Source: an uncultured Armatimonadetes bacterium (GTDB lineage Bacteria; Armatimonadota; UBA5829). Taken from it: a stretch of DNA of 64,000 nucleotides. The position numbers were made by a program, and so were the translations under genes. The notes under the pieces were generated by a model. That model saw only the letters and a program-made list of their open reading frames with translations. It was not told the DNA's origin and did not search any database. Positions 1-64,000 of this stretch are shown in pieces. Location: the NCBI GenBank assembly GCA_963711155.1, contig CAVQDB010000005.1, forward strand, positions 1,923,298 through 1,987,297, in the 5' to 3' direction. Each line of letters opens with the position of its first letter. Positions within the stretch are counted from its first letter, which is position 1.

Positions 1-1573
1 GAAGCCCTCGGCGATGCGCGCGGCGAAGAAGGCGTTCTTGGTGACGAGGGTCGGCGACGTCGGGTTCCTGGCGGGCATGATATTGCTGTTCCTGTATACC
101 AAGTCGTTCGATCTGTTCGGGACACACGGCGTATTCGAGAACCTGAACAAGCTCCAGGGCTTTGTGCACTTCGGGCCGTGGATGATACCGATGGCCGCGA
201 TGGCGGGCCTGCTGCTTTTCTGCGGGGCGGTGGGAAAGAGCGCGCAGTTCCCGCTGCACGTCTGGCTGCCGGACGCGATGGAGGGCCCCACCCCGGTGTC
301 AGCCCTGATCCACGCTGCTACGATGGTCGCGGCGGGCGTGTATCTGGTAGCGAGGATGTATCCGGTCTATCTCGCCGACACCAGCCACATCGCGCTGCAC
401 GTCGTGGCTTATGTGGGCGCGTTCACGGCGTTGTTCGCGGCGACGATAGGCATCGCGCAGAACGATATCAAGCGCGTGCTGGCATACTCGACCGTCAGCC
501 AGCTCGGATACATGATTATGTCGCTGGGCGTGTTCGGCTACGCGGCGGCGATGTTCCACCTGATGACGCACGCATTCTTCAAGTCGCAGCTCTTCCTGGG
601 GTCGGGCAGCGTCATTCACGGGACGGGCACGCAGGACATCCGCGAGATGGGCGGCCTGAAGCGCAAGATGCCGTGGACGTATTGGACGTTCCTGATCTCC
701 ACGCTCTCACTGTGCGGCATTCCGTTCATCACTGCCGGCGGATGGAGCAAAGAGGAGATTCTCGGCGTCGCGTTCCACACCAACCCGATCGTGTTCTGGG
801 CGGGCGCGGTGGGAGCGTTCATAACCAGTTTCTACATGTTCCGATTGGTCTACAAGACCTTTCACGGCGAGCCGCGCAAACCTGAGATTCACGCGCATGA
901 ATCGCCGAGGGTGATGCTGGCGCCGCTCGTGATTCTATCCACGCTCGCGGTCGTGGCAGGGTTCGTGGGAACGCCGTTCAAGAACCTGTTCGAGCACGGC
1001 ATGGCGCCGGTGCTGGGCAGTTTCGAGAAGATGCTGCCCGAACTGCCGCACGGCTTCTCGATTGTGACGTTCGCCATCGGCACGACCGCGGCGCTGGGCG
1101 GGATCGGGCTTGCGACGATCATCTGGTATAAGCCCATACTCAAGATAGAGAAGCTGGAGCCGGCGTTCGGCTGGCTGGCGAAGATAGTGGAGAACAAGTA
1201 TTATATCGACGAGATCTACAACGCCACGATCATCCGTGGGATGATGCTTGCAGCGGCGATGATGTACTGGTTCGACAGGTGGGTGATCGACTACACGATC
1301 GTGAACGGCGTCGCTTATCTGACGGTGCTTGCGTCGAGCGCGTGGGGCTGGTTCGACAGGACGATCATAGACGGCGTCGTGAACCTGGTGGGTTGGGTGA
1401 CCGGGTTCGCGGGGCGGTGCGTGAGGCATCTCCAGACCGGCGTCGCGCAGCAGTATGTGTTCCTGCTGGTGGCGGCGCTGGTGTTCATCAGCCTGGCGGT
1501 GCTGGGCGTGACGTATGTAACGGGCAATAATCCGGAGGCAGCATGGGTTCCGCATATATCCTTCCGATTCTAA
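1..1573 (+). CDS. nuoL: NADH-quinone oxidoreductase subunit L (5' end cut by window edge)
   Basis: Frame of ORF 14..1573 stays open to base 2 (KPSAMRAAKKAFLVTRVGDVGF). Antiporter-like motifs HAATMVAAGVYL and AYSTVSQLGYM. Followed by nuoM and nuoN. Confidence 0.9.
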   Translation, partial: KPSAMRAAKKAFLVTRVGDVGFLAGMILLFLYTKSFDLFGTHGVFENLNKLQGFVHFGPWMIPMAAMAGLLLFCGAVGKSAQFPLHVWLPDAMEGPTPVSALIHAATMVAAGVYLVARMYPVYLADTSHIALHVVAYVGAFTALFAATIGIAQNDIKRVLAYSTVSQLGYMIMSLGVFGYAAAMFHLMTHAFFKSQLFLGSGSVIHGTGTQDIREMGGLKRKMPWTYWTFLISTLSLCGIPFITAGGWSKEEILGVAFHTNPIVFWAGAVGAFITSFYMFRLVYKTFHGEPRKPEIHAHESPRVMLAPLVILSTLAVVAGFVGTPFKNLFEHGMAPVLGSFEKMLPELPHGFSIVTFAIGTTAALGGIGLATIIWYKPILKIEKLEPAFGWLAKIVENKYYIDEIYNATIIRGMMLAAAMMYWFDRWVIDYTIVNGVAYLTVLASSAWGWFDRTIIDGVVNLVGWVTGFAGRCVRHLQTGVAQQYVFLLVAALVFISLAVLGVTYVTGNNPEAAWVPHISFRF

Positions 1574-3088
1574 CGTTTTTTCCGCTTCTCGGTGCGGCGG
1601 CAATAATGTTCATCCCAAAGGAGAAGCCGGCGGCGATCAAGGCGGCGGCGATCGCGATCAGCCTGGTGCCGCTCGCGATGTCGGTCTGGCTGTGGTTCGC
1701 GTACAGCGCATCCGGCGGGCAGTTTCCCAAGGGCACGCAGTTCGAGAGCATCGCGCAGTGGATACCGGCGCTCGGCGTGACGTTCCACATGGGGGTGGAC
1801 GGCCTGTCCGTGCCGCTGGTGTTTCTCACGACGCTGCTGACCACGCTCAGCTTGATCTACTCGGTGTTCATCGAGACGCGGCCCAAGGAATACTTCTGGA
1901 TGTTTCTGCGTGCTCGAGACGGGGATGCTCGGGGTGTTCACGGCGCTGGACTTCGTGCTGTTCTTCGTGTTCTGGGAGGTGTCGCTGGTGCCGATGTATT
2001 TCCTGATCGGCATCTGGGGCGGCCCGCGCAGGGAATACGCGGCGATCAAGTTCTTCCTGTACACCATGGTCGCGAGTATGGCGATGCTGCTTGCGATCCT
2101 GGCGATGTACTTCTCGCCGGAGGTCCTGCGAATCACCGGCGGCCACCGCACGTTCGATATGATGGTCATCGCGCAGGCGCTGCCTTATGCAAAGAACGTG
2201 ATCGTGGGCGCGCTGGTGTTCTGGGGACTGTTCTTCGGGTTTGCGGTCAAGGTGCCGATGTTCCCGTTCCATACATGGCTGCCCGACGCCCACGTCGAGG
2301 CGCCGACGGCCGGCTCCGTGATACTTGCCGGCGTCTTGCTGAAGATGGGGACCTACGGGTTCATGCGAGTCCTGATGCCGATGATGCCGGTGCAGTTCGC
2401 GAGGTACTGGTTGATCATCGCCATCGTCTCGATTATCGCGATCATCTACGGCGCGTTCGTTGCGATGGCGCAGACCGACCTCAAGAAGCTGATCGCATAC
2501 TCGTCCGTGAACCACATGGGCTACGTGACGCTGGGCTGCGCGGTGGCGGGAGCGGCGGGCTATGGCATCCACATGAGCCATTCCGCGCGGACGCTTGCGC
2601 TGAACGGCGCGCAGATGCAGGTATTCAGCCACGGGCTTATCACGGGCGCATTGTTCTTCCTTGTGGGCGTTGTATATGAGCGCGCTCACACGCGCAATCT
2701 CGCCGATTTCGGCGGGCTTGGCGCGAGGGTGCCGGTATACGCGGGGATGCTGGCGTTTTGCAGCTTCGGCTCGCTGGGGCTGCCGGGTATGACGGGGTTC
2801 ATCGCGGAGCTTTCCGTGCTGACGGGCACATATAACGCGAGCGCGCTGCTTACAGGGCTGGCGTTGATAGGGATCGTGGTGACGGCGGCGTATATGCTTT
2901 GGATGCTGCAGCGGGTGCTGCTCGGCCCGCTGAACCCGAAATGGGACAAGATGCCGGACGCCAACGGCCGCGAGATCCTGAGCCTCGCGCCGCTGATGAC
3001 GCTGATGCTGCTGTTCGGCGTCTACCCCGGCCCGGTGTGGACGTTCTTTACGAACGCGTCGAATGCTATACTAGGAGTGATCCACTGA
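1543..3088 (+). CDS. nuoM: NADH-quinone oxidoreductase subunit M, split by one frameshift as assembled
   Basis: The first ~120 aa (MGSAYILPILTFFPLLGA...KEYFWMFL) lie in the ORF 1543 frame. The rest (LETGMLGVFTALDFVLFFVFWEVSLVPMYFLIGIWGG...) lies in the ORF 1910..3088 frame. One extra base near 1909. The start overlaps the nuoL stop. Confidence 0.85.
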
Positions 3089-3114
3089 TGATTTACGCCG
3101 TTCAACTTGCACAG

Positions 3115-3177
3115 CACGTCGTGCTGAACTTGATTCAGCATCCACGCCTGGGCCCTGAATCAAGTTCAGGGTGACGT
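3115..3177. repeat. REP-like double hairpin (CTGAAC..GTTCAG family), copy 1
   Basis: cacgtc-gTGCTGAActtgatTCAGCAtccacgcctgggcCCTGAAtcaagtTCAGGgt-gacgtg. Two hairpins are bracketed by inverted cacgtc/gacgtg. The architecture matches 27640..27701. Confidence 0.7.
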
Positions 3178-3228
3178 GATACAACTCACTGAGCGCAAAT
3201 CACTTAGCCTACGAAGCGGAGGCAGATC

Positions 3229-3531
3229 ATGAGGCGATTTCATCTGGATATATCGCTCGATAGTGTTGCAGAGATCGCAAAGAGATATCCTGTGAAGGAG
3301 CTTGCTCTGTTCGGATCCGTGCTGCGCGACGATTTCACGCCGGATAGCGACGTAGATGTATTGGTCGAGTTCGAGCCGGATGCTACGATCGGCTTTCTTG
3401 GCATGGCCGCATTGGCGCGCGAACTCTCCGCCGTCACCGGACGACAGGTCGATCTAGTTCCCAAAGCGGGGCTGAAACCCAGGATCAGGAAGCCGATACT
3501 CGACAGCGCACAGGTGATCTATGCGAGATGA
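3229..3531 (+). CDS. mntA: MNT-type nucleotidyltransferase antitoxin
   Basis: LFGSVLRDDFTPDSDVDVLVEF is the minimal pol-beta NTase signature. About 100 aa. It overlaps the downstream HEPN gene by 11 nt. Confidence 0.8.
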   Translation: MRRFHLDISLDSVAEIAKRYPVKELALFGSVLRDDFTPDSDVDVLVEFEPDATIGFLGMAALARELSAVTGRQVDLVPKAGLKPRIRKPILDSAQVIYAR

Positions 3532-3879
3532 GGCCCTGTATCTACAGACATCGTTGACGCGGCCGACCAGATCGCTGAGATCCTGAAGGACAGCGGCAAG
3601 GACGACTATGACGCGTCAGATACCGTCCGCAGCGCTGTTCTGCTCAAACTGCTATTCATCGGCGAGGCGGCGGCGAATCTATCGAGCGATTTTCGGTCGA
3701 GACATCCAGAGATCGAGTGGTCGGATGTCGTGGCGTTCAGGAACTACACCATCCACGCGTACTTCTCTGTGGACTGGAGGAGAGTCTGGGACGCGGCAAC
3801 GCAAGATGCTCCACTGCTGCGAGAGAAGGTCTCGGATATCATGTTCTGGGAGTTCCCAGAGACGCAGACCAACGACTGA
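3521..3879 (+). CDS. hepT: HEPN/DUF86 toxin (HepT-like), one frameshift near its 5' end as assembled
   Basis: ATG at 3521 (MRDEALYLQ). After a -1 shift at ~3546 it reads DIVDAADQIAEILK...LLFIGEAAANLS...VVAFRNYTIHAYFSVDW (RX4H HEPN motif). Stop at 3877-3879. Confidence 0.65.
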
Positions 3880-3891
3880 TAACTAACGACT

Positions 3892-5541
3892 ATGCACATA
3901 GGCAATCTTATACTCATATCACCGGCTATCTACCTCATCGTCGCGGCGGTGGTGGTGCTGATCGTGGGGGTCATTGCGTCGCGCAAGCCCGAGGGTAGGC
4001 TGGAGCACTTCTTCTCGGCGCACTATCTCGCGCCCGCGCTGACGGTCCCGGCGCTTGCCATGGCCGGTGCGCTCATAGCAGCGTGGCTCAAGTATGATAT
4101 TCAGCCCGAGAACGTGCGCTTGTTCGTCACGCCTGGCGGCTATGCCCAGCTCACCGTCGATCCGTTTGCGATGATGCTGTCGTTCATCGCGATAGCAGGG
4201 ACCCTGATCGTGATGCTGCTCTCCATCGACCACTTCGGCGAGTTCCAGATCCACAAGGCCGAGTACTACGCGCTGCTGATGCTCGCGACCGCGGCGGCAT
4301 CGCTTGCGGCGGCGGCATCGGACCTGATCGCGATCTACCTCTGCATCGAATTCCTGAGCCTGGTGAGCTATGTGCTGGCGGCCTACGCGAAGAATGACAG
4401 GCGGTCGGGTGAGGCTGGGCTGAAGTATTTCCTCTACGGCGCGGCGTGCTCGGCGATAATGCTCTACGGCATGTCGATCCTGTTTGGCGTAACGGGCGGC
4501 AACACGTCGCTCGCGGCAATCGCGCGGGGGTTCGCCGTAACGTCGCCTGATCTGGGCTTCGGCGCGGCCGCGACCGGCGCGGGCTGGGTCGGGATCATGT
4601 TCGTGCTGGTGGGGCTTGGGTTCAAGCTCGCGCTGGTGCCGTTCCAGTTCTGGGCGCCCGATGTCTACGAGGGCGCGCCGACGCCGATCACCGCGTTTCT
4701 GTCGATTGTGAGCAAGGCGGCGGGGCTGGCGGTGCTGGTGCGGTTCGTGATGGTCGTTGCGGACCCGGCGGCGAGCCCGGCGTCACTGAGCTGGTATTGG
4801 ATACTGGTCGTGATGAGCGCGCTGAGCATGCTGTGGGGCAATCTCGTTGCGATTTCCCAGACCAACATCAAGCGAATGCTGGCGTATTCGAGCATCGCGC
4901 AGGTCGGGTATATGATGGTCGGCGTGCTTGCGGAGATGCATCTGTTCGCGGCGCCCCTCCGGCAAACTCACGACGCGGCGGTTCGGGCGAGCGTGCCGAC
5001 CGGCACTCCGCTGCCGTGGGGTCTGCAGGGCGTGCTGATATTCCTGGCGGCGTATCTGCTGATGAACCTGGGCGCGTTCGCGGTCGTGGTGGCGGTCGGG
5101 AAGCGGCAGGGCTCCGACAAGATCGAGTGCTACGCGGGCCTGATGCGGCGGGCGCCGTTTTATGCGGCATCGCTGACCATCTTTTTCGCATCGCTTGCGG
5201 GAATACCGCCGACGGCCGGCTTCCTGGGCAAGTTCTTCGTGTTCGGAAGCGCGATCAAGGTGGGAATCGCCGGACATCCGGAGCTTATCGCGCTTGCGGC
5301 GCTGGGTGTGGCGAACAGCGTCATATCGGTGTATTATTACTTCAACGTCGTTCGACTGATGTTCTTTGCGCCGGGAAAAACGAAGCCGGCGATCCATGGC
5401 ACACTGGCCGTCAGGACGGCGGTGGTCGTTACGCTGGTGCTGACCTTGGGGCTGCTCGTGCTCGCGAGCCCTGCGTCGAGGATTGCATCGGATGCGGTAT
5501 ACGCGGCCGGCCCGACTATGGTTCATACGGTGGGGAGATAA
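3892..5541 (+). CDS. nuoN: NADH-quinone oxidoreductase subunit N
   Basis: 549-aa polytopic protein with PFQFWAPDVYEGAPTPITAFL and KRMLAYSSIAQVGYM motifs. Last gene of the nuo cluster. Confidence 0.9.
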   Translation: MHIGNLILISPAIYLIVAAVVVLIVGVIASRKPEGRLEHFFSAHYLAPALTVPALAMAGALIAAWLKYDIQPENVRLFVTPGGYAQLTVDPFAMMLSFIAIAGTLIVMLLSIDHFGEFQIHKAEYYALLMLATAAASLAAAASDLIAIYLCIEFLSLVSYVLAAYAKNDRRSGEAGLKYFLYGAACSAIMLYGMSILFGVTGGNTSLAAIARGFAVTSPDLGFGAAATGAGWVGIMFVLVGLGFKLALVPFQFWAPDVYEGAPTPITAFLSIVSKAAGLAVLVRFVMVVADPAASPASLSWYWILVVMSALSMLWGNLVAISQTNIKRMLAYSSIAQVGYMMVGVLAEMHLFAAPLRQTHDAAVRASVPTGTPLPWGLQGVLIFLAAYLLMNLGAFAVVVAVGKRQGSDKIECYAGLMRRAPFYAASLTIFFASLAGIPPTAGFLGKFFVFGSAIKVGIAGHPELIALAALGVANSVISVYYYFNVVRLMFFAPGKTKPAIHGTLAVRTAVVVTLVLTLGLLVLASPASRIASDAVYAAGPTMVHTVGR

Positions 5542-5544
5542 CCA

Positions 5545-6186
5545 TTGAGTGAGATAACACCCAAACAGGCTCATCAGATATGGATGCAGGCGGCGGAGAA
5601 GGTCAAGGACCGCGTCATCGCGCCGACGCTCTACCGCGCCGTGGAACTGGCAGTGGGAATCACGGTTGACGGCGACGAGTTCATCCTCGGCTTCGCCAAT
5701 CCGGACCTTCCAATGGCCGGCCACCTTCGTTCCGCGCAGCACCACGCGATCATCGACCAGTGCGTCAGCGAGGTTCTCAAGCACAAAGTGCGCGTGCGGA
5801 TCATCGAGGGGACGACACCCGAGGACTACGAGCACTACAAGCAGCAGGTGCAGGCGCGCGCGGCAGTGCAGACGACCGTCAGCGCCAAGCGCGAAAAGGA
5901 ACGGCAGGTCATCGCGGCGTGGGACGAGGTCGGCGAGCAGATAACGCGCCTCTACGCGCGGCTCCACCTGCGCAATCTACCCCAGATGCGCGCGGAGTTC
6001 ATGTGGGCCGCGTTCAAGATCATCAGCGATGCCGTGGACGCGATGGACTACAGCGAAGACGCCGACGAGATCCAGAAGCGGGCGCTCGCCAGGGTGTTCG
6101 AGAAGTTCGCCACCGTGGTCGAGATCCCTTCAACGATGCTCGCGTTCGAGTTTTTCAGGCTGCGCAAGGAAGGAAAGCTGCAGTAG
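5545..6186 (+). CDS. hypothetical protein with DnaA domain-I-like N-terminus
   Basis: TTG start 4 nt after the nuoN stop. The N-terminal ~85 aa (IWMQAAEKVKDRVIAPTLYRAVELAVGITVDGDEFILGFANPDL...) follow the DnaA_N pattern. No AAA+ motifs. Confidence 0.45.
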   Translation: MSEITPKQAHQIWMQAAEKVKDRVIAPTLYRAVELAVGITVDGDEFILGFANPDLPMAGHLRSAQHHAIIDQCVSEVLKHKVRVRIIEGTTPEDYEHYKQQVQARAAVQTTVSAKREKERQVIAAWDEVGEQITRLYARLHLRNLPQMRAEFMWAAFKIISDAVDAMDYSEDADEIQKRALARVFEKFATVVEIPSTMLAFEFFRLRKEGKLQ

Positions 6187-6273
6187 AAGGGAATCGGGAA
6201 AGGAAGAAAGATAGAAAGCGGAAAACTCGCTTTCTCCGTTTCTGGTTTTCTCCCTTTGCCGAGAATTCCCTTC
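6186..6273. repeat. purine-rich ~90-bp imperfect palindrome (GAAGGGAGAATCGG family), copy A
   Basis: gaagggaatcgggaaaggaagaaagatagaaagcggaaaa / ctttctccgtttctggttttctccctttgccgagaattcccttc. It starts at the stop codon of 5545..6186. Related copies at 11335 and 57894. Confidence 0.6.
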
Positions 6274-6302
6274 TCCGATCAGTTCCCAAGGAGGGTTTGC
6301 AG

Positions 6303-7078
6303 GTGCGATATGGGCGGGGGAGAGGCTTCACGCTTGTGGAGCTGCTTGTTGTGATAGCTGTTATCGCGATACTGGCGTCGATTCTGTTTCCGGTGTTGGT
6401 CAACGCTAAGCAGGCGGCGCAGCGGGCACGGTGCCAGTCGAACCTCTCGCAGATCGGCAAGGCGTTCGAGTCTTACACCAGCGACTACAACGGCTGCTAT
6501 CCGAACCTCGGACAATCCGAGTGCACTCTGTGGATGGGGCGGTATTGGCGTGACCTGAAGCGCGAACCGGTGCACAAGTACGTGGTAGCGCTCGCAGTGC
6601 GGCGCGAATCAGACACGCGGGGATCAGATTCTGCGTGCCCCGCCGATCCTACGCCGCCCGGCATCTACTCGGGGACGTCCTACGCATATTCCGACGTGTT
6701 TCTATCATGACACCAGATCAGATCAATGCGATCAGCGACAGCAACTGCATCCGCAGCAAGTATGCGGCTACCAATCCCAAACTGCCGTGCGCGACGATCA
6801 GGACCTCCGACGCCAGGCATACGACGAAGAAGGCGCTGGTGACGGAGTACTGGACGCTGCACAGCGCGAAGCCCACGGTCGGCTGGTACGACGATCCAGC
6901 CGAGACCGGAAACGATCCCTGGAGCGGATCGCGGAACTATCTGTTCGCTGACGGGCACGTTGTGAATCTGCCCACGCGCAGGATCCATCCGGCGAGCAGC
7001 CCCGTCGTTTCGAGATCCCGGCTGCTGCCCGATATCAACCTGACCACCGACGGCATCGAGGGCAAGGACATCGACTGA
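6303..7078 (+). CDS. prepilin-type N-terminal cleavage/methylation domain protein (DUF1559-like), one frameshift as assembled
   Basis: RBS aaggagg, then GTG. GFTLVELLVVIAVIAILASILFPV class III signal. The C-terminal part in the ORF 6635 frame ends ...NYLFADGHVVNL (H-X9-DG-like). Shift near 6690. Confidence 0.7.
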
Positions 7079-7079
7079 A

Positions 7080-7923
7080 ATGCGCGACATACAGGCCGAG
7101 AAGATCACCGAAGGCGTCAAGCAGGCGTGCATCGATGCATGCCGCAACCTGCCTGATGACGTGCTCGACGCGCTGAAGCGGTCTCTTGAGATCGAGGACT
7201 CGCCCGCGGGCCGCGATGTGCTTGAACAGCTCATCGAAAACGCTCGCATAGCGCGCGAGGAGCAGATCCCGCTCTGTCAGGACACGGGCATCGCGGTCGT
7301 GTTCGTCGAGATCGGCCAGGACGCACACATCGCCGACGGCGATCTGCGCGAGGCCATCAATGAGGGCGTGCGCCGCGGCTACGTCGAGGGCTACCTGCGC
7401 AAGTCCGTCGTACCGGCATCCCCTGGACCGCGTCAACACCGAGGATAACACCCCCGCCGTCATCTACACCGAGATCGTGCCGGGAGACGGCCTCAAGATC
7501 GACGTCTGCCCGAAGGGCGGCGGATGCGAGAATATGAGCGCGCTGAAGATGCTTACTCCGGCGCACGGTCGCGAGGGCGTGAAGCGGTTCGTCGTGGATA
7601 CCGTGCGCGAAGCCGGGCCGAACCCCTGCCCTCCGACTATCGTGGGCGTGGGCCTCGGCGGCACGCTCGAAAAGGCCGCGCTCCTATCGAAGAAGGCAAT
7701 CCTGAGGCGCGTGGGTGAACCCAGCGCGAACCCGATCGACGCCGAGTTGGAGCGCGAGCTTCTCGAGGCGATAAACGAGACCGGCGTCGGGCCCGCAGGC
7801 TACGGTGGCCGCGTGACGTCGCTGGCGGTGCACGTCGAGTCATACCCGTGCCACATCGCCAGCCTGCCGGTGGCGATTACGATCCAGTGCCACGCGGCGA
7901 GACACAAGACATTCGAGATTTGA
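7080..7923 (+). CDS. class I Fe-S fumarate hydratase / tartrate dehydratase alpha subunit, one frameshift as assembled
   Basis: IPLCQDTGIAVVFVEIG and GYLRKSVV in the ORF 7080 frame. DPLDRVNTEDNTPAVIYTEIVPG...KGGGCENMS in the ORF 7360 frame. Extra c at ~7417. Confidence 0.8.
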
Positions 7924-7974
7924 GATTGCCAATTGTCGATTGACAATTGGCAATTGGCCGTCGATTCGAGGCTG

Positions 7975-8511
7975 ATGATCAAGCTTACGACACCACTGGC
8001 TGATTCGGATACCGAGCCGCTGCGCGCGGGGGACAGCGTGCTGCTGTCGGGCGTCGTGTATACGGCGCGGGATGCCGCCCACGCACGGCTGGTGCGATTG
8101 CTGGAGGAAGGCGAACCGCTGCCGATTGACCTCGCGGGCCAGGTGATCTACTACGTCGGGCCGACCCCCGCGCCGCCCGGACATGTCATCGGCGCGGCAG
8201 GACCGACCACGGCCGGCAGGATGGACTCGTTCACGCCCGCACTGCTCGAAGCGGGACTCAAGGGCATGATCGGCAAGGGCCTGCGCTCGCAGGAAGTCAG
8301 AGACGCCATCGTCAAGCACAAGGCCGTCTACTTCGCCGCGACCGGCGGCGCCGCCGCGCTGCTCGCCAAGCGCATCGTCTCCTGCGAGGTCGTCGCCTAC
8401 GAAGACCTCGGCTGCGAGGCAATCCACCGCCTCGAAGTCCGCGACCTGCCGCTCGTAGTCATCAATGATTGCATGGGTGGGGATTTCTATCGGAGAGAGT
8501 TTGAAGGTTAG
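7975..8511 (+). CDS. class I Fe-S fumarate hydratase beta subunit
   Basis: GVVYTARDAAHARL...YYVGPTPAPPGHVIGAAGPTTAGRMD...AVYFAATGGAAAL is the typical hydro-lyase beta type. ATG at 7975 lies inside ORF 7933..8511. Confidence 0.8.
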   Translation: MIKLTTPLADSDTEPLRAGDSVLLSGVVYTARDAAHARLVRLLEEGEPLPIDLAGQVIYYVGPTPAPPGHVIGAAGPTTAGRMDSFTPALLEAGLKGMIGKGLRSQEVRDAIVKHKAVYFAATGGAAALLAKRIVSCEVVAYEDLGCEAIHRLEVRDLPLVVINDCMGGDFYRREFEG

Positions 8512-8551
8512 AAGGTTGCAGGGTTAGAAGGTTTCCCGCGACTCTGTGCAC

Positions 8552-8579
8552 TTGACAGACGGGCAAACATGTATACAAT
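8552..8579 (+). promoter_or_regulatory. sigma70-like promoter candidate upstream of the TcmP cassette
   Basis: TTGACA (8552-8557), 16-nt spacer, TACAAT (8574-8579), in an AT-richer patch. Confidence 0.4.
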
Positions 8580-8614
8580 AGTCTGTATATACCTCATGCG
8601 GAAAGGGCCTGGGC

Positions 8615-9499
8615 TTGGCAGACACGAAGAGACCGTTGGGGTTTGGTGGTGACTGGACGGCGGAGAAGTTGGGGCGAGTGCGCAAGTACCTGAGCGCATA
8701 CGCGACTGCACTGAAGAACCAGCCGTTTAGGCTTACCTATATCGACGCGTTCGCAGGAACCGGATATTGCGGCAGAGGTCCCGAGGTAGCTCTTGATGCT
8801 CAACCGATTCCGGAACTGGCAGACAGCGAAACGCAAGCATTCCTCAAGGGTTCCGCCAGGATTGCTCTTGAGGTCGATCCGCCATTCCACGAGTTCATCT
8901 TCATTGACCGCGACCCCGCGAACTGCGCCGAACTTGGCAGCTTGAGTGACGAGTACCCAACCCTCAAGGACCGCATATCAGTCGTGAAGGCTGATGCCAA
9001 CGCTTACCTACAGAACCTGGCCGCGCACGACTGGATAGCGCGGCGGGAGCGTGCCGTGCTATTCCTAGACCCTTATGCCATGCAGGTTGACTGGGCTACG
9101 ATCCAAGCGGTCGCAAGGACCCGCGCGATCGATATGTGGTATCTGTTTCCTCTTGCCGCCGTGAACCGGCTACTGCGCAGGGACGCCAAGATAGACGAGG
9201 CATGGAGAGATCGCCTGAATCGCATCTTCGGAACCAGCGATTGGGAGGCGGCGTTCTATCAGCGCAGGGAAATGCAGACGCTGTTCGAGCAAGTCGAGTC
9301 GGTGGAGAAAGTTGCCACATTCGGGCGCATCAAAGAGTTCCTGCTGGAACGCCTGAGAGACGAGTTCGCTGATGTGGCTCAGAACCCGCTCGTACTGGAG
9401 AACAGCCGCGCGCCGCTCTTTCTCCTCTGCTTCGCCGTTGGCAACGAGAGAGGCGCAGCGCTGGCAGTGAAGATCGCTCAGCACATCCTGCGGAGATAG
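8615..9499 (+). CDS. tcmP: three-Cys-motif partner protein TcmP-like (Rossmann methyltransferase-like motifs)
   Basis: The N-terminus [24 protein letters not shown] matches my recollection of the TcmP family. [10 protein letters not shown] resembles SAM motif I and FLDPY a DPPY-like motif. It sits directly upstream of a DUF5131 gene, the family's usual partner. Confidence 0.6.
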
Positions 9500-9503
9500 A
9501 GCA

Positions 9504-10223
9504 ATGGCAACCAACACCTTGATAGAATGGACCGAATCGACATGGAACCCTGTAACGGGCTGCACCAAGGTCAGCGCGGGCTGTGCAAACTGCTACGCCG
9601 AGCGCATGGCAATGCGCCTGCAGGCAATGGGGCAGGCGAACTACCGCAACGGGTTCGCTGTCACGATGCACGAGCACGCGCTTGACCTGCCGCTGCGGTG
9701 GCGGAAGCCTCAGATGATCTTTGTGAACTCCATGAGCGATCTGTTCCACGAGGACGTGCCGGTCGAGTTCATTCTGCGAGTGTTTGAAGTAATGAGGCAA
9801 GCACACTGGCATCGATTTCAGATTCTGACAAAGCGATCCGCCCGGCTCGCCGAACTCGATCCGATACTGCCCTGGGCAGCAAACATCTGGATGGGCGTCA
9901 CCGTCGAGAACCAGGACTGCATGGCCCGCATCGGCGAACTCAAGAAATGCGGCGCTGCGGTCAAGTTCCTTTCACTTGAGCCGCTCCTCGGGCCGCTGCC
10001 GGACCTGCCCCTCGACGGCATCGATTGGGTGATAGTGGGCGGCGAGTCCGGCGTGGGCGCGCGGCCGATCTTGTCTGAATGGGTGACGGATATCCGGGAC
10101 CAGTGCATCGAATCCGACACGCCGTTCTTCTTTAAGCAGTGGGGCGGGGTCAACAAGAAGGCCGCCGGGCGCAAGCTCGACGACCGCGAATGGGACGAGA
10201 TGCCGGACCTCGCCGCCGGCTGA
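9504..10223 (+). CDS. DUF5131 (phage Gp37/Gp68) family protein
   Basis: [30 protein letters not shown] is the hallmark N-terminus. WIWMGVTVE and WVIVGGESG motifs. 4-nt gap to tcmP. Confidence 0.75.
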
Positions 10224-10227
10224 GCAC

Positions 10228-11328
10228 ATGAACACGATAGAAGGCACTGCCAAACAGCCTGGAATCGCGATCGCGGTGGCGGCGGTGGTTGATGCGAGAA
10301 GAGGCATCAACGCGGTGTCTCCCGCCCTGCTGCAGGAGGGCATATCGGCGCTGATGCGGGCGGCCAAGCCTGCCGACTACCCCGAGGCGATAATCGCGTG
10401 CGACAGCCTCGCCGTTGGCACAATCACGAGAATTCCGGGGATCAGCACGGCCGGCATCGCGGCGGAATCCGACACGGACGTGCCGGGAATCGACATCGAA
10501 ACGCCGTGCGTGATCGGCCTGACGGACCTGCTGAGATCGATCTCCGAGGGCGACATTCTGATCGTGGACGGTTACAGAGGCGAGGTTCACATCGACCCCG
10601 ACCCTCAAACGGTAATGCACTACCAGCAGGCGCAGGAGCGCCGCAACATGCGCGAGAAGGTCTTCATCACCTCCGAGCACATTCCCGCGCGCACGCAGTC
10701 TGGGGAGACGGTGCTGGTCTACGCTCAGCTATCCAAAAAAGGTGACAGACACCTTTTAGATTCGTGCTCAGAAAAGGTGTCTGTCACCTTTTTGGAGACG
10801 GCGCTTGAGGCGGGCGCGGACGGGCTGCTGGTGGATGCGCGCGGAATGGCGGACGTGGGCGGCGTTTCGGGTGAGATCCTGCGCGAGGCGGCCGGGAAGC
10901 CGGTGGTGTTGGTGGTGGATATGCACGTTATGGACGTGCTGCGCGCGGCGATGGCGTACTGCGCGCCGGGACAGGTGACGCTCGTCGGCGATGACTCTGA
11001 GCATCTGGCATCGCAGGTCGAGTCGGCGATGGACATTATCGTGCTCGAAGCACTGCAGCTGGACATCGAAGCGCCCGATGTCAAAGTCGGCGGCATCGCG
11101 CACGCGGGCATGTGCGATCCCAACGACCCGTCGCTGATCGCGATCGACGCGGCCGACTGCGGCATTGAGGACTTGCCCCAAATGCGTGAGGAAAGAATAG
11201 TCATAATCGGCGGCCGGCTCAAGGCAATCGAGCCGCTGGTGAAGGCCGGCGTCAGGCGGATCGCGGTCGAGCCCGAACTCGTAGGCGACGCCAAGTACGC
11301 GATACGTTCGATAGCACCCGAGGGCTGA
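10228..11328 (+). CDS. PEP-utilising enzyme (PtsI)-like protein lacking an obvious phospho-His motif
   Basis: Swivel-domain-like CVIGLTDLLRSISEGDILIVDGYRGEVHIDPDP. No GGxTSH motif seen. 4-nt gap to the DUF5131 gene. Carries the 63-nt palindrome at 10733..10795. Confidence 0.45.
   Translation: MNTIEGTAKQPGIAIAVAAVVDARRGINAVSPALLQEGISALMRAAKPADYPEAIIACDSLAVGTITRIPGISTAGIAAESDTDVPGIDIETPCVIGLTDLLRSISEGDILIVDGYRGEVHIDPDPQTVMHYQQAQERRNMREKVFITSEHIPARTQSGETVLVYAQLSKKGDRHLLDSCSEKVSVTFLETALEAGADGLLVDARGMADVGGVSGEILREAAGKPVVLVVDMHVMDVLRAAMAYCAPGQVTLVGDDSEHLASQVESAMDIIVLEALQLDIEAPDVKVGGIAHAGMCDPNDPSLIAIDAADCGIEDLPQMREERIVIIGGRLKAIEPLVKAGVRRIAVEPELVGDAKYAIRSIAPEG
10733..10795. repeat. 63-nt AT-rich palindrome inserted in-frame in the PtsI-like CDS
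   Basis: CCAAAAAAGGTGACAGACACCTTTT, 14-nt loop, AAAAGGTGTCTGTCACCTTTTTGG. Exactly 21 codons (SKKGDRHLLDSCSEKVSVTFL). Confidence 0.8.
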
Positions 11329-11334
11329 TCACGA

Positions 11335-11412
11335 AGGGAGAATCGGGAAAGGGAGAAAATCAGAAATGGAGAAAGGGCTTTCTCCCTTTCTAGTTTTCCC
11401 CTTTTTCCGATG
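11335..11412. repeat. purine-rich imperfect palindrome (GAAGGGAGAATCGG family), copy B
   Basis: gaagggagaatcgggaaagggagaaaatcagaaatggagaaaggg / ctttctccctttctagttttcccctttttccgatg, 7 nt after the stop of 10228..11328. Confidence 0.55.
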
Positions 11413-11434
11413 AAAGAGAACCGGAGGACCGAAC

Positions 11435-12409
11435 TTGAAGTTTGCTGCGTGGATGGCGTATCACATGGAATCGCGGGAGATCGTGGACGACTACATCAGG
11501 CGGGCCGCGGTCGCCCTGCGCGGGCACGAGTTCGTGATATGCGAGAATGAGGAGTCGATCAAGCGCGAGATCGCCGACGCCGATGCGGTCATCTGCTGGA
11601 AGATGACGCCGGAGGTGTTCGCGTGCGCGCGGAAGCTGAAGTGGATTCAGTTCGGCAGCGCCGGCATCGACCACACGATCTTCCCCGAGCTGCTCGCCAG
11701 CGACGTGATCCTCACAACAATGAGCGGCATCCACGCCATTCCCGTCTCCGAGCACGTGCTTGCGCTGATGCTCGCGATGACCCGCCGTCTCGATCTCGCG
11801 CACAGGCTTCAACTCGAACACCGCTTCGAGCGCACGGAGTTGGCATGGACCGCGGGGGAATTGGCCGGCAAGACCCTCGGCATCATCGGCCTGGGCAATA
11901 TCGGCCTGGCAATCGCGCACCTGGCGCGGGCGTTCGGGATGCGGGTGGTCGGCACGAAGCGGACCGCTGATGGTGACCTGCCCGGCGTGGATCGCGTCTA
12001 CGCGCCCGACGAGCTCGACGACATGCTGCCGGAAGTGGACTGCCTGGTGATGGTCGTGCCCCTGACGGAGGCCACCCGCGCGCTGATCGGGAGGCGCGAA
12101 ATCGAGCTGATGAAGCCGGGCTCGTATCTGGTAAACGTCGCGCGCGGCGCGATGCTCGACCACGATGCGCTCGGTGACGCCATTCGATCGGGCCAACTCG
12201 CCGGCGCGGCACTCGACGTCTTCCCGGAGGAGCCGCTGCCGCCCGACAGCCCGATCTACGACCTGCCCAACCTCATTATGACCCCACACACCGGCAGCTC
12301 CGGCAGGCGCTACGGCGAGCGCGCCGCGCAGGTCTTCGAGCGCAACCTCTCCTCGTTTGCCGCCGGCCACGAGATGATGAACGTGTACGACAGGGGAAGG
12401 GGATATTAG
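11435..12409 (+). CDS. D-isomer-specific 2-hydroxyacid dehydrogenase (NAD-binding)
   Basis: GKTLGIIGLGNIGLAIAHLARAFGMRVVG dinucleotide fold. VNVARGAMLD and PNLIMTPH motifs. Start uncertain (TTG 11435 or ATG 11450). Confidence 0.8.
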   Translation: MKFAAWMAYHMESREIVDDYIRRAAVALRGHEFVICENEESIKREIADADAVICWKMTPEVFACARKLKWIQFGSAGIDHTIFPELLASDVILTTMSGIHAIPVSEHVLALMLAMTRRLDLAHRLQLEHRFERTELAWTAGELAGKTLGIIGLGNIGLAIAHLARAFGMRVVGTKRTADGDLPGVDRVYAPDELDDMLPEVDCLVMVVPLTEATRALIGRREIELMKPGSYLVNVARGAMLDHDALGDAIRSGQLAGAALDVFPEEPLPPDSPIYDLPNLIMTPHTGSSGRRYGERAAQVFERNLSSFAAGHEMMNVYDRGRGY

Positions 12410-12492
12410 TTACGAGTTACGAAATACGGAAATACGAATCCGGGAGACGGTTGCAGCAACCTTGTTTCGTATTTCGTAATTCGTAATTCGTC
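12409..12492. terminator. TACGAAW heptamer-word hairpin between convergent stop codons
   Basis: gttacgagttacgaaatacggaaatacgaa, 26-nt loop, tttcgtatttcgtaattcgtaattcgt. It fills the gap between the stops at 12407-09 (+) and 12491-93 (-) exactly. Confidence 0.6.
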
Positions 12493-13634
12493 ATTGCTCT
12501 TCCGCCCACGCGTGCGCCGCCCGCCGCTCCTCCCACGGCGGCGGTTCGGGGATGCCGAAGGTCTCGCGCTTGCGCTTGAGGTAGTAGAGGTAGTTCTCGT
12601 AGGTTACGTCCGGCGGGACGCGGTGGTCCACGTGCGGGACGCAGCCGCCCTGCTCCACCAGCGGCCTTATCCGCTCGATCTCTCTGTCGATCGCGTCCTT
12701 TCCGGCGATGAGCTGGGTCTTGTCCACGCCACCGGCAAGCAGCACCCTCCGGCCGAACTGCTCCCGCATCCAGTAGGGGTCCGTGCCGCCGCGAATCTCC
12801 AGCGGGAACATGATGTTGACACCTCCGTCCAGCCAGCAATCGACCACGCAGTTGATGTTGCCGTCGCAATCGACTATCGCGAACTCGCAGCCGTTCGCGC
12901 GAAAGAGGTCGGTAAGCCTCTTGTAGTGCGGGGTCAGCCACCTGCGGAACATCGACGGCGATATGATCGGGCCGTGGTTGAACGCCATGTCCTCCCAGAA
13001 GGTCAGCAGATCGAACTGCACCTCGGTCGCGGCGCGCTTGAGAAGCTGGTATTGGAACTCGGTGAGATAGTCGATCATCTCCTCGACCCACGCCGGGGTC
13101 GTCCATGCACGCGATTGCTATGTTCTCGAACCCCATCCAGTCGCGAATCCAGCCGAACAGGCTGCCCGCGCCTATGCACAACGACGCGCTCCGGATTGCG
13201 TACCCGCTGCTTCCACGCCTCCCAGTCCGCGTCACTGGGATAGCGGCTGGGATCGGCGGGATCGAACTTCGTCTTGAACTCGTCCCAATCCTGGCGGGTC
13301 TCGATCGGGAACTTGAGGTAGAGCGGGATCGAGGAGGAGCCGTCCGTGTAGATCATCTTGGTGGCGCCGTCGTGGTCGATGATCTTGCGGTAGCGGTCGC
13401 CTTCCTCAAGGACCTTGTACTCGAATCCGGGAATGGCGCCGTTGCGCACCGGCGCGCCCATCTTGCCCTCAAACCGAAGAAGACGTCGGCCCTGCCGTTG
13501 TTGTTGACGTATTCCGGCAGGCCCTGTTTGTGCCACTCGGGGAAGGTCTCGTTCCAGTAGCCGAACTCCTCGTCCGGCACGTGGTCCACGGGCTGGAAGC
13601 GCATGCACGCCAGCCACCGTTCTCTGCTGTTCAT
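12491..13634 (-). CDS. uroporphyrinogen decarboxylase (URO-D) family protein, three frameshifts as assembled
   Basis: Pieces in four frames join into MNSRERWLACMRFQPVDHVPDEEFGYW... FEGKMGAP...KIIDHDG... SLFGWIRDWMGFENIAIACMDDPG... MIDYLTEF...GGCVPHVDHRVPPDV. Shifts at ~13470, ~13185 and ~13093. Confidence 0.65.
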
Positions 13635-13712
13635 CGATCGCCCTCAATTCCGAGAGTTGGTTATAGAGAACAGCTTAGAGGCGAGGTTGGGGATTCCTTC
13701 CGCCGAGTCGCG

Positions 13713-13748
13713 ACCCCTCCCCAACCCACCCCGCCGCAGGGAGGGGGT
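13713..13748 (-). terminator. G/C-run hairpin just downstream of the PP2C gene stop
   Basis: cccctccc (13714-21) pairs with gggagggg (13739-46). It lies immediately 3' of the minus-strand stop at 13748-50. Confidence 0.4.
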
Positions 13749-15445
13749 TACAGCGCGCGGATTGCGAGCAGGGCGGCATCGTCGGCGAGCACGCCGCCAG
13801 CGAACTGCTGGGCCTCGCGCACGATCACATTGACCAGATCGACGAGCGGGACGTCGGCGTGTGACCTCAGCAGATCCATCAATCGGTCCTGTCCGAGGCG
13901 GTCTGCGCCCGATCCGGCGTCGGTGATGCCGTCGGTGTAGAGCACGACCACATCGCCCGCCGCAAGCTCGACAGACTGAGTGGTGTATTCCGAGCCCTCC
14001 ATCAGCGCGAGCGCGCGACCGGTCACCTCCAGCATGCAGACGTCTCCCTTGCACGCGCTTCGCAGGAGAGGGTGTTCATGTCCGGCATTGGAATAGGTGA
14101 ACACCCGCTTGCTTGTGTCCAAGGTGCCGTAGGCCAGCGTGACGAACACCTCACTGGGCGTGCATGCGGATAGCGCGTCGTTAAGGCGGGCCAGGACCTT
14201 GCATGGATCGCTCTCTTCGAGCGCGTAGGCGCGGAGTATGTATTTGGTCATCGCCGTGTAGACGGCGGACTTGAGGCCCTTGCCGGCAACGTCTGCCATC
14301 ACGATCGCGAACTCGTCCTTGCCGACGCGGAAGATGTCGCAGAAATCGCCGCCGACCATGGACGCGTCCTTCGCGGGATGATACGCCTGCTCGTATTCGA
14401 AGCCGTCCATCTGGGGCAGGTCGAACGCGAGAAACGTCTCCTGCAGTTTGACGGCGATGGCGTGTTCGCGCTCATAGCTTTCCTGGATCTGCTCCTGCGC
14501 ACGCATCTCCTGAGTGATATCCGAAAGGGCGGCGACAACGCCCATGATGTCTCCGTTGGCGTCAGTAAGTGGCGCCGAGTCTACACGAAGCGTAATCCTC
14601 ATCCCCTGCTGCAAGCAGCACACGTCCAGGACTTCATTTCTGCAGGTTTCGCCTTTGAGCGACCGCGGCACGGGCAGTCGGTCGACGGGTATCGCGCGAT
14701 CCTCGGCGTCGCGCAGCCGGACGGTCGGCGGCAGCGACCCTACCGTCGGGCTCGCGCCGAGCCAGTCCGGCAAGCCTGCCGAACCGAAGAGCTGCTGCGC
14801 CGCGGAGTTGAATGCGGTAACCGTGCGGTTCGCGTCGAATACCAGCAGAGGCACGGGAACAGCCTCGATAACGGCATTGAGTTTGGACCTTTCCAATTCC
14901 GTTTCCGCCGCGCGGCGCTCGGCAAGCACGGCGAAGTTGGCAAGCTGCTCGCGAGCCAGCACTTCATCGGTCACCTCAAGCGCGACCATCGCGACGGCGT
15001 CGTGAGGGCCATCGCCGGACGACAGCCTTACGGGGATCGCTGAACCGCTCCAGTAAGTTACGCCCTTTGAGAACCCATCGTAGCGGAAGTTCTTGACGCG
15101 GACAGCCCTGCCCTTATCGAGCGCGCGGCGCAGGATCGGGGCTATACCGCACTCATCGGCGTTTGGGAGAAGCTCGTGGACAGGGGTGCCGAGCGAGAAC
15201 TCGATGGCGGCATCGAAGAACTCCTTATAGGCCCTGTTTGCCCCAAGAAGACGCAGATCGGCGTCCAAAAGCAGGACACCGAACGGCACGTTGTGCATCA
15301 GCAGCTCGAGCGCCGGATGCCGCTGTTTTATGTCCGAAAGTCGGGTGAGCGATTCGACTACGGCGTCGAGTCCTTCGACTTCCAGCCCAACACGATCCTC
15401 AACGCGCAACGCCTGTCTTCTTGCTCGCGTCTTTCCGATACTCAT
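13748..15445 (-). CDS. PAS-sensor PP2C (SpoIIE/RsbU-type) serine phosphatase
   Basis: C-terminal GGDFCDIF...DVAGKGLKSA...LYTDGITDA PP2C motifs, with two PAS-like regions upstream. ATG 15445 is preceded by GGAGG. Confidence 0.8.
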   Translation of the reverse strand: MSIGKTRARRQALRVEDRVGLEVEGLDAVVESLTRLSDIKQRHPALELLMHNVPFGVLLLDADLRLLGANRAYKEFFDAAIEFSLGTPVHELLPNADECGIAPILRRALDKGRAVRVKNFRYDGFSKGVTYWSGSAIPVRLSSGDGPHDAVAMVALEVTDEVLAREQLANFAVLAERRAAETELERSKLNAVIEAVPVPLLVFDANRTVTAFNSAAQQLFGSAGLPDWLGASPTVGSLPPTVRLRDAEDRAIPVDRLPVPRSLKGETCRNEVLDVCCLQQGMRITLRVDSAPLTDANGDIMGVVAALSDITQEMRAQEQIQESYEREHAIAVKLQETFLAFDLPQMDGFEYEQAYHPAKDASMVGGDFCDIFRVGKDEFAIVMADVAGKGLKSAVYTAMTKYILRAYALEESDPCKVLARLNDALSACTPSEVFVTLAYGTLDTSKRVFTYSNAGHEHPLLRSACKGDVCMLEVTGRALALMEGSEYTTQSVELAAGDVVVLYTDGITDAGSGADRLGQDRLMDLLRSHADVPLVDLVNVIVREAQQFAGGVLADDAALLAIRAL

Positions 15446-15811
15446 CTTCTTCACATACCTCCAACCTGGAGAGTGATAAGGCCAGACTATCGGCAGACCA
15501 AAGCGGCGGAACCACCCTAGAGCAAGCCACCGCCCAGAGTTGCAGAATGGCAATATAGCACATCAAGATTTCGTTGTCAAGAGTCACCAAAAAGAAAGTT
15601 TGTGTTACATGCGACAAACTAGCCCATCGTGTCACCCGATGGGCTGTCGGCGCGTGGCGCGGAGATGTCCTCGACAAATACCGCTCCGCAAAGGTGAAAA
15701 AACGGCAGAGTAATGCAGCCTTGACCATGCAGCATCGAGGTGCGGCGCCGCCTTGACCGGGCGGTGCAGGATATGATAGACTTCCACCTGTAATCGAGCG
15801 TGGAGGTGCGT

Positions 15812-16408
15812 ATGGCTGTCGATTCCGGCGCCCAGGTCGGTCTGGAAGAGAAAGTGCGACGAGCGGTGACGTGGTGGCGCGTGCCGCTGATGGCTGTCGC
15901 TGCGGCTGCGCTGGTCGCGTTCATGCACGACGCGCGGGCGTTCTGGTATGGGGCGCCGGTGGCTGTGCTGGGCGAGCTCATCCAGATGTGGGCCGGCTCG
16001 CAGCTTCACAAGGACAAGCACCTCACCATTTCCGGCCCGTATTCCCACGTCCGCAATCCCATGTATATCGGACGGTTCGTGCTCGGCATGGGGTTCTTCA
16101 TAATGACCCTCAATCCTTATCTGATAGCCGGCTACGTCGTGCTTTTCGCGGCCTACGCCCACATGCGGGTCAATCGCGAGGAAAGCCGGCTGAGGGTAAT
16201 ATTCGAGCCGGACTATCAGCACTACTGCTCCGAAATCCGCCGCTGGCTGCCCCGGCTTCGTCCGTATTCGCGGTCGGAGGCCAAGAACGCGAGCTGGGCG
16301 CAGGTGTGCGCCAACCACGAGAACATCAACATGCTGGGCTTGCTCGCCGTGCTCGCGGCGGTCTACGCCCGCATCATTGCCTGGCCGCACTGGTTTCCTC
16401 GCTTCTAG
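15812..16408 (+). CDS. isoprenylcysteine carboxyl / phospholipid methyltransferase family membrane protein
   Basis: LTISGPYSHVRNPMYIGRFVLGMGF...REESRLRVIFEPDYQHY is the ICMT/PEMT signature. GGAGG lies 6 nt before ATG 15812. Confidence 0.7.
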   Translation: MAVDSGAQVGLEEKVRRAVTWWRVPLMAVAAAALVAFMHDARAFWYGAPVAVLGELIQMWAGSQLHKDKHLTISGPYSHVRNPMYIGRFVLGMGFFIMTLNPYLIAGYVVLFAAYAHMRVNREESRLRVIFEPDYQHYCSEIRRWLPRLRPYSRSEAKNASWAQVCANHENINMLGLLAVLAAVYARIIAWPHWFPRF

Positions 16409-16482
16409 GTCCGTGGGTCCGTCCACCGCTGGTTTAGACTGCCGCTTAAGCTGGTATAGCGTACGCTAGAGGGCCAAAGACC

Positions 16483-16854
16483 GTGATGACCAGTGCGAAC
16501 GAAGAGATCTTCACCACATGGACAAAGGAACTCGGCGACTCTGTGTCAGTCGCGTATCTCTGTGGCGAACTGGACGCGTCGAGCGTTCCACTGCTGCTGG
16601 ACTACCTGCATCCGCTGATGAGCGGGAACGGTAACATTGTCGTGGACGCCCATCTGCTCTCGTACATCGACAGCACCGGCCTGAGCGCGTTGCTGTCGAT
16701 CAAGCAGGCGTTGGAACGTTCCGGCCGCAGCCTGTGTATCGTGGGAGCGCACGGATTGCTGACCAAGATCCTTCAGCTGACGCGCGCTGATCACGAGTTC
16801 CAGTGTTACGAGACGATGGATGAGGCGTTGGCCGAGGTCGGTCAGCCTTCGTGA
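16483..16854 (+). CDS. STAS-domain anti-sigma-factor antagonist
   Basis: LSYIDSTGLSALLSIKQALERSGRSLCIVGAHGLLTKILQLTRAD is typical of SpoIIAA/RsbV. Confidence 0.8.
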   Translation: MMTSANEEIFTTWTKELGDSVSVAYLCGELDASSVPLLLDYLHPLMSGNGNIVVDAHLLSYIDSTGLSALLSIKQALERSGRSLCIVGAHGLLTKILQLTRADHEFQCYETMDEALAEVGQPS

Positions 16855-16864
16855 TCGCGGCCGA

Positions 16865-17290
16865 CTACGCCGGCCCGGCGGACGCTTTCTGCTTGATCAT
16901 CCTGACCTTTATGCCCTGATCGGTGCGGCAGTCCTCGCATTCGTCCATAAGCGCGCGCATCATCAGAACGCCCCGCCCGCGTTCCTCGTGCGCCGATGGC
17001 TCGCGGCCCTCCGGGATCGATTCGGCTGGGCTCTCGCCTTCGACTTCGACGACGAGCAGGTCGTCGAATCCGCGGCACTTGACCACAACCGCCGGCTCCC
17101 CATCCAGCGCCGACCCGTGCTCGACGGAGTTCGTGACAGCCTCGGAGACGGCCAACTCGACGTCGGCCACGTCCTCGCGCGCGAAGCCCATCGATTCCGC
17201 CAGGTTCCTGACGCCGCGCCGAACGACGGACAGATAGCGCGTATCCGCCGGTATGTGCATCTCCAAGGCTCTGAAGCGACCTTCGTTCAT
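16865..17290 (-). CDS. anti-sigma regulatory factor, serine kinase (RsbW/SpoIIAB-like HATPase)
   Basis: ELAVSEAVTNSVEHG (N-box) and ERGRGVLMMRALMDE (G-box). ATG 17290 chosen inside ORF 16865..17608. Confidence 0.7.
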   Translation of the reverse strand: MNEGRFRALEMHIPADTRYLSVVRRGVRNLAESMGFAREDVADVELAVSEAVTNSVEHGSALDGEPAVVVKCRGFDDLLVVEVEGESPAESIPEGREPSAHEERGRGVLMMRALMDECEDCRTDQGIKVRMIKQKASAGPA

Positions 17291-17337
17291 CCCCGCACCC
17301 GTCCCCATGATGTAGCAGGCAGGCGGTATGATGGACA

Positions 17338-18760
17338 TTACCCCATCCGAAGGGCAGTCAAACTCACCCGCGCGACGTAGTCCTGCCAGTGCGTCTTGCG
17401 CTTCGTGGACCCGGTCGTCATGCAGCGGACCTTGCCGAACACGGGCCGCTCGGCGAACGGCCGGTCGTGCTTGCCGAGGATGCACCAGGCGATGTTGGTA
17501 TAGCCGTTGGGGTCGCGGCCATCGAGGGCGTATTTGTCGTTGAGGTAGATCGCGCGATAGAGAGCCTCCTCGGGCGTGGGCGACCATTCCAGGAGCTTCT
17601 TCGCCCACACCATCCGCATGTATGGGTGGATCTTGCCCGAGGACACAAGCTCCGCCTGCGCGGCGTTCCAGAGGTCGTCGTGCGTGGAGGCCGACTCCAG
17701 CTCGTCGAGTGCGTAGAGCTCGGGGCGCGGGTCAGAGGCGTGTTTGGCGAGCGTGTCGGCGGCCCAGTTGGGCGCGGCGGCGAGGGTATCGTAGAGCGGA
17801 TTATGCAGGCAGAAGTTGATCGCCAGCTCTCGGCGGACGATCAGTTGCTCGATAAAGGCGTCCATGCAGTCGTCGGGCGCATCCGATTCGCGGACGATCA
17901 GCGCGATCCGCTCCGACGCGATCTGGCCGAAGTGCAGATACGGGCTGAGTTCGCTTGAGACCGAGACGCCGATATCGTTGCGCTCGGCGGCGTATCTCGG
18001 GAGGCCGGTCTCGATGAAGCGCGACAGCCGCTCGTAAGCCTGCGAGGCGCCGCCGACGAAATGAGGCGTGGGCGGGACGTCCTGATCCACGCGCAGGCCC
18101 AACGCCATCTTCGGTGGATCGAGATCCGCCATGTCGATGCAATCCGGCGCGCCTGCGGTCCACTTGCGCCTAAGTTCGACCTCGGGTGCATCGCCCAGGC
18201 ATTCGTCAAGGACCCTCAGTATCTTCGGCCGCAGGGTGTATGCGCCCCACTCTTCGTGGTCGGAGATGCGCGCCGGCACGACGGTTCTCCGAGTCCACCT
18301 GCACGAAGCACACCTCGAGCGTTCGCGCAGCATCCGCGCGCCATGACCGGCCCACATTGAGATAGTCCTCGTCTACGACCACCGCGCACGCCCCAAACTC
18401 CTTCGCCGCACGCGCGATTCCCTCCCAGGGTCGTTCCCGCCTCATGGCAAACCCGATTCCGCGCTCCTCCAACGCCCGCGCGGTTTCCTTGAGCCCCTCC
18501 AGCATGAACTTGAACGCTCTCACGCTCGCCATTGTATACTCATCATAGAGTCCGAAGTAGGCCAGAAGCGGCTTCGACAGATCGTTGGCCAGGCCGGCGG
18601 CAAAGCTGAGCGCGGGGTTGTCGAACGCGCGCTGAGACCGCTGCATCCAGTAGATGACACAATCGCCCGACGGGTCCGCAAGACGCGTGTTGAGTTCGAC
18701 GACTCTCTTTTCGAGCATGGCGTTCATATACCCGGTTCTTGACAGATCGGCCTCAACCAC
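17338..18760 (-). CDS. phr: deoxyribodipyrimidine photolyase (class II-like), one frameshift as assembled
   Basis: The N-terminal alpha/beta domain is in ORF 18206..18760. The FAD domain (LSPYLHFGQIS, ELAINFC, IHPYMRMVWAKK, GYTNIAWC) is in ORF 17338..18357. Shift at ~18283. Confidence 0.8.
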
Positions 18761-18805
18761 CGATAATGTGACTGGAATACTGATCTGGTCATTAGTACAC
18801 GCGCC

Positions 18806-19409
18806 ATGCGAACGGAAACCGCAAAGATCGACATCAAAGACGCCATACTCGACGCCGCCGAGCGGCTGCTAGGACTCTACGGCTACGCCAAGACGACCGT
18901 GGACGACATCGCGCACGAGGCCGGCATCGGTAAGGGCACGATCTACCTGCACTTCCACAGCAAGGAGGAGATCGCGGTCTCGTGGATCGGCCGTATTAAC
19001 GAGCGGGTGCGCGCGCGGCTGTCGCAGATCGCCGAGTCGGATGGATCGCCCGCCCAGCGCCTGCGCGAGATGCTCGTGGCGCGCGTGATGGTCCGGTTCG
19101 ACAACGCGCGCAATCATGACGAAGAGCATCGACGATCTGCTGGCGGCGGTCCGCCCGATCATCGAGGCCGCCCGCGAGCGGTGGCGCGAGGCGGAAGCCG
19201 AGGTATTCGCGCGGGTGCTGGAGGACGGAAAGCGGACAGGCGTATTCGGAGATGAAGACAGCATGCAGACAGCACAGATACTGCTGCTGGCTACGAATTC
19301 GATGCTGCCCTATAACCTGTGCCCGAGGCAGCTCGGCGAACGCGACGAGATCGCCGCTACGGCGGACCGTGTGGCCCGCCTGCTTGTCAATGGAGTATTA
19401 GCGAGGTAG
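18806..19409 (+). CDS. TetR family transcriptional regulator, one frameshift as assembled
   Basis: YAKTTVDDIAHEAGIGKGTIYLHFHSKEE is the HTH. The C-terminal half is in the ORF 19116 frame. Extra c at ~19115. Divergent from phr and upstream of emrAB-like genes. Confidence 0.8.
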
Positions 19410-19412
19410 ACC

Positions 19413-20876
19413 GTGAGTGTAGAAGAAGCTGAGAAGACGAAGCTGGATTCGAACGGCGGTGCGCCGCCCAATGGCGCAGATGGTATCAATGGCCGGCCCG
19501 GTGTGAAGATCGCGCTGAGGGTGATTCTTGCGGTGGCGGTCGTCGTCGGGCTGGTGATCGGAATACGCTATCTGGCCTGGGCGCGCGGCCACGCCTCCAC
19601 GGACGACGCCTACATAACGAGCAACGTGATTCAGATATCGCCGCAAGTGACCGGTACCGTGCAGGCCGTGCCCGTAAAGGACAACCGCCTCGTTAAGAAG
19701 GGCCAGTTGCTTGTCTCGCTCGACGATGCGACCTACCGCGCCGAAGTCGCGAAGGCGCGCGCGGATCTGGCAGTGGCCACCGCGCAGGCTCAGGGGGCCG
19801 GCGTTAGCGTCAATCTCGCCCAGCAGACGGGCAGTGCGCAGATCACGCAGGCTCAGGGCGGGCTTGGACAGGCCCAGAGCGGCATCGGGACCGCAAAGGC
19901 GTCGGTGAGCCAGGCCCAGGCGGCTGTCTCATCCGCAACAGCGAATCACCAGCGCTCCAAAGCAGCCGTGAGCTCGGCGCAGGCGGCCATTGCGACGGCC
20001 AACGCGAACGTGCAGGCGGCGAAGGCGGCCGTCGTCGCGGCCCAGGCGAACTACGATAACGCCGCGCGCGACGCCCGCCGATATGACAATCTTGCCAAGC
20101 AGGGCGCGGGCAGCAGACAGGCGGCGGACAACGCCGAAACCGCCGCCGACTCGGCCAAGGCAGGCCTCGACAGCGCCAAAGAACAGGTCGCGGCCGCACA
20201 GGCCGTCGTTGAGGCCAGAAAGGCGGACCTCAACGCGGCGCGCGAGCAGGTTCGGGCCGCGGAAGCCGCCGTCGGACAGGCCAAGGCCCAGCTCGGTGCG
20301 GCCCAACAGGGCGTGGGTCAGGCCGTCGCTCGCCAGCAGCAGGCGCAGGGCCAACTCAGCCAGGCAAACACCGCCCCGGCTCAGGTCGCGGTAAGCAGGA
20401 CGGCCGAAGCACAAGCCGAGGCCAAAGTCGAGCAGGCCAGGGCCGCGCTGCAAGCTGCCTTGCTTCAGCTCAGCTACTGCCGCATCTACGCGCCGTGCGA
20501 TGGCCGCGTGAGCGCGAAATCGGTGCAGGTCGGGGAGTTCGTGCAGCCGGGAACCCCGCTGATGGCGCTGATCCCGTCATTTGACGCGTGGGTTGTTGCG
20601 AACTTCAAGGAGACGCAACTGAGGGGCGTGAAACCGGGCCGCAAGGCTCAGATCTACGTGGACGCGGTCCCCGGACACAGCCTGCGCGGGCGCGTTGACA
20701 GCATTTCCGCGGGCACCGGCTCAACGTTCGCGCTGCTGCCCCCTGAAAACGCTACCGGCAACTTCGTCAAGGTCGTTCAGCGCGTGCCGGTCAAGATATC
20801 CTTCGACGCCGGGCAGCCCGGTCTCGACAAGCTGCGCGCGGGGATGTCCGTGGTGGCAGTCGTCGAGACAAGGTAA
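19413..20876 (+). CDS. HlyD/EmrA-family membrane fusion protein with expanded Ala/Gln coiled coil
   Basis: TM anchor, STDDAYITSNVIQISPQVTGTV lipoyl-like start, ~250 aa of A/Q-rich heptads, then C-terminal NFVKVVQRVPVKI. Confidence 0.8.
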   Translation: MSVEEAEKTKLDSNGGAPPNGADGINGRPGVKIALRVILAVAVVVGLVIGIRYLAWARGHASTDDAYITSNVIQISPQVTGTVQAVPVKDNRLVKKGQLLVSLDDATYRAEVAKARADLAVATAQAQGAGVSVNLAQQTGSAQITQAQGGLGQAQSGIGTAKASVSQAQAAVSSATANHQRSKAAVSSAQAAIATANANVQAAKAAVVAAQANYDNAARDARRYDNLAKQGAGSRQAADNAETAADSAKAGLDSAKEQVAAAQAVVEARKADLNAAREQVRAAEAAVGQAKAQLGAAQQGVGQAVARQQQAQGQLSQANTAPAQVAVSRTAEAQAEAKVEQARAALQAALLQLSYCRIYAPCDGRVSAKSVQVGEFVQPGTPLMALIPSFDAWVVANFKETQLRGVKPGRKAQIYVDAVPGHSLRGRVDSISAGTGSTFALLPPENATGNFVKVVQRVPVKISFDAGQPGLDKLRAGMSVVAVVETR

Positions 20877-20918
20877 CAGCTTTGGCAACGCAATCCCCAA
20901 CCCCCGGAACAGCCGAAT

Positions 20919-22472
20919 ATGCCGAGTACAGCCAGTACCACGCGTTGGATCATCCTTATCGCGGTGATGCTGGGCACGCTGATGCAGGTGATCGACACCA
21001 GCATCGTCAACGTGGCGATCCCGCAGATGATGGGCAACCTCGGCGCGACTCTGGACCAGATCGGCTGGGTTTCAACCGGCTACATCATCGCAAACGTGAT
21101 CGTTCTGCCGCTGACCGGCTGGCTTTCGTCTACGTTCGGCCGTAAGCGCTACCTGGCCGCGTCGATGATGATCTTCACGGCAGCTTCATTCCTGTGCGGC
21201 ACATCCCACAGTCTGACCGAGCTTATCGTCTATCGCATCCTGCAGGGCGCAGGCGGCGCGGCGCTGCTCTCGACCGCACAGGCCACGATGATGGAGATAT
21301 TCCCGCCGCAGTTGCTGGGGATGGTGCAGGCGATCTACGGCATCGGCATAATGGTGGGGCCGACTGTCGGCCCGACGCTGGGCGGCTGGATAACCGACAA
21401 CTACTCCTGGCCGTGGATATTCTTCATCAACGTCCCCATAGGCATTCTGGCGTCCGTGATGACGTGGGTCTACGTCCACGATTCGCGGCATGAGCGGGCA
21501 AGGGCGGGCATAGATGCTATCGGCATCGGCTTCCTCGCGCTAGGTCTGGGATCGCTGCAGACGGTGCTGGAGAAGGGCAACCGCGAGGACTGGTTCCACT
21601 CGAACTTCATCGCAACGCTGGCGTTCTTGGCTGTTGCCGGCCTGATCGCGTTCGTCACATGGGAACTGCGGATCAAACACCCAGCGGTAAACCTGCGCAT
21701 TCTCAAGGATCGAGGGTTCGCGGCGGGCACAATCATCGCCACCGTCGTGGGGTTCGGCTTGTATGGCGGCATATTCATCCTCCCGGTATATCTGCAGCAG
21801 CTCAGGGGTTACTCGGCCTGGCAAACCGGGTGGATCGTCTTCCCAGGCGCGGCAGCTACCGCCGTAGTCATGCCGTTCATAGGGCACATCGTAAGCAGGT
21901 TCTCGCCGAGGAGGCTGGTGGGAGTGGGCGTGATCGCGTTCATCGTGTCAATGTACTGGCTCAGGACGCTGACTCTGAGCACCGGCCCGGAGCACATGTT
22001 CTGGCCGCTGGTGGTTCGCGGCGCCGCGATGGGATTCCTGTTCGTGCCGCTCACACTGGCCACCCTGCTCAGCATATCCCCAAAGAACATGGCCGATGGA
22101 ACAGGGCTTTTCAACCTCTTCCGGCAGCTTGGCGGCAGCGCGGGGATAGCGTTTCTGGCGACTTTTGTCGATCACCGCGCCGATATGCATCGCACCACCC
22201 TTGTCGAGCATATCAGCGCCTACAATCCGGTCGCGATGCAGCGGCTGAGCAGCGCGCAGCACTGGTTGATGACCAAGGGGTATACCGCGCCAATGGCAAA
22301 GCAGAAGGCGCTCGGGCTGTTCGACCGAATGGTCCAGGGGCAGGCAATGGTGATGTCGTTTGGGGACGCGTTCCTCATGACCGGGATCATTTTCGCGTGC
22401 GTGCTCCCGCTGCTTCTGCTGTTCAAGAAGGGCCGTATCAAAGCGATGTCCGGCCCCCCGGCCGCGGAGTAA
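20919..22472 (+). CDS. MFS DHA2 (EmrB/QacA) drug:H+ antiporter, 14 TM
   Basis: LDTSIVNVAIPQM, GWLSSTFGRKR and WPWIFFINVPIG motifs. 517 aa. Confidence 0.85.
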   Translation: MPSTASTTRWIILIAVMLGTLMQVIDTSIVNVAIPQMMGNLGATLDQIGWVSTGYIIANVIVLPLTGWLSSTFGRKRYLAASMMIFTAASFLCGTSHSLTELIVYRILQGAGGAALLSTAQATMMEIFPPQLLGMVQAIYGIGIMVGPTVGPTLGGWITDNYSWPWIFFINVPIGILASVMTWVYVHDSRHERARAGIDAIGIGFLALGLGSLQTVLEKGNREDWFHSNFIATLAFLAVAGLIAFVTWELRIKHPAVNLRILKDRGFAAGTIIATVVGFGLYGGIFILPVYLQQLRGYSAWQTGWIVFPGAAATAVVMPFIGHIVSRFSPRRLVGVGVIAFIVSMYWLRTLTLSTGPEHMFWPLVVRGAAMGFLFVPLTLATLLSISPKNMADGTGLFNLFRQLGGSAGIAFLATFVDHRADMHRTTLVEHISAYNPVAMQRLSSAQHWLMTKGYTAPMAKQKALGLFDRMVQGQAMVMSFGDAFLMTGIIFACVLPLLLLFKKGRIKAMSGPPAAE

Positions 22473-22551
22473 CGCATTGACAATTTCCGATTGACGATCT
22501 ACGATTTACCAAGCCAACCACGGGTCACAAGTCGTCAATCGTCAATAGCAA

Positions 22552-24717
22552 ATGAGCAAACCTGCTGCCGACAAGCCCGCATCCGTTCCGCGTCCGCGTT
22601 CGCTGGACACTGAGGTCCAGTATGTGAAGGGCGTCGGGCCGCGGATCGCCGGCATGCTCGTCAAGCTCAACATTGGCACCGCCGGCGACCTGCTCCACCA
22701 CTTCCCCCGCCGCTACGAGGATCGCACCCACTTCGCCAGGGTCGCAAGCCTCCAGCACGGCGAGACCGCAACCGTTCGCGGCACCGTACTTGGCGCCGAC
22801 AACGTCTCCACCCGAGGGCGACTCGTTCTCACGAAGGTGGTCATCGATGACGGAACCGGCTCGCTTGTGCTAACGTGGTTCAACCAGAAGTTCCGCAAGG
22901 AGCAGTTCACCAAGCTGCGCGGACGCGAGATCGTCGCGTATGGGACCGTGCAGGCGGGTAGGTGGGGCGTGGAGATGCCCTCGCCTGAGGTCGAGATCTT
23001 CTCAGAACAGGGCGACCCGCTGTCAACGGGGCGCGTGGTACCGGTCTATCCGCTCACGGAAGGCCTTTTCCAGATCACGCTGCGCAAGGTCATCTACGGC
23101 ATGCTGGACGCGTATCTCCCGCTCATCGAGGAGACGCTGCCGGAGGACCTGCGCAACCGGCTCGACCTGATGGACGCGCAGGAGGCGATCCGCAACATAC
23201 ATTTCCCCGAGAGCGATGAGGCTCGTCTGGCGGCGCGGAAGCGATTGGTGTTCGAAGAGCTGTTCCTGCTGCAGCTTGCGCTCGCGATGAGAAAGCGCGG
23301 GATCGAGGCGCCCGGGCAGGGGATTGCGTTCAACATCCCGCCCGATCTCAAGGATCAACTGCGAAAGATACTGCCGTTCGAGCTCACGAACGCGCAGAAG
23401 AAGGTGATCAAGGAGATCGCCAACGATATGGCGCGGCCGGTGTGCATGAACCGGCTCCTGCAGGGCGACGTCGGCTCGGGCAAGACCGCGGTCGCGCTGG
23501 CGGCGATGCTGATCGCCGCGGCGAACGGCTACCAGTCCGCGCTGATGGCCCCGACCGAGATCCTCGCCGAGCAGCATTATATGGGCATTTCGCGATTGCT
23601 GGCACGCGCGGAAAATGGGGACAGTCCACCCGCTCCGCTTGGGACAGTCCCCATTTTCCCGAGCATTCGCGTCGATCTGCTTACCGGCAGCCTGCGCAGC
23701 GCGCACCGGCGGCAGGTCAACGAACGCATCGCGTCCGGCCAGACGCAGATCGTCATAGGCACGCACGCGCTGATTCAGGAGGGCGTGGAGTTCCACAAGC
23801 TGGGGCTGGTGATCGTTGACGAGCAGCACCGCTTCGGCGTGATGCAGCGGGCGGCGCTCATGGAAAAGGGCCTGATGCCCGACATGCTGGTCATGACCGC
23901 CACGCCGATCCCGCGCACGCTCACATTGACCGTCTACGGCGACCTCGACGTCTCGGTCATCGACGAGCTTCCGCCCGGCCGAAAGCCGATCAAGACCCAC
24001 TGGAAGCAGATCGGCGAGCGGCGAAAGGTCTACGCGGCGCTGCGGACGCTGATCGACCAGGGCAGGCAGGCCTACGTCGTCTGCCCGCTGATCGAGGAGA
24101 GCGACAAGCTGCAGGTGCAGGCCGCAACCGAGCTTGCCGAATTCCTGCAGACCGAGGTCTTCCCCGACATCAAGATCGGCCTGCTGCACGGCGGCATGAA
24201 GTCGGATGAGAAGGACGCCGTGATGACCGCGTTCAGAAGCGGCGAGGTGAATATCCTCGTCTCGACCACGGTGATCGAGGTGGGCGTTGACGTAGCGAAC
24301 GCCACAGTGATGGTGATCGAGGACGCCGACAGATTCGGGCTCGCTCAATTGCATCAACTCAGAGGAAGAGTCGGGCGCGGTGACGAACAGTCATATTGCG
24401 TGATGATCTGCGAGGGCAACAGCCAGGACTCGATCAAGCGCATGACGACGATGGCGCAGACCAACGACGGGTTCGTCATCGCCGAGAAGGATCTCGAACT
24501 GCGTGGCCCCGGCGAGTTCTACGGGACCAAGCAGAGCGGAATGCCCGAGCTGACGCTGGCGGACATCTTACACGACATACCGATACTCGAACTCGCCCGC
24601 AAAGAGGCGTTCGCGATAATCGACAAGGACCCGAATCTTTCGGCGGAGGCGTTCGGCAGGCTCCGCCGCGATCTGATCAAGAAGTACGAGGCGTTTGAGC
24701 TGGTGACGGTGAGCTGA
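22552..24717 (+). CDS. recG: ATP-dependent DNA helicase RecG
   Basis: Wedge domain, LLQGDVGSGKTAVA, VIVDEQHRFGV, MTATPIPRTL and QLHQLRGRVGRG motifs. 721 aa. Confidence 0.9.
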   Translation: MSKPAADKPASVPRPRSLDTEVQYVKGVGPRIAGMLVKLNIGTAGDLLHHFPRRYEDRTHFARVASLQHGETATVRGTVLGADNVSTRGRLVLTKVVIDDGTGSLVLTWFNQKFRKEQFTKLRGREIVAYGTVQAGRWGVEMPSPEVEIFSEQGDPLSTGRVVPVYPLTEGLFQITLRKVIYGMLDAYLPLIEETLPEDLRNRLDLMDAQEAIRNIHFPESDEARLAARKRLVFEELFLLQLALAMRKRGIEAPGQGIAFNIPPDLKDQLRKILPFELTNAQKKVIKEIANDMARPVCMNRLLQGDVGSGKTAVALAAMLIAAANGYQSALMAPTEILAEQHYMGISRLLARAENGDSPPAPLGTVPIFPSIRVDLLTGSLRSAHRRQVNERIASGQTQIVIGTHALIQEGVEFHKLGLVIVDEQHRFGVMQRAALMEKGLMPDMLVMTATPIPRTLTLTVYGDLDVSVIDELPPGRKPIKTHWKQIGERRKVYAALRTLIDQGRQAYVVCPLIEESDKLQVQAATELAEFLQTEVFPDIKIGLLHGGMKSDEKDAVMTAFRSGEVNILVSTTVIEVGVDVANATVMVIEDADRFGLAQLHQLRGRVGRGDEQSYCVMICEGNSQDSIKRMTTMAQTNDGFVIAEKDLELRGPGEFYGTKQSGMPELTLADILHDIPILELARKEAFAIIDKDPNLSAEAFGRLRRDLIKKYEAFELVTVS
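23611..23658. repeat. 48-nt palindrome inserted in-frame in recG
   Basis: GAAAATGGGGACAGTCC, 14-nt loop, GGACAGTCCCCATTTTC (one mismatch). Exactly 16 codons within ARAENGDSPPAPLGTVPIFPS. Confidence 0.8.
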
Positions 24718-24746
24718 GCCTCAGAACATGCGCAGGAGAAGCGAGA

Positions 24747-25745
24747 TTGAAGAACAACCCACTCCCGCGGTTGGATATTGATAGCGAGACAAGGGACAAG
24801 TTGCTGCCGTTGTGCAGGCTAGAGCCAGGCGATATCTGGACGGATCCAGAAGAACGCCACAAGGTAGCCTGCGTGGACGCGGGTGACTCCGAAGCGATTC
24901 TGCGGTTGATGCAAGGTGATCTCGCGCAACTCGCCGTACAGGATCCACCCTACAACCTTGTGGCATTCGAGGAGAGACACATCCGCGAGTTCATCAACTG
25001 GTGTGAGACGTGGGTACGTAACTCATCCCGTGTTCTTGCACTAGACTCATCATTCTATGTGTGGCTAGGCGCGGATCAGAACAATGCTTTCCAGCCGCTG
25101 CCTGACTTCATGATTATGATGCGGGACTTCGATGAGTTTTCTTCTCGATCGTTCATGACCATGCGTAACCAAAGGGGATATGGAACACAGCGCAACTGGA
25201 TGGCTGTGCGCCAAGAGCTCCTGTATTACACAAAAGGGAACCCCCCTTTCGAGGTCCAGTATACAGACATACCAAAGATACTGCGCGGTTACTACAAGGA
25301 TGTAAACGGAAACACCACGGAGAATCTCGAGCGCAGCAAGTCGGAGAATATACGCGCCGGAAACGTCTGGGTCGATATACAGCAGGTCTTCTACCGCCTG
25401 GAGGAAAACGTATCAGGCTGCTACGCGCAGAAGCCGCTCAAAGCCATTGAGCGAGTTGTTCTTGCGAGTTCCAGCCCCGGTGATCTCGTTGTCGATTTCT
25501 TCGCGCATTCCGGCACGACGCTGCTGGCTTGCGAGAGGCTGAAGCGGCGCTGCTATACCGGAGACATTGATCCTGTCTATTGCGAGATCGCGATACGGCG
25601 GCTTGAACGCTATCGACACTTCGGCCGTACGGGATGGCAGAATGGCCACCCGTTCGAAGATGAGTTCACTAGCATATTGGGGCGTGAAGCGTCGAGCCTG
25701 GATCCCGTTGGCAGAGACGTGAGTCCTCAGACAGCACTATTCTAG
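24747..25745 (+). CDS. beta-class N6-adenine/N4-cytosine DNA methyltransferase
   Basis: VQDPPYNL (motif IV) precedes VVDFFAHSGTTLLACERL (motif I). Visibly lower GC than the flanking genes. Confidence 0.8.
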   Translation: MKNNPLPRLDIDSETRDKLLPLCRLEPGDIWTDPEERHKVACVDAGDSEAILRLMQGDLAQLAVQDPPYNLVAFEERHIREFINWCETWVRNSSRVLALDSSFYVWLGADQNNAFQPLPDFMIMMRDFDEFSSRSFMTMRNQRGYGTQRNWMAVRQELLYYTKGNPPFEVQYTDIPKILRGYYKDVNGNTTENLERSKSENIRAGNVWVDIQQVFYRLEENVSGCYAQKPLKAIERVVLASSSPGDLVVDFFAHSGTTLLACERLKRRCYTGDIDPVYCEIAIRRLERYRHFGRTGWQNGHPFEDEFTSILGREASSLDPVGRDVSPQTALF

Positions 25746-25752
25746 GAGCGAG

Positions 25753-26496
25753 ATGGAGAAGCTACGCGCTAAGCTCAACGACCTGATATCCGAGCTGGAG
25801 GATGCCAACGACATCTTGGAACGGCTTGCCGAGTTGACATCCGTCTACCCGTTCAACGAGTACGAGTATATGATCTCCACTCTCCTGGGTAGGGGCAAGC
25901 TCTGCCTTGACGACTACTATGAACTGAGAGATGACTATATTGCTCGCAACCTGTACCTCTATGTATTTGAGATTAGCGCGCCTCGCGGTTTCGGGGAGGC
26001 GTGGGCACAGGGGCATCTCAAGGAACTAGTGCCCGAACTCGTAAAGCCCTCGAAGAAGCTCGATCCCGACTATTCCGGTGACTATGATTTCTACCTCGAC
26101 AATCACATACGGATTGAAGTGAAGGCATCGCGGGCCGTGGCGTTCAGAACGGACGAGCCGCTGTACGTCAAGGCGTTGGCCTCTGACTCAGGTGAGCAGT
26201 TCGACATGAACTTCCAGCAGGTGAAGTGCCGCTGTTGCGATGTGTTCGTGTGGATCGCCGTGTGGCGCGATCTGATTCGATACTGGGTACTGAACTGCCG
26301 AGAGCTGGAATCCAACCGCTACTTCTCCAACGGTCAGCACCGTGGCAATGTAGGCGAGGGCCAGCTCCATCTGAACCGCGATAATATCGATCACTTCTCG
26401 GAATACGAGGCTCGCCCGCGGGATCTACTAGACGCGATAAGAGCGGCCCATGGACGTTTGAACGCAAATGAAAGCAATCTATCCCGGCAGCTTTGA
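25753..26496 (+). CDS. hypothetical protein, candidate PD-(D/E)XK restriction endonuclease partner
   Basis: DFYLDNHIRIEVKASRA fits the D...(D/E)XK pattern. 8 nt after the MTase stop and lower in GC. Overlaps the coaD start by 29 nt. Confidence 0.4.
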   Translation: MEKLRAKLNDLISELEDANDILERLAELTSVYPFNEYEYMISTLLGRGKLCLDDYYELRDDYIARNLYLYVFEISAPRGFGEAWAQGHLKELVPELVKPSKKLDPDYSGDYDFYLDNHIRIEVKASRAVAFRTDEPLYVKALASDSGEQFDMNFQQVKCRCCDVFVWIAVWRDLIRYWVLNCRELESNRYFSNGQHRGNVGEGQLHLNRDNIDHFSEYEARPRDLLDAIRAAHGRLNANESNLSRQL

Positions 26497-26947
26497 CCCC
26501 GTTACCAACGGGCACATGGACATAATCGAGCGCGCGGCCAAGGTCTTCGACGAGGTCGTAGTGGCGGTTGCCGTCAACCTCGAAAAGGAGCCGATGTTTT
26601 CGGCCGAAGAAAGAGTCGAACTTCTCCAAAAAGCATGTAGACACTTAGCCAATGTTAGAGTAGACTATTTCCACGGCCTGACAGTCAGTTACGCCCGCAA
26701 GGAAGGGGCGGATATTGTCATCAAGGGCCTGAGGGCGGTTTCGGACTTCGAGATCGAGCTTCAGCAGGCGCTCATGAACAAGCGCCTCGACGGCAGCGTG
26801 GAGACGATGTTCATGATGACCAGCGCGGAGCACCTGTTCCTGAGCTCCAGCATGGTCAAGCAGCTTGCGGAGTTCCGCGCATCGATAACCGGCCTGGTCC
26901 CGCCCGTGGTGGAAGAAAGCTTACTCGCAAAGATCAAAGGGAGTTGA
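26468..26947 (+). CDS. coaD: phosphopantetheine adenylyltransferase
   Basis: MKAIYPGSFDPVTNGHMDIIERA...SSSMVKQ is canonical CoaD. Confidence 0.9.
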   Translation: MKAIYPGSFDPVTNGHMDIIERAAKVFDEVVVAVAVNLEKEPMFSAEERVELLQKACRHLANVRVDYFHGLTVSYARKEGADIVIKGLRAVSDFEIELQQALMNKRLDGSVETMFMMTSAEHLFLSSSMVKQLAEFRASITGLVPPVVEESLLAKIKGS

Positions 26948-27006
26948 TGGTATGGGGTCCCTCAACCCTAGACCATCAACCCTCAACCAGCAGGGAGAGC
27001 ACGAAA

Positions 27007-27597
27007 ATGAGTGACGAACGGATTGTGGTGCAGAGACCATCTTTCATGAGCGGCAGGGGTTCTCAGGAGGACATCCTGAAACTGCTTGACGGTCTGGAAG
27101 AACTGGCGGAAAACGCATACTCGTTCTTCGGCAAAGCGTGGGGCATCGACCTCGAAGAGTTCCACATGCACACCAACAAGATTCGCGCGTCCCTGCCGGA
27201 TGAAGTGCGCAGGGCCAGTCGCGTCGCAAACGACAGCGACAAGATCGTCTCCGCCGCAAAGGAAGAGGCGGCGGTGATCACCGAGCGCGCCAGCGAGGAG
27301 GCGAACCGCGTCGTCGAAGAAGCCCGTCAGATGGCGGCAAAGCTGATAGATACGAGCGAGATCAATAAGCTTGCAAAGACCCAGGCGCAGGACATTCTCT
27401 CCCATGCCGACGCCTCCGCCCGCGAAGTCCGCCGTGGCGCGGACGAGTATGCCCGCGAAGTCCTTGCCACCATCGAGAATCATCTGGCCACCGTTATGGG
27501 TACCCTGCAGAAGGGCCGCGAGAAGCTGGAAGTGCGAATAACCACGCAGCAGACGGCCGAACCCGTCATTCCGACCGGACGCGGCGTCAGAAGGTAA
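27007..27597 (+). CDS. hypothetical coiled-coil protein (weak ATP-synthase-b/V-ATPase-G-like flavour)
   Basis: ATG at 27007 (MSDERIVV) inside ORF 26944..27597. Charged A/E/R-rich helices. No confident family. Confidence 0.4.
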   Translation: MSDERIVVQRPSFMSGRGSQEDILKLLDGLEELAENAYSFFGKAWGIDLEEFHMHTNKIRASLPDEVRRASRVANDSDKIVSAAKEEAAVITERASEEANRVVEEARQMAAKLIDTSEINKLAKTQAQDILSHADASAREVRRGADEYAREVLATIENHLATVMGTLQKGREKLEVRITTQQTAEPVIPTGRGVRR

Positions 27598-27718
27598 TTG
27601 CGAATTACGAATTACTAGTTGCGAGTTACGAATCGCCTAGTGTCATGCTGAACTTGATTCAGCATCCAGGCCTGGATCCCGAAACCAGTTCAGGATGACA
27701 CGATTCGTAACTCGTAAC
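27598..27718. repeat. composite element: TACGAAT-word inverted arms enclosing a REP-like double hairpin
   Basis: Left arm ttgcgaattacgaattactagttgcgagttacgaatcg. Cargo 27640..27701 is gtgtcaTGCTGAActtgatTCAGCA...CCCGAAaccagTTCAGGatgacac. Right arm cgattcgtaactcgtaac. Confidence 0.7.
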
Positions 27719-27740
27719 TGTGAGTACAGGGGGAAGTGAT

Positions 27741-28739
27741 ATGCCGAATGTGATGGAGACGATCTACGCCAAGGCCAGGGCCGCCACAAAGCGCGTTGTG
27801 CTGCCGGAGGCTGATGATGTGAGGACCGTCGCCGCGGCCCAGAAGATAGTTGAGCGCGGTCTGGCCCAGGTGGTACTGGTCAGCGAGGAGGACAAGATCG
27901 CGGCTGCGTGCAAGGCGTCCGGCGCGGACGTGTCCGGCTGCAGAATCGTCGATCCGGTCAAGTCGCCACTGCGAGACGAATACGCTAAGGCGTTCTACGA
28001 ACTTCGAAAGGCAAAGGGCATCACAGAGCAGCAGGCGCACGAGATCGTCGCCGACCCGCTCTATTTCGGCTGCATGATGGTCTACTCCGACGAGGCCGAC
28101 GGGCAGGTCTCCGGCGCGACGCACGCGACCTCCGACACGGTCCGCCCCGCGCTGCAGATCCTCAAGACCGCGCCGGGGTGCAAGATCGCGTCGAGCTTCT
28201 TCGTAATGATCGTCCCGGACTGCGAATACGGCGAGAACGGCGTCTTCATCTACGCGGACTCCGGCCTCGTCATCAACCCCAACGCCGACGAACTCGCCGA
28301 GATCGCCATCCAGAGCGCGAAGACGATGCGCACACTGCTCGGCTTCGAGCCGCGAGTGGCGATGCTGTGCTTCTCGACCAAGGGCAGCGCGTCCGATCCG
28401 ATCGCGGACAAGGTGATCGAGGCCACCAGGATCGCCAAGGAGCGCGCGCCGGAGCTGCTCATCGACGGCGAGCTTCAGGGCGACGCGGCCCTGGTCGATT
28501 GGATCGGCAAGAAGAAGGCGCCCGGAAGTCCTGTCGCGGGCAGAGCGAACGTTCTGATTTTCCCTGACCTCAATGCAGGTAATATATGCTACAAGCTGAC
28601 GGAGAGGCTGGCGAAGGCCGAGGCCTACGGCCCGGTCCTTCAGGGCATCCGCAGGCCCGTCAATGACCTCTCCAGAGGCTGCGATGTGGAAGACATAGTC
28701 AACGTCGCCGCGATTACCGCGGTGCAAGCGATAGAATGA
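27741..28739 (+). CDS. pta: phosphate acetyltransferase
   Basis: VVLPEADDVRTV...SGATHATSDTVRPALQI...IFPDLNAGNICYKL. ATG 27741 inside ORF 27720..28739. Confidence 0.9.
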   Translation: MPNVMETIYAKARAATKRVVLPEADDVRTVAAAQKIVERGLAQVVLVSEEDKIAAACKASGADVSGCRIVDPVKSPLRDEYAKAFYELRKAKGITEQQAHEIVADPLYFGCMMVYSDEADGQVSGATHATSDTVRPALQILKTAPGCKIASSFFVMIVPDCEYGENGVFIYADSGLVINPNADELAEIAIQSAKTMRTLLGFEPRVAMLCFSTKGSASDPIADKVIEATRIAKERAPELLIDGELQGDAALVDWIGKKKAPGSPVAGRANVLIFPDLNAGNICYKLTERLAKAEAYGPVLQGIRRPVNDLSRGCDVEDIVNVAAITAVQAIE

Positions 28740-28817
28740 GTTACGAAATACGAACTACGAAATACGAATTGGGAAGCGTGCGTCCTCATTCGTATTTCGT
28801 ATTTCGTAACTCGTAAC
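28740..28817. terminator. TACGAAW heptamer-word hairpin after pta
   Basis: gttacgaaatacgaactacgaaatacgaat, 18-nt loop, attcgtatttcgtatttcgtaactcgtaac. It begins 1 nt after the pta stop. Confidence 0.65.
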
Positions 28818-28841
28818 TGGAAACACCAGGTAACCCAGTCG

Positions 28842-30050
28842 ATGAAGATTCTTGTATTGAACAGTGGTAGTTCGTCTCTCAAGTATCAATTGATCGACTC
28901 CGAGACCGAGGAGGTGCTGGCCAAAGGCCTTGCCGAACGGATCGGGGTCGTGGGCGGTGGAGGCAAGATCAAGCACGAGGGGAAGTGCACCAAAGAAGTC
29001 GATGTGGACATGCCCGACCACGATAAGGCGATGGACCACGTCTTCGCGCTTCTTACCGACCCCGAATGCGGCGCGATATCGAGCGTTGATGAGATCGCGG
29101 CGGTCGGACACCGCGTGGTGCACGGCGGCGAGAAGTTCGTTCAGCCGACGCTGATGACCGAAGAAACCGTCGATGAGATCGACAAGCTCAGCGAGCTCGC
29201 GCCCCTGCACAATCCGCCGAACCTCAAGGGCATCCGGGCCTGTATGCGGTTGATGCCGAATGTGCCGCAGGTCGCCGTTTTCGACACGGCGTTCCACGCG
29301 ACCATCCCCGACTACGCCTACACCTACGCCCTGCCCTATAAGTCCTACACCGACTACGGCGTGCGGCGCTACGGCTTCCACGGCACCTCGCACAAATACG
29401 TCACCGGTCAGGCCCAGAAGATGCTCGCGGCCGTCGGGCACGACCCGGCCTCCACGAAGATCATCACCTGCCACCTCGGCAACGGCTGCAGCATGGCGGC
29501 GGTCGTGGGCGGCAAGGTGATCGACACGAGCATGGGCATGACGCCCGCCGAAGGGCTCGTGATGGGCACGCGCGGGGGCGACATGGACCCGGCTATTCTC
29601 GTCTACCTCGCCAAGGAGCTTCACGCACGCGCCGACGAGATCGACAACATCATCAACAAGAAAAGCGGATTGCTCGGGGTGTCGGGCGTGTCGAGCGATA
29701 TGCGCGACGTCGAACAGGCCGCCAACGACGGCAATAACCGCGCCAGGCTGGCGCTCGAGATATTCTGCTATCGCATAAAGAAATACATCGGCGCCTACGC
29801 GGCGGCGATGGGTGGCCTGGACGCGATTGTCTTTACCGGCGGGATCGGAGAGAACAGCGCGCCGGTGCGCTCGCGGGTGTGCAAGGGGCTGGGGTTCCTG
29901 GGCGTCGATCTCGATGAAGCCAGGAATGACTCCCTGCGCGGCCCGGCCGATATCAGCAAACCGTCGGGCTCCGTGCGAATCCTGCTCGTTCCGACCAACG
30001 AGGAGCGCATGATCGCACGCGAGACGGCGGAATTGATCGGGAAGAGCTGA
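28842..30050 (+). CDS. ackA: acetate kinase
   Basis: MKILVLNSGSSSLKYQL, VGHRVVHGG, FDTAFH and GFHGTSH motifs. Confidence 0.9.
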   Translation: MKILVLNSGSSSLKYQLIDSETEEVLAKGLAERIGVVGGGGKIKHEGKCTKEVDVDMPDHDKAMDHVFALLTDPECGAISSVDEIAAVGHRVVHGGEKFVQPTLMTEETVDEIDKLSELAPLHNPPNLKGIRACMRLMPNVPQVAVFDTAFHATIPDYAYTYALPYKSYTDYGVRRYGFHGTSHKYVTGQAQKMLAAVGHDPASTKIITCHLGNGCSMAAVVGGKVIDTSMGMTPAEGLVMGTRGGDMDPAILVYLAKELHARADEIDNIINKKSGLLGVSGVSSDMRDVEQAANDGNNRARLALEIFCYRIKKYIGAYAAAMGGLDAIVFTGGIGENSAPVRSRVCKGLGFLGVDLDEARNDSLRGPADISKPSGSVRILLVPTNEERMIARETAELIGKS

Positions 30051-30073
30051 TCCCTGTCATAGCGGCATCCCTT

Positions 30074-30108
30074 GATGCTTCGGTGCTCGTTTTTCGCACC
30101 GAAGCATC
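30074..30108 (+). terminator. 13-bp perfect stem-loop after ackA
   Basis: gatgcttcggtgc, tcgtttttc, gcaccgaagcatc. There is no clear trailing T-tract. Confidence 0.45.
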
Positions 30109-30206
30109 GTCGTGTATGAGCCTGTTCGGCGGCTTTTACGAATGTGCCGGGATTGTGGTAACATGGGTGGGCGTTTGTCGCCACGAGCCTGGAGTGGGAG
30201 GGCACT

Positions 30207-30753
30207 ATGAAGCTGGACCTAAGCGAGATCGCTGCCCACCTGGGCAAGCGCATCAAGTACCGAGATAGACGAAGAACCGATCGAGGATGACGCCGGCGGC
30301 CTAAAGTGCGTCGAGCGGGTCACGGGCAGCCTGGCGTTCTCCAACACCGGCCGCACTGTCGACGTTCGCGGCAAGTGCCGGACGGTGGTCGAGCTGGAAT
30401 GCGCGAGGTGTCTGAGGACCTATCGGCTGCCCGTCGAGCTCAACATCGAGGAGGAGCTTCCGCTCGAGGGGCATCCCTGGGCGCCGGAGAGCGACGAAGA
30501 GGAAGAGGAACTGCCGGAAGAGGAACGCGACCCTCTGTTCGTGGACAACGTCTTCGATCTGGAGGAGTATCTGCGGCAGGCGATACTGGTGAACGTGCCG
30601 ATCAAGCCGCTGTGCGAGGAGGCCTGCAAGGGCCTCTGCCCGCACTGCGGCGCTAACTTGAATGATGGACAGTGCGATTGCCGGCCGGATTCGACCGAAT
30701 CACCATTCGGCGCGCTGGCATCGCTGATCGAAGAAGGGGAGTTGGAAAGTTAG
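30207..30753 (+). CDS. yceD: DUF177 (YceD) family protein, one frameshift as assembled
   Basis: MKLDLSEIAAHLGKRIKY, then after an extra c at ~30261, EIDEEPIEDDAGGLKCVE...CARCLRTYRLPVE...CKGLCPHCGANLNDGQCDC. Upstream of rpmF as usual. Confidence 0.75.
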
Positions 30754-30833
30754 AAAGTTGAAAGTCCAAAGTTCAGGAGACCCTTTGCTGAGGACGACTC
30801 CCAACTTTCAACTTGCAGCTTTCGACTTTCAAC
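30741..30833. repeat. GAAAGTT heptamer-word hairpin overlapping the yceD stop
   Basis: gttggaaagttagaaagttgaaagtccaaagtt ... aactttcaacttgcagctttcgactttcaac. Confidence 0.6.
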
Positions 30834-30846
30834 TAGGAGAATACGA

Positions 30847-31047
30847 ATGCCTTTACCAAAAAGACGACATTCCAACCAGAGGACGCGGCTTCGCAGAACG
30901 CACTATAAGCTGGCCATGCCGGGCATCTCCGAGTGCCCGCGCTGTCACGCGCCCGCGCTTTCCCATCACGCATGCCCTTCATGCGGCTACTACAAAGGAC
31001 GACTTGTGGTTACGATCAAGGAGAAGCAGAAGAAGGGCGAGGACTAA
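30847..31047 (+). CDS. rpmF: 50S ribosomal protein L32
   Basis: MPLPKRRHSNQRTRLRRTHYKL...CPRCHAPALSHHACPSCGYYKGR. Confidence 0.9.
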   Translation: MPLPKRRHSNQRTRLRRTHYKLAMPGISECPRCHAPALSHHACPSCGYYKGRLVVTIKEKQKKGED

Positions 31048-31081
31048 CATTGCAGAGTGACGGCGCGAGAAGGATGCGCGC

Positions 31082-32089
31082 ATGATAATAGCCGTCGATG
31101 CAATGGGGGGCGACTTCGCGCCGGGCGAGATTGTTAGGGGCGCGGCTCAGGGCGGCAAACTCCACGGAGCAGACGTGATACTGGTCGGAGACGAGGCCAG
31201 AATCAAGCCCTGTCTGCCGCCTGAGTTCGCCAGGTCCGGCCACGTGACCATTCGCCACGCCGCCGACACCATAGCGATGGACGAGCACGCCGCGGCCGTC
31301 CGCACCAAGAAGGACGCGTCGGTGGTGGTCGCCGCGTCGCTCGTCAAGGAAGGCGAGGCGGACGCGATGGTCAGCGTCGGCAATACGGCCGCCGCGATGG
31401 CCGTAGCCACGCTTCGCCTCGGACGCATCCCAGGCATCGACCGCCCCGCCATAGCTGCCGTAATGCCCAGCGCGAGCGGCGCGAGTGTTCTGCTCGACGC
31501 GGGCGCGGTAGTCGATTGCTCGGTCGAGAATCTCAAGCAGTTCGCGGTGATGGGAAGCGTCTACGCCGAGAACGCGCTTGGAATCGCACGGCCTCGCGTA
31601 GGATTGCTCTCCGTCGGCGAGGAACGCAGCAAGGGCAGCGATCTGATAAAGGCCGCGCACGAGGAGCTGGTCGCGATGCCGATCAACTTCATCGGCAACG
31701 TCGAGGGCCGCGATCTTTTCTCCGGCGCGGCGGATGTGATCGTGGCGGATGGGTTCGCGGGGAATGTGGCGCTGAAGGCCGCCGAGGGGCTCGCGGAGTT
31801 CATCACAGACATCCTTCAAGGAGCAGGTCTATTCCCATCCGCTGGCTAAGATTCCGCTGGCGCTGCTTCTGCCCTATCTGCTGAAGTTCAAGAGGAAACT
31901 CGACTACAGCGAATACGGCGGCGCGCCGCTGCTGGGCCTCAATGGCGTGTGCATAATAGGCCACGGGCGTAGTAAGGCCCGTGCGGTGGCAAGCGCGGTG
32001 AGGGCGGCCAAAGAGGCCGTCAACGGCGGCGTCGTAGCAGCGATCCGCGATCGTCTCGCGGAGCCCGCAGCCGCTGAGAAACAGGCATA
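31082..32089 (+). CDS. plsX: phosphate acyltransferase PlsX, one frameshift as assembled
   Basis: IAVDAMGGDFAP...ADGFAGNVALKAAEG in the ORF 31082 frame. After ~31816 it reads KEQVYSHPLAKIPLALLLPYLLKFKRKLDYSEYGGAPLLGLNGVCIIGHGRS, ending at TAG 32087-89. Confidence 0.85.
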
Positions 32090-32105
32090 GAGGTTGGTTG
32101 ATACG

Positions 32106-33101
32106 ATGGGTGAGTTGAAAAACGCAGGAATCATAAGCATGGGCTCGGCAGTGCCCGAGAAGGTGCTGACGAACGCCGATCTGGAGAAGATTGTCGATAC
32201 ATCAGACGAGTGGATTCGCAACATGACCGGCATATCCGAGCGCCGGATTGCCGCTGACGGCGAAGCATGTTCGGACTACGCTGTGAAGGCGGCGAGAGTT
32301 GCGCTCGAAAGAGCGGGGCTGGAGCCCAAAGATATCGATCTTATCATAGTGGCGACGTTCACCGGGGACCAGCCGTTGCCATCTACTGCCTGCCTCGTAC
32401 AGCAGGAGCTTGGGTGTGTAGGTACGCCGGCATTCGATCTTGCAGCCGCCTGCTCTGGCTTCGTATACTCGCTTGCCTCGGCCGACGCGTTTATCCGAAG
32501 CGGCATGTATGAGCGCATTCTAGTCATTGGGGCCGACCTGCTCACTAGGGTCACCAACTGGACCGACCGCGGCACGTGCGTGGTGTTTGGCGACGGCGCG
32601 GGCGCGGCCGTAGTGGCGCCGGTCGAGCAGGGTCAGGGACTGTTGGCGTTCGACCTCGGCGCCGACGGCACCGGGTCGCAGTATCTCAGGATCGAGGCGG
32701 GCGGCAGCCGCATGCCTTGCACCCCTGAAAATCTGGCGGAGCACAGGGACAAGATAAGCATGGAGGGGCGGGAGGTCTTCAAGTTCGCGGTCAAGATCCA
32801 GGGCGAGGCAACCGAACGGGTGCTTGCGAAGTGCGGGATGACGACGGCAGACGTGGATATGGTGATCCCACACCAGGCAAACATTCGCATCATCGACTCA
32901 GCCGTGAACCGATTGGGACTCCCGCCGGAGAAGCTGTTCGTGAACATACACAAATACGGCAATACCTCGGCTGCGTCGATACCACTCGCCCTTAACGAGG
33001 CGATCGCCGAGGGCAAGGTCAAGAAGGACGACGTGGTCGTGATGGTCGGGTTCGGAGGCGGACTGACCTGGGCTGCGGGAGCGATGAAGTGGGCCTACTA
33101 G
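32106..33101 (+). CDS. fabH: 3-oxoacyl-ACP synthase III
   Basis: DTSDEWIRNMTGISERR, AACSGFVY, IPHQANIRI and GFGGGLTW motifs. Confidence 0.9.
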   Translation: MGELKNAGIISMGSAVPEKVLTNADLEKIVDTSDEWIRNMTGISERRIAADGEACSDYAVKAARVALERAGLEPKDIDLIIVATFTGDQPLPSTACLVQQELGCVGTPAFDLAAACSGFVYSLASADAFIRSGMYERILVIGADLLTRVTNWTDRGTCVVFGDGAGAAVVAPVEQGQGLLAFDLGADGTGSQYLRIEAGGSRMPCTPENLAEHRDKISMEGREVFKFAVKIQGEATERVLAKCGMTTADVDMVIPHQANIRIIDSAVNRLGLPPEKLFVNIHKYGNTSAASIPLALNEAIAEGKVKKDDVVVMVGFGGGLTWAAGAMKWAY

Positions 33102-33123
33102 ATACGGGAATGGGGAATGCGCA

Positions 33124-34020
33124 ATGGGGAGTAGGAAGGTTGCGTTCGTATTCCCCGGCCAGGGGTCGCAGTGCGTCGGGATGGGCAAGGAGCTTGCGGA
33201 GAACTATGCCGTGGCGGCGGACGTGTTCAAGCGCGCCGACGCTGCACTGGGCTACTCGATCTCGGAGCTGTGCTTCAACGGCCCTGAAGACGAGCTGAAG
33301 CAGACCATCAACGCGCAGCCCGCGCTCTTTGTGACCAGCGCGGCGGCGTATGAAGTCGCGCTTGAGAATGGCCTCCTGCCGGCGTTTGCCGCGGGTCACA
33401 GCATCGGCGAATACGCGGCGCTCTATGCGGCGGGCACATACACGCTCGAAGAGGGATTGAGGCTGGTTCGGACCCGCGCGCGGTTGATGCAGGACGCTGC
33501 CGAAGCCAATCCGGGCACGATGGCCGCGATTCTCGGCCTGTCGCCCGAACAGGCCACCGAAGCGGTCGAGAAATCGGCCGACGCCGGGATCGTCACCGCG
33601 GCCAACTTCAACAGCCCGATCCAGACGGTGATATCGGGCGAGGCGGCGGCGGTCGCGAAGGCGTCCGAGATCGCTTCCGAGATGGGCGCGAAGCGCGTCG
33701 TGCCGCTCAACGTCAGTGGCGCGTTTCACTCGCCTCTTATGCAGTCGGCGGCGGAAGCGCTCTATGAAGCGCTGAAGGGTGCTGAGATGTGCGATCCCAT
33801 GACGCCCGTGGTCGCGAACTATACCGCCGACTTCGAAACTACCGCCGCCGAAGTGCGCGCCAATCTAGCCAAACAGCTCACCGGCAGCGTGCGGTGGGTC
33901 GAGTCCGTACGCAGGATGCTTGACGCGGGGGCCGAAGCTTTCATAGAATTGGGGTCGGGTAACGTGCTGGCGGGGCTGATCAAGCGGATCGCGCCGGAAG
34001 CAGAGATCATTGAGTATTGA
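33124..34020 (+). CDS. fabD: malonyl CoA-ACP transacylase
   Basis: FVFPGQGSQ, AGHSIGEYAAL and VSGAFHSPLM motifs. Confidence 0.9.
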   Translation: MGSRKVAFVFPGQGSQCVGMGKELAENYAVAADVFKRADAALGYSISELCFNGPEDELKQTINAQPALFVTSAAAYEVALENGLLPAFAAGHSIGEYAALYAAGTYTLEEGLRLVRTRARLMQDAAEANPGTMAAILGLSPEQATEAVEKSADAGIVTAANFNSPIQTVISGEAAAVAKASEIASEMGAKRVVPLNVSGAFHSPLMQSAAEALYEALKGAEMCDPMTPVVANYTADFETTAAEVRANLAKQLTGSVRWVESVRRMLDAGAEAFIELGSGNVLAGLIKRIAPEAEIIEY

Positions 34021-34095
34021 TTATTGAGTATTGAGTATTTCCACCGAGTCCACGACTGCGTGGGCAATACTCAATACTCAATACGAAATACTCAG
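34009..34095. repeat. GAGTATT heptamer-word hairpin overlapping the fabD stop
   Basis: attgagtattgattattgagtattgagtatt, 25-nt loop, caatactcaatactcaatacgaaatactcag. Confidence 0.65.
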
Positions 34096-34110
34096 TCCGG
34101 AGGATTGAGG

Positions 34111-34860
34111 TTGCTACTTCAAGATCAGATAGCATTGGTGACCGGCGCAGGCCGGGCGGGAAAGGGCATCGGAAGATCGATCGCGCTGCGGCTCGCCAAA
34201 GAAGGCGCGAAGATCGCTATTGCCGACTTCGTCGCCGAGGCGGCGGACGCGGTCGCAAAAGAGGTCGCCGATATGGGGGGAGAGGCGCTGGCGGTCTACG
34301 GCAGCGTCGCCAACACCGAAGACGTCGAGAAGATGGTGCAGGCAACTGTTGACAGGTTCGGCAGAATCGATATACTAGTCAACAATGCCGGCATCACTCG
34401 CGATAACCTGATCGTGCGTATGAGCGAGCAGGAATGGGACATGGTGCTGGACACGAACCTCAAGGGCGTGTTCAACTGCACCAGGACCGTTGCCAGGTTG
34501 ATGATGCGCGAGCGCAAGGGCAAAATCGTCAACATGGCATCGGTGATGGGCATGATGGGAAACGCGGGGCAGGCCAATTACTCTGCCTCAAAGGGCGGCG
34601 TGATCGCGCTAACGAAGACTACCGCCAAGGAGCTTGGCTCGCGCGGGGTCAACGTCAACGCGGTCGCTCCGGGGTTCATCCAGACCGTGATGACCGAAGA
34701 AATGCCCGAGGACGCGAAGGCGGGTATCGCTCAACAGATACCCCTGAAGCGGCTTGGGACACCGGAGGATGTGGCGGAGGTCGTGCTGTTTTTGTGCAGC
34801 GAGGCGTCCAGCTACGTCACCGGACAAGTTATCGCCGTGGACGGCGGAATGGTTATGTAG
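34111..34860 (+). CDS. fabG: 3-oxoacyl-ACP reductase
   Basis: [23 protein letters not shown] and [13 protein letters not shown] motifs. TTG 34111 follows GGAGGA. The upstream part of ORF 34024 is repeat sequence. Confidence 0.85.
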
Positions 34861-34886
34861 GACGGAATTGCACAGGAGGATATGGG

Positions 34887-35120
34887 ATGTCTACTCTGGA
34901 CAGAGTCAAGAAAGTTGTTGTTGACAGGCTGAAAGTGAGCGCGGATGAGGTTACCGAGTCGGCGTCGTTCGTGGACGATCTGGGCGCGGATTCGCTGGAC
35001 GTGGTCGATCTGGTGATCGGCTTCGAGGACGAGTTCGAGGTTCAGATTCCCGACGAGGACGCGGAGAAGATCACCACCGTCAAGCAGGCCGTCGAATACA
35101 TCGACGCCAAGGCCGGCTAA
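34887..35120 (+). CDS. acpP: acyl carrier protein
   Basis: [15 protein letters not shown]...[13 protein letters not shown] (DSL phosphopantetheine site). ATG 34887 after GGAGGA. It is embedded in the spurious long ORF 34434..35120. Confidence 0.9.
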
Positions 35121-35263
35121 GCCGTCCCGAGCACGGAAGCCCGAAACATAGAGAGCCAGAAACGGAAGTACCCTTTCTGCTTTTCTGGTTTTTGGGGATT
35201 CCATGCTCAGGCGATGCCGCCAACCAGCACAGTGTAGGCGGGGTACGATTCGCCATTTGCAGA

Positions 35264-35293
35264 GGTTCAAAGGCCTCAAGAGGCCTTTGAACC
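35264..35293 (+). terminator. 12-bp perfect stem-loop between acpP and fabF (terminator/attenuator candidate)
   Basis: GGTTCAAAGGCC, tcaaga, GGCCTTTGAACC, followed by ttt, about 20 nt before the fabF start. Confidence 0.45.
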
Positions 35294-35314
35294 TTTGGGC
35301 ATAGGTAGGGGTTA

Positions 35315-36553
35315 ATGCAGGAAAGAAGAGTTGTAGTAACCGGCCTTGGGGCGATCACTCCCCTGGGCAACACCGTTGATGAGTTCTGGGCGTCGGTAAA
35401 GGCGGGCAAGAACGGTATCGGACCGATAACGCATTTCGACGCCTCCCAGCACGCCACGCAGATAGCGGCGGAGGTTAAGGGCTTCGATCCGACCGAGTTC
35501 GTCGATGCAAAGTCCGCGCGGCAGATGGACACGTTCGTCCAATACGCGACCGCGGCGGCGCTCACCGCGATGAAGGACAGCGGACTCGAAGTCACCGAGG
35601 AAAACGGCCCTCGCGTCGGCGTGCTGATCGGATCGGGCATCGGCGGGGTCGAGACCTGGGAAGTGCAGCATATCAATTTGCTCAACAACGGCCCGAGGCG
35701 CGTCAGCCCGTTCTTTGTCCCGATGCTGATCGCGAATATGGCCAGCGGGATGGTGGCGATCCTTACCGGCGCCAAGGGACCGAACATGGCCGTGGTGACC
35801 GCGTGCGCGACCGCCAGCCACTCCACCGGCGAGGCCTGGCACATGATCCGGCGCGGCGATGCCGACGCGATGATCGTCGGCGGCGCCGAGGCAGCGATTC
35901 GACCGCTGAGTTGCGCCGGTTTCTGCACCATGAAGGCGATGACCACCCGCAACGACGATCCCGAGCACGCCAGCCGGCCGTTCGACAAAGATAGAGATGG
36001 GTTCGTAATGGGCGAGGGCGCGGGCGTTCTCATCATCGAAGAACTCGAGCACGCCAAGGCCCGCGGCGCGCACATCTACGCCGAGATCGTCGGCTACGGC
36101 TGCTCGGCGGACGCGTATCACATGGTCGTTATCGACCATCACGGCGCGGCGCGAAGCATGCAGAACTCGCTCGATAGCGCCGGCATTACCGCCGACAAGA
36201 TCGACTACATCAACGCGCACGGCACATCGACGCCGGTCGGCGATCCCGAGGAGTGCAAGGCGATCAAGCTGACGTTTGGCGACGCCGCGAAGAACGTGAT
36301 GGTCAGCTCGACGAAGTCCATGCACGGCCACCTGCTCGGCGCGGCGGGTGCGGTCGAGAGCATCGTGTGCATCAAGGCGATCAACGAGGGCATTGTCCCG
36401 CCGACCCGCAACCTGGTCGAGCCCGATACCGAGTGCACTCTCGATCTCATTCCGAACGAGGCGCGCGAAGCGAAGGTAGAATATGCGATGAACAACTCCT
36501 TCGGCTTCGGCGGCCAGAACGCGACGCTGATTTTCAGAAGGTTTGATGGTTAG
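35315..36553 (+). CDS. fabF: 3-oxoacyl-ACP synthase II
   Basis: [34 protein letters not shown] and NSFGFGGQN motifs. Confidence 0.9.
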
Positions 36554-36628
36554 TGGAAAGCTGAGAGTGGAAAGTGGAAAGCGGCCGGGCCGCTCGCAGC
36601 TTTCCACTTTCCGCTTTCCACTTTCCAC
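36553..36628. repeat. GGAAAGT heptamer-word hairpin after fabF
   Basis: gtggaaagctgagagtggaaagtggaaagcgg, loop, agctttccactttccgctttccactttccac. It starts at the fabF stop. Confidence 0.65.
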
Positions 36629-36640
36629 CCGGAGGTCTGC

Positions 36641-37837
36641 ATGTCACTCATATCCCGAAGAGCACGTAATGTAAGCCCGTCCGCCACCCTCGCCATCACT
36701 GCGAAGGCCAAGGCGATGCAGGCGGAAGGCATCGACGTCGTCAACTTCGGCGCCGGCGAGCCCGATTTCGACACGCCCCAGCACATCAAGGACGCGGCGG
36801 CGAAGTCGATGCAGTCCGGGTTCACGAAATACACGCCCACCTCCGGCACGCCCGACCTCAGAAAGGCGATCTGCGAGAAGCTCGCGCGCGACAACGGCCT
36901 CGAATACAAGCCCGGCGAGATCATCGTGTCGCTCGGCGCGAAGCATTCGATCTACAACGCGGCGTTGGCCGTGGTCGATCCCGGCGATGAGGTCATCATT
37001 CCCGCGCCGTATTGGGTCAGCTACCCGGAGATCGTGGGCCTCGCGGACGGCAAGCCGGTCTGCGTCGAGACCGACGAATCCACCGGCTTCACCGCGCCCA
37101 TCGACAAGCTGCGCGCGGCAGTCACGCCCAAAACGCGAATGCTGATCCTCAACAGCCCAGCAAACCCAACCGGCGCCATCTATAGTGGCAAGCAGATCGA
37201 GCAGATCGCGGAGCTGGCGGTCGAAAAGGGCTTCTACGTGCTCAGCGACGAGATCTACGAGAAGATCATCTACGACGGCAACGAGCACGTGAGCATCGCC
37301 TCGCTCGGCGACGAGATCAAGAAGCTCACGATCACCGTCAACGGCTTCTCCAAGGCGTTTTCCATGACCGGCTGGCGGCTGGGCTACGCCGCCGCCGAAC
37401 GCGACATCGTTGACGCGATGTCGGCGATCCAGAGCCACAGCGCGTCGAATTTGGTCTCGTTCACGCAGCCCGCGGCGGTCGCGGCGCTAGACGGCCCGCA
37501 GGAAACGGTCGATGACATGGTTGCGGAGTTCGACAAGCGGAGGCGTTACATCGTCGGCCGCCTCAACGCGATCGACGGAATCACGTGCACGATGCCCGGC
37601 GGCGCGTTTTACGTGTTCCCGAACGTGGGCAAGCTGTACGGCGGGGCATTCGACGGCAAGAAGATCGCCAACTCAGATGAGTTCGCCGACTTCTTGCTCG
37701 CCGAGGCGAAGGTGGCCGTCGTCGCCGGCAGCGGGTTCGGCGCGGACAACTACGTCCGGCTCTCCTATGCCACATCGATGGCAAACATAGAAAAGGGCCT
37801 GGACAGGATAGACGAGGCGGTGGCGAAGCTGGGATAG
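36641..37837 (+). CDS. class I PLP-dependent (aspartate) aminotransferase
   Basis: NFGAGEPDF, PANPTG and NGFSKAFSMTGWRLGY (Lys site), SYATS. Confidence 0.85.
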   Translation: MSLISRRARNVSPSATLAITAKAKAMQAEGIDVVNFGAGEPDFDTPQHIKDAAAKSMQSGFTKYTPTSGTPDLRKAICEKLARDNGLEYKPGEIIVSLGAKHSIYNAALAVVDPGDEVIIPAPYWVSYPEIVGLADGKPVCVETDESTGFTAPIDKLRAAVTPKTRMLILNSPANPTGAIYSGKQIEQIAELAVEKGFYVLSDEIYEKIIYDGNEHVSIASLGDEIKKLTITVNGFSKAFSMTGWRLGYAAAERDIVDAMSAIQSHSASNLVSFTQPAAVAALDGPQETVDDMVAEFDKRRRYIVGRLNAIDGITCTMPGGAFYVFPNVGKLYGGAFDGKKIANSDEFADFLLAEAKVAVVAGSGFGADNYVRLSYATSMANIEKGLDRIDEAVAKLG

Positions 37838-37878
37838 CCGTCAGTCATCGGTCGTCGGTCAAGAATCGCGGTTAGCAG

Positions 37879-38589
37879 ATGGCAAGCATCGAAGAACTCA
37901 GAGCACGCCTTAGCAGGGCGGCGGGCATGAGCGATCCAGTGGAGCGCCGGCTCTGGGTTCTCGCCGTCATCACTGAATGCCTGAGTCCGACCGGCATCCA
38001 GCCCGTGCTCGTGGGCGGAGCGGCTGTCGAGTTCTACACGTCGGGTGGGTACACGACGCTGGATGTGGATGTCGTCTGTGACAGCCAGGTGCTGGACGGC
38101 CCGATGTCCGATCTCGGCTTCGTCAAGGAGGGGCGCCACTGGATTCGCGAGGATCTTTCAATGGCGATAGAGGCCCCGTCGAGCAGCCTTCCGGTCGTTG
38201 AGCGTGAACGTGTGCTCGCCGTGCGCGTGGATGGCATGACGGCCTACGTGCTCGGCGTCGAGGACCTCATAATCGACCGCCTCAACGCGTTCGTGCACTG
38301 GCAGTCGAAGGAAGACGGGCGTTGGGCGGCCCACCTAATCGCGGAGAACCGTGATCAGATCGATTGGGACTACCTCAAGCGGCGCGCGGTCGAAGAGAAG
38401 TGCGACGCCGCGTTGAATGACATCCTCAAGGACTTGCAGCCAGTGAAAAGCGTGGACTATCAGGACTGGAAAAAGCAGCGACGAAGCAAGTTTGCCACCG
38501 CTGTCCGGGTTGAGAATTCGCTGGACAAGCAAAGGTCGGGCGGACGGCCGCGCGACCCGGAGAAAGAAACGCGTGCTCATCCGCCTTGA
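37879..38589 (+). CDS. hypothetical protein, minimal nucleotidyltransferase-fold-like (DUF6036/AbiEii-like flavour)
   Basis: VLVGGAAVEFYTSGGYTTLDVDVV and VLGVEDLIIDRLNAF. The 3' end is uncertain because ORF 38492..38686 overlaps it. Flanked by inverted GACTGAN heptamer arrays. Confidence 0.35.
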   Translation: MASIEELRARLSRAAGMSDPVERRLWVLAVITECLSPTGIQPVLVGGAAVEFYTSGGYTTLDVDVVCDSQVLDGPMSDLGFVKEGRHWIREDLSMAIEAPSSSLPVVERERVLAVRVDGMTAYVLGVEDLIIDRLNAFVHWQSKEDGRWAAHLIAENRDQIDWDYLKRRAVEEKCDAALNDILKDLQPVKSVDYQDWKKQRRSKFATAVRVENSLDKQRSGGRPRDPEKETRAHPP

Positions 38590-38713
38590 GAAAGCCCGCC
38601 GCCAGCGTCTGATCGAGTCGGGGAAGCTGACAATCCTCGGCCCGAGACTCTGGCAATGGCGCATCGACTTCCCGACTGAAGACTGACGACTGAGAACTGA
38701 TGACTAACAACTG

Positions 38714-39442
38714 ATGACTCCCTTCGACACCAAGACACTTAAGAAGATCGCTCGCAAGCTGCAGGTGGACATAACCGACTTCGCCCTGCTGCAGCAGTCG
38801 CTGACGCACAGGTCGTATCTGGGCGAGGCGGGCGAGGCGATGTCCAACGAGCGGCTGGAGTTCATGGGCGACTCGGTTCTCGGAATGGTCGTGGCCGAGT
38901 ATCTCTATGCGCAGTTCCCTGAGCGATCCGAGGGCGATCTTGCCAAAGCCAAGGCGGTCGCGGTGAGCGAGCCGGTGCTGGCCGAGAGCGCGAAGCTCCT
39001 GGGCCTGGCCGATATGATCCTGATGAGCACCGGCGAGGAAGCCAGCGGCGGCAGGAGGCGGCTGTCGATCCTTTCGGACTCGTTCGAGGCGCTGGTAGCG
39101 GTGGTCTACCTCGACTGCGGCATGGACGCGGCGCGGCAGTTCGTGCTGCGAGCGCTGGAGTCGATACTGCTCGATATCGAGCGAAAAGAGCATATTCGCG
39201 ATTACAAATCACTGCTCCAGGAGCACACCCAGGGGCTGTATAAAGAAGCGCCCAAGTACATCGTCATCGCTGAAGAGGGAGCGGACCATGACAAGACCTT
39301 CACGATCGAGGTGACGCTCAGAGACGCCCCGATGGGACGGGGAACGGGCAAGAGCAAGAAACAGGCCGAGCAAGCGGCGGCGCTCCAGGCGCTGGAGTTC
39401 GTTGAGAAAGCTATGCCAAGCATTCGGGAGGGCGATGAATGA
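38714..39442 (+). CDS. rnc: ribonuclease III
   Basis: NERLEFMGDSVLG signature and a C-terminal dsRBD (GKSKKQAEQAAA). Confidence 0.9.
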   Translation: MTPFDTKTLKKIARKLQVDITDFALLQQSLTHRSYLGEAGEAMSNERLEFMGDSVLGMVVAEYLYAQFPERSEGDLAKAKAVAVSEPVLAESAKLLGLADMILMSTGEEASGGRRRLSILSDSFEALVAVVYLDCGMDAARQFVLRALESILLDIERKEHIRDYKSLLQEHTQGLYKEAPKYIVIAEEGADHDKTFTIEVTLRDAPMGRGTGKSKKQAEQAAALQALEFVEKAMPSIREGDE

Positions 39443-40247
39443 GCCAGTATAAGGCTGAGATCGGGGTATTCGGAGGCTCCGGGTTCTATTCACTGATGGA
39501 CTCGTTCGAGGAGATCAAGGTCGAGACGCCCTATGGCGCGCCCAGCGATATGGTCACCATCGGCGCCATCGGCGGCCGCAAGGTCGCGTTTCTGCCCCGG
39601 CATGGCAAGCACCACCAACTCCCGCCGCACATGATCCCCTACCGCGCCAACATCGCCGCAATGAAACAGCTCGGCGTGACGCGCATCATCGGGCCCAACT
39701 GCGTCGGCAGCCTGCAGGCCGAGATCAAGCCCGGCGATTTCGTGGTGTGCGATCAGTTCATCGACCGCACCACCGGCCGCAAGGACACATTCTACGACGG
39801 CCCGGTCGCCACGCACGTCTCCTCCGCCGAGCCCTACTGCCCCACCCTGCGCAAGCTCGCCGTGCAAGATCGGCCGCGAGCAGGGCATCACGATGCACGA
39901 CGGCGGCACGACGGTCGTCATCCAGGGCCCGCGATTCTCCACGCGCGCCGAGAGCCTGTGGTTCACCAAAATGGGCTGGGCGACGGTCGAACATGACCCA
40001 GTATCCCGAGTGCATCCTCGCGCTCGAACAGGAGATCTGCTACGTCAACATCGCGCTGATCACGGACTACGACGTCGGCATAGTCGCCGAAGGCGGCGCG
40101 GAACCCGTGAACGCCAGCGAGGTTATCAAGGTCCTGCACTCCAACAACGAGCGCGTGAAATCGCTGATCCTCGAGATGATCAAGCGCATCCCCGACACCC
40201 GCGACTGCCCCTGCGCGAGCGCGCTGAAGTTCGCGAGGCTGGGATAG
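39439..40247 (+). CDS. mtnP: S-methyl-5'-thioadenosine phosphorylase, two frameshifts as assembled
   Basis: IGVFGGSGFY...FLPRHGKHHQLPPHMIPYRANI, then GITMHDGGTTVVIQGPRFSTRAESLWF, then NMTQYPECILALEQEICYVNIALITDYD. Shifts at ~39868 and ~39989. Confidence 0.85.
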
Positions 40248-40266
40248 CAGGCTATCAGGAGTGACA

Positions 40267-40722
40267 ATGGGCATCGGGGAGGATCTCTCAATGAATGATG
40301 GGGGCATTCTGAAATGGCAGGTGGGGGCCGTAACCGCCCCCGTGTTCTTGATGATCGGCTTCGGCGGTCCGATTGCCAGCCTAATCGCCAAGATCAGCGG
40401 ATCGAGTCGCGACTGTGCCGACATTGCCCTCTTGGGTTTGACGTTTGTCGGTATCGCCGCAGGGGTCAGCACTTGGCGCGTCAGAGTCTCACCCGTGAGG
40501 CGCGCGGCCCTTGTCTTGCTGTGGCTGCTTCCGCTTTTCGTTCTTCAGTGTACCCTGCTGGTATACGGATTGAGGTGGAGCGAGTTTGCCGCAAATCTGG
40601 TACAACAGGGTCGCAGTATATCCGCCATCTTCTTCGCGTTCTCCTTCCTGCTAGGCGCCGTGCCTGTCTACATAGCGCGACCCCGCGAAGCAGACGACAG
40701 CAAGTCTGGGGAATCCGATTAG
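40267..40722 (+). CDS. hypothetical membrane protein (about 4 TM)
   Basis: Hydrophobic segments only. ATG 40267 lies 6 nt after caggag. Confidence 0.4.
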   Translation: MGIGEDLSMNDGGILKWQVGAVTAPVFLMIGFGGPIASLIAKISGSSRDCADIALLGLTFVGIAAGVSTWRVRVSPVRRAALVLLWLLPLFVLQCTLLVYGLRWSEFAANLVQQGRSISAIFFAFSFLLGAVPVYIARPREADDSKSGESD

Positions 40723-40774
40723 CAGTGCGTTGTGTTGTGTTATGTGGTATACTGATATTTAGAGGTGTACTGCG

Positions 40775-41179
40775 ATGGCGCATATTCTTACCGTAGAACA
40801 AGCTGCCAAGATGCTCCAGCTCAATCCGCAAGTCGTCAGGCAATACCTGCGCAAGCGTAAGCTCCCAGGCTGCAAAATAGGCAGACATTGGCGCGTGAGC
40901 GAGGAAGAGGTTGATAGGTTCGTGCGCGAGGGCAGATGGAACGCGCGGACCGAGCAGGAGGTCCAGAATGCCCGCGTCGCGGAGTGGCGCAGTTTGTCGT
41001 CGGAGGAGAGGCAAAAACGCTTGGACGCCGTAGCAGGCAAGTTTCCGAGCAGTGGTCACGCCGTGAATGATTTCCTGCGAGAAAAGCACGCAGAGACTGC
41101 GGAGGAGAACGCAAACTCATGCGCCGCCAATGGCGCTACCTGGACAGAGACGAGAAACGCAGGCGTATTCGTTCTGTGA
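40775..41179 (+). CDS. excisionase-family HTH protein with antitoxin-like C-terminal tail
   Basis: LTVEQAAKMLQLNPQVVRQYLRKRKLPGCKIGRHWRVSEEEVDRF. The C-terminal WRSLSSEERQKRLDAVAGKFPSSG...DFLREKHAE is paralogous to the small ORF 41119..41286. Confidence 0.6.
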   Translation: MAHILTVEQAAKMLQLNPQVVRQYLRKRKLPGCKIGRHWRVSEEEVDRFVREGRWNARTEQEVQNARVAEWRSLSSEERQKRLDAVAGKFPSSGHAVNDFLREKHAETAEENANSCAANGATWTETRNAGVFVL

Positions 41180-41286
41180 TGGGCAAGTTCGCCGATGTGC
41201 CGTTCTCGAGTGAAGACCTGATCCGCGAGCGGCGGGAGGAAGTCGAGCGCGAAGAGCAGCGCTGGCAGGAGCGCGATAGGGAATGA
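41119..41286 (+). CDS. small antitoxin-like protein (55 aa) translationally coupled to the PIN toxin
   Basis: MRRQWRYLDRDEKRRRIRSVMGKFADVPFSSEDLIRERREEVEREEQRWQERDRE. Its TGA overlaps the vapC ATG (ATGA). Too short for the supplied ORF track. Confidence 0.45.
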   Translation: MRRQWRYLDRDEKRRRIRSVMGKFADVPFSSEDLIRERREEVEREEQRWQERDRE

Positions 41287-41681
41287 GGCTGGTTATGGAC
41301 TCCAGTGCCATGTTGGCGCTTCTGCGGCTGGAAGAGGGAGCGAGCAACGTCGAGGCACTGCTTACCGATAACGAATGCTCTGTGCATGCCGTGAATCTGT
41401 GCGAAGTCTACTACGGGTTCCGTCGCGAGAAGGGGCATGAAGCAGCGGAGGCTGCCCTAGATGCCTTTGCCCTCACAGGCCTTGAAACCCGCGAGGACTT
41501 GGACCCGGCTTTCTGGCAACTGGCCGCTATCTACAAGTGCGATCACCGTCGCGTTTCACTTGCCGATTGCTTCGGTCTGGCGCTGGCGAACAGAATGAAC
41601 GCGGAGTTCGTTACCACAGACCACCACGAGATTGACGCGCTGGTGGAACTCGGCCTCTGCCGCGTTCGATTCATCCGCTGA
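41283..41681 (+). CDS. vapC: PIN-domain ribonuclease toxin VapC
   Basis: MRLVMDSSAML...NLCEVYY...SLADCFGLALA...FVTTDHHE. The four acidic PIN positions are recognisable. Confidence 0.8.
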   Translation: MRLVMDSSAMLALLRLEEGASNVEALLTDNECSVHAVNLCEVYYGFRREKGHEAAEAALDAFALTGLETREDLDPAFWQLAAIYKCDHRRVSLADCFGLALANRMNAEFVTTDHHEIDALVELGLCRVRFIR

Positions 41682-41703
41682 CAACCAAGGACTGACAACT
41701 CCT

Positions 41704-42732
41704 ATGCAGCGAACAGTAGACTACTCAAACGGCAAAGTGACAATGATCGACCAGACCCGCATTCCGGCGGAGTTGGTCAGTATCGAGCTGACGACCCCCG
41801 AGCAGGTCGCGGACGCGATCACAACTATGAGGGTCCGTGGCGCGCCAGCGATCGGCGTGGCGGCGGCGGTCGGAGTGGCGCTCGCGGCGCGAAACGCGTC
41901 GGCCGACGGCAAGGACGAATTCCTCGGCGAGGTCGAGCGCGCCGCGCACCTGCTCCGCAACACCCGCCCCACCGCGGTCAATCTCTTCTGGGGCATCGAG
42001 CGAATGCTGTGCACCGCCAGGGCCGCGCTCGCGGACGGCCTATCCGTCGATGAAGCGAAGCACGTCGTTGACGAATGCGCCATCTCGATGGTCCAGGAGG
42101 ACGAGGACGTATGCCGCGCGATCGGCGCGCACGGCGCTGAGCTGATGCCCGACGAGGGCCACGTGCTCACCCATTGCAACGCCGGCGCGCTCGCGTGCGT
42201 CTCTTACGGCACCGCGCTCGGCGTGATCCGCGCGGCTATCGAGACCGGCAAGCGAATCCACGTCTACTCCGACGAGACCCGCCCGCGCCTCCAGGGCATG
42301 AAACTGACCTGCTTCGAGCTGTTGGCCGACAACATCCCCGTAACGGTGATCTCGGACAGCATGGCCGGCTCGCTGATGCGCAAGGGACATATCGACTGCG
42401 TCGTCGTGGGCGCGGACCGCATCGCCGCGAGCGGCGACGTCGCGAACAAGATCGGCACGTATTCGGTCGCGGTGCTGGCGCACCACCACGGAATCCCGTT
42501 CTACGTTGCCGCGCCGACCTCGACCATCGACCATTCCCTGCACTCCGGCGACGACATCCCCATCGAGGAGCGTTCCCACGAGGAAGTCACCCACATCGAC
42601 GGTCACCGCATCGCGCCAATCGGAGTCGATGTCATCAACCCCAGCTTCGACGTCACTCCCGCGGCGCTCGTGACCGCGATCATCACCGAGAAGGGCATCG
42701 CACACCCGCCGTATAAGCAGTCGTTGAAGTGA
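41704..42732 (+). CDS. mtnA: S-methyl-5-thioribose-1-phosphate isomerase
   Basis: MRVRGAPAIGVAAA, TRPTAVNLFW, THCNAGALA, ETRPRLQG and VGADRIAASGDVANKIGTY motifs. Confidence 0.85.
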   Translation: MQRTVDYSNGKVTMIDQTRIPAELVSIELTTPEQVADAITTMRVRGAPAIGVAAAVGVALAARNASADGKDEFLGEVERAAHLLRNTRPTAVNLFWGIERMLCTARAALADGLSVDEAKHVVDECAISMVQEDEDVCRAIGAHGAELMPDEGHVLTHCNAGALACVSYGTALGVIRAAIETGKRIHVYSDETRPRLQGMKLTCFELLADNIPVTVISDSMAGSLMRKGHIDCVVVGADRIAASGDVANKIGTYSVAVLAHHHGIPFYVAAPTSTIDHSLHSGDDIPIEERSHEEVTHIDGHRIAPIGVDVINPSFDVTPAALVTAIITEKGIAHPPYKQSLK

Positions 42733-42766
42733 TCAGTTGACAACTGATGACTGTTGGAGGGTCGCT

Positions 42767-43480
42767 ATGCTCAGTGAAGCCTTGATGAAGCAGCTCATCC
42801 GCGACGTGCCCGACTTCCCCGCGCCGGGCGTGATGTTTCGCGACATAACCCCCGTCCTACAGGACGCGAAGGCGTTCAAGGAAGTGATCGACTCGATGGT
42901 CGAGTGCGTCGCGCCCATGAAACCAGACGTCATCGTCGGCATCGAGAGCCGCGGATTCATCCTGGGAACGCCCATCGCGCTCCAACTCGGCGTCGGGTTC
43001 GTGCCGGTGCGCAAGGCAGGCAAGCTGCCCGCCGACACGATCAAGGCCGAATATGCGCTCGAATACGGCACCAACGCGGTCGAGATACATCGCGACGCGC
43101 TCGAACCGGGCATGCGGGTGGCCATAGTTGATGATCTCCTCGCCACCGGCGGCACCGCCAGAGCGGCGATTCAGCTCGTGGAGGAACTCGGCGCCAAGAT
43201 CGTCGGCCTGACATTCCTGATCGAGCTCGACTTCCTGCACGGCAGAAACGTGCTCGAAGGCTACGAGGTCTGTACGCTTGTAAGGTACTCAGGAGACTCC
43301 AGAGTGATGCTGAACCGCATCTTCAAGCTCAAGGAGAACAAGACAACCGCATTGACGGAGGCCCTGGCCGGCCTGATCGCCTACACAACAATCAAGCTCT
43401 TCCGCGGCAAGTTCAGGCAGATCCACCCGCTGATGGCCATCGTCAGCATTCTCTTCGCCGTCAGCTTCGCCCTGAGCTGA
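42767..43480 (+). CDS. apt: adenine phosphoribosyltransferase reading through into a permease remnant
   Basis: IRDVPDFPAPGVMFRDITP...VAIVDDLLATGGTA. The normal APT length ends near ...TLVRY (~43288), but the frame stays open for 64 more codons. Confidence 0.8.
   Translation: MLSEALMKQLIRDVPDFPAPGVMFRDITPVLQDAKAFKEVIDSMVECVAPMKPDVIVGIESRGFILGTPIALQLGVGFVPVRKAGKLPADTIKAEYALEYGTNAVEIHRDALEPGMRVAIVDDLLATGGTARAAIQLVEELGAKIVGLTFLIELDFLHGRNVLEGYEVCTLVRYSGDSRVMLNRIFKLKENKTTALTEALAGLIAYTTIKLFRGKFRQIHPLMAIVSILFAVSFALS
43307..43480 (+). pseudogene. remnant of an AzgA/PbuG-type purine permease (N-terminal ~28 aa joined to C-terminal ~29 aa)
   Basis: Own RBS aggaga, 8 nt, ATG 43307. MLNRIFKLKENKTTALTEALAGLIAYTT fits the NCS2/AzgA N-terminal pattern FKLxExxTTxxTExxAGxTTF. 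The tail GKFRQIHPLMAIVSILFAVSFAL looks like the family C-terminus. Confidence 0.5.
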
Positions 43481-43541
43481 CTTCGAACCTCGAACTTCGG
43501 ACCCCGAACCTCGTGTCACCAAATGTTAAGCTCCATTTCTC

Positions 43542-43570
43542 TTGACATCAAACCAGCCCGCCGATATTAT
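43542..43570 (+). promoter_or_regulatory. sigma70-like promoter upstream of the AbrB-ABC operon
   Basis: TTGACA (43542-47), 17-nt spacer, TATTAT (43565-70). Followed by the attagt...actaat inverted repeat. Confidence 0.5.
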
Positions 43571-43624
43571 GTATTAGTATGATTTGTATGACTGCGCGCA
43601 CTAATAGAAAAGAGGTGACTGGCC

Positions 43625-43879
43625 TTGAAGAAGCCATCCCTTGAGGAGAATTTCTTCGGCTCTGCTACTGTCGGCGAACGCGGACAGATCGTTATCCCCG
43701 CGGAAGCGAGGAAACGTTACAACATCAACCCCGGCGACAAGGTGCTCGTGATCGGGCACCCGACCGCCAGCGGTGTGTGGGTGTGCAAGATCGATGCGAT
43801 GCGGCAGGTCTTCTCCAGCATGCTCTCCGAGATCGAGAGGCTCGAGTCGAAGATTGCCGAATCACCAGAGGAAGAATAG
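43625..43879 (+). CDS. AbrB/MazE/SpoVT family DNA-binding protein
   Basis: VGERGQIVIPAEARKRYNINPGDKVLV is the swapped-hairpin barrel signature. Confidence 0.7.
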   Translation: MKKPSLEENFFGSATVGERGQIVIPAEARKRYNINPGDKVLVIGHPTASGVWVCKIDAMRQVFSSMLSEIERLESKIAESPEEE

Positions 43880-43885
43880 ATCGCC

Positions 43886-44791
43886 TTGGCGCCAATCATC
43901 GCTGCTTCCAACCTGACCAAACGGTTCCGGCGCGTACTCGCCGTGGACGGGCTTGATCTCCAAGTCGAGCGCGGGGAGGTGTTCGGCTTCCTCGGGCCCA
44001 ACGGCGCGGGCAAGTCCACCACCCTGCGGATGATGGTCGGATTGATCCGGCCCACCCGCGGGACCGTGCGCCTGTTTGGGCATGATGCCTGGCGGGAACA
44101 CTGCGCGGCGCTGCGAAACGTGGGCGCGATGATCGAGGCGCCGGCGTTCTACAAGTATCTGAGCGGGCGCGACAACCTGCGGGTGCTCTACAACACCGGC
44201 GGCAACTGCACTCGCAAGCAGATCGACGAGGCCCTGGACATCGTCGGCCTGCTTGGGCGTGCAGAGGACAAGGTGAAATCGTACTCGCAGGGAATGCGGC
44301 AGAGGCTGGGGATCGCGCTTGCCATACTGGGCAAGCCGGACCTGGTGCTCATGGACGAGCCGACCAACGGCCTCGACCCGCAGGGCATGAAAGAGGTCCG
44401 CGACCTGATCTCGCGTCTCTCGAGCGAACTTGGCCTGACGGTGTTTCTTTCGAGCCATCTGTTGCACGAAGTCGAGCAGATATGCACACGGATCGCCGTC
44501 GTCAACAAGGGCCGCGTCATCGAGACCGGCAAGGTCAGCGACCTGCTGAGGCAATCGGAGACTTATGACGTTCACGCTCACCCGGCCGACGCCGCCGCGC
44601 AGGCGATTGAGCGGCTGGGATGGGCGTCGATCCAGGCGACGCTGGACGGCATGATCAACGTAAAGCTTACCGGCGGCAGCGCGGCGGAGCTCAACAAGGC
44701 GCTTGTGGAACAGGGAGTCGCGGTATCGGCGCTGATCCCCCGCCAACCGTCACTCGAAGAGCTCTACTTGAGATTGATGCAGGAACAATGA
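43886..44791 (+). CDS. ABC transporter ATP-binding protein (ABC-2 type)
   Basis: GFLGPNGAGKSTT, YSQGMRQRLGIA and LVLMDEPTNGLDP motifs. Confidence 0.85.
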   Translation: MAPIIAASNLTKRFRRVLAVDGLDLQVERGEVFGFLGPNGAGKSTTLRMMVGLIRPTRGTVRLFGHDAWREHCAALRNVGAMIEAPAFYKYLSGRDNLRVLYNTGGNCTRKQIDEALDIVGLLGRAEDKVKSYSQGMRQRLGIALAILGKPDLVLMDEPTNGLDPQGMKEVRDLISRLSSELGLTVFLSSHLLHEVEQICTRIAVVNKGRVIETGKVSDLLRQSETYDVHAHPADAAAQAIERLGWASIQATLDGMINVKLTGGSAAELNKALVEQGVAVSALIPRQPSLEELYLRLMQEQ

Positions 44792-44806
44792 ACTGGGGGC
44801 TATACC

Positions 44807-44906
44807 CCGTTAGCCCTGAGTAGCGAGGAACGAGCGTATCGAAGGGCGGTGGCGGAAGCACGTGCTTCGATAAGGCCCACAAACCGGGCCTACTCAGCAC
44901 TAACGG
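44807..44906. repeat. ~100-bp nested imperfect palindrome between the ABC ATPase and permease genes
   Basis: Outer arms ccgttagccctgagtag / ctactcagcactaacgg. Inner arms gtatcgaag / cttcgatac-like. Confidence 0.6.
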
Positions 44907-44939
44907 TGTTGGAAAACGAGACGCCGCCAGAGCAACGAT

Positions 44940-45794
44940 ATGATCAGACAGATCGGTTTTGAGCTATACAAGATGTCACAGCGGCCGAGGACCTACCTCG
45001 GCTTCGCGGCGTTCCTGCTCATCAACTTCTTCGTGATGATCGGTCTCAAATACGGCCACCTGGCATGGGGAACCCACCGGGCTATCCACTCCGGCTACGC
45101 CGTGACCGGGTCACCCGCGAACGCGGAGTTCATGGCGTGGCTGGCCGTCGGCTCGCCGCTCTCGGGCATGATTCTGATCATGTTCATGCCGTTCTTCGTG
45201 TGCCTGGTGTTCGGCGAGATAGTGAGCGGAGAGGTGGCGGAGGGGACGCTGCGGACGGTGCTCTGCAGGCCGATCCGCAGGAGCAGTTTCTTCACCGCCA
45301 AGGTCGTGGCGAGCGCGATCTACTCGATATGTCTGGTATTGTTTCTCGGAATCTCGGCGTATATTCTCGGCTGGGTGTTCTTCGGGCGCGGCGGGCTGCT
45401 GGCAAGCGGCACGTTCGAGCACCCGATGGTGGCTTGGTATGCGCACGGTCCGGCGTTGGCGCGGCTGTGTTTGTCGTATATACTGGTGTGCGCGGGCGCG
45501 GTCACGGTCGGTATGATCGCGTTTTTCATCAGCAACTGGCTGCACAACTCATTGGGCGCGATCGGCGGAGCGATAATGCTGCTCTTTACGGCGCTGGTTA
45601 TCGGCGAGATACCGTATTTCAAGCCGATCAAGGACTATCTCTTCAGCACGCATTTGCTGATGGGCCAGAAGGCGTTTGCCGACCCGATACCGTGGCAGGA
45701 GATCGCGTTCTCCCTGAAGTGCCTGGCGCTCTACATCGCGGCGCTGTTCGCCGTGTCGCTGGCCATATTCCGAAGAAAGGATGTGCTGGCATGA
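44940..45794 (+). CDS. ABC-2 family transporter permease
   Basis: Six hydrophobic segments. Immediately downstream of the ATPase. Confidence 0.7.
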   Translation: MIRQIGFELYKMSQRPRTYLGFAAFLLINFFVMIGLKYGHLAWGTHRAIHSGYAVTGSPANAEFMAWLAVGSPLSGMILIMFMPFFVCLVFGEIVSGEVAEGTLRTVLCRPIRRSSFFTAKVVASAIYSICLVLFLGISAYILGWVFFGRGGLLASGTFEHPMVAWYAHGPALARLCLSYILVCAGAVTVGMIAFFISNWLHNSLGAIGGAIMLLFTALVIGEIPYFKPIKDYLFSTHLLMGQKAFADPIPWQEIAFSLKCLALYIAALFAVSLAIFRRKDVLA

Positions 45795-46488
45795 GGCTGC
45801 GGCTTGGCTTCATTGTTGCGTTGACCGCGATTCTTGCGCTTGCCGCGGTCGCGGCGACAACCGAGAAACCCTCGGGGAAGCGATCCTTGCCGCCTTGAAG
45901 AAGGGCTTCGCGGGCGTCAACGACTGCACCGCCACCGTCTCGCTCACCGTGAAGGGCCCGCAGATGAGCATCAACGGCATGCGAATGACGCTCTACTACA
46001 AGAAGCCCAACAAGATACACGTAGAAGCTGAACAGGGGATGGCAATGTTCCCGCGCGGTGACTTCTTCGGAAACCCCATACAGGAACTCGCCAACGGCGC
46101 CCGCGCGGTCTACGTGAAGTCCGAACGCAAGCTCGGCGTGGATTGCCACGTGCTCAAGCTGACCCGGACCAACGCGGGGCCGGATGCGCCCGCGATGACC
46201 GTCTGGGTGGACAAGAAGCACATGGTGGCAGTGGCCGTGGAGAGCACGGGAACGGCCGCGTTGAAGAGCTCGTGGCGCTACGAGACTATCGGCGGCAAGT
46301 ATTACCTTCCGGTTGAGATGATAGCCGAATTGCGGCCCCCCGGCGGGCCCAATGCCGGCAAGCCGGTCAAGTCCACGATCAAGTTCAGCAACTACAAGGT
46401 GAACAAAGGGATAAGCGACAAGATATTCGAGTCGAAACCCCCAGCCAAGGACAGCGGTTGGCACCCGCGACGGAGGTATCGAAAGTGA
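45791..46488 (+). CDS. LolA-like / outer-membrane lipoprotein-sorting family protein, one frameshift as assembled
   Basis: The signal peptide MRLRLGFIVALTAILALAAVA lies in the ORF 45065 frame. The mature part LGEAILAALKKGFAGVNDCTATVSLTVKG...YYKKPNKIHVE lies in the ORF 45781 frame. C-run deletion at ~45872. Confidence 0.5.
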
Positions 46489-47872
46489 AGCTGCTCTCTC
46501 GCTTAACTGCCCTGGCGGCGGCTCTGGCCATAGCGTCCGCCTCGTGGGCACAGACTACGGCTCCCGCAACAACGAACCAGGCACTGACGATCGACCAGGC
46601 GCTCGAAATCGCGTTCTGCAACAACCCCGGCCTGCGCATCGCCACGGACGCGGTGAACAAGTCCAGGGGAGTGGTGGAGGAGGCGCGTGCCAGGTTCAAC
46701 CCCGCGTTCAACTCGCAGATGGTGCAGTTGTATCAGGGGCCGGCGGTCGAGTTCATCGAATCCGACCACCAACACGTCTGTCCCGATCATCCCGCCCTCG
46801 CAGAACTCGGCGCAGATCAGCATTTTCCTGCCGCTGGACATATTCGGCAAACTGCGTTACGGCCACGACATCGCAACCGATCAGTTCCAGATCAGCTATC
46901 TCGAGCCTGCTGACCACGTCCGAGCAGTTGATCTCACAGGTCAAGCGCGACTACTACGAGCTTCTCCGCGCCTGCGGACAGGCGGACACGGCGCAGGCGG
47001 CGGTTGACGTCGCGGCGGTCCGCCTCAAGAACACCCAGGCGCGCTACACGGAGGGGACCGTGCCGAAGTTCGACCTGACCACGGCCCAGGTGGATCTCGC
47101 AAACCTCGATCAGAACCTGATCGCCGCCCAGAGCAGGGTGAATATCGCCCAGGCTAACCTCAACAACGTGTTGGGAATCCCCGCCGACACGCCCACGCAG
47201 GCAGCCAAGAGCCCGATTCCGGTGGAAACGTTTGAGGTGAATATCCCCAAGGCCACCGAGACGGCCAAGGAGCAGCGGCCCGAGATCAAGGTGCAGAAGA
47301 CGAGCGTGGCGTTGAACAAGACCAATATCGCCCTGCAGCGCACCGGCGCGAAGCCGACGCTCGGCATCTCCGGCCACTACGACTACGTTTCAGCCCAGTC
47401 GTTCTCCACGAGCAATTTCTCTTACACAGCCGCGGCGACCCTGTCGATCCCGATCTGGGACGGCGGCGTCACCAAGGCCAGAGTGGACCAGGCCTATGCC
47501 GATCTCTACTCCGCCAAGGACACGCTGCAGCAGACCGAGCTGCGCGTCAGCCAGGAGGTCAGCAACGCCGCGCTGGTCCTGGTGGAGGCGGCCAAACGAA
47601 CGAAGACGACCGCCGAGAGCGTCAAGCTGGCCGAGGAAGCCCTTCGGCTGGCGAACGTTCGCTACGACGCGGGGATCGCGGTCCTGGTCGAGGTAACCAA
47701 TGCCGAGTCCCAGTTGACCCAGGCGCGGTTCAACGAGGTCAACGCTCTATACGACTACGCAATCGCGCTGGCCGAGTTGCAGCGCGTCACGGCAACGCAG
47801 CCCGAGATCGCCAAGCTCTGCCTGCTCGACTACAAACCAACGCTGAATCTATCCGCGCCGCCGACACAATGA
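46485..47872 (+). CDS. TolC-family outer membrane efflux protein, two frameshifts as assembled
   Basis: GTG 46485 after ggaggt. The signal peptide and LTIDQALEIAFCNNPGL come first. The rest lies in the ORF 46687 and ORF 46544 frames (RYTEGTVPKFDL..., RYDAGIAVLVEVTNAE). Shifts at ~46760 and ~46906. Confidence 0.75.
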
Positions 47873-47964
47873 CAGGGGGGGTCGGTTTGCGATCTGCGTG
47901 CCGCGCCGAGGCCGCTCCAAATCGAAACCCAGAATCGTGAATCGCGGATGCTGGAGGTAGCATT

Positions 47965-49423
47965 GTGAGAAAAAGCCTGACAATTGTCTTGATAATAGTG
48001 ATCGTGGTCGGCGGGCTTTTCGCCGCGATGATAGCGCGCGCTCCGAAGAAGGCCCAGCCAACGACCGCGCAGCGGTGGGCAACGGAGGGCATACCCGTGG
48101 AGACGGCGGTGCTCTCGCGCGGCGACATGGAGCAGCACCGTCGAGGTCACTGGCGACATCAACGCCCTCGACAAGGTCACTCTATCGGCCAAGGTCCCCG
48201 GGCGCGTGGTGAGTGTCACGGCTCGCGAGGGCGATAGGGTCACGTGCGGCGAAGCGATGATCGTGCTGGATCAGGCGGATATGAGAAGCCATCTCCTCTC
48301 AGCACAGGGCGGTCTCCAGACGGCTGTGGCGCGGCTCTCGCAGGCAAAGACCAACCAGGCCGTCACGAAGATACAGACCGACTCCGCAATCGAGCAGGCT
48401 CAGGCACAACTGGACGCCGCAAGGGCCAGGCTCGCGGTCGCAAAGAAGCCGAGTCGCTCTCAGGAGCGAATGGTGGCCGAGAACGCCGTCGCCGAGGCCA
48501 AGGCCAACCTCGACCGCGCCGCCGCCGACTACAAGCGCAACAAGAACCTGCTTGCCCAGGGCGCCATCTCGCAGTCGGCGTTCGACGTTGCCGACACGGC
48601 GTACAAGGTCACGCAGGCGCAGTATAAGTCCGCAACCGATCGGCTCTCGATGATAAAGGAAGGCGGACGAACCGAAGAGATTGCGCAAGCGGAGGCGCAG
48701 GTTCAAGTCGCGCAGGAAGCCCTGCGCACGGCCAGGGCCAACGCGTCGCAGAACATGCTCCGCAAGGAGGACGTCAGGCAGGCCCAGGCGGCGCTGGAAC
48801 AGGCGAAGGCCGCCGTCGCGATCGCCCAGCAGCAGCTATCATACTGCTACGTCAACGCGCCTCTATCCGGCGTGCTATCGGCAAGGCAGACCGAGCCCGG
48901 CCAGGTGGTCTCGGCGGGCCAGCCGCTGGGTGAGGTCGTGAACCTCGGCTCGATCTACTTCAAGGGCGACGTGTCCGAGAAGGAGATCGTCAACGTCCAC
49001 GCCGGCCAGCATGTGCGCGTGAAGGTGGACGCGATTCGTGGACGGACGTTTGCCGGACACGTTGACAAGGTCTTCCCTGCCGGCTCGACGACGAGCAGGA
49101 ACTTCTCCGTGCGCGTCAGAATCGACGACCCCGGCCACAAGATCAGGCCGGGCATGTTCGCGCGAGGCCGGATCGTGACCGGAATCGAGCACGACGTGAT
49201 CCTGATTCCCAAGGACGCCATCGACGAACGCAAAGGCACGGATTCGGTGTTCACCATCGGCGCGAAAAGCAAAGTCGCACGGCATATCGTCACCGTTCTG
49301 CGGGAAAACCCGGACTACGTGCAGATTGACCTGCCCACGGACCTCAAACCAGGCGATGTCGTGGTCACGACAGGCCGTCAGAGCCTGCAGCCAGGCTCCA
49401 AGGTCCTGGTCGAGAAGAGGTAG
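47965..49423 (+). CDS. RND efflux membrane fusion protein (HlyD/AcrA family), one frameshift as assembled
   Basis: TM anchor in the ORF 47965 frame. TVEVTGDINALDKVTLSAKVPGRVVSV and the rest in the ORF 48206 frame. Extra base at ~48136. Confidence 0.8.
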
Positions 49424-49449
49424 TTACGAATTACGAATTACGAATTGCG
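49424..49449. repeat. single TACGAAT-word arm after the MFP stop
   Basis: ttacgaattacgaattacgaattgcg. No complementary arm follows. Confidence 0.6.
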
Positions 49450-49455
49450 GGCAGC

Positions 49456-49601
49456 GTGTCATGCTGAACTTGTTTCAGCATCCAGGCGCCAACCTGTCAT
49501 GCTGAACTTGTTTCAGCATCCAGGCGCTAACGGGTCATGCTGAACTTGTTTCAGCATCCAGGCGGGCTGTCGTGGATCCTGAATCAAGTTCAGGATGACA
49601 T
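49456..49601. repeat. REP-like cluster: three tandem left-type hairpins plus one inverted right-type hairpin
   Basis: (g/c/g)tgtcaTGCTGAActtgttTCAGCAtccaggcg three times at a 38-nt period, then ggatCCTGAAtcaagtTCAGGatgacat. Confidence 0.8.
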
Positions 49602-49606
49602 GCCAT

Positions 49607-49713
49607 TGACTGACGACCGATGACTGACAACTGATGACTGACGACCGATGACTGATGACTGACAACTGATGACTGACGACTGATGACTGATGACTGACAA
49701 CTGACAACCGACG
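49607..49713. repeat. TGACTGA 7/14-nt tandem array directly upstream of the RND gene
   Basis: TGACTGACRACYGA units interspersed with TGACTGA half units. TGA occurs in all three + frames. It ends 17 nt before ATG 49731. Confidence 0.8.
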
Positions 49714-49730
49714 GCTTCTGGAGCGTTTCT

Positions 49731-52700
49731 ATGTGGTTAACTAGTGTATCCATACGGCGGCCGATCTTCATCATAATGTTCGTGCTCGCTCTGGTCGTGC
49801 TGGGTCTGGTATCGAGATCCAAGATGCCGCGCGAACTCGAACCCAAGATCGACATCCCGTATGTGACTGTAATGACGACGTATGCCGGCGCCGGGCCGAA
49901 CGAGATGGAGACGCTCATAAGCAAGCCCATCGAGAAGGCCGTCACGTCGGCCGGCAACCTCAAGAACGTGACGTCCAGCTCGCAGGACGGCGTCTCCACG
50001 GTCGTGCTGGAGTTCGAGTTGGGAACCGACCTCGAAGCAGCGGCAGCCGACGTGAGGGACAAGGTCTCCGCCATCCGCCAGCAGCTTCCGAAGGACGCCG
50101 ACGAGCCCAAGATACTCAAGCTCGACATCGCCTCCATGCCCATCATGACCGTCGCCCTCGAAGGTCCGCTCTCGCCCAAGGAGATGCGGATTCTCGCCGA
50201 CGACATCGTGTCCGAGAGGCTGTCCAAGGTCGGAGGCGTGGCTGGCGTCAACCCATCGGGCGGCGACGAGCGCGAGATATCCGTAGCGGTCGATAAGGAC
50301 CGGCTCGACGCCTACGGCATAGGCATCGACAAGGTGCTGACCGCCGTCAGGAGCGCCAACCTCAACGTTCCGGCCGGCTCCATCAAAGAAGGCGCGCGCG
50401 ACTATTCCATCAGAACCGTGGGCGAATACAGCAGCGCCAAGCAGATCGCCGACACCCGGATCTACGTCGGCGCCAGCGGCGGCAAGCCCGCGTTCATGGC
50501 CCGCATCGGCGATATTGCCGACGTCAAGGACACCGTCGCCGAACCGGACGTGCTCACACGCCTCAACGGCAAGCCCGCGGTCGTGTTCAACATCCAGAAG
50601 CAGTCGGACGCCAACACGGTCGATGTCGCGGACGGGGTCAAGCGGGAACTCGCGGACATGCAGCCGATCCTGCCGGCGGGCGTGCATCCCGTGATCGCCA
50701 TCGACACCTCCAAGTTCGTCAAGGACGCCCTCAACGACGTGAACCATAGCCTGCTCGAAGGCGTGCTGCTGGTCGTTCTGATCGTTTTCCTGTTCCTGCA
50801 CACCGCCAGGGCAACGTTCATCGTCGCGCTTGCCATCCCGACCTCGCTGATGGCGACGTTCATCCCCATAAGCGGCTTCGGGTTCACCCAGAACGAGATG
50901 GTGCTGCTGGCATTATCCCTTGTCGTCGGAATTCTCGTGGACGACTCCATCGTTGTCCTCGAAAACATCGAACGGCACCTCCGCCTGCGCGAGCAGCCCA
51001 AAGAGGCCGCCGTCAACGGACGATCCGAGATCGGCCTGGCCGCGATTACGATCACTATGGTGGACGTGGTCGTGTTCCTGCCCATCGCGTTTATGGGCGG
51101 GATCGTGGGGCAGTTCTTCCGCCAGTTCGGCGTGACGGTGGCGGTCGCAACCGCATTCTCGCTGTTCGTATCGTTCACCCTGACTCCCATGCTGGCCTCC
51201 CGCTGGATGCGCAGCGAAGCCGCCAAGGAAGCCAACGAAGAGGAGATCCACAAGCGCTTCCGGGAAGGCCGCCCGCGGCTCAAGGACCGTGTAGACCTGC
51301 GCGCTGGATGGCTCTTCGACGTTCTGGAGCGGTTCCTGCGGGGCCTCGACCGCCGCTACAGAGGCGTGCTCGAATGGGCGCTGCACAACCGGTTCCTGAC
51401 CATCGTCATCGGGTTCGTGACGCTGCTGACGGTCTTCGTGATGGTAGTTCCGCATCCGCCGCCAGGAGCGGGACCCAAGGGCATGGCGCTGCTCGCTCCG
51501 CGCATCGTTGTTGCCCTGCTAGCCCTGATGCTGTGCGGGATCGCGGCCGCCGTGGATCGCAGGAGCAAGGGACTCGCGATCGGCTTCGGCGCTGGTGATG
51601 GCGTTCATCGCCATCGCCATCTACTTGCCGTTCGGCTTCGATTTCTTCCCGCAAGTCGATCAGGGCCAGATTCGGCATCACTATCAGGACCGCCCCCGGC
51701 ACGTCGCTCGTGCAGACGGACAGGGTCGTTCGAAAGGTGGAGGCGATTGTCGCGGGCCTGCCGGAGATAAAGCCGGTTCGGGTCCGCGAGGGCTTGTTCG
51801 GAGGCCACGAGACCCAGCACGGCTACTACATGACCCTCGTCGGCACCGGCTCCCAAAGCGTGCTCAGCGGCTCCGATAACGGCCCGCAATACGCGGTCAT
51901 CAGCGTCAAGGTGGTCGATAAGAAGTATCGCAAGCGCAGCGTCCAGCAGATCGTCCAGGAAATCGCCCGCAAAGCTGCGACGATACCTGGCGCCGGAGTT
52001 GATCAGCGTCGCCGTCACCCAGGGCATGGGCGGCGGACCGGGCAACAACATCCAGAAGGAAGTCCAGGGCCAGAACCTGGCCGACATTCTCAAGGAAGCC
52101 AATAGCCTCGCCGCGGTCATGCGCAAGGTGCCCGGCGCCGTCGATGTCGATATTTCCTACAAACCCAGCCGGCCCGAGCGCAGGGTCGCCGTGGACAGGT
52201 TGAAGGCAAGCCAGTTCGATCTGACAGTGCAGCAGGTGGCGATAGCGGCCAGGACTGCCATCGACGGCGATGATACGGTCAAGTTCCGCGACGCCGGCAC
52301 CGAATACCCCATCCGCGTCCACTATCTGCGGTCCGAGCGCGACAAGACATCAGACGTCGAGAGTCTGGTCGTCGGCACGAAGGACGGTGCGCCGATCTAC
52401 CTCGGCGATGTGGCGTCTGTCACCGACGACGCCGCTCCCACCAAGATCGACCGCAAAAACCAGCAGCGCGTCGTCTACGTCACCGCCAACCTCGCCCAGG
52501 GCGCGGCGATGGGCAACGTGAACACGGCGATCGAAGCCGCGGCGAAGAAGATGCATCACGTGCCGGGCACGACTATCGACACCGGCGGCTCGACGAGGAT
52601 GATGAACGAGAGCAACGCCTACATCGGCCAGTCGCTGATACTGGCGATCGTGCTCGTCTACATGCTGATGGGCGCGCTGTTCGAGAGCTTCCTGACGCCG

Positions 52701-53192
52701 TTCGTGATCATGTTCACCCTGCCCCAGGCGCTGGTCGGAGGGCTGCTTGCCCTGCTGGTCACCGGCAACACGATGAGCATCGTGGCGATGGTCGGCATCA
52801 TCATGCTCATGGGCCTCGTGACCAAGAACGCCATTCTGCTCATCGACTACACCAACACGCTCATGGGCCGCGGAAAGAACCGCCACGACGCGATCCTCGA
52901 AGCGGGTCCCACGCGACTCCGCCCCATCCTGATGACCACGTTCGCGATGATCGGCGGCATGCTGCCGACCGCGCTCGCCGTCACCGAGGGATCGGAGACC
53001 CGTTCGCCGATGGCGATCTGCGTGATCGGCGGTCTGATTCTCTCCACTATGCTTACTCTGATCATCATACCGGTCACATACACGATAGTCGACGACGCCT
53101 GGCAGTGGTTCAAGCGGCTGATCTTCCCGAAGGGTACCAAACCCGCCGCGCCTAATGAAGATGTATCCGTCGAGCCAGTGGAGGCGCAATGA
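49731..53192 (+). CDS. RND (HAE1/AcrB-like) efflux transporter, three frameshifts as assembled
   Basis: MWLTSVSIRRPIFIIMF..., VGILVDDSIVVLENI, and the C-terminal half in ORF 51999..53192 (GLVTKNAILLIDY). Shifts at ~51591, ~51676 and ~51995. Confidence 0.85.
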
Positions 53193-54568
53193 ACTTCATC
53201 TACATCAACTCGGACTCATTCAGGCGGGACAACCTCGGCTGTTATGGCAACAAGCACATCCAGACGCCCAACATAGACAGGTTCGCGGACCGCTCGCTCG
53301 TTTTCGACCGGGCATACACCGGCTCGTTCCCTACCGTGCCCAACCGCCGCGACCTGTTCACCGGCAAATACACGCTCACCTACACCGACTGGGCCGCGCT
53401 CTCCCCGCAGGAAGTCGTGCTCTCGGAAGTGCTCGGAAAGGCCGGCTACACGAGCTACATGGTGCTCGACACGCCCCACATCGTCGCCAAGGGATTCTAC
53501 TACGACCGCGGCTTTAGTGGCTGGAAGTGGATTCGCGGCCAGGAAGGCGACCCCTACAAGACCGATCCCACTGCAGGTCAAACTGCCCTGCGCGGTGGAA
53601 AAACTCCGGGGCGGCGCCCGCACTACGACGCAGTACCTCCGCAACGTCCACGACCGCAAGTCCGAGGCGGACTACTTCGCGCCCATGACCATGGCCGACG
53701 CATGCGACTGGCTCGACCGCAACCACGACGCGCGACAAGTTCTTCCTCTACGTGGACACGTTCGACCCACACGAGCCCTGGGACCCGCCGAAGAAGTATT
53801 CGGATCTCTACGACCCCAACTACGACGGCGAGGAAGTGATCTACCCGCTATACGCCCCGTCGCGCGTTCCTTTCCGACCCGGAGATGGCGCACATCAAGG
53901 CGCTGTATGCGGGCGAGGTCACGATGGTGGACGAGTGGGTCGGCAAGCTGCTGGAGAAGATCGAGGAGCTGGGGCTGTTCGAGAACACGCTGGTTATCTT
54001 TACCACCGACCACGGCTTCTACTTCGGCGAGCACGGCGTCGTCGGCAAGTTCGGCCAGCTCTACGACGAGATGAACCACATCCCGCTGATAATGCACATG
54101 CCCGGCGTCAAGCCCGGCCGCCGCTCGCAGTTCGTCCAGCCCTGCGACCACATGCCCACGTTCCTCGACCTGGCCGGAATCGAGCATCCCGAGCACATGC
54201 AGGGCAAGTCGCTGGTGGACATCATCACAAACGACGGCGCGCCCGTTCGCGACTACGCGCTGAACTCCTGGACCGTCATCTACCCACCCGCGACCGAGAC
54301 GCCCGTCACGCTCGACGCGTCGAACTGGGACCAGTATTGCCGCAAGCTCAAGCCCAGCACGGTGATCTTCGACAAATGGACGCTCGTCACCTCGGCAGGG
54401 GACATGTTCTCTGAGCTCTACAATAACGCCGACGACCCGCACCAGACGCGCAACGTCATCAAGCAGCACCCGGACGTAGCAAAGGAGCTTCACGCGAAGT
54501 ATATCGGCCTGCTGGAGTCGCTGGCCGTCGAAGAGAAGTTCATCGCGCCGAGGCGGAAGCTGGTGTAG
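53189..54568 (+). CDS. sulfatase-family (alkaline phosphatase superfamily) hydrolase, three frameshifts as assembled
   Basis: NSDSFRRDNLGCYG...GSFPTVPNRRDLFTGKY, FLYVDTFDPHEPWDPP and VIFTTDHGFYFGEHG motifs. Shifts at ~53575, ~53735 and ~53875. The ATG overlaps the RND stop. Confidence 0.75.
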
Positions 54569-54589
54569 GGGCGAAGGGATTGAGGGTCG

Positions 54590-54817
54590 TCATCCGGCAC
54601 GCTTGGCTGACTTGGCGGCCTTGATAAGCATACGCAGAGCTTCGTTCACCGCATCGGCGTCCGGGAACACCTCGGCAACGTCCGGGGCCAAGAGGACGAT
54701 GTTGGACCCTTCCTTGCAGCGTTCGGCGTACTTCCCACGAACGCCGCCCTCCATCTTGGACAGGTCGTATTCCTCTCGAAGCTCGTCTTCGATCTCTGGC
54801 TTAGCCGTTCTCTTCAT
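54590..54817 (-). CDS. BrnA-like antitoxin
   Basis: 75 aa with LREEYDLSKMEGGVRGKYAERCKEGSNIV and a C-terminal ribbon-helix-like tail. Downstream of a BrnT-like remnant. Confidence 0.5.
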   Translation of the reverse strand: MKRTAKPEIEDELREEYDLSKMEGGVRGKYAERCKEGSNIVLLAPDVAEVFPDADAVNEALRMLIKAAKSAKRAG

Positions 54818-54960
54818 AGTAGTGTCTTTCGCCGCGAGTCATCTCTCGGGCGCTGATCAGGCGGAGCCTATCTCCTCGGCGTGAGCAACAACCAGAAAGC
54901 GCCCCTCGTCGGAAACGCCAAACGTCAGAAGAACAGAGCCACAAGCAGTCTCCCGTATGC
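54814..54960 (-). pseudogene. BrnT (DUF497)-like toxin remnant, N-terminally truncated and frameshifted
   Basis: The minus strand reads ...VLLTFGVSDEGRFLVVAHAEEIGSA*. After a shift it reads RLISAREMTRGERHYYEE, overlapping the antitoxin start. No start codon. Confidence 0.35.
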
Positions 54961-55021
54961 TCAGTTTACCCCTCAGCGAAGGAAGTGTCAACGAGGGTGA
55001 TTCAGTCCGGCTACGGCAGCT

Positions 55022-55714
55022 CTACGTCAATACACGATCGGCATGGTACGGCACCCAGTAGTTGCCCCTCCTCTCCGCCAGGAGCTCCCTGTACGAATCC
55101 CACTTGGCGTGGTAGTCCTCGTAGAGGACTGTCGTGCCGTCATAGTGGATGTTGCTCGGCAGGTCGGTGCTCCACATCGAGTACTTCGCGTCGTTGATCG
55201 TATTGCGCCCCTCGTGGAGGAGCAGCATCATTCTCGACCTGTTCCTGACCTGGGTGGCATCAACGTTGATAAGGCTGAGATACGAGTTCATCGAATAGGA
55301 GAGCGCGTAGTCCTTGCCGTGGTAGGCGGTGGACGAGGTGGGGGCGATGTTGCGGTCGGTCGGGCACAGGTAGACCGCCTTATTCCTGACGTACGGCCAT
55401 ATCTGCCCATTCTCTGGATAACACTGGCTCGTGTAGACAGAGCCCGCCCAGTCGTCCCGAACGTAGATGACGGCGGGCAGCCCGGGCGTATTGGTTGACC
55501 GGGTTGCGGCGGGGAAGCGGCCGTGGTTCTCGTCCGCATAGAGCGAGAACGCGTTGCCAAGCTGCTTGAGATTGCTCACGCAGGAAATCATCCTGCCGTG
55601 CTCTCTGGCGTTCAGAAAGACGGGAAAGAGGATCGCCGCCAGTATGGCGATTATGGCGATCACTACGAGCAGTTCTATCAGCGTGAAGCCCGAACGGCAT
55701 CTCTTCATCGACAT
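55022..55714 (-). CDS. prepilin-type N-terminal cleavage/methylation domain protein (DUF1559-like)
   Basis: [36 protein letters not shown] 55714 lies inside ORF 55022..55804. Confidence 0.75.
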
Positions 55715-56048
55715 GCCAAATACCTCCGTGGTTTCTCCTTTGAAACCGATGTAGCGCGCTGTGCGCGTTACTTGCATTCTACCATGCTCCCGCGGTGTTG
55801 TCACGACCGTTTGAGCCGCAACCCTGCAATCTGGGTATAATCAACCAGGCGACCAGCCTGCGGTTTTTCGGGCTCAGGTCTATTGACCGGTGGCCAAACT
55901 GATGATAATGTACGATGGGTCTGCGCTGGGCACATCGACGTAACATGACTGCACAGACCGACTCCCAGCGAATTTGGCACTTGACAACAGGGCCAAGAAA
56001 ATGGTAAAAAGCGGGTAGAATACACTGTTACCCAGAGGGGGAATAACC

Positions 56049-56670
56049 ATGCCGCGTAGAACAAAGGGGTTCACGCTTATCGAGCTGCTCGTCGTGATCG
56101 CGATTATCGCGATACTGGCGGCCATTCTGCTGCCTGTCTTCCTGCGCGCCAAACAAGCCTCCAAACGCACGGTCTGTCTCGGCAACCAGCGCCAGCTCGG
56201 ACTCGCGTGCACGCTATATGCGGACGCAAACGGGGATCTTCCCGTTCCTGCAGCATTCCGGCAGGTCATCCGGGTTCAGCACGACCAGCAACGACGACAT
56301 TTCCGGTGAGTTGATCATCTTGCTGAGGCCGTATGTCAGCAACAGGAAGGTCTTCTATTGCCCTGTGGTGGACGTATACAATAAGTATCTCACTTACGAA
56401 TACCAGAGCGAAAAACAGAATCCGCGTTACACCTACATTGGCTACTACTACTACTGCTGTGACGACTGGAGCCATGTTCGCGTCAGCCAGAGCGGCAGCA
56501 CCAGGCGAATTCTGATGTCGTGCATCGGAGGCGGAGTGACTAACGGCAAGGGCTGGTGTGGGCACGGGTATAACGTAGGCATCTACACGTTCACCGATGG
56601 ACACTGCAAGTACATCCATCACTACAACTATCCCGACCGCGATCTGAATCCCACATTCCCTCTCGACTAA
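56049..56670 (+). CDS. prepilin-type N-terminal cleavage/methylation domain protein (DUF1559-like), one frameshift as assembled
   Basis: [31 protein letters not shown]...YADANG, then IFPFLQH...[15 protein letters not shown] in the ORF 56218 frame. G-run at 56232-35. Confidence 0.7.
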
Positions 56671-56690
56671 CAGGAACGAGTTCAGACCAG

Positions 56691-57996
<1,306 letters not shown>

Positions 57997-58010
57997 CGCG
58001 GAGCATCGAC

Positions 58011-58679
58011 ATGGAAGAGAATGTAGTCACGCTGGACACCGTTCGGCGGGACCCTAAGGTCAAGACATTCATAGAGGCGGCAAACGAGCAGATGGACGCG
58101 CTCGGTTACACTGAGCACGGCTTCCGCCACGCCAGCATCGTCGCCGAGACCGCCCACAGCATCATCGCGAGCATGGGCCAGGGCGCGCGCCAGGCCGAGC
58201 TTGCCTCGATATCGGGCTACCTGCATGACATCGGCAACGCCGTCAACCGCCTCGGTCACCCGGACACGTCGGCGATTATGGCGTTCACGCTGCTGAACGA
58301 GATCGGTATGCCCGCAAACGAGATCGCGCAGGTCATCGCCGCGATAGGCAATCATGAGGAGGAGCTCGGCGCGCCGGTCAGTGCGATTTCCGCCGCGCTG
58401 ATCATCGCCGACAAGTCCGACGTCCACCACTCCCGCGTCCAGAACCAGAACCCGCTCACATTCGACATCCACGACCGCGTCAACTTCTCCGTGCAGAAGT
58501 CCGCGCTGCGGGTGGATACCGACAACAAATCCATCAACCTGGAGCTGACCACCGACGAGCAGTCGGCGTCGGTGATGGAGTATTTCGAGATATTCCTGTC
58601 CCGAATGCTGATGTGCCGCCGCGCCGCCGACTTCTTCGGCTACAAGTTCAAGCTGATCATCAACGATGTGGAGATGTAG
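58011..58679 (+). CDS. HD-domain phosphohydrolase
   Basis: GFRHASIVAE...GYLHDIGNAVNRLGH...GNHEE...IIADKSDV. Confidence 0.75.
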   Translation: MEENVVTLDTVRRDPKVKTFIEAANEQMDALGYTEHGFRHASIVAETAHSIIASMGQGARQAELASISGYLHDIGNAVNRLGHPDTSAIMAFTLLNEIGMPANEIAQVIAAIGNHEEELGAPVSAISAALIIADKSDVHHSRVQNQNPLTFDIHDRVNFSVQKSALRVDTDNKSINLELTTDEQSASVMEYFEIFLSRMLMCRRAADFFGYKFKLIINDVEM

Positions 58680-58686
58680 TCGTTAT

Positions 58687-58774
58687 CCTGACAACGCAGT
58701 GGGGTCGTCATGACAACGCAGTCGTGTCATCATGACAACGCAGTCGTGTCGTAATGACAACGCAGTCGTGTCAT
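58687..58774. repeat. four tandem copies of a 22-nt mini-hairpin unit
   Basis: cATGACAacgcagtcgTGTCAt four times (58687, 58709, 58731, 58753; the first copy is diverged). Each unit carries an ATGACA/TGTCAT inverted repeat. Confidence 0.8.
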
Positions 58775-58795
58775 CCTGAACTCGTTTCAGGATCC
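58770..58795. repeat. REP-like hairpin (CTGAAC..GTTCAG family variant)
   Basis: gtcATCCTGAActcgtTTCAGGATcc, abutting the 22-nt array. Confidence 0.6.
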
Positions 58796-58983
58796 ATCTC
58801 AGGTTGATGGCCAATCGTTGGAAGACCCGCCAGCGCTGAGTAGCCGCGGCCTGGGCGACGTATGAAGGAAGGCCGCCGGAGCGCGCTGTTTCGGGATTTC
58901 GCACATGCACGGCGCCACTCTCACCACGAGCCTGCTGCGAAGCGCCTGGGTTGGGGACGCGTGCAGCCCAAATCCCGAAACCG

Positions 58984-59349
58984 TTACACGCTCGGCTCCA
59001 CATCGTGCTCCGACAGCGACTCCAACGCGGCTTCGACATTATCGGTAACGACCACACTCGGGAGCGACTGCAGCCCGATAAGCTCGAGCACCCGCCGCAC
59101 GGCCGGGGACGTCGGCCTGACTATGCCCAGCACCCCACCCACCTTGCTGATCCGCCGATACGCGGAGATCACGACAGCCACGCCCGCGCTGTCTATGTAG
59201 CTTATGTCGGTGAAGTCGACAATGAAGGCCTTGGGCGAGCGCGAGATCGCCGCGTCGAACGCCGATCGAAGCTCGTCGATATTGGACAGGTCGATCTCGC
59301 CGGCGGCCTTCACCACCGGCCACGCGCCCTCTATGGTCTCTACACTCAT
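58984..59349 (-). CDS. STAS-domain anti-sigma-factor antagonist
   Basis: VVKAAGEIDLSNIDELR...FTDISYIDSAGVAVVISAYRR...AVRRVLELIGL. ATG 59349 lies inside ORF 58984..59535. Confidence 0.75.
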   Translation of the reverse strand: MSVETIEGAWPVVKAAGEIDLSNIDELRSAFDAAISRSPKAFIVDFTDISYIDSAGVAVVISAYRRISKVGGVLGIVRPTSPAVRRVLELIGLQSLPSVVVTDNVEAALESLSEHDVEPSV

Positions 59350-59467
59350 CTTGACAGTTTCCCCGCTTCGCGTCCTACAAGCACTGAATCCTACCGATAT
59401 GCGGGGGCGGTTCAAACACCAAGTTCGCTTGGCTTTGCAGCAAATGATGGGGTATAATTCCAGTGTC

Positions 59468-59789
59468 ATGTTCTCTATGAGCAGTATACGACAGTTCAGC
59501 AGGCGCGTCGCAGCCGAGTTCAAGCCCGAGCGCATAGTACCTCTTTGGCTGGTCCGCGACGGGCAAGCCCACGCCTGACTCAGACGTGGATCTCTTGATC
59601 GTGATGCCGTTCGAGGGCAGGCCGGTCAACCAATCGGTACAGATGCGCCTGAAGCTGCGCCCGCCGTTCCCGGTCGATCTGATCGTGCGCACGCCCGAGT
59701 CCGTGCAGCAGCGCCTTGAGATGGGCGACACATTCATGCGAGACATCCTGCGAGAGGGGAAGGTCCTCTATGAAGCCCATCACGAGTGA
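59468..59789 (+). CDS. MNT-like nucleotidyltransferase domain protein, one frameshift as assembled
   Basis: ...AAEFKPERIV, then after an extra c at ~59540, LFGWSATGKPTPDSDVDLLIVMPF...DLIVRTPESVQQRL. No HEPN partner is seen next to it. Confidence 0.6.
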
Positions 59790-59794
59790 GTGGG

Positions 59795-60340
59795 TTACCT
59801 CTTCGCGCCCGCTTTCTTCAGCAGCCGGACGACTTCTCGTTGGTCATCTGCCTTGGCGGCCGCCAGCGCTGTGAGCCCATCATCAGCCTCTGCGTTGACA
59901 TCTGCCCCGTGCTCGATCAGCACTTGCACTATCTCGGTACGCCCAGCCGACGCAGCCAGGACGATGGCGGGATAGGCATCGACGGTCGCGTTTGGGCTTG
60001 CGCCGCGCGCCAGCAGAGACCTCACCTCACTGACATCGCCGTGGCTTGCTGCACGGGCCAACGGCTTGTCCAGAAACAGCTCCTTGCCCGTGGCGAGACC
60101 GAGAAACAGGGCCAGCGCCAGCCAGGCGGCAATCCCAAGGTTGCGCGCGATCCGCGCAGGGCGGCCCCACTTGCGCACAGCAAACCACCCGGCCACCAGC
60201 CACGCTGCCAGCGCCGCCGCCCAGAACACCGCCAGAGCCATCAGACCAAAGGGCACCATCCCGTCCATTCTCGATCCCTTTCTCTCGCGCTTTCGCCCTT
60301 TCGCGATCTCGCGAGTACAGCCCTTCACAAACTCCCTCAT
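59795..60340 (-). CDS. membrane-anchored ankyrin-repeat protein
   Basis: Two TM segments, then [18 protein letters not shown]...[18 protein letters not shown]...TALAAA. Its ATG overlaps the trmFO stop (ATGA). Confidence 0.7.
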
Positions 60341-60619
60341 CGCCTTCTCGCCCGCTCGATCTTGAGTTCCTTGCGCATCTTCTTCGGGTGCTTCCCGGCG
60401 ATCTCCGGCAGGATGCCGAAGTTGGAGTTCATCGGCTGGAAGTCCTTGATGGGGCAGTTCGCAACGTAGTCGCAGAGCGCACCGATCATGGTCTCCTTCG
60501 GCGGAACCACCGGCTCCTCCCCCATCGCCACCCGCGCCGCGTTGATCCCCGCGATGATCCCCGACGCCGCCGACTCCATGTAGCCCTCCACGCCCACAAG
60601 CTGCCCCGCGAAGAACAGC

Positions 60620-60846
60620 AAACTCCCCCCCGCTGCGCCGCCGGGCACATCACTACTCCCCCCCGAGGCGGGGGGCTGGGGGGGGTCGGAACATCCGGCC
60701 CCGTGCACAGCAAACTCCCCGCCGCGGGCTGGGGGGGGTCGGAACATCCGGCCCTGTGCACAGCAAACTCCCCCCCGCTGCGGGGGGGCTGGGGGGGTCG
60801 GCTAGGATTGTTCGGGCGGGATCTGCAATCCCGCCCGAACAACCAG
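60620..60846. repeat. G/C-homopolymer-rich tandem repeat plus 14-bp hairpin inserted in trmFO
   Basis: Units begin with cagcaaactcccc at 60616, 60708 and 60761 (92, 53 and a truncated ~45 nt). Core is ...ggggggtcggaacatccggccYgtgca. The hairpin is ttgttcgggcggga / tcccgcccgaacaa at 60808-60842. Confidence 0.75.
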
Positions 60847-61451
60847 CGCCGCCGTCAGCACATTCGGCGAATCGATATACGTATTGCGATGCACCGCCCC
60901 GTATCGCACGAACTCGGCCCGCTCCAGCCCCGGAATCATCCGAAACACCCGATCCTGCTCCGACGGCCTAAGCTGCGTCTGGAACCCGACCAGCCCGTAG
61001 ACGCTCCCCTCCGCATTCTCCTGCCGCAAGCTGCACGACCGCATAGGGCCGCCGCCCGTCCTCGGATCACTGAGTCCCACCGGCTTCATCGTGCCATACG
61101 CCAGCGTATCCCGCCCCCTTCGCGCGATCACCTCCACCGGCAGGCACCCCTCGAAATACCGCGCGTCGCGCTCCTCCTCCAGGTGCAGGTGCGCGATCTT
61201 CGCCTCCAGCAGCGCATCGACAAACGCCTCATACTCCTCGCGCGTCATCGGGCAGTTCAGATACGCCGGCTCACCCTTGTCATACCGCGACTGCCTGAAC
61301 ACCTTCCCCATATCGATCGACTCCGCCTCGACCGACGGCGCAATCGCATCGAAGAAGTGCAGATGCTTCGCCCCCGTCAGCTCAGCAATGGTCTCGCACA
61401 TCGCCCCCGAAGTCAGCGGCCCCGTCGCCACGACACACGGCCTATTGCCGA

Positions 61452-61500
61452 CATCTCCCTTCCCTTCATTCGTAGTTCGTAATTCGGTAATTGCGTAATG
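61452..61500. repeat. TACGAAT-word / GAAGGGA-type repeat arm inserted in trmFO
   Basis: Plus strand catctcccttcccttcattcgtagttcgtaattcggtaattgcgtaatg. On the coding strand it reads ITQLPNYELRMKGREM between EITRI and RPCVVATGPLTS. Confidence 0.7.
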
Positions 61501-61975
61501 CGGGTGATCTCGCCCCGCACCACCTCGATCATCGGATGTGACTCGATGCCCTCCGTCACAAGCCCCGCAAAGGCCTCTCTGTCCACGCACAGGGCGTCTC
61601 CGCCCGGCACCGCGGCTCCTTGGGCACACTCCAGCGTAATCGATCCCAGCGCGCGCATTTCCTCCTTGAGCAGCCCGTGCGCGGTCGATGGCGAATCAGA
61701 CTTGAGCGACGACGAGCACACAAGCTCGGCAAGCTTGCCCGTTCGATGCGCCGGCGTCATCACGGCCGGCCTCATCTCATACAGCCGCACGCGAACCCCG
61801 CGCCGCGCCACCTGCATCGCCGCCTCGCATCCCGCCAATCCGCCGCCTATCACAATCACTCCGTCCACCATCTCTCGCATTATATCAAAAAACCGCCGGT
61901 CCGCCGGAACAAACCCCACCGCTCAGTCGTATACTACATAAAGCACTTTATAGACCAAAGTTTTCGAGGTGGAAC

Positions 61976-62569
61976 ATGGACAGAGCATCTGCCGAGGAAA
62001 ACCTGCAGTTGATCCGCGAGATAATGGAGAAATCCGCCCGCTACACTCATTTCTCCGGGCTTTCCGGGGTATTGTCGGGCATTCTCGCCCTGATCGGCTG
62101 CGGCGTCACCTACTGGATCAACGACAAGGTGCCGGCGGCGTCCCAGGACACTTACTACATCGTCACCTGGTGCTCGGTGCTCGTGCTTGCGATCGTCGAG
62201 GACTTCGCGCTCGCGCAGCGCAAGGCGCGGGCGGCAGGCCAGACCATCTGGAACCCCGCCACTTACCAGGTCCTCAAGGCCGTGTTCCCGGGCGTCTTCG
62301 TCGCTGCGGTGATCTCGTTTGTCGCGCTCTACGAAGGCGCCATCGACGCGATCCCCGCCGTCTGGGCCCTGGGATTCGGGGCCGCGCTCTGCGCCGCCGG
62401 GCTGTTCACGACGAAGGAGGTCTGGCGCTACGGCATCCTCCAGCTCGCGACCGGCGCGGCCGGCATCTTTCTGATATCGAGGCCGCCATACAGCCTCTAT
62501 CTGCTGGCGCTGACATTCGGGCTCTACCAGATCGCGTTCGGTATCTGGATGAGCAGAAAGCATCAATAG
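61976..62569 (+). CDS. hypothetical membrane protein (about 5 TM)
   Basis: Hydrophobic profile only. 4-nt gap to the winged-helix regulator. Confidence 0.45.
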   Translation: MDRASAEENLQLIREIMEKSARYTHFSGLSGVLSGILALIGCGVTYWINDKVPAASQDTYYIVTWCSVLVLAIVEDFALAQRKARAAGQTIWNPATYQVLKAVFPGVFVAAVISFVALYEGAIDAIPAVWALGFGAALCAAGLFTTKEVWRYGILQLATGAAGIFLISRPPYSLYLLALTFGLYQIAFGIWMSRKHQ

Positions 62570-62573
62570 GCCC

Positions 62574-62861
62574 ATGCCCGCAGGAATAGACGAGACAATC
62601 CATCAGAAGACCCGGCTGGCGATAATGGCCCACCTGGCCGCGCGCGGCGAAAGCGACTTCCTGACCATCAGGAGCACGCTCGGCCTCACCGACGGCAACA
62701 TCGCAGTGCACACGAACATCCTGGCGGAGAAAGGCTACATCGAGACCGAGCGGTCGATTGTCGGCAAGAAGACGCGCACGGTATATCGCATCACCAACGA
62801 GGGCAGGAAGGCGTTCGAGCAATACGTGACCGATCTCGAGCACGTGCTGCGTGGATGCTGA
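62574..62861 (+). CDS. winged-helix (HTH_34/ArsR-like) transcriptional regulator
   Basis: IHQKTRLAIMAHLAARGESDFLTIRSTLGLTDGNIAVHTNILAEKGYIETERSIVGKKTRTVYRITNEGRKAF. Confidence 0.65.
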   Translation: MPAGIDETIHQKTRLAIMAHLAARGESDFLTIRSTLGLTDGNIAVHTNILAEKGYIETERSIVGKKTRTVYRITNEGRKAFEQYVTDLEHVLRGC

Positions 62862-62881
62862 ACTCGTTTCAGCATCCACGC
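62849..62881. terminator. REP-family perfect hairpin overlapping the regulator stop codon
   Basis: gCGTGGATGCTGAA, ctcgt, TTCAGCATCCACGc (14-bp stem). Confidence 0.6.
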
Positions 62882-62899
62882 GAGGCAAGGAGGAACGCC

Positions 62900-64000
62900 A
62901 TGAACGTCAAGATGATCCTGCCCGCCCTCACCGAAGCAAGAGGGCCGTACTGGCGATCTATCAAGTATTCCCTGTTCCCGCCGCTGGGCCTGGCCACTCT
63001 GGCAGGCTACCTGGACGCCGAGGACGACGTGGCCATCACCGATGAGCACGTCGAACCGGTCGAGACGAATGACGAGCCCGATCTGGTCGTCATTCAGGTC
63101 TACATCACCTCCGCCTATCGGGCCTACGAACTGGCTGACCATCTACCGCGCAAAGGGCGTCCACGTCGCGCTCGGCGGACTGCACGTGACCGCTCTGCCT
63201 GACGAAGCCGCCCGGCACGCCGACACGATCTTCCTCGGCCCCGGAGAGGACACCTGGCCGGAATTCCTCGCCGACTTCCGCTCCGGCAGACCCGGCAGGC
63301 TCTACCGCTCGACAAGACGCACCCTCGTCGGCCAGCCGCCCGTCCGCAGAGACCTGATAAAGCGGGAGCTCTACCTGACGCCCAACTCCATAGTCGTCTC
63401 CCGCGGCTGCCCTCACAACTGCGACTTCTGCTACAAGCGCAGCTTCTATGCCGGCGGCAAGTCCTACTACACGAAGCCCGTCGAAGACGCCCTCGCCGAG
63501 ATCGACCAACTCCCCGGCCGGCATCTCTTCTTCCTCGACGACCACCTCTTCGGCAATCCGGCCTTCGCCTCGGCCCTGTTCGACGGAATGCGCGGAATGA
63601 ACCGCGTATGGCAGGCCGCATCGACCGTGCAGGCCGTGATGCAGCCGGGCCTGTTGGAGAAGGCCGTGGGATCAGGCCTGCGGAGCCTGTTCATCGGCTT
63701 CGAGACGCTCAGCGAGCGCAACCTCCGCGACCAGGGCAAGCTGCACAACGTTGGCAGCGACTACGCCGCCGCGATCCGCCGGCTGCACGACCTCGGCGTC
63801 ATGATCAACGCCAGTTTTGTGTTCGGACTCGACGGCGATGACGGATCGGTATTCGACCGCACCGTCGAATGGTCTATAGCGCAGGGCATCGAGACCGCCA
63901 CATTCCACATCCTCACGCCCTACCCCGGCACGACCCTCCACGAGCGACTGGAAGCCCAGGGCCGCATCACAAGTTCCGACTGGAACCTCTACGACACCCG
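62900..64000 (+). CDS. B12-binding-domain radical SAM protein (3' end cut by window), one frameshift as assembled
   Basis: MNVKMILPAL...PPLGLATLAGYL, then after ~63140, YRAKGVHVALGGLHVT...SRGCPHNCDFCYK (CX3CX2C)...GFETLSE. Confidence 0.8.

Follow-up and report, generated by a model that had tools for sequence, protein, structure and literature searches.

A TcmP/DUF5131 gene pair with its own promoter has probably inserted upstream of a resident, truncated Enzyme I-like gene in an Armatimonadota chromosome

A two-gene unit upstream of an unrelated resident gene

Three closely spaced genes in a 64,000-nt stretch of an Armatimonadota chromosome (the window) are most likely the product of an insertion, in which a two-gene mobile unit with its own promoter came to lie upstream of an unrelated resident gene, such that the three-gene arrangement is an accident. 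The unit would measure about 1.68 kb (approximately 8548 to 10227), comprise a sigma-70-type promoter followed by tcmP and a DUF5131 gene, and have landed past the fumB stop codon, directly ahead of the start codon of a gene for a PtsI-like protein (mini Enzyme I, mini-EI). The mini-EI gene would group with the D-2-hydroxyacid dehydrogenase gene downstream of it rather than with the pair. More tentatively, (a) the pair would be a recombinase-less, promoter-carrying mobile module, of which the N-methyltransferase-like and non-canonical radical-SAM enzymes jointly install a new nucleic-acid modification for phage defence; and (b) mini-EI would represent an undescribed family derived from PTS Enzyme I that has lost phosphotransfer and is a partner of the D-2-hydroxyacid dehydrogenase; we regard this twofold proposal as possible but rather doubtful. 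The features of the locus are as follows.

7933 to 8511, + strand: fumarate hydratase beta subunit gene (fumB), resident, left flank of the insertion (PF05683, 5e-58; NF005310, 7e-80)
8503 to 8533, + strand: octamer repeats, GAAGGTT(N), belonging to the intergenic region of host fumB and mini-EI (L015 and L018 align up to about 8533 and diverge beyond it)
8548 to 8592, + strand: cassette-borne promoter, with -35 TTGACA at 8552-8557, a 16-nt spacer and -10 TACAAT at 8574-8579 (11 of 12 consensus positions)
8615 to 9499, + strand: TcmP (three-Cys-motif partner protein), TTG start, first gene of the putatively inserted pair (TIGR04474, 1e-61; PDC-M41A, 5.5e-113)
9504 to 10223, + strand: DUF5131 (phage Gp37-Gp68) protein, second gene of the putatively inserted pair (PF07505, 2e-99; PDC-M41B, 9e-120; phrog_2045, 6e-95)
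10228 to 11328, + strand: mini Enzyme I (PtsI-like) gene, resident and outside the cassette (orthologues at the matching site without the pair)
11368 to 11385, + strand: short hairpin between the mini-EI and dehydrogenase genes (terminator-like site, by consensus match only)
11435 to 12409, + strand: D-2-hydroxyacid dehydrogenase, conserved neighbour downstream of mini-EI (PF02826, 1e-55)

A sequence-only reading of this DNA had described three same-strand ORFs with 4-nt gaps, set behind a promoter in an AT-richer patch between a fumarate hydratase and a dehydrogenase. When the coordinates and junction letters were re-read, the ORFs were found as described, with intergenic gaps of exactly 4 nt between the TcmP and DUF5131 genes (TAG-AGCA-ATG) and between the DUF5131 and mini-EI genes (TGA-GCAC-ATG), and the position between the two metabolic genes was confirmed by the PF05683/NF005310 and PF02826 matches. 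The AT-richer patch was confirmed but is modest: the insert has a GC content of 59.4%, the flanks have 63.6% and 63.3%, and the value drops to 53% around the promoter. This small difference of about 4 points was counted against the insertion reading. No terminator-like site was found between the DUF5131 and mini-EI genes, the first being that at 11368. Since no such site precedes the mini-EI gene and the gap before it is only 4 nt, this resident gene is probably now transcribed by read-through from the cassette promoter.

Comparison of filled and empty sites

The corresponding region of close Armatimonadota relatives was found to be without the pair. In L015 (mini-EI 72% identical) and L017-L019 (69%), fumB is followed by the mini-EI gene after 39 to 97 nt, with neither a TcmP nor a DUF5131 gene. 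These loci and the flanks in the window share the gene order antiporter, ORF213, prepilin-like gene, fumA, fumB, mini-EI, dehydrogenase, URO-D (-) and PAS/SpoIIE (-). The fumB gene is 82 to 87% identical to its L015 and L018 orthologues, with the alignment beginning near 7975; this host homology ends at about 8533, at the close of the GAAGGTT(N) repeats, and returns at position 10228, with the mini-EI ATG. These repeats also occur in L015, where they contribute the left arm of a hairpin of -57.5 kcal/mol. The complementary comparison was provided by cassettes located elsewhere: the window shares 75% nucleotide identity with the cassette of L020 and 71% with that of L021, and in both cases the homology begins at GCACTTGACA (at about 8548) and stops a few bases past the DUF5131 stop codon. 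The filled and empty sites together fix precisely how far the TcmP/DUF5131 module, with its promoter, extends. A TcmP gene adjoining a PF07505 gene was also detected in L020, L021, L023, L036, and L037, where the pair stands alone among unrelated genes. Co-occurrence of the PtsI-like gene with the pair, which the sequence-only reading had left to a neighborhood check, was not observed: TcmP or DUF5131 was present at 0 of 21 fetched mini-EI loci, and mini-EI at 0 of 9 fetched TcmP/DUF5131 loci.

These comparisons bear directly on how the arrangement arose. It had been proposed that the three genes are one functional cassette with the histidine-less PtsI-like protein as a recruited adaptor or pseudoenzyme, a view compatible with the 4-nt gaps, the common strand, the single strong promoter and the lack of a terminator-like site before 11368. 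This proposal is now extremely improbable, as (i) the PtsI-like gene occupies the orthologous site, together with fumB and the dehydrogenase gene, in relatives without the pair, (ii) the pair occurs alone elsewhere, with no co-occurrence in the 30 loci, (iii) cassette homology stops at the DUF5131 stop codon, and (iv) members of the PtsI-like family are restricted to a chromosomal setting that is specific to their lineage and has another conserved neighbor. Tight spacing and a shared promoter are thus not proof of a functional unit. It is likewise very unlikely that the pair was ancestral at the fumB/mini-EI site and was deleted in the relatives, given that neither the two separate close relatives nor any of the more distant mini-EI clades has it, and that cassettes with the same promoter occupy unrelated contexts elsewhere. 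Moreover, the closest TcmP homologues reside in other neighborhoods, and their identity (75 to 77%) falls short of that between the flanking housekeeping genes and their orthologues (80 to 90%). What favors an ancestral pair is that insertion scars are not visible (a search around 8300-10500 gave neither a convincing target duplication nor convincing terminal repeats, direct or inverted) and that the intergenic (GAAGGTT)n repeats could promote deletion. The missing scars, as well as the lack of a recombinase gene flanking the unit, were counted against the insertion, which nonetheless remains the preferred reading: placement of a 1.7-kb module between a ribosome-binding region and a start codon would generate an apparent operon.

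Promoter and palindrome of the cassette

The TTGACA-16-TACAAT site ahead of TcmP was the best promoter-like site in 6.2 kb. The number of promoter-like sites in this region (2 versus 1.5 expected) is not significant by count alone; the promoter is instead credible because it is conserved in three other cassettes. The conserved block, GCACTTGACA...GTATACAATAGTCTGTATA, was identified in L020, L021, and L032, which represent unrelated contexts, and the promoter assignment of the sequence-only reading is in this way upheld. A palindrome, TATACA-N6-TGTATA, is located at 8572-8589, overlaps the -10 element and may be an operator. A LexA-type box was considered for this palindrome and dropped, as there was no match to any box known to us. 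A metagenome scan with the promoter 19-mer GTATACAATAGTCTGTATA, which was meant to collect further cassettes, returned eight matches, a single one of which was a cassette (L032 only). Six others had flanks near-identical to L028, in which the 19-mer is coding sequence for the C-terminal AIQTIVY of a large ORF, and L031 was another unrelated match.

Protein families of the pair

Both proteins of the pair were assigned to the families proposed from the sequence, and the motifs noted there were recovered. TcmP scored 209.1 bits against TIGR04474 (cutoff 53), with 260 of 263 model positions covered. Its SAM-motif-I-like stretch is located at residues 42-51 and its DPPY-like FLDPY at residues 150-154; D44, F46, G48, D152, and P153 are invariant in 49 homologues. 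Motif I reads D-A-F-A-G-T-G, and a D-P-Y-G stands where the Trm1, RlmJ, and RsmD families have (D/N)PP(Y/F) or DPFG. A PDB sequence search with TcmP gave no match to any chain. The AF2 model (pLDDT 85.6) had 64 PDB matches at E <= 1e-3, and nearly all among the 50 listed were methyltransferases or spermidine synthases. The best Foldseek matches were Trm1 (3axs; m2,2G26), RlmJ (6qdx; m6A2030), and RsmD/YhhF (2fpo; m2G966), at E-values of 4.5e-6 to 1e-4. TcmP differs from these enzymes in that the TM-scores were only 0.25 to 0.45, the identity was 12 to 13%, and a beta/alpha region is added at the TcmP C-terminus. The predicted structure thus supports a Rossmann-like, class I SAM-methyltransferase-type fold for TcmP, which has a glycine-rich motif I and, as its acidic/Pro motif IV, DPY(G).

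The DUF5131 protein matched PF07505 at 332.5 bits (threshold 28.9) across the full model (positions 1-243 of 243). The clustered-Cys N-terminus is located at residues 19-32 and includes a C20-x6-C27-x2-C30 motif, the three cysteines of which are invariant in four cassettes. A weak match to TIGR04471, radical SAM mobile pair protein A, was also detected (1e-20), and a PDB sequence search with the DUF5131 protein matched no solved structure. A published table of radical-SAM subgroups has DUF5131 as Megacluster-5-2 and spore photoproduct lyase as 5-3 (PMC9477430). Like members of the radical-SAM superfamily, of which spore photoproduct lyase and MJ0683-like proteins are the nearest subgroups (RadicalSAM.org Megacluster-5), the DUF5131 protein has three clustered, invariant N-terminal cysteines; unlike canonical members, the spacing is C-x6-C-x2-C and not C-x3-C-x2-C. 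As judged from sequence comparison, the protein is a putative radical-SAM enzyme of this subgroup with non-canonical Cys spacing.

Possible role of the pair

The two neighboring ORFs matched both components of PADLOC PDC-M41 (M41A, 5.5e-113; M41B, 9.3e-120). PDC-M41 is a phage-defense candidate that was proposed through guilt-by-embedding inside BREX, DISARM, and type I RM systems (bioRxiv 10.1101/2024.01.29.577857). The view that TcmP and DUF5131 form a recurrent, phage-associated pair held up, based on their adjacency at other loci and their occurrence in phages. The notion that the pair is undescribed stood in part: no functional study of TcmP, DUF5131, or the pair was found in a literature search, but the pair itself defines TIGR04474 and is known as PDC-M41. 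The arrangement in the window resembles other stand-alone TcmP/DUF5131 modules, as in L020, L021, and L023 and on Leisingera and Acetobacter plasmids, in that the two genes are direct neighbors with one orientation and a 4-nt gap. The differences are not essential: (i) the order is TcmP then DUF5131, while that of the alphaproteobacterial plasmids is reversed; (ii) the clade of pairs to which the window belongs carries the conserved promoter with its palindrome; and (iii) the unit in the window lies outside any recognizable defense island.

The pair would consist of a class I N-methyltransferase-like SAM enzyme and a radical-SAM enzyme, and modification of nucleic acid by the two is plausible, as the sequence-only reading had suggested. 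The most likely action would be a chemical modification of nucleic acid for phage defense or self-marking, and the fold-level backing of TcmP as a methyltransferase-type SAM enzyme narrows the hypotheses for this PDC-M41 candidate. In phage records, DUF5131 was found in 180 and TcmP in only 5, so TcmP is not always needed and defense is not the sole possible role. The unit may instead have no part in defense and be a mobile module for nucleic-acid repair (of DNA lesions, spore photoproduct lyase-like) or for housekeeping modification such as that of tRNA/rRNA, or a phage-derived module for anti-restriction DNA modification. This alternative, which we consider somewhat unlikely, draws on the radical-SAM megacluster that DUF5131 shares with spore photoproduct lyase (PMC9477430). 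Against it stands the embedding in BREX, DISARM, and type I RM on which the PADLOC candidacy rests (bioRxiv 10.1101/2024.01.29.577857). The alternative is consistent with the tRNA and rRNA methyltransferases among the best structural matches of TcmP, with the abundance of DUF5131 in Mycobacterium and Gordonia phages, and with the location of the pair outside defense islands in the window, L020, and L021. However, on plasmids the pair adjoins Abi genes (L036) and TcmP is located beside BREX (L035), the S. meliloti TcmP is close to Hna (SMa2243 and SMa2245), and in Gordonia phages the DUF5131 gene lies near the integrase region, which often carries lysogen-expressed genes.

The resident Enzyme I-like protein

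The third protein was confirmed to be PtsI-like, with the swivel-domain signature and without the phospho-histidine. Against TIGR01417 (PtsI), mini-EI scored 35.7 bits (cutoff 341.7), with residues 83-172 alone aligned, and against PF00391 it scored 21.7 bits, just below the threshold of 23.1; some homologues have a precomputed PF00391 match. The PEP-utilizer swivel-domain signature ILIVDGYRGEVHIDPDP is located at residues 110-126. The GGxTSH motif is absent from the protein, and the Enzyme I phospho-histidine aligns with position 82, at which the family varies (D/S/A/P/E/G). The family profile matched Enzyme I 2hro at 1.6e-14. The AF2 model (pLDDT 92.3) had its best Foldseek matches to Enzyme I 2wqd and 2hwg, with the swivel fold similar to that of the Enzyme I N-terminal domain (5woy, 2ezb). 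Mini-EI is thus like PTS Enzyme I, PPDK, and PEP synthase in its swivel domain, linker helix, and first and last PEP-barrel strands. Unlike PTS Enzyme I, it has (i) no phospho-histidine; (ii) no N-terminal helical HPr-binding subdomain, with a gap of about 100 columns compared with the true Enzyme I P0350; and (iii) a barrel that is shorter by about 100 residues, which lacks the Enzyme I segment IRTLDIGGDK as well as later insertions and can be aligned in its first and last strands alone. In Enzyme I, IRTLDIGGDK and the later segments have catalytic roles.

The usual neighbor of the gene is the D-2-hydroxyacid dehydrogenase gene and not the pair, which speaks against mini-EI as an adaptor recruited to TcmP and DUF5131. 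Of the 21 fetched loci, 15 have the dehydrogenase gene as the next gene after the mini-EI homologue, and the two ORFs overlap or abut in L006, L013, and L017. On sequence grounds, mini-EI is predicted to be a member of an unannotated family of histidine-less, truncated Enzyme I relatives linked to a dehydrogenase, which is newly recognized here. It most likely no longer carries out phosphoryl transfer and probably serves the dehydrogenase as a partner, either without catalysis or in a new function. There is perhaps a lesser chance that the reduced TIM barrel of mini-EI catalyzes a new reaction, which could for instance involve a 2-oxo or 2-hydroxy acid and the cooperation of the dehydrogenase. 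Compared with true Enzyme I, the IRTLDIGGDK stretch and later active-site segments are deleted; furthermore, conservation does not extend to the Arg of YRTE, and no known substrate-binding motif was recognized. Counter to these losses, the confident model (pLDDT 92) and the tight coupling of the gene to a conserved dehydrogenase favor activity, and D114, T156, D198, and K356 are invariant in the family, and H151 nearly so, with these residues persisting in distant members such that another catalysis is possible.

Sequence organization of the three-ORF region

The sequence-only reading had described a promoter-equipped three-gene cassette in which a PtsI-like protein, here called "mini Enzyme I" (mini-EI), may have been recruited to a TcmP/DUF5131 pair. 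The three ORFs are:

8615-9499, + strand: TcmP ORF, protein 1 (294 aa, TTG start)
9504-10223, + strand: DUF5131 ORF, protein 2 (239 aa)
10228-11328, + strand: mini-EI ORF, protein 3 (366 aa)

Its account of the sequence was correct in detail, as confirmed by the ORF coordinates and direct reading of the sequence: the inter-ORF gaps are exactly 4 bases each (TAG-AGCA-ATG and TGA-GCAC-ATG), and a promoter composed of TTGACA (8552-8557), a 16-nt spacer, and TACAAT (8574-8579) is positioned upstream of the TcmP ORF. This promoter, with an 11/12 match, was the top site within 6.2 kb, where two promoter-like sites were seen versus 1.5 expected, a count that is unremarkable alone. The insert was also AT-richer: its GC content was 59.4%, as opposed to 63.6% and 63.3% for the two flanks, and dropped to about 53% near the promoter. 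By HMM search, both family calls of the pair were upheld, with protein 1 identified as TcmP (TIGR04474, 209 bits, cutoff 53) and protein 2 as full-length DUF5131/phage Gp37-Gp68 (PF07505, 332 bits versus 28.9), the latter also matching phrog_2045. The matches of protein 3 were sub-threshold (PF00391, 21.7 bits versus 23.1; PtsI models, about 35 bits versus 342).

The mini-EI gene is resident in a conserved neighborhood

Comparison with other genomes revealed that protein 3 is encoded by a resident gene and that the three genes do not make up a cassette, either in evolution or in function. About 93 homologues of protein 3 were detected, each carrying the label hypothetical; the source, where named, was always Armatimonadota or an unclassified bacterium. 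The closest were found at the Armatimonadota loci L015 (72% identity) and L017-L019 (69%), which share the gene order of the window: genes for antiporter subunits and a 213-aa ORF come first, then a prepilin-like gene, fumA, fumB, the protein 3 homologue, and D-2-hydroxyacid dehydrogenase, and lastly URO-D and PAS/SpoIIE genes in the opposite orientation, with the flanking proteins 80-90% identical. At these loci, fumB and the protein 3 homologue are separated by 39-97 nt, and TcmP and DUF5131 are absent. DNA alignment with the relatives placed the left break at about 8533, past a GAAGGTT repeat run 3′ of the fumB stop, and the right break at the ATG of protein 3. Neither TcmP nor DUF5131 was detected within 10 kb of a protein 3 homologue among 14 species-representative genomes; over all loci fetched, either gene was found at 0 of 21 protein 3 loci and a protein 3 homologue at 0 of 9 TcmP or DUF5131 loci. 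The recurrent neighbor of protein 3 is instead the D-2-hydroxyacid dehydrogenase, which is directly downstream in 15 of the 21 loci, with ORFs that overlap or abut in three (L006, L013, and L017), and with which mini-EI presumably acts; in a third protein 3 clade, the neighbors differ.

Two further features of this neighborhood were observed. In L015, an 83-aa ORF and a HepT-like toxin gene (2774-3386) are located between antiporter subunit genes and are missing from L017/L018; this two-gene pair is a further small module that has inserted in the neighborhood. Compared with single intact ORFs of L015, three window genes are split across frames: the prepilin-like gene (6312-7072, break near 6701-6707), fumA (7080-7920, break near 7410), and URO-D (12500-13634, - strand, two breaks), which suggests that they are pseudogenes or that the assembly has indel errors. 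By the same comparison, all four genes of interest are intact.

The TcmP/DUF5131 pair and its promoter form a self-contained unit

The pair, promoter included, is a self-contained unit. The DNA of 8550-10180 is 75% identical to L020 and 71% to L021, cassette-bearing loci whose neighbors are wholly unlike those of the window (one has a prephenate dehydratase gene, the other a sulfatase gene). Homology starts at GCACTTGACA, 3 bases before the -35, and ends a few bases past the DUF5131 stop; L020, L021, and a further cassette locus, L032, all keep the -35, the -10, and the subsequent AGTCTGTATA. A palindrome (TATACA-N6-TGTATA) with TGTATA direct repeats (8570-8592) overlaps the -10; three other cassettes retain it, and it may serve as an operator for some regulator. 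Elsewhere, the pair follows a SNF2 helicase gene and a nucleotidyltransferase/HepT pair (L023), adjoins Abi genes on a Leisingera plasmid, or has its gene order reversed in alphaproteobacterial plasmid examples. A search around the unit turned up no convincing terminal repeats or target duplication, and no recombinase gene. Gain of the pair in the lineage of the window is more parsimonious than its repeated loss, which is the less likely course.

The promoter 19-mer was also present in the AT-rich contigs L026-L030 and L033; the L028 copy codes for the C-terminal AIQTIVY of a large ORF, and near-identical flanks are shared by the remaining five contigs. These are coding-sequence coincidences unrelated to the cassette.

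The insertion site is rich in repeats. In L018, GAAGG-rich repeats stop 5 nt before the protein 3 ATG and are probably its ribosome-binding site; in the window, they are now 1.7 kb upstream. The fumB/mini-EI intergenic region of L015 (7899-8000) forms a long hairpin (-57.5 kcal/mol, z -6.4) in which GAAGGTTN octamers pair with NAACCTTC octamers. Of this hairpin, L018 and the window (8503-8533) retain left-arm repeats only, and the spot may favor rearrangements or insertions. Since the DUF5131 stop precedes protein 3 and no terminator-like site was found between them, the cassette promoter probably drives transcription of protein 3, with translation probably by coupling. This would be promoter capture, not functional recruitment.

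Candidate function of the pair

Proteins 1 and 2 matched both components of the PADLOC phage-defense candidate PDC-M41 (5.5e-113 and 9.3e-120), one of 145 candidates that Payne et al. proposed because the genes occur inside other systems, namely BREX, DISARM, or type I RM (bioRxiv 10.1101/2024.01.29.577857). The two-gene part of the earlier interpretation is reasonable and had been catalogued before; the three-gene part fails. No experimental study of PDC-M41 or its TcmP/DUF5131 genes was found in the literature searched. In S. meliloti, TcmP (SMa2243) is close to the Hna defense gene (SMa2245), and the two rise together when the strain is nolR+ (PMC12445080). One published table (PMC9477430) places DUF5131 among radical-SAM subgroups as Megacluster-5-2, together with MJ0683-like proteins (5-1) and spore photoproduct lyase (5-3). 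The C20, C27, and C30 of DUF5131 are invariant in four cassettes, in a non-canonical C-x6-C-x2-C spacing. The TcmP model (pLDDT 85.6) matched class I methyltransferases, with Trm1, RlmJ, spermidine synthase, and RsmD/YhhF at the top (E 4.5e-6 to 1e-4, TM-scores 0.25-0.45), and motif I residues D44, F46, and G48 together with D152-P153 of the DPY(G) motif were invariant in 49 homologues. The favored reading, to which we give slightly under an even chance, is that the two are SAM-using enzymes that modify DNA or RNA. A candidate defense role is likely, with repair or housekeeping modification a serious rival.

Phage records include DUF5131 in 180, mainly Mycobacterium and Gordonia phages, and TcmP in only 5. 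In Gordonia phage Jablanski (L034, 33173-35042), the DUF5131 gene has an annotated methyltransferase next to it and the integrase nearby; it is also close to the integrase in other Gordonia phages, including BaxterFox and PantheRoc. In some Gordonia phages its neighbor is an annotated methyltransferase, and in others it is oriented convergently to a distant TcmP homologue (25% identity), and thus a radical-SAM and methyltransferase-like pairing recurs in phages in another form. On a Nostoc sp. C052 plasmid (L035, 4823-6885), a 53% identical TcmP lies beside a BREX-1 system and a divergently transcribed 324-aa "radical SAM protein", with no detectable DUF5131; this may reflect a partner swap or an incomplete plasmid gene table.

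Mini-EI proteins form a wider family

The protein 3 family profile aligned with PTS Enzyme I (EI) 2hro at E 1.6e-14 (profile 81-214 to EI residues 189-332), and the structural matches of the model (pLDDT 92.3) were EI first, PPDK next, and then small TIM barrels. Three differences set the family apart from a true EI (P0350): (i) the helical HPr-binding subdomain is lacking; (ii) AAESDxD stands in place of GGxTSH, with a variable residue aligned to the histidine; and (iii) the barrel is about 100 residues shorter. The loss of phosphotransfer is well supported. As the sequence-only reading noted, GGxTSH is absent, and the peptide motifs that it quoted were all found in their respective proteins. 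Exhaustive profile search identified 64 representative clusters at E ≤ 1e-30 (P0217-P0349) and many full-length, weaker-scoring matches of 350-420 aa; no Pfam family was above threshold in ten members scanned, and one is labelled by JGI as "phosphohistidine swiveling domain-containing protein". These histidine-less proteins of 350-420 aa are therefore a wider unannotated family. Residues G6, D114, G118, P124, T156, D198, G223, G341, and K356 were invariant in a 17-sequence alignment, and thus mini-EI may have a new activity. The window protein also carries a 15-residue insertion, RHLLDSCSEKVSVTF (residues 174-188; 10747-10791), which was found in 0 of 22 aligned homologues and maps to a loop that was modelled with low confidence.

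Follow-up and report, generated by a model that had tools for sequence, protein, structure and literature searches.

The 64-kb window, that is, the whole stretch of DNA that was analysed, contains a 59-nt palindrome, located within a gene for an Enzyme I-like protein, that belongs to a family of inverted hairpin doublets dispersed in multiple copies and frequently residing in frame inside genuine genes. This palindrome probably represents a REPIN-type mobile element, small and non-autonomous, of which one copy became lodged in the Enzyme I-like gene and is tolerated there. The features of the gene and the element are as follows.

10228..11328, + strand: host open reading frame, 366 aa, characterised from homologues, Pfam, an AlphaFold model and structural matches.
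10732..10794, + strand: 21 variant codons, S169-L189, translated in the frame of the host gene as SKKGDRHLLDSCSEKVSVTFL; homologues have 6 codons there, a net difference of +15.
10735..10793, + strand: whole element, 59 nt, beginning with the A6 run and closing with the T5 run; two copies of a small hairpin unit, inverted with respect to each other.
10735..10757, + strand: left unit, A6 GGTG ACAGA CACC T4; a hairpin in itself (8-bp stem, 5-nt loop; -8.3 kcal/mol).
10758..10771, + strand: spacer or loop, AGATTCGTGCTCAG, 14 nt; conserved among family members, in either orientation.
10772..10793, + strand: right unit, A4 GGTG TCTGT CACC T5, which is the left unit in reverse complement and folds with equal stem and loop sizes at -9.6 kcal/mol.

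The bounds of the element were taken at the A-run and the T-run, beyond which there is no conserved flank, and its orientation was set by the loop, ATTCGTGCTCAG on the + strand. A repeat finder detects perfect arms of 22 nt (10736-10757 and 10772-10793, 100% complementary, with 14 nt between them), and the pairing extends, via a 1-nt bulge (A6 vs T5), through CC/GG to TCC/GGA. In our own scan, these are the longest perfect arms among the approximately 30 palindromes of the window, and we estimate that chance would produce about 9e-7 perfect inverted repeats of 22 nt with loops of up to 80 nt in 64 kb. The element has two alternative folds open to it, one long hairpin or two small ones; the folding energy of the whole is -41.1 kcal/mol for RNA (z = -7.4) and -25.4 kcal/mol for DNA (z = -8.2), and none of 200 shuffled sequences folds as well. 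The arm 21-mer has no other match in the 64-kb window, nor does it appear in any of 100 shuffles. The local GC content is 0.41 compared to 0.64 for the host gene, and GC3 is 0.48 compared to 0.81. An earlier note on this DNA, made from the sequence alone, had described an inverted repeat at this place, with each arm a small hairpin in itself, spanning 21 codons in the host frame and poor in GC within a GC-rich coding sequence, and all these observations are borne out.

The host protein family is confined, in homologue searches, to Armatimonadota-type sequences that are annotated as hypothetical proteins. The domain architecture is similar to those of Enzyme I and PPDK, with a swivel domain and a TIM-barrel-like domain, and all 19 family-invariant residues are retained. 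The AlphaFold model of the protein is confident (mean pLDDT 90.8), and a structural search with this model retrieves PTS Enzyme I and pyruvate phosphate dikinase at the top, followed by TIM barrels (E 1e-10 to 1e-5), whereas the Pfam match to the PEP-utilizers mobile domain is sub-threshold (21.7 bits vs the cut-off of 23.1). The label 'PtsI-like' given in the earlier note is thus apt as a description of the fold but is not supported at the sequence level. In the model, the 21 residues are placed between a strand (161-168) and a helix (186-194), and pLDDT falls to about 53 across them, which marks the insert as a predicted surface loop of the enzyme, leading from strand to helix. Among the three sense frames of this copy, only one is open, namely, the frame in phase with the host gene (2 of the 6 frames are open when both strands are considered); the left arm is closed by a TGA in one frame, and no frame of the right arm is interrupted by a stop.

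The insert is derived rather than ancestral. The segment is missing from all 34 aligned homologues (38-76% identity), in which the site is of constant length and consists of six residues (for example, S-GASRL), against 21 in the window, a gap of 15 aa. Two relatives with the same gene order as the window (fumarase, host gene, 2-hydroxyacid dehydrogenase, URO-D, SpoIIE; loci L001 and L002), with flanks at approximately 78-81% nucleotide identity, possess the short form of the gene. In the window, the neighbouring URO-D homologue is split over three frames (tblastn). In a codon alignment, the stretch between TCC and GAG contains 60 nt in the window, and 15 nt plus a GAT or CAA codon in the relatives; with the element taken from the A-run to the T-run, 59 nt came in and 14 nt of ancestral sequence went out, leaving the gene 45 nt (15 aa) longer. 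The suggestion of the earlier note that the segment was inserted into the gene is therefore upheld by the homologues and by the orthologues in the two syntenic relatives. The same note, however, read the enzyme as continuous across ...VLVYAQL and ETALEAGADG... once the segment was removed and anticipated a clean 21-aa indel, and the comparison of the homologues shows a replacement instead, with six residues occupying the site in all 34. The converse concern, that homologues might share the 21-aa segment without the palindrome, does not materialise either, with 0 of the 34 carrying the segment.

A metagenome scan identified 24 inverted doublets with the exact arms of the window copy (22 of them distinct), with up to five on one contig; by their MurE homology, the carriers are assigned to Armatimonadota. 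The loop ATTCGTGCTCAG recurs in identical form in L039 and as the reverse complement in L030, L031, and L040, with close variants in L032, L033, L037, and L041, and the spacer, of 14-16 nt, is conserved among family members. In blastn comparisons, the window copy is 92-97% identical to the copies in L031, L039, L030, and L033, and these loci show no likeness to the window outside the element. The replicated entity is the whole doublet together with its spacer. Because the loop is conserved at unrelated loci, the possibility that it is a leftover of the ancestral 18 nt caught between two independent unit insertions was rejected. One and the same derived loop variant is present at both L033b and L041, which are separate sites on a single contig, and this indicates a recent copying event. 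A covariance model, R1, built from 15 copies, recognises one true member in the window, namely, this element (86 bits), the other matches being a palindrome in recG and generic hairpins. Across the family, 96.7% of the arm positions pair and 13 of the 22 pairs change on both sides, a level matched by 0 of 500 shuffles, although each palindrome entered the count with both of its strands, and a signal of this kind could come from inverted duplication by itself. In a decayed copy in MurE (L049), pairing is kept by a compensatory change. An exhaustive HMMER search with a 30-aa fragment from the window yielded no match at E<=0.001; a literature search with the exact arm sequences retrieved unrelated eukaryotic primers only, and a search for palindromic elements in Armatimonadetes retrieved nothing.

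In addition to the window copy, Pfam places at least 7 of the 22 distinct copies in frame within real genes, a count that is a Pfam-verified minimum given that stop-to-stop frames and GC3 could not class the rest in these GC-rich contigs. The class of palindromes within coding sequences that the earlier note proposed thus corresponds to a real multi-copy family, the verified genic copies being the following.

L031: MurE-type ligase, element inside the N-terminal domain.
L048: DnaE, element inside the polymerase domain.
L043b: DUF58 protein, element inside the domain.
L044: FGGY kinase, Pfam domains around or across the element.
L037: MurC-MurB fusion, element in the linker.
L043a: BatA/VWA protein, Pfam domains around or across the element.
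L045: ABC ATPase, Pfam domains around or across the element.

Long frames with high GC3 run through many copies. Among the remaining copies, some are N-terminal and some intergenic, and both L033 copies are located 3-7 nt past stop codons. The copies encode a common peptide, KGDRHLF-x4-KVSVTFL, which ends in ...KRCLSPFL when the spacer is one base shorter.

The hairpin unit itself extends far beyond this family. The 19-mer arm AAAGGTGACAGACACCTTT is present in 24 stretches of species-representative genomes, against approximately 4 expected for a random 19-mer by our estimate, and its carriers include Planctomycetota, Gammaproteobacteria, Armatimonadota, Hydrogenedentota, Omnitrophota, and others, with GC contents from 0.36 to 0.70. 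Most of the matches are flanked by A- and T-runs, and many lie a few bases past the end of an open frame; inverted doublets resembling the window element are found at L004, L006, L009, L021, and L022, so that the unit is seen in many phyla both as singletons and as doublets. A generalised form, AAGGTG-NCNGN-CACCTT, has 38 matches in the 24 loci, with up to five per 8 kb, and the unit therefore appears to be a dispersed repeat in those genomes. No carrier of the unit was found among the viral contigs searched, which thus yield no evidence of carriage by phages, and Rfam returned only sub-threshold matches to generic miRNA-like hairpins.

The window contains a second palindrome within a coding sequence, which the earlier note had placed in the same class.

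23610..23659, + strand: palindrome in recG, inside the DEAD domain, GGAAAATGGGGAC...GTCCCCATTTTCC.

This palindrome resembles the family in its A/T-run flanks, its GACAG core and its loop, which is like that of the MurE insert in L051, and it does lie in a coding sequence. Its sequence is different, however, and it scores 23.7 bits (E 0.0015) against R1 compared to 86 bits for the window element; to judge by the sequence, it may at best represent a related family rather than a second copy of the element at 10735-10793.

A more complex situation is observed in MurE, where most of the homologues are empty at the insertion site and four palindrome states occur in close relatives.

State 1: intact doublet (L031).
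State 2: decayed hybrid doublet (L049).
State 3: a different palindrome, GTTTCGGGATTT...AAATCCCGAAAC, a clean +39 nt.
State 4: P0202, seen at the protein level only, a doublet in which the arms are of the GGGGACAG type and the loop peptide is the same.

This diversity could reflect either a hot spot that is permissive to insertion or the replacement of one element by another. The L031 copy occupies about 63 nt where the empty allele has 36 nt, and the V-S-V-P-Y encoded by the empty allele coincides exactly in position with the V-S-V-T-F encoded by the element. In the MurC-MurB linker, the 'empty' allele holds a half element that resembles the right arm. None of the three filled/empty comparisons (window, MurE in L031, MurC-MurB) shows a clean insertion, which is not what a simple cut-and-paste or peel-and-paste transposon predicts.

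The searches for the machinery and the marks of transposition gave negative results. A crude HUH/Y1 pattern had no match among 1,726 open frames near the copies, the genes between clustered units are ordinary ones, with no transposase detected in Pfam scans, and no RAYT gene flanked by units was found in the approximately 400 kb of partial genome sequence searched. A GTAG/CGTC tag occurs within 8 nt of only 2-4 of the 83 unit ends, and no flank position is conserved. Target-site duplications in the 24 doublets amount to 0-2 nt, the chance level. The 64-kb window itself harbours a single copy.

We propose that the element consists of two inverted REP-like hairpin units of approximately 21-25 nt each around the conserved 14-16-nt spacer, and that the doublet is copied as a whole. 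Under this scenario, one copy would have entered the Enzyme I-like gene in this lineage, with 14 nt lost and 59 gained, and would have persisted because the net gain of 45 nt keeps the reading frame, because the sole stop-free sense frame is in phase with the host, and because the strand-to-helix surface loop, as modelled, can accommodate 15 additional residues. By analogy with the RAYT/IS200-type transposases that move REPINs, mobility would be conferred by an enzyme that recognises single-strand hairpins. Selection would then act as a filter, such that the genic copies that survive are free of stops, leave the frame intact and occupy loops that tolerate them; the element itself could be selfish or neutral, with no necessary benefit to the host. 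The asymmetric intermediate that has been proposed for REPINs, with symmetry restored by pairing at the target, would fit the replacement of target bases (PMC3116915; PMC3337134).

Two alternatives concern the reality and the direction of the change. There is next to no chance that the 21 residues are ancestral and were lost in other lineages: the intact frame is all that speaks for this, and the lack of the segment in every homologue down to 38% identity, at a site of constant length, the discrepancy in GC3, and the presence of the same DNA in unrelated genes mean that, on the sequence comparisons, ancestral coding can be taken as already refuted. It is likewise exceedingly improbable that the segment arose as an artefact of sequencing or assembly, for instance from a chimeric or fold-back read. 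Library artefacts can create palindromes, and the three-frame break of the URO-D homologue could reflect indel errors in the assembly; nevertheless, the same element is found in frame in independent assemblies (JGI, ENA, Logan), the host frame is preserved through the only open sense frame of the element, and the loop is not derived from local sequence.

Other explanations accept the insert but dispute its nature. The units could be functional host signals, namely, two-way terminators, mRNA-stabilising hairpins or protein-binding sites, that are similar across phyla thanks to common recognition machinery, in which case the copies within coding sequences would be accidental or would serve as internal regulatory hairpins (an RNase III site or a translation-dependent attenuator). 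The location of units just downstream of stop codons, at a distance of a few nucleotides, in L033 as well as in other genomes, and the A-run/hairpin/T-run shape, which is that of a bidirectional terminator, are compatible with such a role; the identity of the 19-mer at GC contents from 0.36 to 0.70 suggests sequence-specific constraint, and RNase III could plausibly cleave an mRNA at a perfect 22-25-bp stem, which also counts in favour of a signal. We nevertheless consider host signals rather improbable. A terminator consensus scan (GC-rich stem, 3-8 nt loop, then T-run) did not flag the element; in the single units, the T-run forms part of the stem. Furthermore, terminators do not have loops or spacers in common between loci, whereas here the 14-16-nt spacer is conserved; copying is indicated by the presence or absence of the element among orthologues and by the occurrence of identical derived copies at two positions on a single contig; and murE or dnaE would suffer from an internal terminator. 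Alternatively, the palindrome could have been built mostly in place, from a seed or half element, by hairpin-templated repair or template switching (quasipalindrome 'perfection') that converts host sequence. All three filled/empty comparisons are replacements, and construction in place would explain why host nucleotides are replaced rather than pushed apart; the coincidence of V-S-V-P-Y and V-S-V-T-F at the same position in MurE, the right-arm-like half element in the 'empty' MurC-MurB allele, and the asymmetric intermediate put forward in the REPIN paper itself agree with it. Against this, the ancestral 18 nt are unlike either arm of the window copy, and the arms and the loop are 92-97% identical elsewhere, so that at least an arm plus the loop came from outside. 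Building in place, which we find quite improbable as the source of the palindrome, accordingly refines the integration step rather than offering an alternative origin. There is finally an unlikely but more far-reaching reading, according to which the elements are not ordinary transposons but hairpin modules that overwrite arm-like host sequence by pairing and perhaps turn over at the same codon. Overwriting would account for the replacement of host bases, the half element at the 'empty' site and the match of V-S-V-P to V-S-V-T, and the turnover rests on the four palindromes of the MurE site in close relatives. If this is correct, the identical 21-nt unit, extending from Armatimonadota to Planctomycetota and Gammaproteobacteria, would point to an unrecognised, widely conserved hairpin-handling machinery that would repeatedly write a peptide module into surface loops of essential proteins.

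Compared with known systems, the preferred reading, a REPIN-type mobile element, is closest to the REPINs proper, which are REP doublets that form a hairpin and have two alternative folds (Bertels & Rainey 2011, PMC3116915; PMC3337134). As in REPINs, short palindromic units are inverted around a conserved spacer and can fold into one long or two short hairpins, the doublet rather than the singlet is copied, singlets and decayed partners exist, and the copies are multiple and dispersed. Unlike in REPINs, the units are bounded by A- and T-runs and contain no GTAG tag, no RAYT was found, the element is 51-60 nt long whereas the next-neighbour distances of REPINs are 71-110 bp, about one-third of the copies are in genes, in contrast to the extragenic location described for REPINs, the family is hosted by another phylum, Armatimonadota, and the same unit occurs across phyla. 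The unit has the features of the REP superfamily, which comprises stem-loops of 20-40 bp (stem 5-13 bp, loop 2-20 nt) that occur as singletons and as head-head or tail-tail dimers, and its geometry is the same as that of CGTC-class REPs, with their 8-9 bp stems and 4-5 nt loops (PMC3733652). Intragenic REP dimers have been reported to encode 20-30 aa in genes including DnaE and DNA repair/helicase genes (Di Nocera et al. 2013, PMC3733652), and most of the other copies of GTAG/CGTC REPs lie just downstream of ORFs (PMC3733652). The present family resembles these dimers in that homodimers fold into a larger hairpin and some lie in frame inside genes, but differs in the lack of the defining tetranucleotide tag; the sequence of the element and its peptides are absent from the supplementary lists of that study, and Armatimonadota are not among the phyla reported for intragenic GTAG/CGTC REP dimers (PMC3733652).

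The Rickettsia palindromic elements (RPEs) are in-frame palindromes in unrelated housekeeping genes that encode a peptide conserved within each family and are thought to be compatible with the protein fold (PMC10969869; PMC3733652). The family described here shares with them the repeated presence of an in-frame palindrome in functional genes and the conserved peptide. However, RPEs of the RPE-1 type are approximately 100-150 bp long and the short RPE-4/6 are CGTC-tagged, whereas this element is 59 nt long and untagged, and RPEs are limited to Rickettsia and relatives, whereas this element is found in a free-living phylum and replaces target bases. With MITEs, it has in common the small size, non-autonomy, terminal inverted repeats and occasional in-frame fusions, but it lacks a target-site duplication, falls short of the usual 70-300 bp, and is all hairpin, with no TIRs around a core. 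By analogy, then, the family can be viewed as a combination of REPIN architecture with RPE behaviour. As far as the literature searched shows, the family has not been described before, although its kind, REPIN- or RPE-like and capable of in-frame insertion, is known; it is set apart from the described families by being untagged and very compact, by a unit common across phyla, and by the replacement of target bases.

In-frame insertion of hairpin repeats is an uncommon event that has already been described, and palindromic repeats inside genes are best known from Rickettsia and a few REP-rich species. The same habit is now seen in Armatimonadota, where the hosts include murE, dnaE, and other core genes. 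For annotation, the practical consequence is that such inserts show up in conserved proteins as 15-20-aa indels and unusual segments of low GC, and that copies outside genes yield spurious small ORFs. The family provides a tractable case for investigating how hairpin repeats enter coding sequences without destroying them and whether they supply new protein loops, and it also bears on the identity of the enzyme that mobilises REP-like DNA when the RAYT cleavage tag is missing.

Two additional genes are located between the fumarase beta subunit gene (7933..8511) and the host gene, the Enzyme I/PPDK-like ORF that carries the 59-nt element in frame:
8615-10223 (within), ORF of 294 aa, no Pfam match
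8615-10223 (within), DUF5131 protein (E 2e-99)
Both genes are missing from L001 and L002, the loci of relatives with the element-free form of the host gene, which are elsewhere syntenic with the window. The pair is a small lineage-specific gene insertion that directly adjoins the element-bearing host gene. The same two loci encode an unbroken, 379-aa counterpart of the URO-D homologue at 12497-13634 (- strand), the reading frame of which is broken into three in the window:
frame -1, aa 180-379
frame -2, aa 55-153
frame -3, start
This gene is either a pseudogene or the product of assembly indel errors.

Outside the window, the GGTG..CACC unit of the element is clustered with further small hairpins between genes of L016 and L023, which come from Hydrogenedentota and Gammaproteobacteria MAGs; these companions, for example, GTCCCAGCG...GCTGGGAC-CCATT and GGATTCCGGC...GCCGGAATGAC, are common to both distant genomes. 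In the metagenomic locus L033, a PlsY-like ORF (L033:7417-7767) covers just profile positions 2-101 of 164 and stops 3 nt short of a copy of the element, which may have truncated the gene.

The window also contains four AT-rich palindromes, seemingly located between ORFs (12417-12479, 28738-28812, 34009-34084 and 36552-36628), with arms that consist of tandem heptamers (TACGAAA, ATTGAGT, GTGGAAA), an uncommon build for gene-end hairpins. Tandem repeats were observed as well:
58678-58779 and 60673-60778, listed jointly: 22/44-nt period, 4.1 and 2.4 copies; 53-nt period, 2.0 copies, 96% match
Small repeats are grouped in a BIME-like cluster, in the following order:
49420-49720: (TTACGAA)x3; 38-nt hairpin unit TGTCATGCTGAACTTGTTTCAGCATCCAGGCGCCAACC, 2.8 copies; an inverted partner; (TGACTGA)x13
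The CTGAACTTG.TTCAGCATCCA hairpin of this cluster recurs in the window at 3124-3169, about 27640-27700 and 62849-62881, is present also in a metagenomic locus (L037:2695-2759), and constitutes a second family of dispersed hairpins.

The arms GTTTCGGGATTT / AAATCCCGAAAC of the palindrome at 58888-58981, separated there by a 70-nt spacer, also occur with a 12-nt loop at L051:10210-10250, as a clean in-frame insert (+39 nt) in a MurE gene, at the exact site that the GGTGACAGACACC doublet occupies in MurE of the metagenomic locus L031. Within the window, recG (22552..24717) harbors an in-frame palindrome in its DEAD helicase domain (23610-23659), which includes a direct duplication of GGGACAGTCC and has a loop, CCCGCTCCGCTT, similar to that of the L051 MurE insert (CCGCTCCGCTCA). 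Another MurE protein, P0202, has arms of the GGGGACAG type and the loop peptide ('SCS') that belongs to the 59-nt element family, a hint that arm families exchange loops or have loops in common.

Follow-up and report, generated by a model that had tools for sequence, protein, structure and literature searches.

Palindromic Repeats in Bacterial Genomes

REP and MITE families are, as a rule, mostly intergenic. Bacterial MITEs (Correia, ERIC, Nezha, and others) are small, possess terminal inverted repeats, derive from insertion sequences encoding DDE transposases, generate target-site duplications, and occasionally form in-frame fusions with host open reading frames (ORFs). REPINs consist of two inverted units and a spacer that together make one long hairpin. 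They are extragenic, GTAG-tagged, found at copy numbers in the tens to hundreds, and non-autonomous, the presumed mover being a single-copy Y1 transposase, RAYT (Bertels and Rainey 2011, PMC3116915). REP-type repeats also occur within genes. Specifically, Di Nocera et al. (2013, PMC3733652) described intragenic inserts of 20–30 aa, many of them in replication and repair genes. The sequence GGGGWSAS (GGGG[AT][CG]A[CG]) is the consensus of the inverted repeats that flank TIRYT genes, which specify RAYT-like Y1 transposases (PMC3733652; PMC6006769); in the scheme of Quentin et al. (2018, PMC6006769), these transposases are TnpA_REP subclass 2.1. Finally, Rickettsia palindromic elements (RPEs; Ogata et al. 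2000 and 2002, summarized in PMC10969869) are selfish DNA of ~100–150 bp that occurs in Rickettsia only and codes for a conserved peptide.

Here, we focus on a hairpin, called E1, that resides in the recG gene of a member of the Armatimonadota. E1 is a further example of the intragenic REP-type repeats, a kind known since 2013 and often located in genes for DNA repair.

A Hairpin within recG

The window, meaning the whole 64-kb stretch of DNA analyzed, harbors the following features at this locus:

22552..24717, + strand: recG, 721 aa, with the wedge, DEAD, Helicase_C, and RecG_dom3_C domains all intact.
23602..23664, + strand: 21 codons (ARAENGDSPPAPLGTVPIFPS) in place of 7 ortholog codons (GEQDLMG / GDQDLMG), as delimited by a protein alignment of 120 homologs and a nucleotide alignment with the related contigs L001 and L003.
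23610..23627, + strand: E1 left arm, GGAAAATGGGGACAGTCC, that is, GGAAAAT followed by GGGGACAGTCC, an A-run and then a GGGGWSAS-type core; it aligns with the arms of E2 and E3 (see below) and with inverted repeats flanking Y1_Tnp genes.
23628..23641, + strand: E1 spacer or loop of 14 nt, ACCCGCTCCGCTTG.
23642..23659, + strand: E1 right arm, GGACAGTCCCCATTTTCC, that is, GGACAGTCCCC followed by ATTTTCC; identical to the reverse-complemented left arm except at one position.

E1 is an imperfect palindrome of 50 nt (23610-23659) whose 18-nt arms are complementary at 17 of 18 positions and enclose the 14-nt loop. The one unpaired position falls at the center of the 9-mer GGACAGTCC, and for that reason the 9-mer is also a direct repeat. 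A sequence-only reading had placed an in-frame palindrome at 23611-23658, between the Walker A site (GSGKT) and the DEQH box. The palindrome is indeed real and lies between those two motifs, with arms that reach one base farther on either side, and the interval originally given is, as proposed, exactly 16 codons in the recG frame, ENGDSPPAPLGTVPIF. Two other proposals fared less well. The event is not a clean 16-codon insertion, since 21 codons replace 7 for a net gain of 14 relative to orthologs. Nor is E1 AT-rich overall: its GC content is 58% versus 63% in recG, and only the outer 7 bp are AT-rich. At third codon positions, GC is 50% in E1 versus 85% across the remainder of recG.

A chance origin of the palindrome is excluded. 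With up to 3 mismatches allowed, an E1 arm is expected 0.16 times in the 64-kb window and is found as the two arms only. The window contains 36 hairpins of 11 or more paired bases, compared with 4–5 in shuffled sequence. E1 RNA is predicted to fold stably, at -33.6 kcal/mol (z = -4.2). Within the window, we found neither a copy related to the loop ACCCGCTCCGCTTG above chance nor a local template for an E1 arm or loop.

The insert had been suggested to be a lineage-specific addition to a normally short linker, and the comparison bears this out. It is absent from 120 of the 120 closest RecG homologs (60-91% identical) and from the Thermotoga maritima and Escherichia coli RecG structures. In the nearest relative, whose RecG is 91% identical, the site is empty; presence and absence thus differ at orthologous recG sites of close relatives. 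No ortholog carries a homologous segment encoded by non-palindromic DNA, and relatives of the palindrome exist. On the protein side, the reading frame is preserved, no helicase motif is disrupted, and none of the six frames of E1 contains a stop codon. In the structural model, residues 355-370 have pLDDT < 50 and form coil between a helix (336-355) and a strand (374-377), so that the E1-encoded residues are modeled as a disordered surface loop, a helix-to-strand connector in helicase domain 1 (RecA-like). Given the preserved frame, the lack of stops, and the permissive site, RecG is most likely made with 14 extra residues, predicted to be disordered and rich in Gly, Pro, and Ser, in line with the earlier suggestion that the helicase is still produced with an added loop. 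The E1-bearing RecG presumably continues to function.

Sister Elements in the Window and in Related Genomes

A second element, E2, resides elsewhere in the window:

10734..10795, + strand: E2, CAAAAAAGGTGACAGACACCTTTT / AGATTCGTGCTCAG / AAAAGGTGTCTGTCACCTTTTTGG, in frame in the ORF at 10228-11328, with a net gain of 15 aa.

E2 is present in 1 of 93 homologs of its host protein, and the site is empty in the other 92. Its RNA fold is predicted at -41.1 kcal/mol (z = -8.7). Moreover, four related contigs (L003, L004, L005, and L146) possess palindromic in-frame inserts at a second RecG loop; the L004 recG insert is designated E3. The arms of E1, E2, and E3 have in common an A-run plus GG[G/T]GACAG[A/T]C, and the spacers between the facing repeats are 12-14 nt. 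Kinship between E1 and the element at 10733-10795, already proposed from their general design, is thereby reinforced by the common core, GG[G/T]GACAG after an A-run. Across ~450 kb of related DNA, inverted pairs of this core are confined to E1, E2, and E3, with no intergenic copy seen. The shared sequence amounts to only ~15 nt, and the inner stems and loops differ. Accordingly, the two copies in the window, E1 and E2, both intragenic, are alike in the arm core only. Searching proteins with the E1–E3 peptides gave no candidates. None of the E1, E2, and E3 junctions displays a target-site duplication; host codons are replaced instead. We considered a common CTGATG target, specifying the ancestral LM at both RecG sites, and rejected it: E2 lacks such a sequence, and the junctions are ambiguous.

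A Probable Link to Y1 Transposases

The E1 left arm, via GGGGACAG, satisfies GGGG[AT][CG]A[CG]. On the other strand, the right arm reads GGGGACTG, in which the one mismatch breaks the motif. Both E3 arms fit GGGGWSAS, and E2 has GGTGACAG, with GGTG instead of GGGG. A cross-phylum contig scan with the pattern GGGGACWGWCN{8,38}GWCWGTCCCC, which itself imposes the core on the loci chosen, returned at least 120 loci from many phyla, with no Armatimonadota among the matches listed. Among the 120 loci listed, all from other phyla, Y1_Tnp ORFs adjoin GGGGACWG hairpins in L033, L052, L065, and L073, and the top NCBIfam match of these ORFs is the REP-associated tyrosine transposase. Most concretely, in L033 (Pseudomonas brassicacearum), the Y1 gene lies between inverted GGGAAAAGGGGACAGA repeats that are identical to the E3 right arm at 16 of 16 positions. 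Neither the 64-kb window nor the ~450 kb of DNA from related Armatimonadota yielded a Y1 transposase ORF.

Over-representation of GGGGACWGTCCCC across bacteria was also considered and dropped. In viral contigs, control cores gave 19 and 58 loci versus 69 for the real core, and therefore the real core cannot be called unusually common. Literature queries with the core sequence itself matched primers only.

Comparison with Known Systems

E1 most resembles the intragenic REP/TIR and TIRYT repeats (PMC3733652, PMC6006769). Like them, it is a short hairpin with a GGGG[AT][CG]A[CG] arm core, and repeats of this type flank Y1_Tnp genes at the examined loci outside the Armatimonadota. Also shared are in-frame inserts of ~15–30 aa in conserved proteins, a preference for DNA-repair genes, and variability among relatives. 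The present elements differ from the TIRYT unit in that two repeats face each other across 12-14 nt only, a miniature of the transposase-bearing unit. In the portions of the published accounts available to us, an Armatimonadota host and recG as host gene are not among the intragenic REP/TIR cases. The sequence-only reading had held that no such family is described for GC-rich genomes of this kind; the published intragenic REP-type palindromes and GGGGWSAS TIRYT repeats do not support that view. It had likened E1 to RPEs, and this comparison holds in part. E1 behaves like an RPE, as palindromic DNA in frame in unrelated housekeeping genes at fold-compatible sites. It is not an RPE, being set apart by size (50 nt, or 63 nt with the replaced codons), by host (free-living, GC-rich Armatimonadota), and apparently by sequence.

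The design of two inverted units plus a spacer forming one hairpin is likewise that of REPINs, as is a presumed non-autonomous lifestyle. E2 has the REPIN doublet design because each of its arms is self-complementary. Unlike REPINs and classical REPs, E1 is intragenic, lacks GTAG or CGTC at its ends, and has arms that are not complete self-folding units. Bacterial MITEs share with E1 the small size, the terminal inverted repeats, and the occasional fusion to host ORFs; E1 differs in having no target-site duplication.

Origin of the Insert

We favor the explanation that E1 is a miniature, non-autonomous mobile hairpin, probably derived from TIRYT-type Y1-transposase repeats and tolerated in a permissive RecG loop. 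E1 would comprise two TIRYT-type terminal inverted repeats (an A-run and then GGGGACAG) facing each other across the 14-nt spacer. Its mover would be a RAYT-like Y1 (HUH) tyrosine transposase (TIRYT, TnpA_REP subclass 2.1). By analogy with IS200/IS605 and REP/RAYT, the element may be excised and pasted as single-stranded DNA, with the hairpin as the recognition structure, and target-site duplication would not be expected under such a route. We know of no experimental demonstration of transposition for GGGGWSAS-type repeats. Entry into recG would postdate the split from the closest sampled relatives, and E1 could have survived there because the change is a multiple of three, contains no stops, and falls in a helix-to-strand loop that is distant, in sequence, from the helicase motifs. 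Several observations count against this explanation: the window holds only two related copies, both genic; the window and the ~450 kb of relatives offer no Y1 transposase ORF; seven host codons are replaced, a loss that simple peel-and-paste does not predict; and the E1 right arm and E2 deviate from GGGGWSAS.

The hairpin could instead have moved or been copied by another route, as a DDE-transposase MITE or through capture of an intergenic hairpin by recombination or repair, with the likeness to TIRYT repeats being convergent. Other hairpin families are abundant in this genome and its relatives, and intergenic hairpins that lack the A-run/GACAG arm (window 60806-60844; L003 16176-16401) are similar to the inserts of L005 and L146. 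The loss of host codons at each insertion and the missing Y1 gene would also suit this scenario. We nonetheless judge it unlikely. E1, E2, and E3 have no target-site duplications and thus lack the usual DDE-type MITE signature, which led us to rule out a DDE-type MITE, and convergence is hard to credit when the E3 arm matches a Y1-bracketing repeat at 16 of 16 positions and a published motif is fitted as well.

A separate notion, compatible with any origin, is that the hairpin is now under selection. Its structure in mRNA or DNA might adjust the expression or stability of recG, or the encoded loop might alter RecG activity. Palindromic inserts occur at 5 per 17,545 aligned residues in RecG versus 0 per 43,587 residues in 22 other ortholog clusters, from a sampling centered on recG. 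A bias toward repair genes appears in the literature too, and a mutator or hyper-recombination effect of such inserts was speculated on by Di Nocera et al. (PMC3733652). Furthermore, the L005 and L146 inserts occupy one site and are equal in length, and three compensatory double changes keep a perfect 13-bp stem, while their non-stem parts are ~37% identical and the 4-fold sites of both genes 48% identical. However, the E1 insert is found in one genome only and hence displays no conservation, two permissive loops and recG-centered sampling can explain the RecG excess, and the compensatory pattern may reflect two separate insertions if the L005 and L146 inserts are not orthologous. A scan of 22000-25000 for intrinsic terminators gave nothing at 23610-23659, where the 14-nt loop exceeds the 3-8 nt expected of a terminator and the stem lacks a trailing T-run, and Rfam 15 had no match at gathering score anywhere in the window; these searches rule out terminator and known RNA family readings. 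Taken with those objections, selection on the hairpin strikes us as improbable.

There is also a slim chance that more than tolerance is at work, namely that Y1-transposase hairpins insert preferentially in, or are retained by, genes whose products act on single-stranded or branched DNA. This idea draws on at least 4 independent events at two RecG loops in one Armatimonadota clade and on UvrA-like and other repair genes elsewhere. Under retention, an altered helicase, or a hairpin in mRNA or DNA, would favor the element or host, for example by relaxed processing of hairpins or forks. If so, the stem-preserving double substitutions in L005 and L146 would reflect selection on structure.

We regard it as very unlikely that the palindrome arose de novo, with no mobility involved, when replication or repair went wrong, for example by template switching or by fold-back priming at a break. 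Every insert is palindromic as far as its junctions, the inserts are unlike one another, and the site lost host codons, all as such errors might produce. Yet adjacent sequence would be copied in that process, and neither E1 arm resembles the ancestral site or the rest of the window; with no local template, template switching was ruled out. Moreover, the same 15-nt arm core recurs in independent events in different genes and genomes. Least credible of all is an assembly or sequencing artifact: the assembly may hold indel errors, because the window's trmFO gene is disrupted, close to long C/G homopolymers, by a frameshift and also by an in-frame stop, but the window has two separate palindromes, both frame-keeping and stop-free, equivalent inserts exist in independent assemblies from other samples, and no sequencing platform typically produces a 50-nt hairpin by mistake.

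Implications

E1 adds the Armatimonadota, a phylum that has received little study, to the hosts of protein-coding palindromes and provides a concrete in-gene example tied to the GGGGWSAS repeats of RAYT-like transposases. The clade supplies natural filled and empty recG alleles at two loops and, in L005 and L146, a possible case of a hairpin preserved via compensatory changes. This material can be used to ask by what means such elements move and why they so frequently lodge in repair genes. Annotators should note that unusual Gly/Pro-rich loops of 14-20 residues (GDSP, GTVP, GLSP) in conserved proteins may be mobile DNA rather than lineage-specific adaptation.

A palindromic insertion in recG

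The gene recG specifies a complete RecG protein of 721 aa, with wedge, DEAD, Helicase_C, and C-terminal domains. The presence of a palindrome, E1, inside this gene is confirmed.

22552-24717: recG
23610-23659: E1, in-frame in recG; left arm GGAAAATGGGGACAGTCC, loop ACCCGCTCCGCTTG, right arm GGACAGTCCCCATTTTCC

The E1 arms are 18 nt long, complementary at 17 of 18 positions, and separated by a 14-nt loop. Because the single mismatch is its central base, GGACAGTCC also exists as a 9-nt direct repeat in E1. With up to three mismatches allowed, chance predicts 0.16 occurrences of an E1 arm in the window, where only the two arms were found; no other copy or local template of arm or loop exists there. 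Long hairpins are roughly sevenfold more common in the window than in shuffled sequence. The RNA fold of the E1 region has a predicted energy of -33.6 kcal/mol (z = -4.2). Stop codons are absent from E1 in all six frames and, depending on the frame, its core peptide is Gly-Asp-Ser-Pro, Gly-Thr-Val-Pro, or Gly-Gln-Ser-Pro.

The sequence-only reading had proposed that E1 is an inserted element that preserves the recG frame, and this proposal is borne out: positions 23611-23658 are exactly 16 codons in the recG frame, encoding ENGDSPPAPLGTVPIF, and the segment is absent from 120 of the 120 closest RecG homologues (60-91% identical). Likewise, alignment opens a gap of 16-17 residues opposite E1 in the RecG proteins of T. 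maritima (1GM5) and E. coli. The lineage is Armatimonadota, as judged from the source names of homologues. Where homologues read ...RLLGEQD--LMGIRVDLL..., the window encodes ...RLLARAENGDSPPAPLGTVPIFPSIRVDLL...; at the DNA level, 7 codons are replaced by 21, a net gain of 42 nt. The closest relative, with 91% protein identity and 64% identity at 4-fold sites, is among those without the segment. Thus, the insertion is younger than the split from that relative. The same reading had called E1 AT-rich, which does not hold for overall composition (58% GC versus 63% for recG). At third codon positions, GC is 50% in E1 versus 85% in the rest of recG, making E1 compositionally foreign to its host gene. 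In an AlphaFold model built with 36 homologues, residues 355-370 are coil with pLDDT <50; they connect the helix that comes after motif Ia (336-355) to strand 374-377.

Recurrent insertion at a second RecG site

The window contains a second palindrome, E2, whose 15-aa insertion is absent from 92 of 92 other homologues of its host protein.

10734-10795: E2, arms of 22-24 nt, 14-nt loop, in-frame in ORF 10228-11328

Inserts of at least 6 aa were surveyed, with no motif selection, in all orthologue clusters in approximately 450 kb of related contigs. In the RecG proteins of clade members, every lineage-specific insert of this size is palindromic (n = 5 in 17,545 residues). Palindromic inserts were found in none of 22 other orthologue clusters (43,587 residues). 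The sole non-palindromic RecG insert belongs to a distant homologue (L148), 45% identical and encoded on a 41%-GC contig. The remaining internal lineage-specific inserts among RecG homologues all map to a second site, which follows motif II and is bounded by KG and PD. DNA was retrieved for all of them, and every one is palindromic.

L004:11286-11357: E3, second RecG loop, in-frame; GGGAGAAAGGGGACAGACACAATT, 12 nt, AATTGTGTCTGTCCCCTTTTCCC
L003:11290-11360: second RecG loop, in-frame; 60-nt imperfect palindrome around CCTCCAGGTA TCC TACCTGGAGG
L005:4012-4059: second RecG loop, in-frame; ATGGGGCGGGATT TGC AATCCCGCCCCAT
L146:138-185: second RecG loop, in-frame; CTGGGTGGGGATT TCA AATCCCCACCCAG

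Each insert-bearing recG has an insert-free relative that is 91-94% identical. In the model, the second site is a loop (439-443) that links helix 429-438 to strand 444-449, and both sites are predicted to be helix-to-strand connections of RecA-like domain 1. In E. coli RecG, too, the second site is variable.

Two of the inserts, those of L005 and L146, occupy the same site, are both 48 nt long, and have their hairpins in the same place. Three stem positions differ between them, and in each case the opposite arm carries a compensating change, while the non-stem parts of the inserts are approximately 37% identical and the 4-fold sites of the genes are 48% identical. The three-taxon comparison of L005, L146, and an insert-free relative gives identities of 93.9%, 94.2%, and 92.9%. 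These sequences suggest either one old insertion with its stem kept or two insertions at one site, and the stem pattern is a possible sign of maintenance.

Resemblance to Y1 transposase-associated repeats

The arms of E1, E2, and E3 have in common an A-run followed by GG[G/T]GACAG[A/T]C. Across 450 kb of related DNA, inverted pairs of this core are restricted to E1, E2, and E3, whose junctions show no target-site duplications. Genes for RAYT-like TIRYT tyrosine transposases have been described with flanking inverted repeats that share GGGGWSAS, and intragenic REP-type repeats were also reported (Di Nocera et al. 2013, PMC3733652). TIRYT corresponds to TnpA_REP subclass 2.1, with the consensus restated as GGGG[AT][CG]A[CG] (Quentin et al. 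2018, PMC6006769). GGGGACAG agrees with this consensus.

A cross-phylum scan, using one genome per species, returned at least 120 loci from many phyla, cultured isolates included. The loci were chosen by a pattern containing the core itself; among the matches listed, most are long hairpins, many of which have A/T-run flanks and many of which recur in their locus. Control cores in viral contigs gave 19 and 58 loci versus 69 for the real core. The pattern preset the core, and control cores were not much rarer in viral contigs; no unusual abundance of the core is claimed.

An HMM built from three ORFs picked by their HUH/Y signature detected Y1 transposase ORFs in 5 of the 120 scan loci listed. 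These belong to Pfam family Y1_Tnp, and their top NCBIfam model is the REP-associated tyrosine transposase, with scores below its cut-off. Specifically, two GGGGACAGACCC hairpins bracket the Y1 gene in L052, hairpins lie directly upstream of it in L065 and L073, and inverted GG(A)GAAAAAGGGGACAGATTTATTTTT repeats bracket it in L033, from Pseudomonas brassicacearum, a clean example of a transposase-bearing unit. The E3 right arm, GGGAAAAGGGGACAGA, has a 16-nt identity to the L033 bracketing repeat, with which the E1 and E2 arms can also be aligned. On this basis, E1, E2, and E3 look like miniatures of such units, consisting of the two terminal repeats and a spacer of just 12-14 nt. Among known classes, the nearest is intragenic REP/TIR-type repeats linked to RAYT-like transposases, rather than the Rickettsia palindromic elements to which E1 had been likened; E1 belongs to an already described kind of element.

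The L033 locus carries two adjacent gene copies. Inverted AAAAAGGGGACAGATTTATTTTT repeats bracket the first, another copy of this repeat is found upstream of the second, and a separate GGGGACAGACC hairpin adjoins the two.

L033:1610-2420: Y1_Tnp gene, first copy
L033:2886-4178: Y1_Tnp gene, second copy

A possible route of mobilization

The IS200/IS605 and REP/RAYT systems use a Y1 HUH transposase that recognizes single-stranded hairpins and leaves no target duplication. By analogy, such an enzyme would recognize the E1 hairpin in single-stranded DNA, cut the element out, and reinsert it with no duplication of the target. Genic insertions would survive only if the frame is kept, stops are absent, and the site is a permissive loop. 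What is observed is the anatomy of E1 and its comparative pattern; that a Y1 enzyme mobilized it, and that the host genome encodes one, we infer. The HMM search found no Y1 ORF in the window or related contigs.

Several observations sit awkwardly with this reading. Host codons are replaced at every insertion. Both related copies seen in the host genome are intragenic, with no intergenic copy in the window, and what E1, E2, and E3 share is limited to a 15-nt core. In the L005 and L146 inserts the A-run/GACAG arm is missing, and these inserts instead look like intergenic hairpins (window 60806-60844; L003:16176-16401). Thus, more than one hairpin family is involved.

In-frame hairpins at other loci

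Among the scan matches listed, several have their GGGGACWG-core hairpin in-frame within a genuine long gene.

L124:1-5070: UvrA-like protein
L027:3890-7384: AcrB-family transporter (pump), Planctomycetota contig
L011:5281-7998: MetH, Acidobacteriota contig
L050:3733-5301: Mur ligase, Betaproteobacteria contig

Their peptide signatures include GDSP, GTVP, GLSP, and GDRP. In-frame hairpins are therefore a general phenomenon, not one confined to the Armatimonadota clade; the interest of E1 lies in its host phylum, the repeated targeting of two RecG loops by inserts, and possible stem-preserving evolution.

Other repeats and features

Directly 3' of recG, the segment 24747-26496 has lower GC (approximately 57%) and codes for two ORFs: one (24747-25745) is DNA methyltransferase-like with a DPPY motif, and the other is 247 aa long. 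Both are missing from the genes called after recG in the related contigs L001 and L003, suggesting that the segment is an acquired island, perhaps one of restriction-modification.

In the window trmFO (60337-61919, - strand), an insertion of approximately 200 nt, at about 60640-60850, separates ...NVLTAAL from LFFAGQ...; in T. thermophilus TrmFO, 4 residues stand at this place. At its start, the insertion has the hairpin TTCGGGCGGGAT TGCAG ATCCCGCCCGAA (60806-60844), followed by three tandem GC-rich units of approximately 53 nt with C7-C8/G7 runs. An in-frame TAG is present at 60802-60804, and the N-terminal part (61413-61919) is in a different frame. This trmFO is either a pseudogene or the product of homopolymer assembly errors.

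Further hairpins recur in the window and its relatives.

Window 11334-11411, 12410-12486, 28738-28824, 34009-34094, 36547-36641, 57901-57990; L003:4878-4954, 13727-13803, 14825-14900: long AT-rich hairpins just past gene 3' ends
Window 3115-3178, 27640-27701, 49534-49599, 62849-62881; L001:13886-13930; L003:13031-13090: intergenic REPIN-like doublets
Window 35260-35297; L004:21531-21566; L128:12769-12803; L132:10876-10911; L158:21868-21904: sequence-conserved hairpin CAGAGGTTCAAAGGCC...GGCCTTTGAACCTTTG
Window 30074-30108; L003:16309-16338: hairpin GATGCTTCGGYGC...GCRCCGAAGCATC, 3' of the gene for acetate kinase, conserved between two genomes

The arms of the AT-rich hairpins consist of imperfect tandem units 5-7 nt long, such as (AGTTACG)n ... 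(CGTAACT)n or GTGGAAA repeats; the AGTTACG type was found again in a related contig. These hairpins may serve as terminators of an unusual kind or belong to a further repeat family. The REPIN-like doublets, of which the window and relatives have several copies, are each an inverted pair of the self-folding unit ATGCTGAACTTGATTCAGCAT around a GC-rich spacer. In contrast to the mobile hairpins, CAGAGGTTCAAAGGCC...GGCCTTTGAACCTTTG is kept across relatives, lying just upstream of ORF 35315-36553 in the window and between acyl-carrier-protein and ketoacyl-synthase genes in L004. Finally, the L003 copy of GATGCTTCGGYGC...GCRCCGAAGCATC stands amid GGGGTCAGATT...AATCTGACCCC hairpins, which also fit GGGGWSAS.

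Follow-up and report, generated by a model that had tools for sequence, protein, structure and literature searches.

Heptamer-word hairpins behind stop codons of an Armatimonadota genome as probable gene-less relatives of PF05635 cassettes

What kind of element occupies the spacer between pta and ackA in an uncultured member of the Armatimonadota, where a long hairpin made of tandem 7-nt words separates the two genes? The DNA analyzed here, referred to as the window, is the whole stretch of 64,000 nucleotides at C5:1923298-1987297 of a 5.64-Mb genome assembly (G000; 62% G+C). In the hairpin at 28739..28818, which like the other hairpins has no strand assigned, the stop codon TGA of pta (28737-28739) is followed by the 5' arm GTTACGA AATACGA ACTACGA AATACGA, i.e., four units of the form (G/A)WTACGA, by a GC-rich loop of 20 nt with a unique sequence, and by the 3' arm TTCGTAT TTCGTAT TTCGTAA CTCGTAA with four complementary units. 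The start codon of ackA is located at 28842, 24 nt past the hairpin, and the RNA fold has an energy of -41.4 kcal/mol (z -7.9). Reports of heptamer repeats date back to 1990, when they were described in cyanobacteria (STRR); among the long simple repeats of many bacteria they have since been noted as the most frequent kind, and those of Xanthomonas were characterized in detail, in all cases without an explanation.

A preliminary description of the window had listed hairpins of this build at 12409, 27598, 28740, 30741, 34009, 36553, and 22478. All seven are present, and their energies as folded RNA range from -20 to -61 kcal/mol (z -3.7 to -11.5). Two of them share the TACGAAW word of the pta-ackA spacer. 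The hairpin at 27596..27719 (-61 kcal/mol, z -9.2) begins on a TAA stop codon (27595-27597) and holds a nested REP-like palindrome at 27640-27701 in its loop, and that at 12408..12495 (-34.1 kcal/mol, z -4.9) has convergent genes on either side and a TAG stop codon (12407-12409) fused to its first unit. In the GAAAGTT hairpin at 30740..30834, the yceD stop codon TAG (30751-30753) is located within the second repeat unit, and AGGAG and an ATG come after the hairpin. The same arrangement is found at the junction of fabD (assigned from Pfam) and fabG, where the fabD stop codon TGA (34018-34020) is part of the array of an ATTGAGT/AATACTC (GAGTATT) hairpin (34009..34094; -46.5 kcal/mol, z -11.5). 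Directly 3' of the TAG stop codon of fabF (36551-36553), a GTGGAAA/CTTTCCA hairpin (36552..36628; -54.1 kcal/mol, z -7.1) is followed by CCCGGAGG and then by an ATG at 36641. The weakest of the window hairpins is a TTGACRA-type representative of the ATTGACT family at 22476..22548 (-20.1 kcal/mol, z -3.8).

The single and direct arrays previously listed were likewise recovered, except that 41678-41703 and 42730-42760 contain only about two loose copies each. On the plus strand, a single TTACGAA arm of 3.3 copies (49424..49446) is fused to a TAG stop codon (49421-49423) and precedes a cluster of a REP-like 38-nt element (49457-49603), a direct array of about 15 TGACTGA/CAACTGA units (49607..49713) is located 5' of an AcrB-type gene, a GACTGAN direct array (38673..38719) reaches into the rnc start codon at 38714, and a TCGAACC/CGAACYT direct array (43480..43513) begins at the stop codon of a phosphoribosyltransferase gene. 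The minus strand carries a short GACTGAN-type array in inverse orientation just past an aminotransferase stop codon (37839..37860) and a degenerate TACGAAT arm within the trmFO reading frame (61468..61499). The rnc gene for RNase III (38714..39442, plus strand; Pfam Ribonuclease_3 and dsrm) is situated outside the element. A DUF6036 nucleotidyltransferase gene (37879-38589) is flanked by inverted GACTGAN arrays (37839-38719); this bracket has the opposite polarity, with the C-rich array first, and no PF05635 gene accompanies the GACTGAN family.

Further repeats were observed in the window. A purine-rich/pyrimidine-rich hairpin (AAGGGAGAA.../...TTCTCCCTT) is located at 11334-11403, directly past the stop codon at 11328, and an 8-mer array (GTTAGAAG, 4.4 copies) at 8499-8533 coincides with the stop codon at 8511; the same 8-mer array is also found beside a PF05635 gene of the relative G002 (L129). 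Tandem repeats with larger units are present at 58678-58779 (22/44-nt unit TGACAACGCAGTCGTGTCGTCA, about 4 copies) and at 60673-60778 (53-nt unit that contains runs of G and of C, two copies). The assembly consists of five contigs and was scored as 60.6% complete; with 5.64 Mb, it is nearly twice the size of same-genus genomes (2.8-4.1 Mb), and it contains several repeat families. Among sequencing runs, traces of the organism were detected in one marsh metagenome only (share 0.06, as contigs), and in no RNA run.

The 7-nt periodicity is a property of the whole genome. A lag detector found 409 arrays at lag 7 versus 13, 19, and 31 at lags 6, 8, and 9, respectively, and a single array in a Markov shuffle, so that the periodicity claimed for the window survives a genome-wide scan. 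TRF reported 993 rows at period 7 versus 257 at period 6 and 324 at period 8, and after merging, the 993 rows make up 959 arrays that represent 211 canonical words. Of the 959 arrays, 215 have a partner in inverted orientation no more than 160 nt away, versus 15 in a permuted control, and in total the genome harbors 126 hairpins and 737 single arrays. Since only about a quarter of the heptamer arrays are paired, hairpins are the minority form genome-wide, and the window is richer in them than the genome average. Words are found again at unlinked loci much more often than expected by chance, which points to a shared source instead of independent evolution, as had been proposed.

A local source has to be considered first. 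The arrays and their partners might be home-grown simple repeats that originate by slippage and template switching, with a polymerase preference for 7 nt, and that are kept in unconstrained DNA without any relation to a gene. The 211 distinct words fit such an origin, as do long arrays of 12 to 36 units, the longest with up to 36-75 units, hairpin arms that are not exact mirror images of each other, and loops (median length, 26 nt) that look local and have the G+C content of the genome (64%, versus 38% in the arms). It is also in line with different words in orthologous spacers, with copy numbers that differ between Coxiella strains (PMC4990558), and with Mrazek's suggestion of slippage for heptanucleotide repeats as it is relayed in PMC4679880 and PMC4692102. 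A classical MITE with a conserved core was rejected, as 90 of 106 loops have a sequence that occurs nowhere else in the genome.

The size and the internal order of the arrays argue against local slippage as the only process. Copy numbers peak at 4-5 units (448 of 993 period-7 rows), whereas those of periods 6, 8, and 9 fall monotonically. The arms are polar: G exceeds C in the 5' arm of 99 hairpins versus 12 with the opposite bias (p=3e-18), and the sense strand of stop-adjacent single arrays is G-rich in 107 cases versus 31. The order of units is common to separate loci, e.g., in the 37 TACGAAW hairpins with (G/A)TTACGA outside and AATACGA inside, where AATACGA accounts for 38% of the inner but 6% of the outer units (permutation p<2e-4) and the inner end ...TACGAATTGG is shared by many copies. 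The size mode, the arm polarity, the shared unit order, and the genome-specific match to cassette words reported below show that slippage was not the sole generator, and home-grown repeats are thus an unlikely explanation. Of the slippage on both arms that had been suggested previously, a probable contribution remains, which is reflected by arrays of 12 to 36 copies and by the two to three copies in Coxiella.

Two more specific ideas about the arms were rejected. Period 7 does not serve as a device for stop codons in all frames, because stop triplets occur in 47 of 122 5'-arm words versus 53% expected from base composition, and no more than 14 5' arms contain a stop in every frame. A TA target-site duplication (TAGTTACGA...TCGTAACTA), as it appears in the TACGAAW family, is missing from the other families when they are inspected by eye.

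The location of the elements relative to genes was determined on the basis of crude gene calls made for this analysis. Only 10% of the hairpins and 24% of the single arrays are located within called genes, in a genome that is at least 75% coding, and the bias toward non-coding DNA corresponds to that of LSSR/STRR-type heptameric repeats. Among the 126 hairpins, 83 lie between co-directional, 23 between convergent, and 8 between divergent gene pairs. The first base of the hairpin lies between -20 and +10 nt from the upstream stop codon in more than half of the co-directional cases (48 of 83; 58%), with a median distance of 7 nt from this codon and of 79 nt to the next start codon. The occurrence of heptamer hairpins at or overlapping stop codons is hence confirmed. 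Tight operons tolerate insertions only in the slot between the stop codon and the ribosome-binding site (RBS), and this slot alone can explain the stop adjacency.

The preliminary description had concluded from the same position that the elements act as terminators. A function as transcription terminators or attenuators at gene ends would agree with stable stems directly past stop codons and with the enrichment between convergent genes (20% versus a background of 14%) and depletion between divergent genes (7% versus 15%). But the stems are not followed by a T-run, their arms have the low G+C content of 38% mentioned above, and a terminator scan flagged none of the hairpins and returned 15 sites versus 14.5 expected, i.e., no excess. 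A U-rich tail hidden in the 3' arm was rejected, as the A/T skew of these arms is random (T>A in 63 versus 54). Moreover, most hairpins separate two co-directional genes of a conserved operon, such as pta-ackA, yceD, fabD-fabG, or fabF-aminotransferase, and come immediately before the RBS of the second gene; in many cases, GGAGG and a start codon follow within 10-25 nt. The same stems elsewhere enclose a co-oriented gene that needs transcription through them. The terminator claim was accordingly abandoned, and a role of this kind is very improbable.

Intergenic hairpins that follow stop codons and are dispersed in families are also typical of REP/REPIN elements, which are mobilized by a RAYT (Y1 transposase). 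The genome contains Y1_Tnp matches as well as a separate, true REP-like family (GTCATGCTGAACTTGWTTCAGCATCCAGG) with a unit of about 30 nt that is itself a small hairpin and has about 250 matches in the genome. Copies of this family are present in the window at 27640-27701, 49457-49603, and 3115-3178, in the form of inverted doublets and a tandem cluster of three plus one, and two TACGAAW hairpins contain the element in their loops. Heptamer hairpins do not flank the Y1_Tnp loci; near the best of them (C3:1441570-1442085), a candidate RAYT-like gene, the only array is a single one at a distance of 2 kb. At least 10 word families stand against only two or three Y1 matches, and arms of tandem heptamers with variable loops are unlike REPINs. 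An assignment of the heptamer hairpins to this class is scarcely credible.

A different partner gene emerged from the same genome. PF05635 genes are small and code for a four-helix-bundle protein, known as S23p from the intervening sequences of 23S rRNA, that is homologous to Avd of the diversity-generating retroelements (DGRs). G000 harbors about 12 PF05635 loci (14 matches), the largest number among 31 relatives, and at 10 of the 12 loci the gene is enclosed by inverted heptamer arrays at a distance of about 30-100 nt on both sides. Each of these cassettes has its own word, namely GGGAACA, GCAGAGA, GGTTTAG, GAAAGTT (two loci), TACGAAW, AATGTTK, GGAGAGT, GGGGAAT, or ATTGACT, and the eleventh locus is a remnant of 41 aa between GAGTGTT arms. 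The cassette genes are co-oriented with the neighboring genes. All examined copies are located between protein-coding genes, none of them in a 23S rRNA helix, and they have the long stem of terminal inverted repeats with tandem heptamers that is present in rRNA intervening sequences (IVSs).

The words of these cassettes are largely those of the dispersed repeats. With at most one mismatch, the ten cassette words cover 71% of the hairpins and 52% of the single arrays, versus 20% (maximum, 36%) for composition-matched random word sets, and cassette words of other genomes cover 17% and 13%, respectively. Exact word matches amount to 22% for cassettes of the own genome versus 1% for foreign ones; local slippage predicts no such preference of the arrays for resident over foreign words. 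The agreement extends to array ends and unit order in the window hairpins at 28739 and 30740. The inner boundary ATACGAATTGGGAAG of the pta-ackA hairpin is identical to that of the TACGAAW PF05635 cassette at C3:1622016-1622491, and the 3' arm of the yceD hairpin agrees with that of the GAAAGTT cassette (C3:1223260-1223730) at about 30 of 33 positions (counted by hand on the alignment), among them the odd unit CTTGCA and the end AACTAG. The window hairpins themselves contain no PF05635 ORF. Intermediate stages of decay exist in the genome, i.e., cassette pseudogenes and remnants of 31 and 18 aa in two "loops". Taken together, the hairpins are likely to be gene-less, "solo" relatives of the PF05635 cassettes that are found at about 12 loci of the same genome, and of the generative mechanisms previously suggested, a mobile family fits best, with arms that match the resident PF05635 cassettes.

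Other observations made on the cassettes should be mentioned. The PF05635 cassette nearest to the window, an intact one with the word GGGGAAT, is located at C5:1987560-1988119, about 260 nt past the end of the window; two copies of the GGGGAAT arm with 4 units each precede its gene on the left, and an arm of 12 TCCCCAT units follows on the right. At C3:1620548-1622488, an upstream ORF of 500 aa continues in frame through the left TACGAAW arm into the PF05635 gene without an intervening stop codon, resulting in a single open frame of 646 aa. The long inter-arm regions at C5:121723, C3:415991, and C3:554759 have no PF05635 match; one of them brackets an ordinary gene, and two are without a convincing ORF.

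Several observations count against a cassette origin. The distances between the arms fall into two classes (0-160 nt and 350-450 nt, with few values between), and gradual decay of cassettes in place therefore fails to explain most solo hairpins; the unique sequence of 90 of the 106 loops is a further point. The cassette encodes no recognized transposase or integrase, and with no RVT_1 match in the genome, copying by a resident reverse transcriptase together with the Avd-like protein is not supported. The abundant families GACTGAN, CGAGGTT, and GGATTTT also have no resident cassette; in the window, this concerns the TGACTGA family array at 49607-49713 and the CGAGGTT family array at 43480-43513, for neither of which a resident PF05635 cassette was found in the genome.

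The direction might also be the reverse, with hairpins that existed first and PF05635 genes that landed in their loops. The REP-like element, which occupies the loops of two TACGAAW hairpins, sets an example for such landings, and rRNA IVSs occupy helix tips (PMC4990558). Random landing, however, predicts neither that one protein subfamily is associated with each word nor the covariation of protein and word across phyla presented in the following, and a sequence of events in this order appears quite improbable.

Evidence for the origin from cassettes also comes from relatives. Array density in the sampled genomes is uneven, with 13 arrays per 80 kb in G017 and 2 and 1 in G003 and G015, respectively. 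Of 21 PF05635 genes in about 14 related genomes, at least 13 are enclosed by clean inverted arms of 7-8-nt units. Every one of these cassettes has a word of its own, and whichever strand the gene is on, the left arm is the G-rich one. G005 contains arrays but no PF05635 match, which counts against a cassette origin. In the pta-ackA spacers of L008, L011, and L012, which comprise 0-25 nt, the hairpin is absent, and none of the orthologous fabF spacers of G007, G011, and G005 contains a heptamer hairpin; the spacer between fabF and the aminotransferase gene reads TAG plus 20 nt in G007 and TAG plus the 76-nt hairpin plus CCCGGAGG..ATG in G000. It was set as a prediction that hairpins at orthologous spacers carry the word of a cassette from their own genome, and two cases out of three agreed with it. 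In G013, the hairpin between pta and ackA has the different word GAGTTNT, for which an exact-word cassette exists in G013, and a hairpin past ackA in G014 (AATTCTG) matches a G014 cassette including the array ends. In the third case, G002, the word of the spacer hairpin had no match to a G002 cassette.

Cassettes with more distant words encode less similar proteins: in a set of 24, protein identity is 0.61 where the word distance is 0 and only 0.31 where it is 5 (Mantel p=1e-4; Spearman -0.31). Identical or near-identical words are found across phyla at a protein identity of only about 65%. The same design is present in Longimicrobium (GGGAATA x4 / TATTCCC x4), in an acidobacterium, and on a metagenome contig; a Pseudanabaena homologue has no arrays, which counts against a cassette origin. 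Neither the covariation nor the persistence of a word at such protein distances is anticipated by local slippage. Joint inheritance of gene and arms would already yield some correlation between protein and word without any recognition. Judging from these comparisons of sequences, the word may beyond that be held by selection tied to the protein.

The closest solved structure is 2GSC, i.e., XCC0516 of Xanthomonas campestris (E=1e-23, five chains), in which, according to the publication, five four-helix bundles form a ring. On the X. campestris contig JAYIKR010000006.1 (L162 400-900), an XCC0516-type PF05635 gene is located between accB and accC and flanked by GGGAATC GGGAGTG GAGAATC GGGAATC and an inverse array. 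GGGAATC is the word of 186 unexplained Xanthomonas arrays (Rehm et al. 2015, PLoS One, PMC4692102). Like the Nostoc word GGGGAYT, it forms tandem heptamers of mostly about 4 units that are 89-93% intergenic; 70-75 convergent inverted pairs occur per Xanthomonas genome, the arrays are 28 nt from the upstream and 160 nt from the downstream ORF, and 16% of them are located between convergent and 7-8% between divergent genes (PMC4692102). Rehm et al. found no function and left the neighboring gene unmentioned (PMC4692102). The position statistics are nearly equal to ours, and the G-rich arm comes first in both systems; the hairpins resemble the Xanthomonas inverted pairs in their proximity to the upstream stop codon, their rarity between divergent genes, and the mode of 4-5 units. 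Unlike Xanthomonas with its one dominant word, the Armatimonadota genome has at least 10 word families, most of which cannot form G-quadruplexes.

The rRNA IVSs provide the second parallel. In the 23S rRNA IVS of Coxiella burnetii, an S23p (PF05635) ORF is located inside a long stem of terminal inverted repeats (Warrier et al. 2016, PMC4990558). This stem of 28 bp contains GACAGAT heptamers in two to three copies, depending on the strain, and is cut by RNase III at the first heptamer; rRNA IVSs in general sit at helix tips (PMC4990558). The cassettes reported here share the PF05635 ORF within a heptamer-bearing inverted-repeat stem, but the elements are located in mRNA spacers after stop codons, and more than 100 copies lost, or never had, the ORF. 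In REP/REPIN systems, a single-copy RAYT gene is flanked by a hairpin repeat that is dispersed without the gene after stop codons (Bertels and Rainey 2011, PMC3116915). The outline of a gene with flanking repeats and gene-less copies behind stop codons is the same; the partner differs, being a protein of 120 aa with a four-helix bundle and no known DNA-cutting activity in place of a Y1 transposase, and so do the tandem-heptamer arms and the non-conserved loops.

Direct repeats of TAACTGA have been reported from Beggiatoaceae, cyanobacteria, and Bacteroidetes (MacGregor 2015, PMC4679880). The GACTGAN/CAACTGA arrays have a similar word and are also positioned just upstream of start codons; the word of the TGACTGA/CAACTGA array at 49607-49713 is one mismatch from TAACTGA (PMC4679880). 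The published repeats are direct and have no inverted partners, and the GACTGAN/CAACTGA family has no cassette here. Given that 211 words are present, a likeness to a few published words at one mismatch is not significant, and no claim is made from words shared across phyla (ATTGCGA and TTGTCAG in Nostoc; TAACTGA). Heptamers of the STRR type (short tandemly repeated repetitive sequences) were reportedly described in heterocystous cyanobacteria by Mazel et al. in 1990. STRR sequences comprise several heptamer words per genome, are tandemly arranged in non-coding DNA, and have no known function. The presence of several words in tandem non-coding arrays is common to STRR and our genome, which belongs to a different phylum. 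The kind of element is thus known from Xanthomonas repeats, STRR, and rRNA IVSs, to which the present genome adds a variant with many words and a further phylum. A literature search found no published link between heptamer repeats and PF05635.

According to the explanation that we favor, i.e., solo relatives of PF05635 cassettes, the complete element is a PF05635 gene within two inverted arrays of 4-5 heptamers, the G-rich one being transcribed before the other, and it occupies the space between a stop codon and the RBS of the next gene in co-orientation with the host operon. Solo hairpins would arise from such cassettes, either because the gene is lost or because the arms are copied, and replication slippage may afterwards alter the number of units. 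By analogy with the rRNA IVS, the stems of 25-35 bp in the mRNA would be cut by RNase III, the putative host enzyme being the product of the rnc gene in the window, and they would then serve as intercistronic processing sites and not as terminators.

A more far-reaching reading, which we put forward only tentatively and which has the odds against it, assigns a specific role to the protein. Each PF05635 protein, as a ring of five like that in the Xanthomonas crystal structure, might recognize specifically the heptamer word of its own cassette, and each subunit would contact about one 7-nt unit. The gene and its arms would then be an autonomous element, the hundreds of gene-less hairpins and arrays non-autonomous copies or binding sites, and the heptamers of Xanthomonas, STRR, and other phyla footprints of a single family. 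One unit per subunit of a pentamer would explain the size mode of 4-5 units (28-35 nt).

For genome annotation, the consequence is that heptamer hairpins should not be labeled as terminators. The observation that the dispersed words of a genome are mostly those flanking its own PF05635 genes provides a concrete partner for repeats that have long been on record, and the Xanthomonas word is found on both sides of the gene for XCC0516, which has a solved pentameric structure but no assigned function. It also ties together rRNA intervening sequences, Avd-like DGR proteins, and intergenic repeats, which were previously treated apart, and an old descriptive puzzle thereby becomes open to bench experiment.
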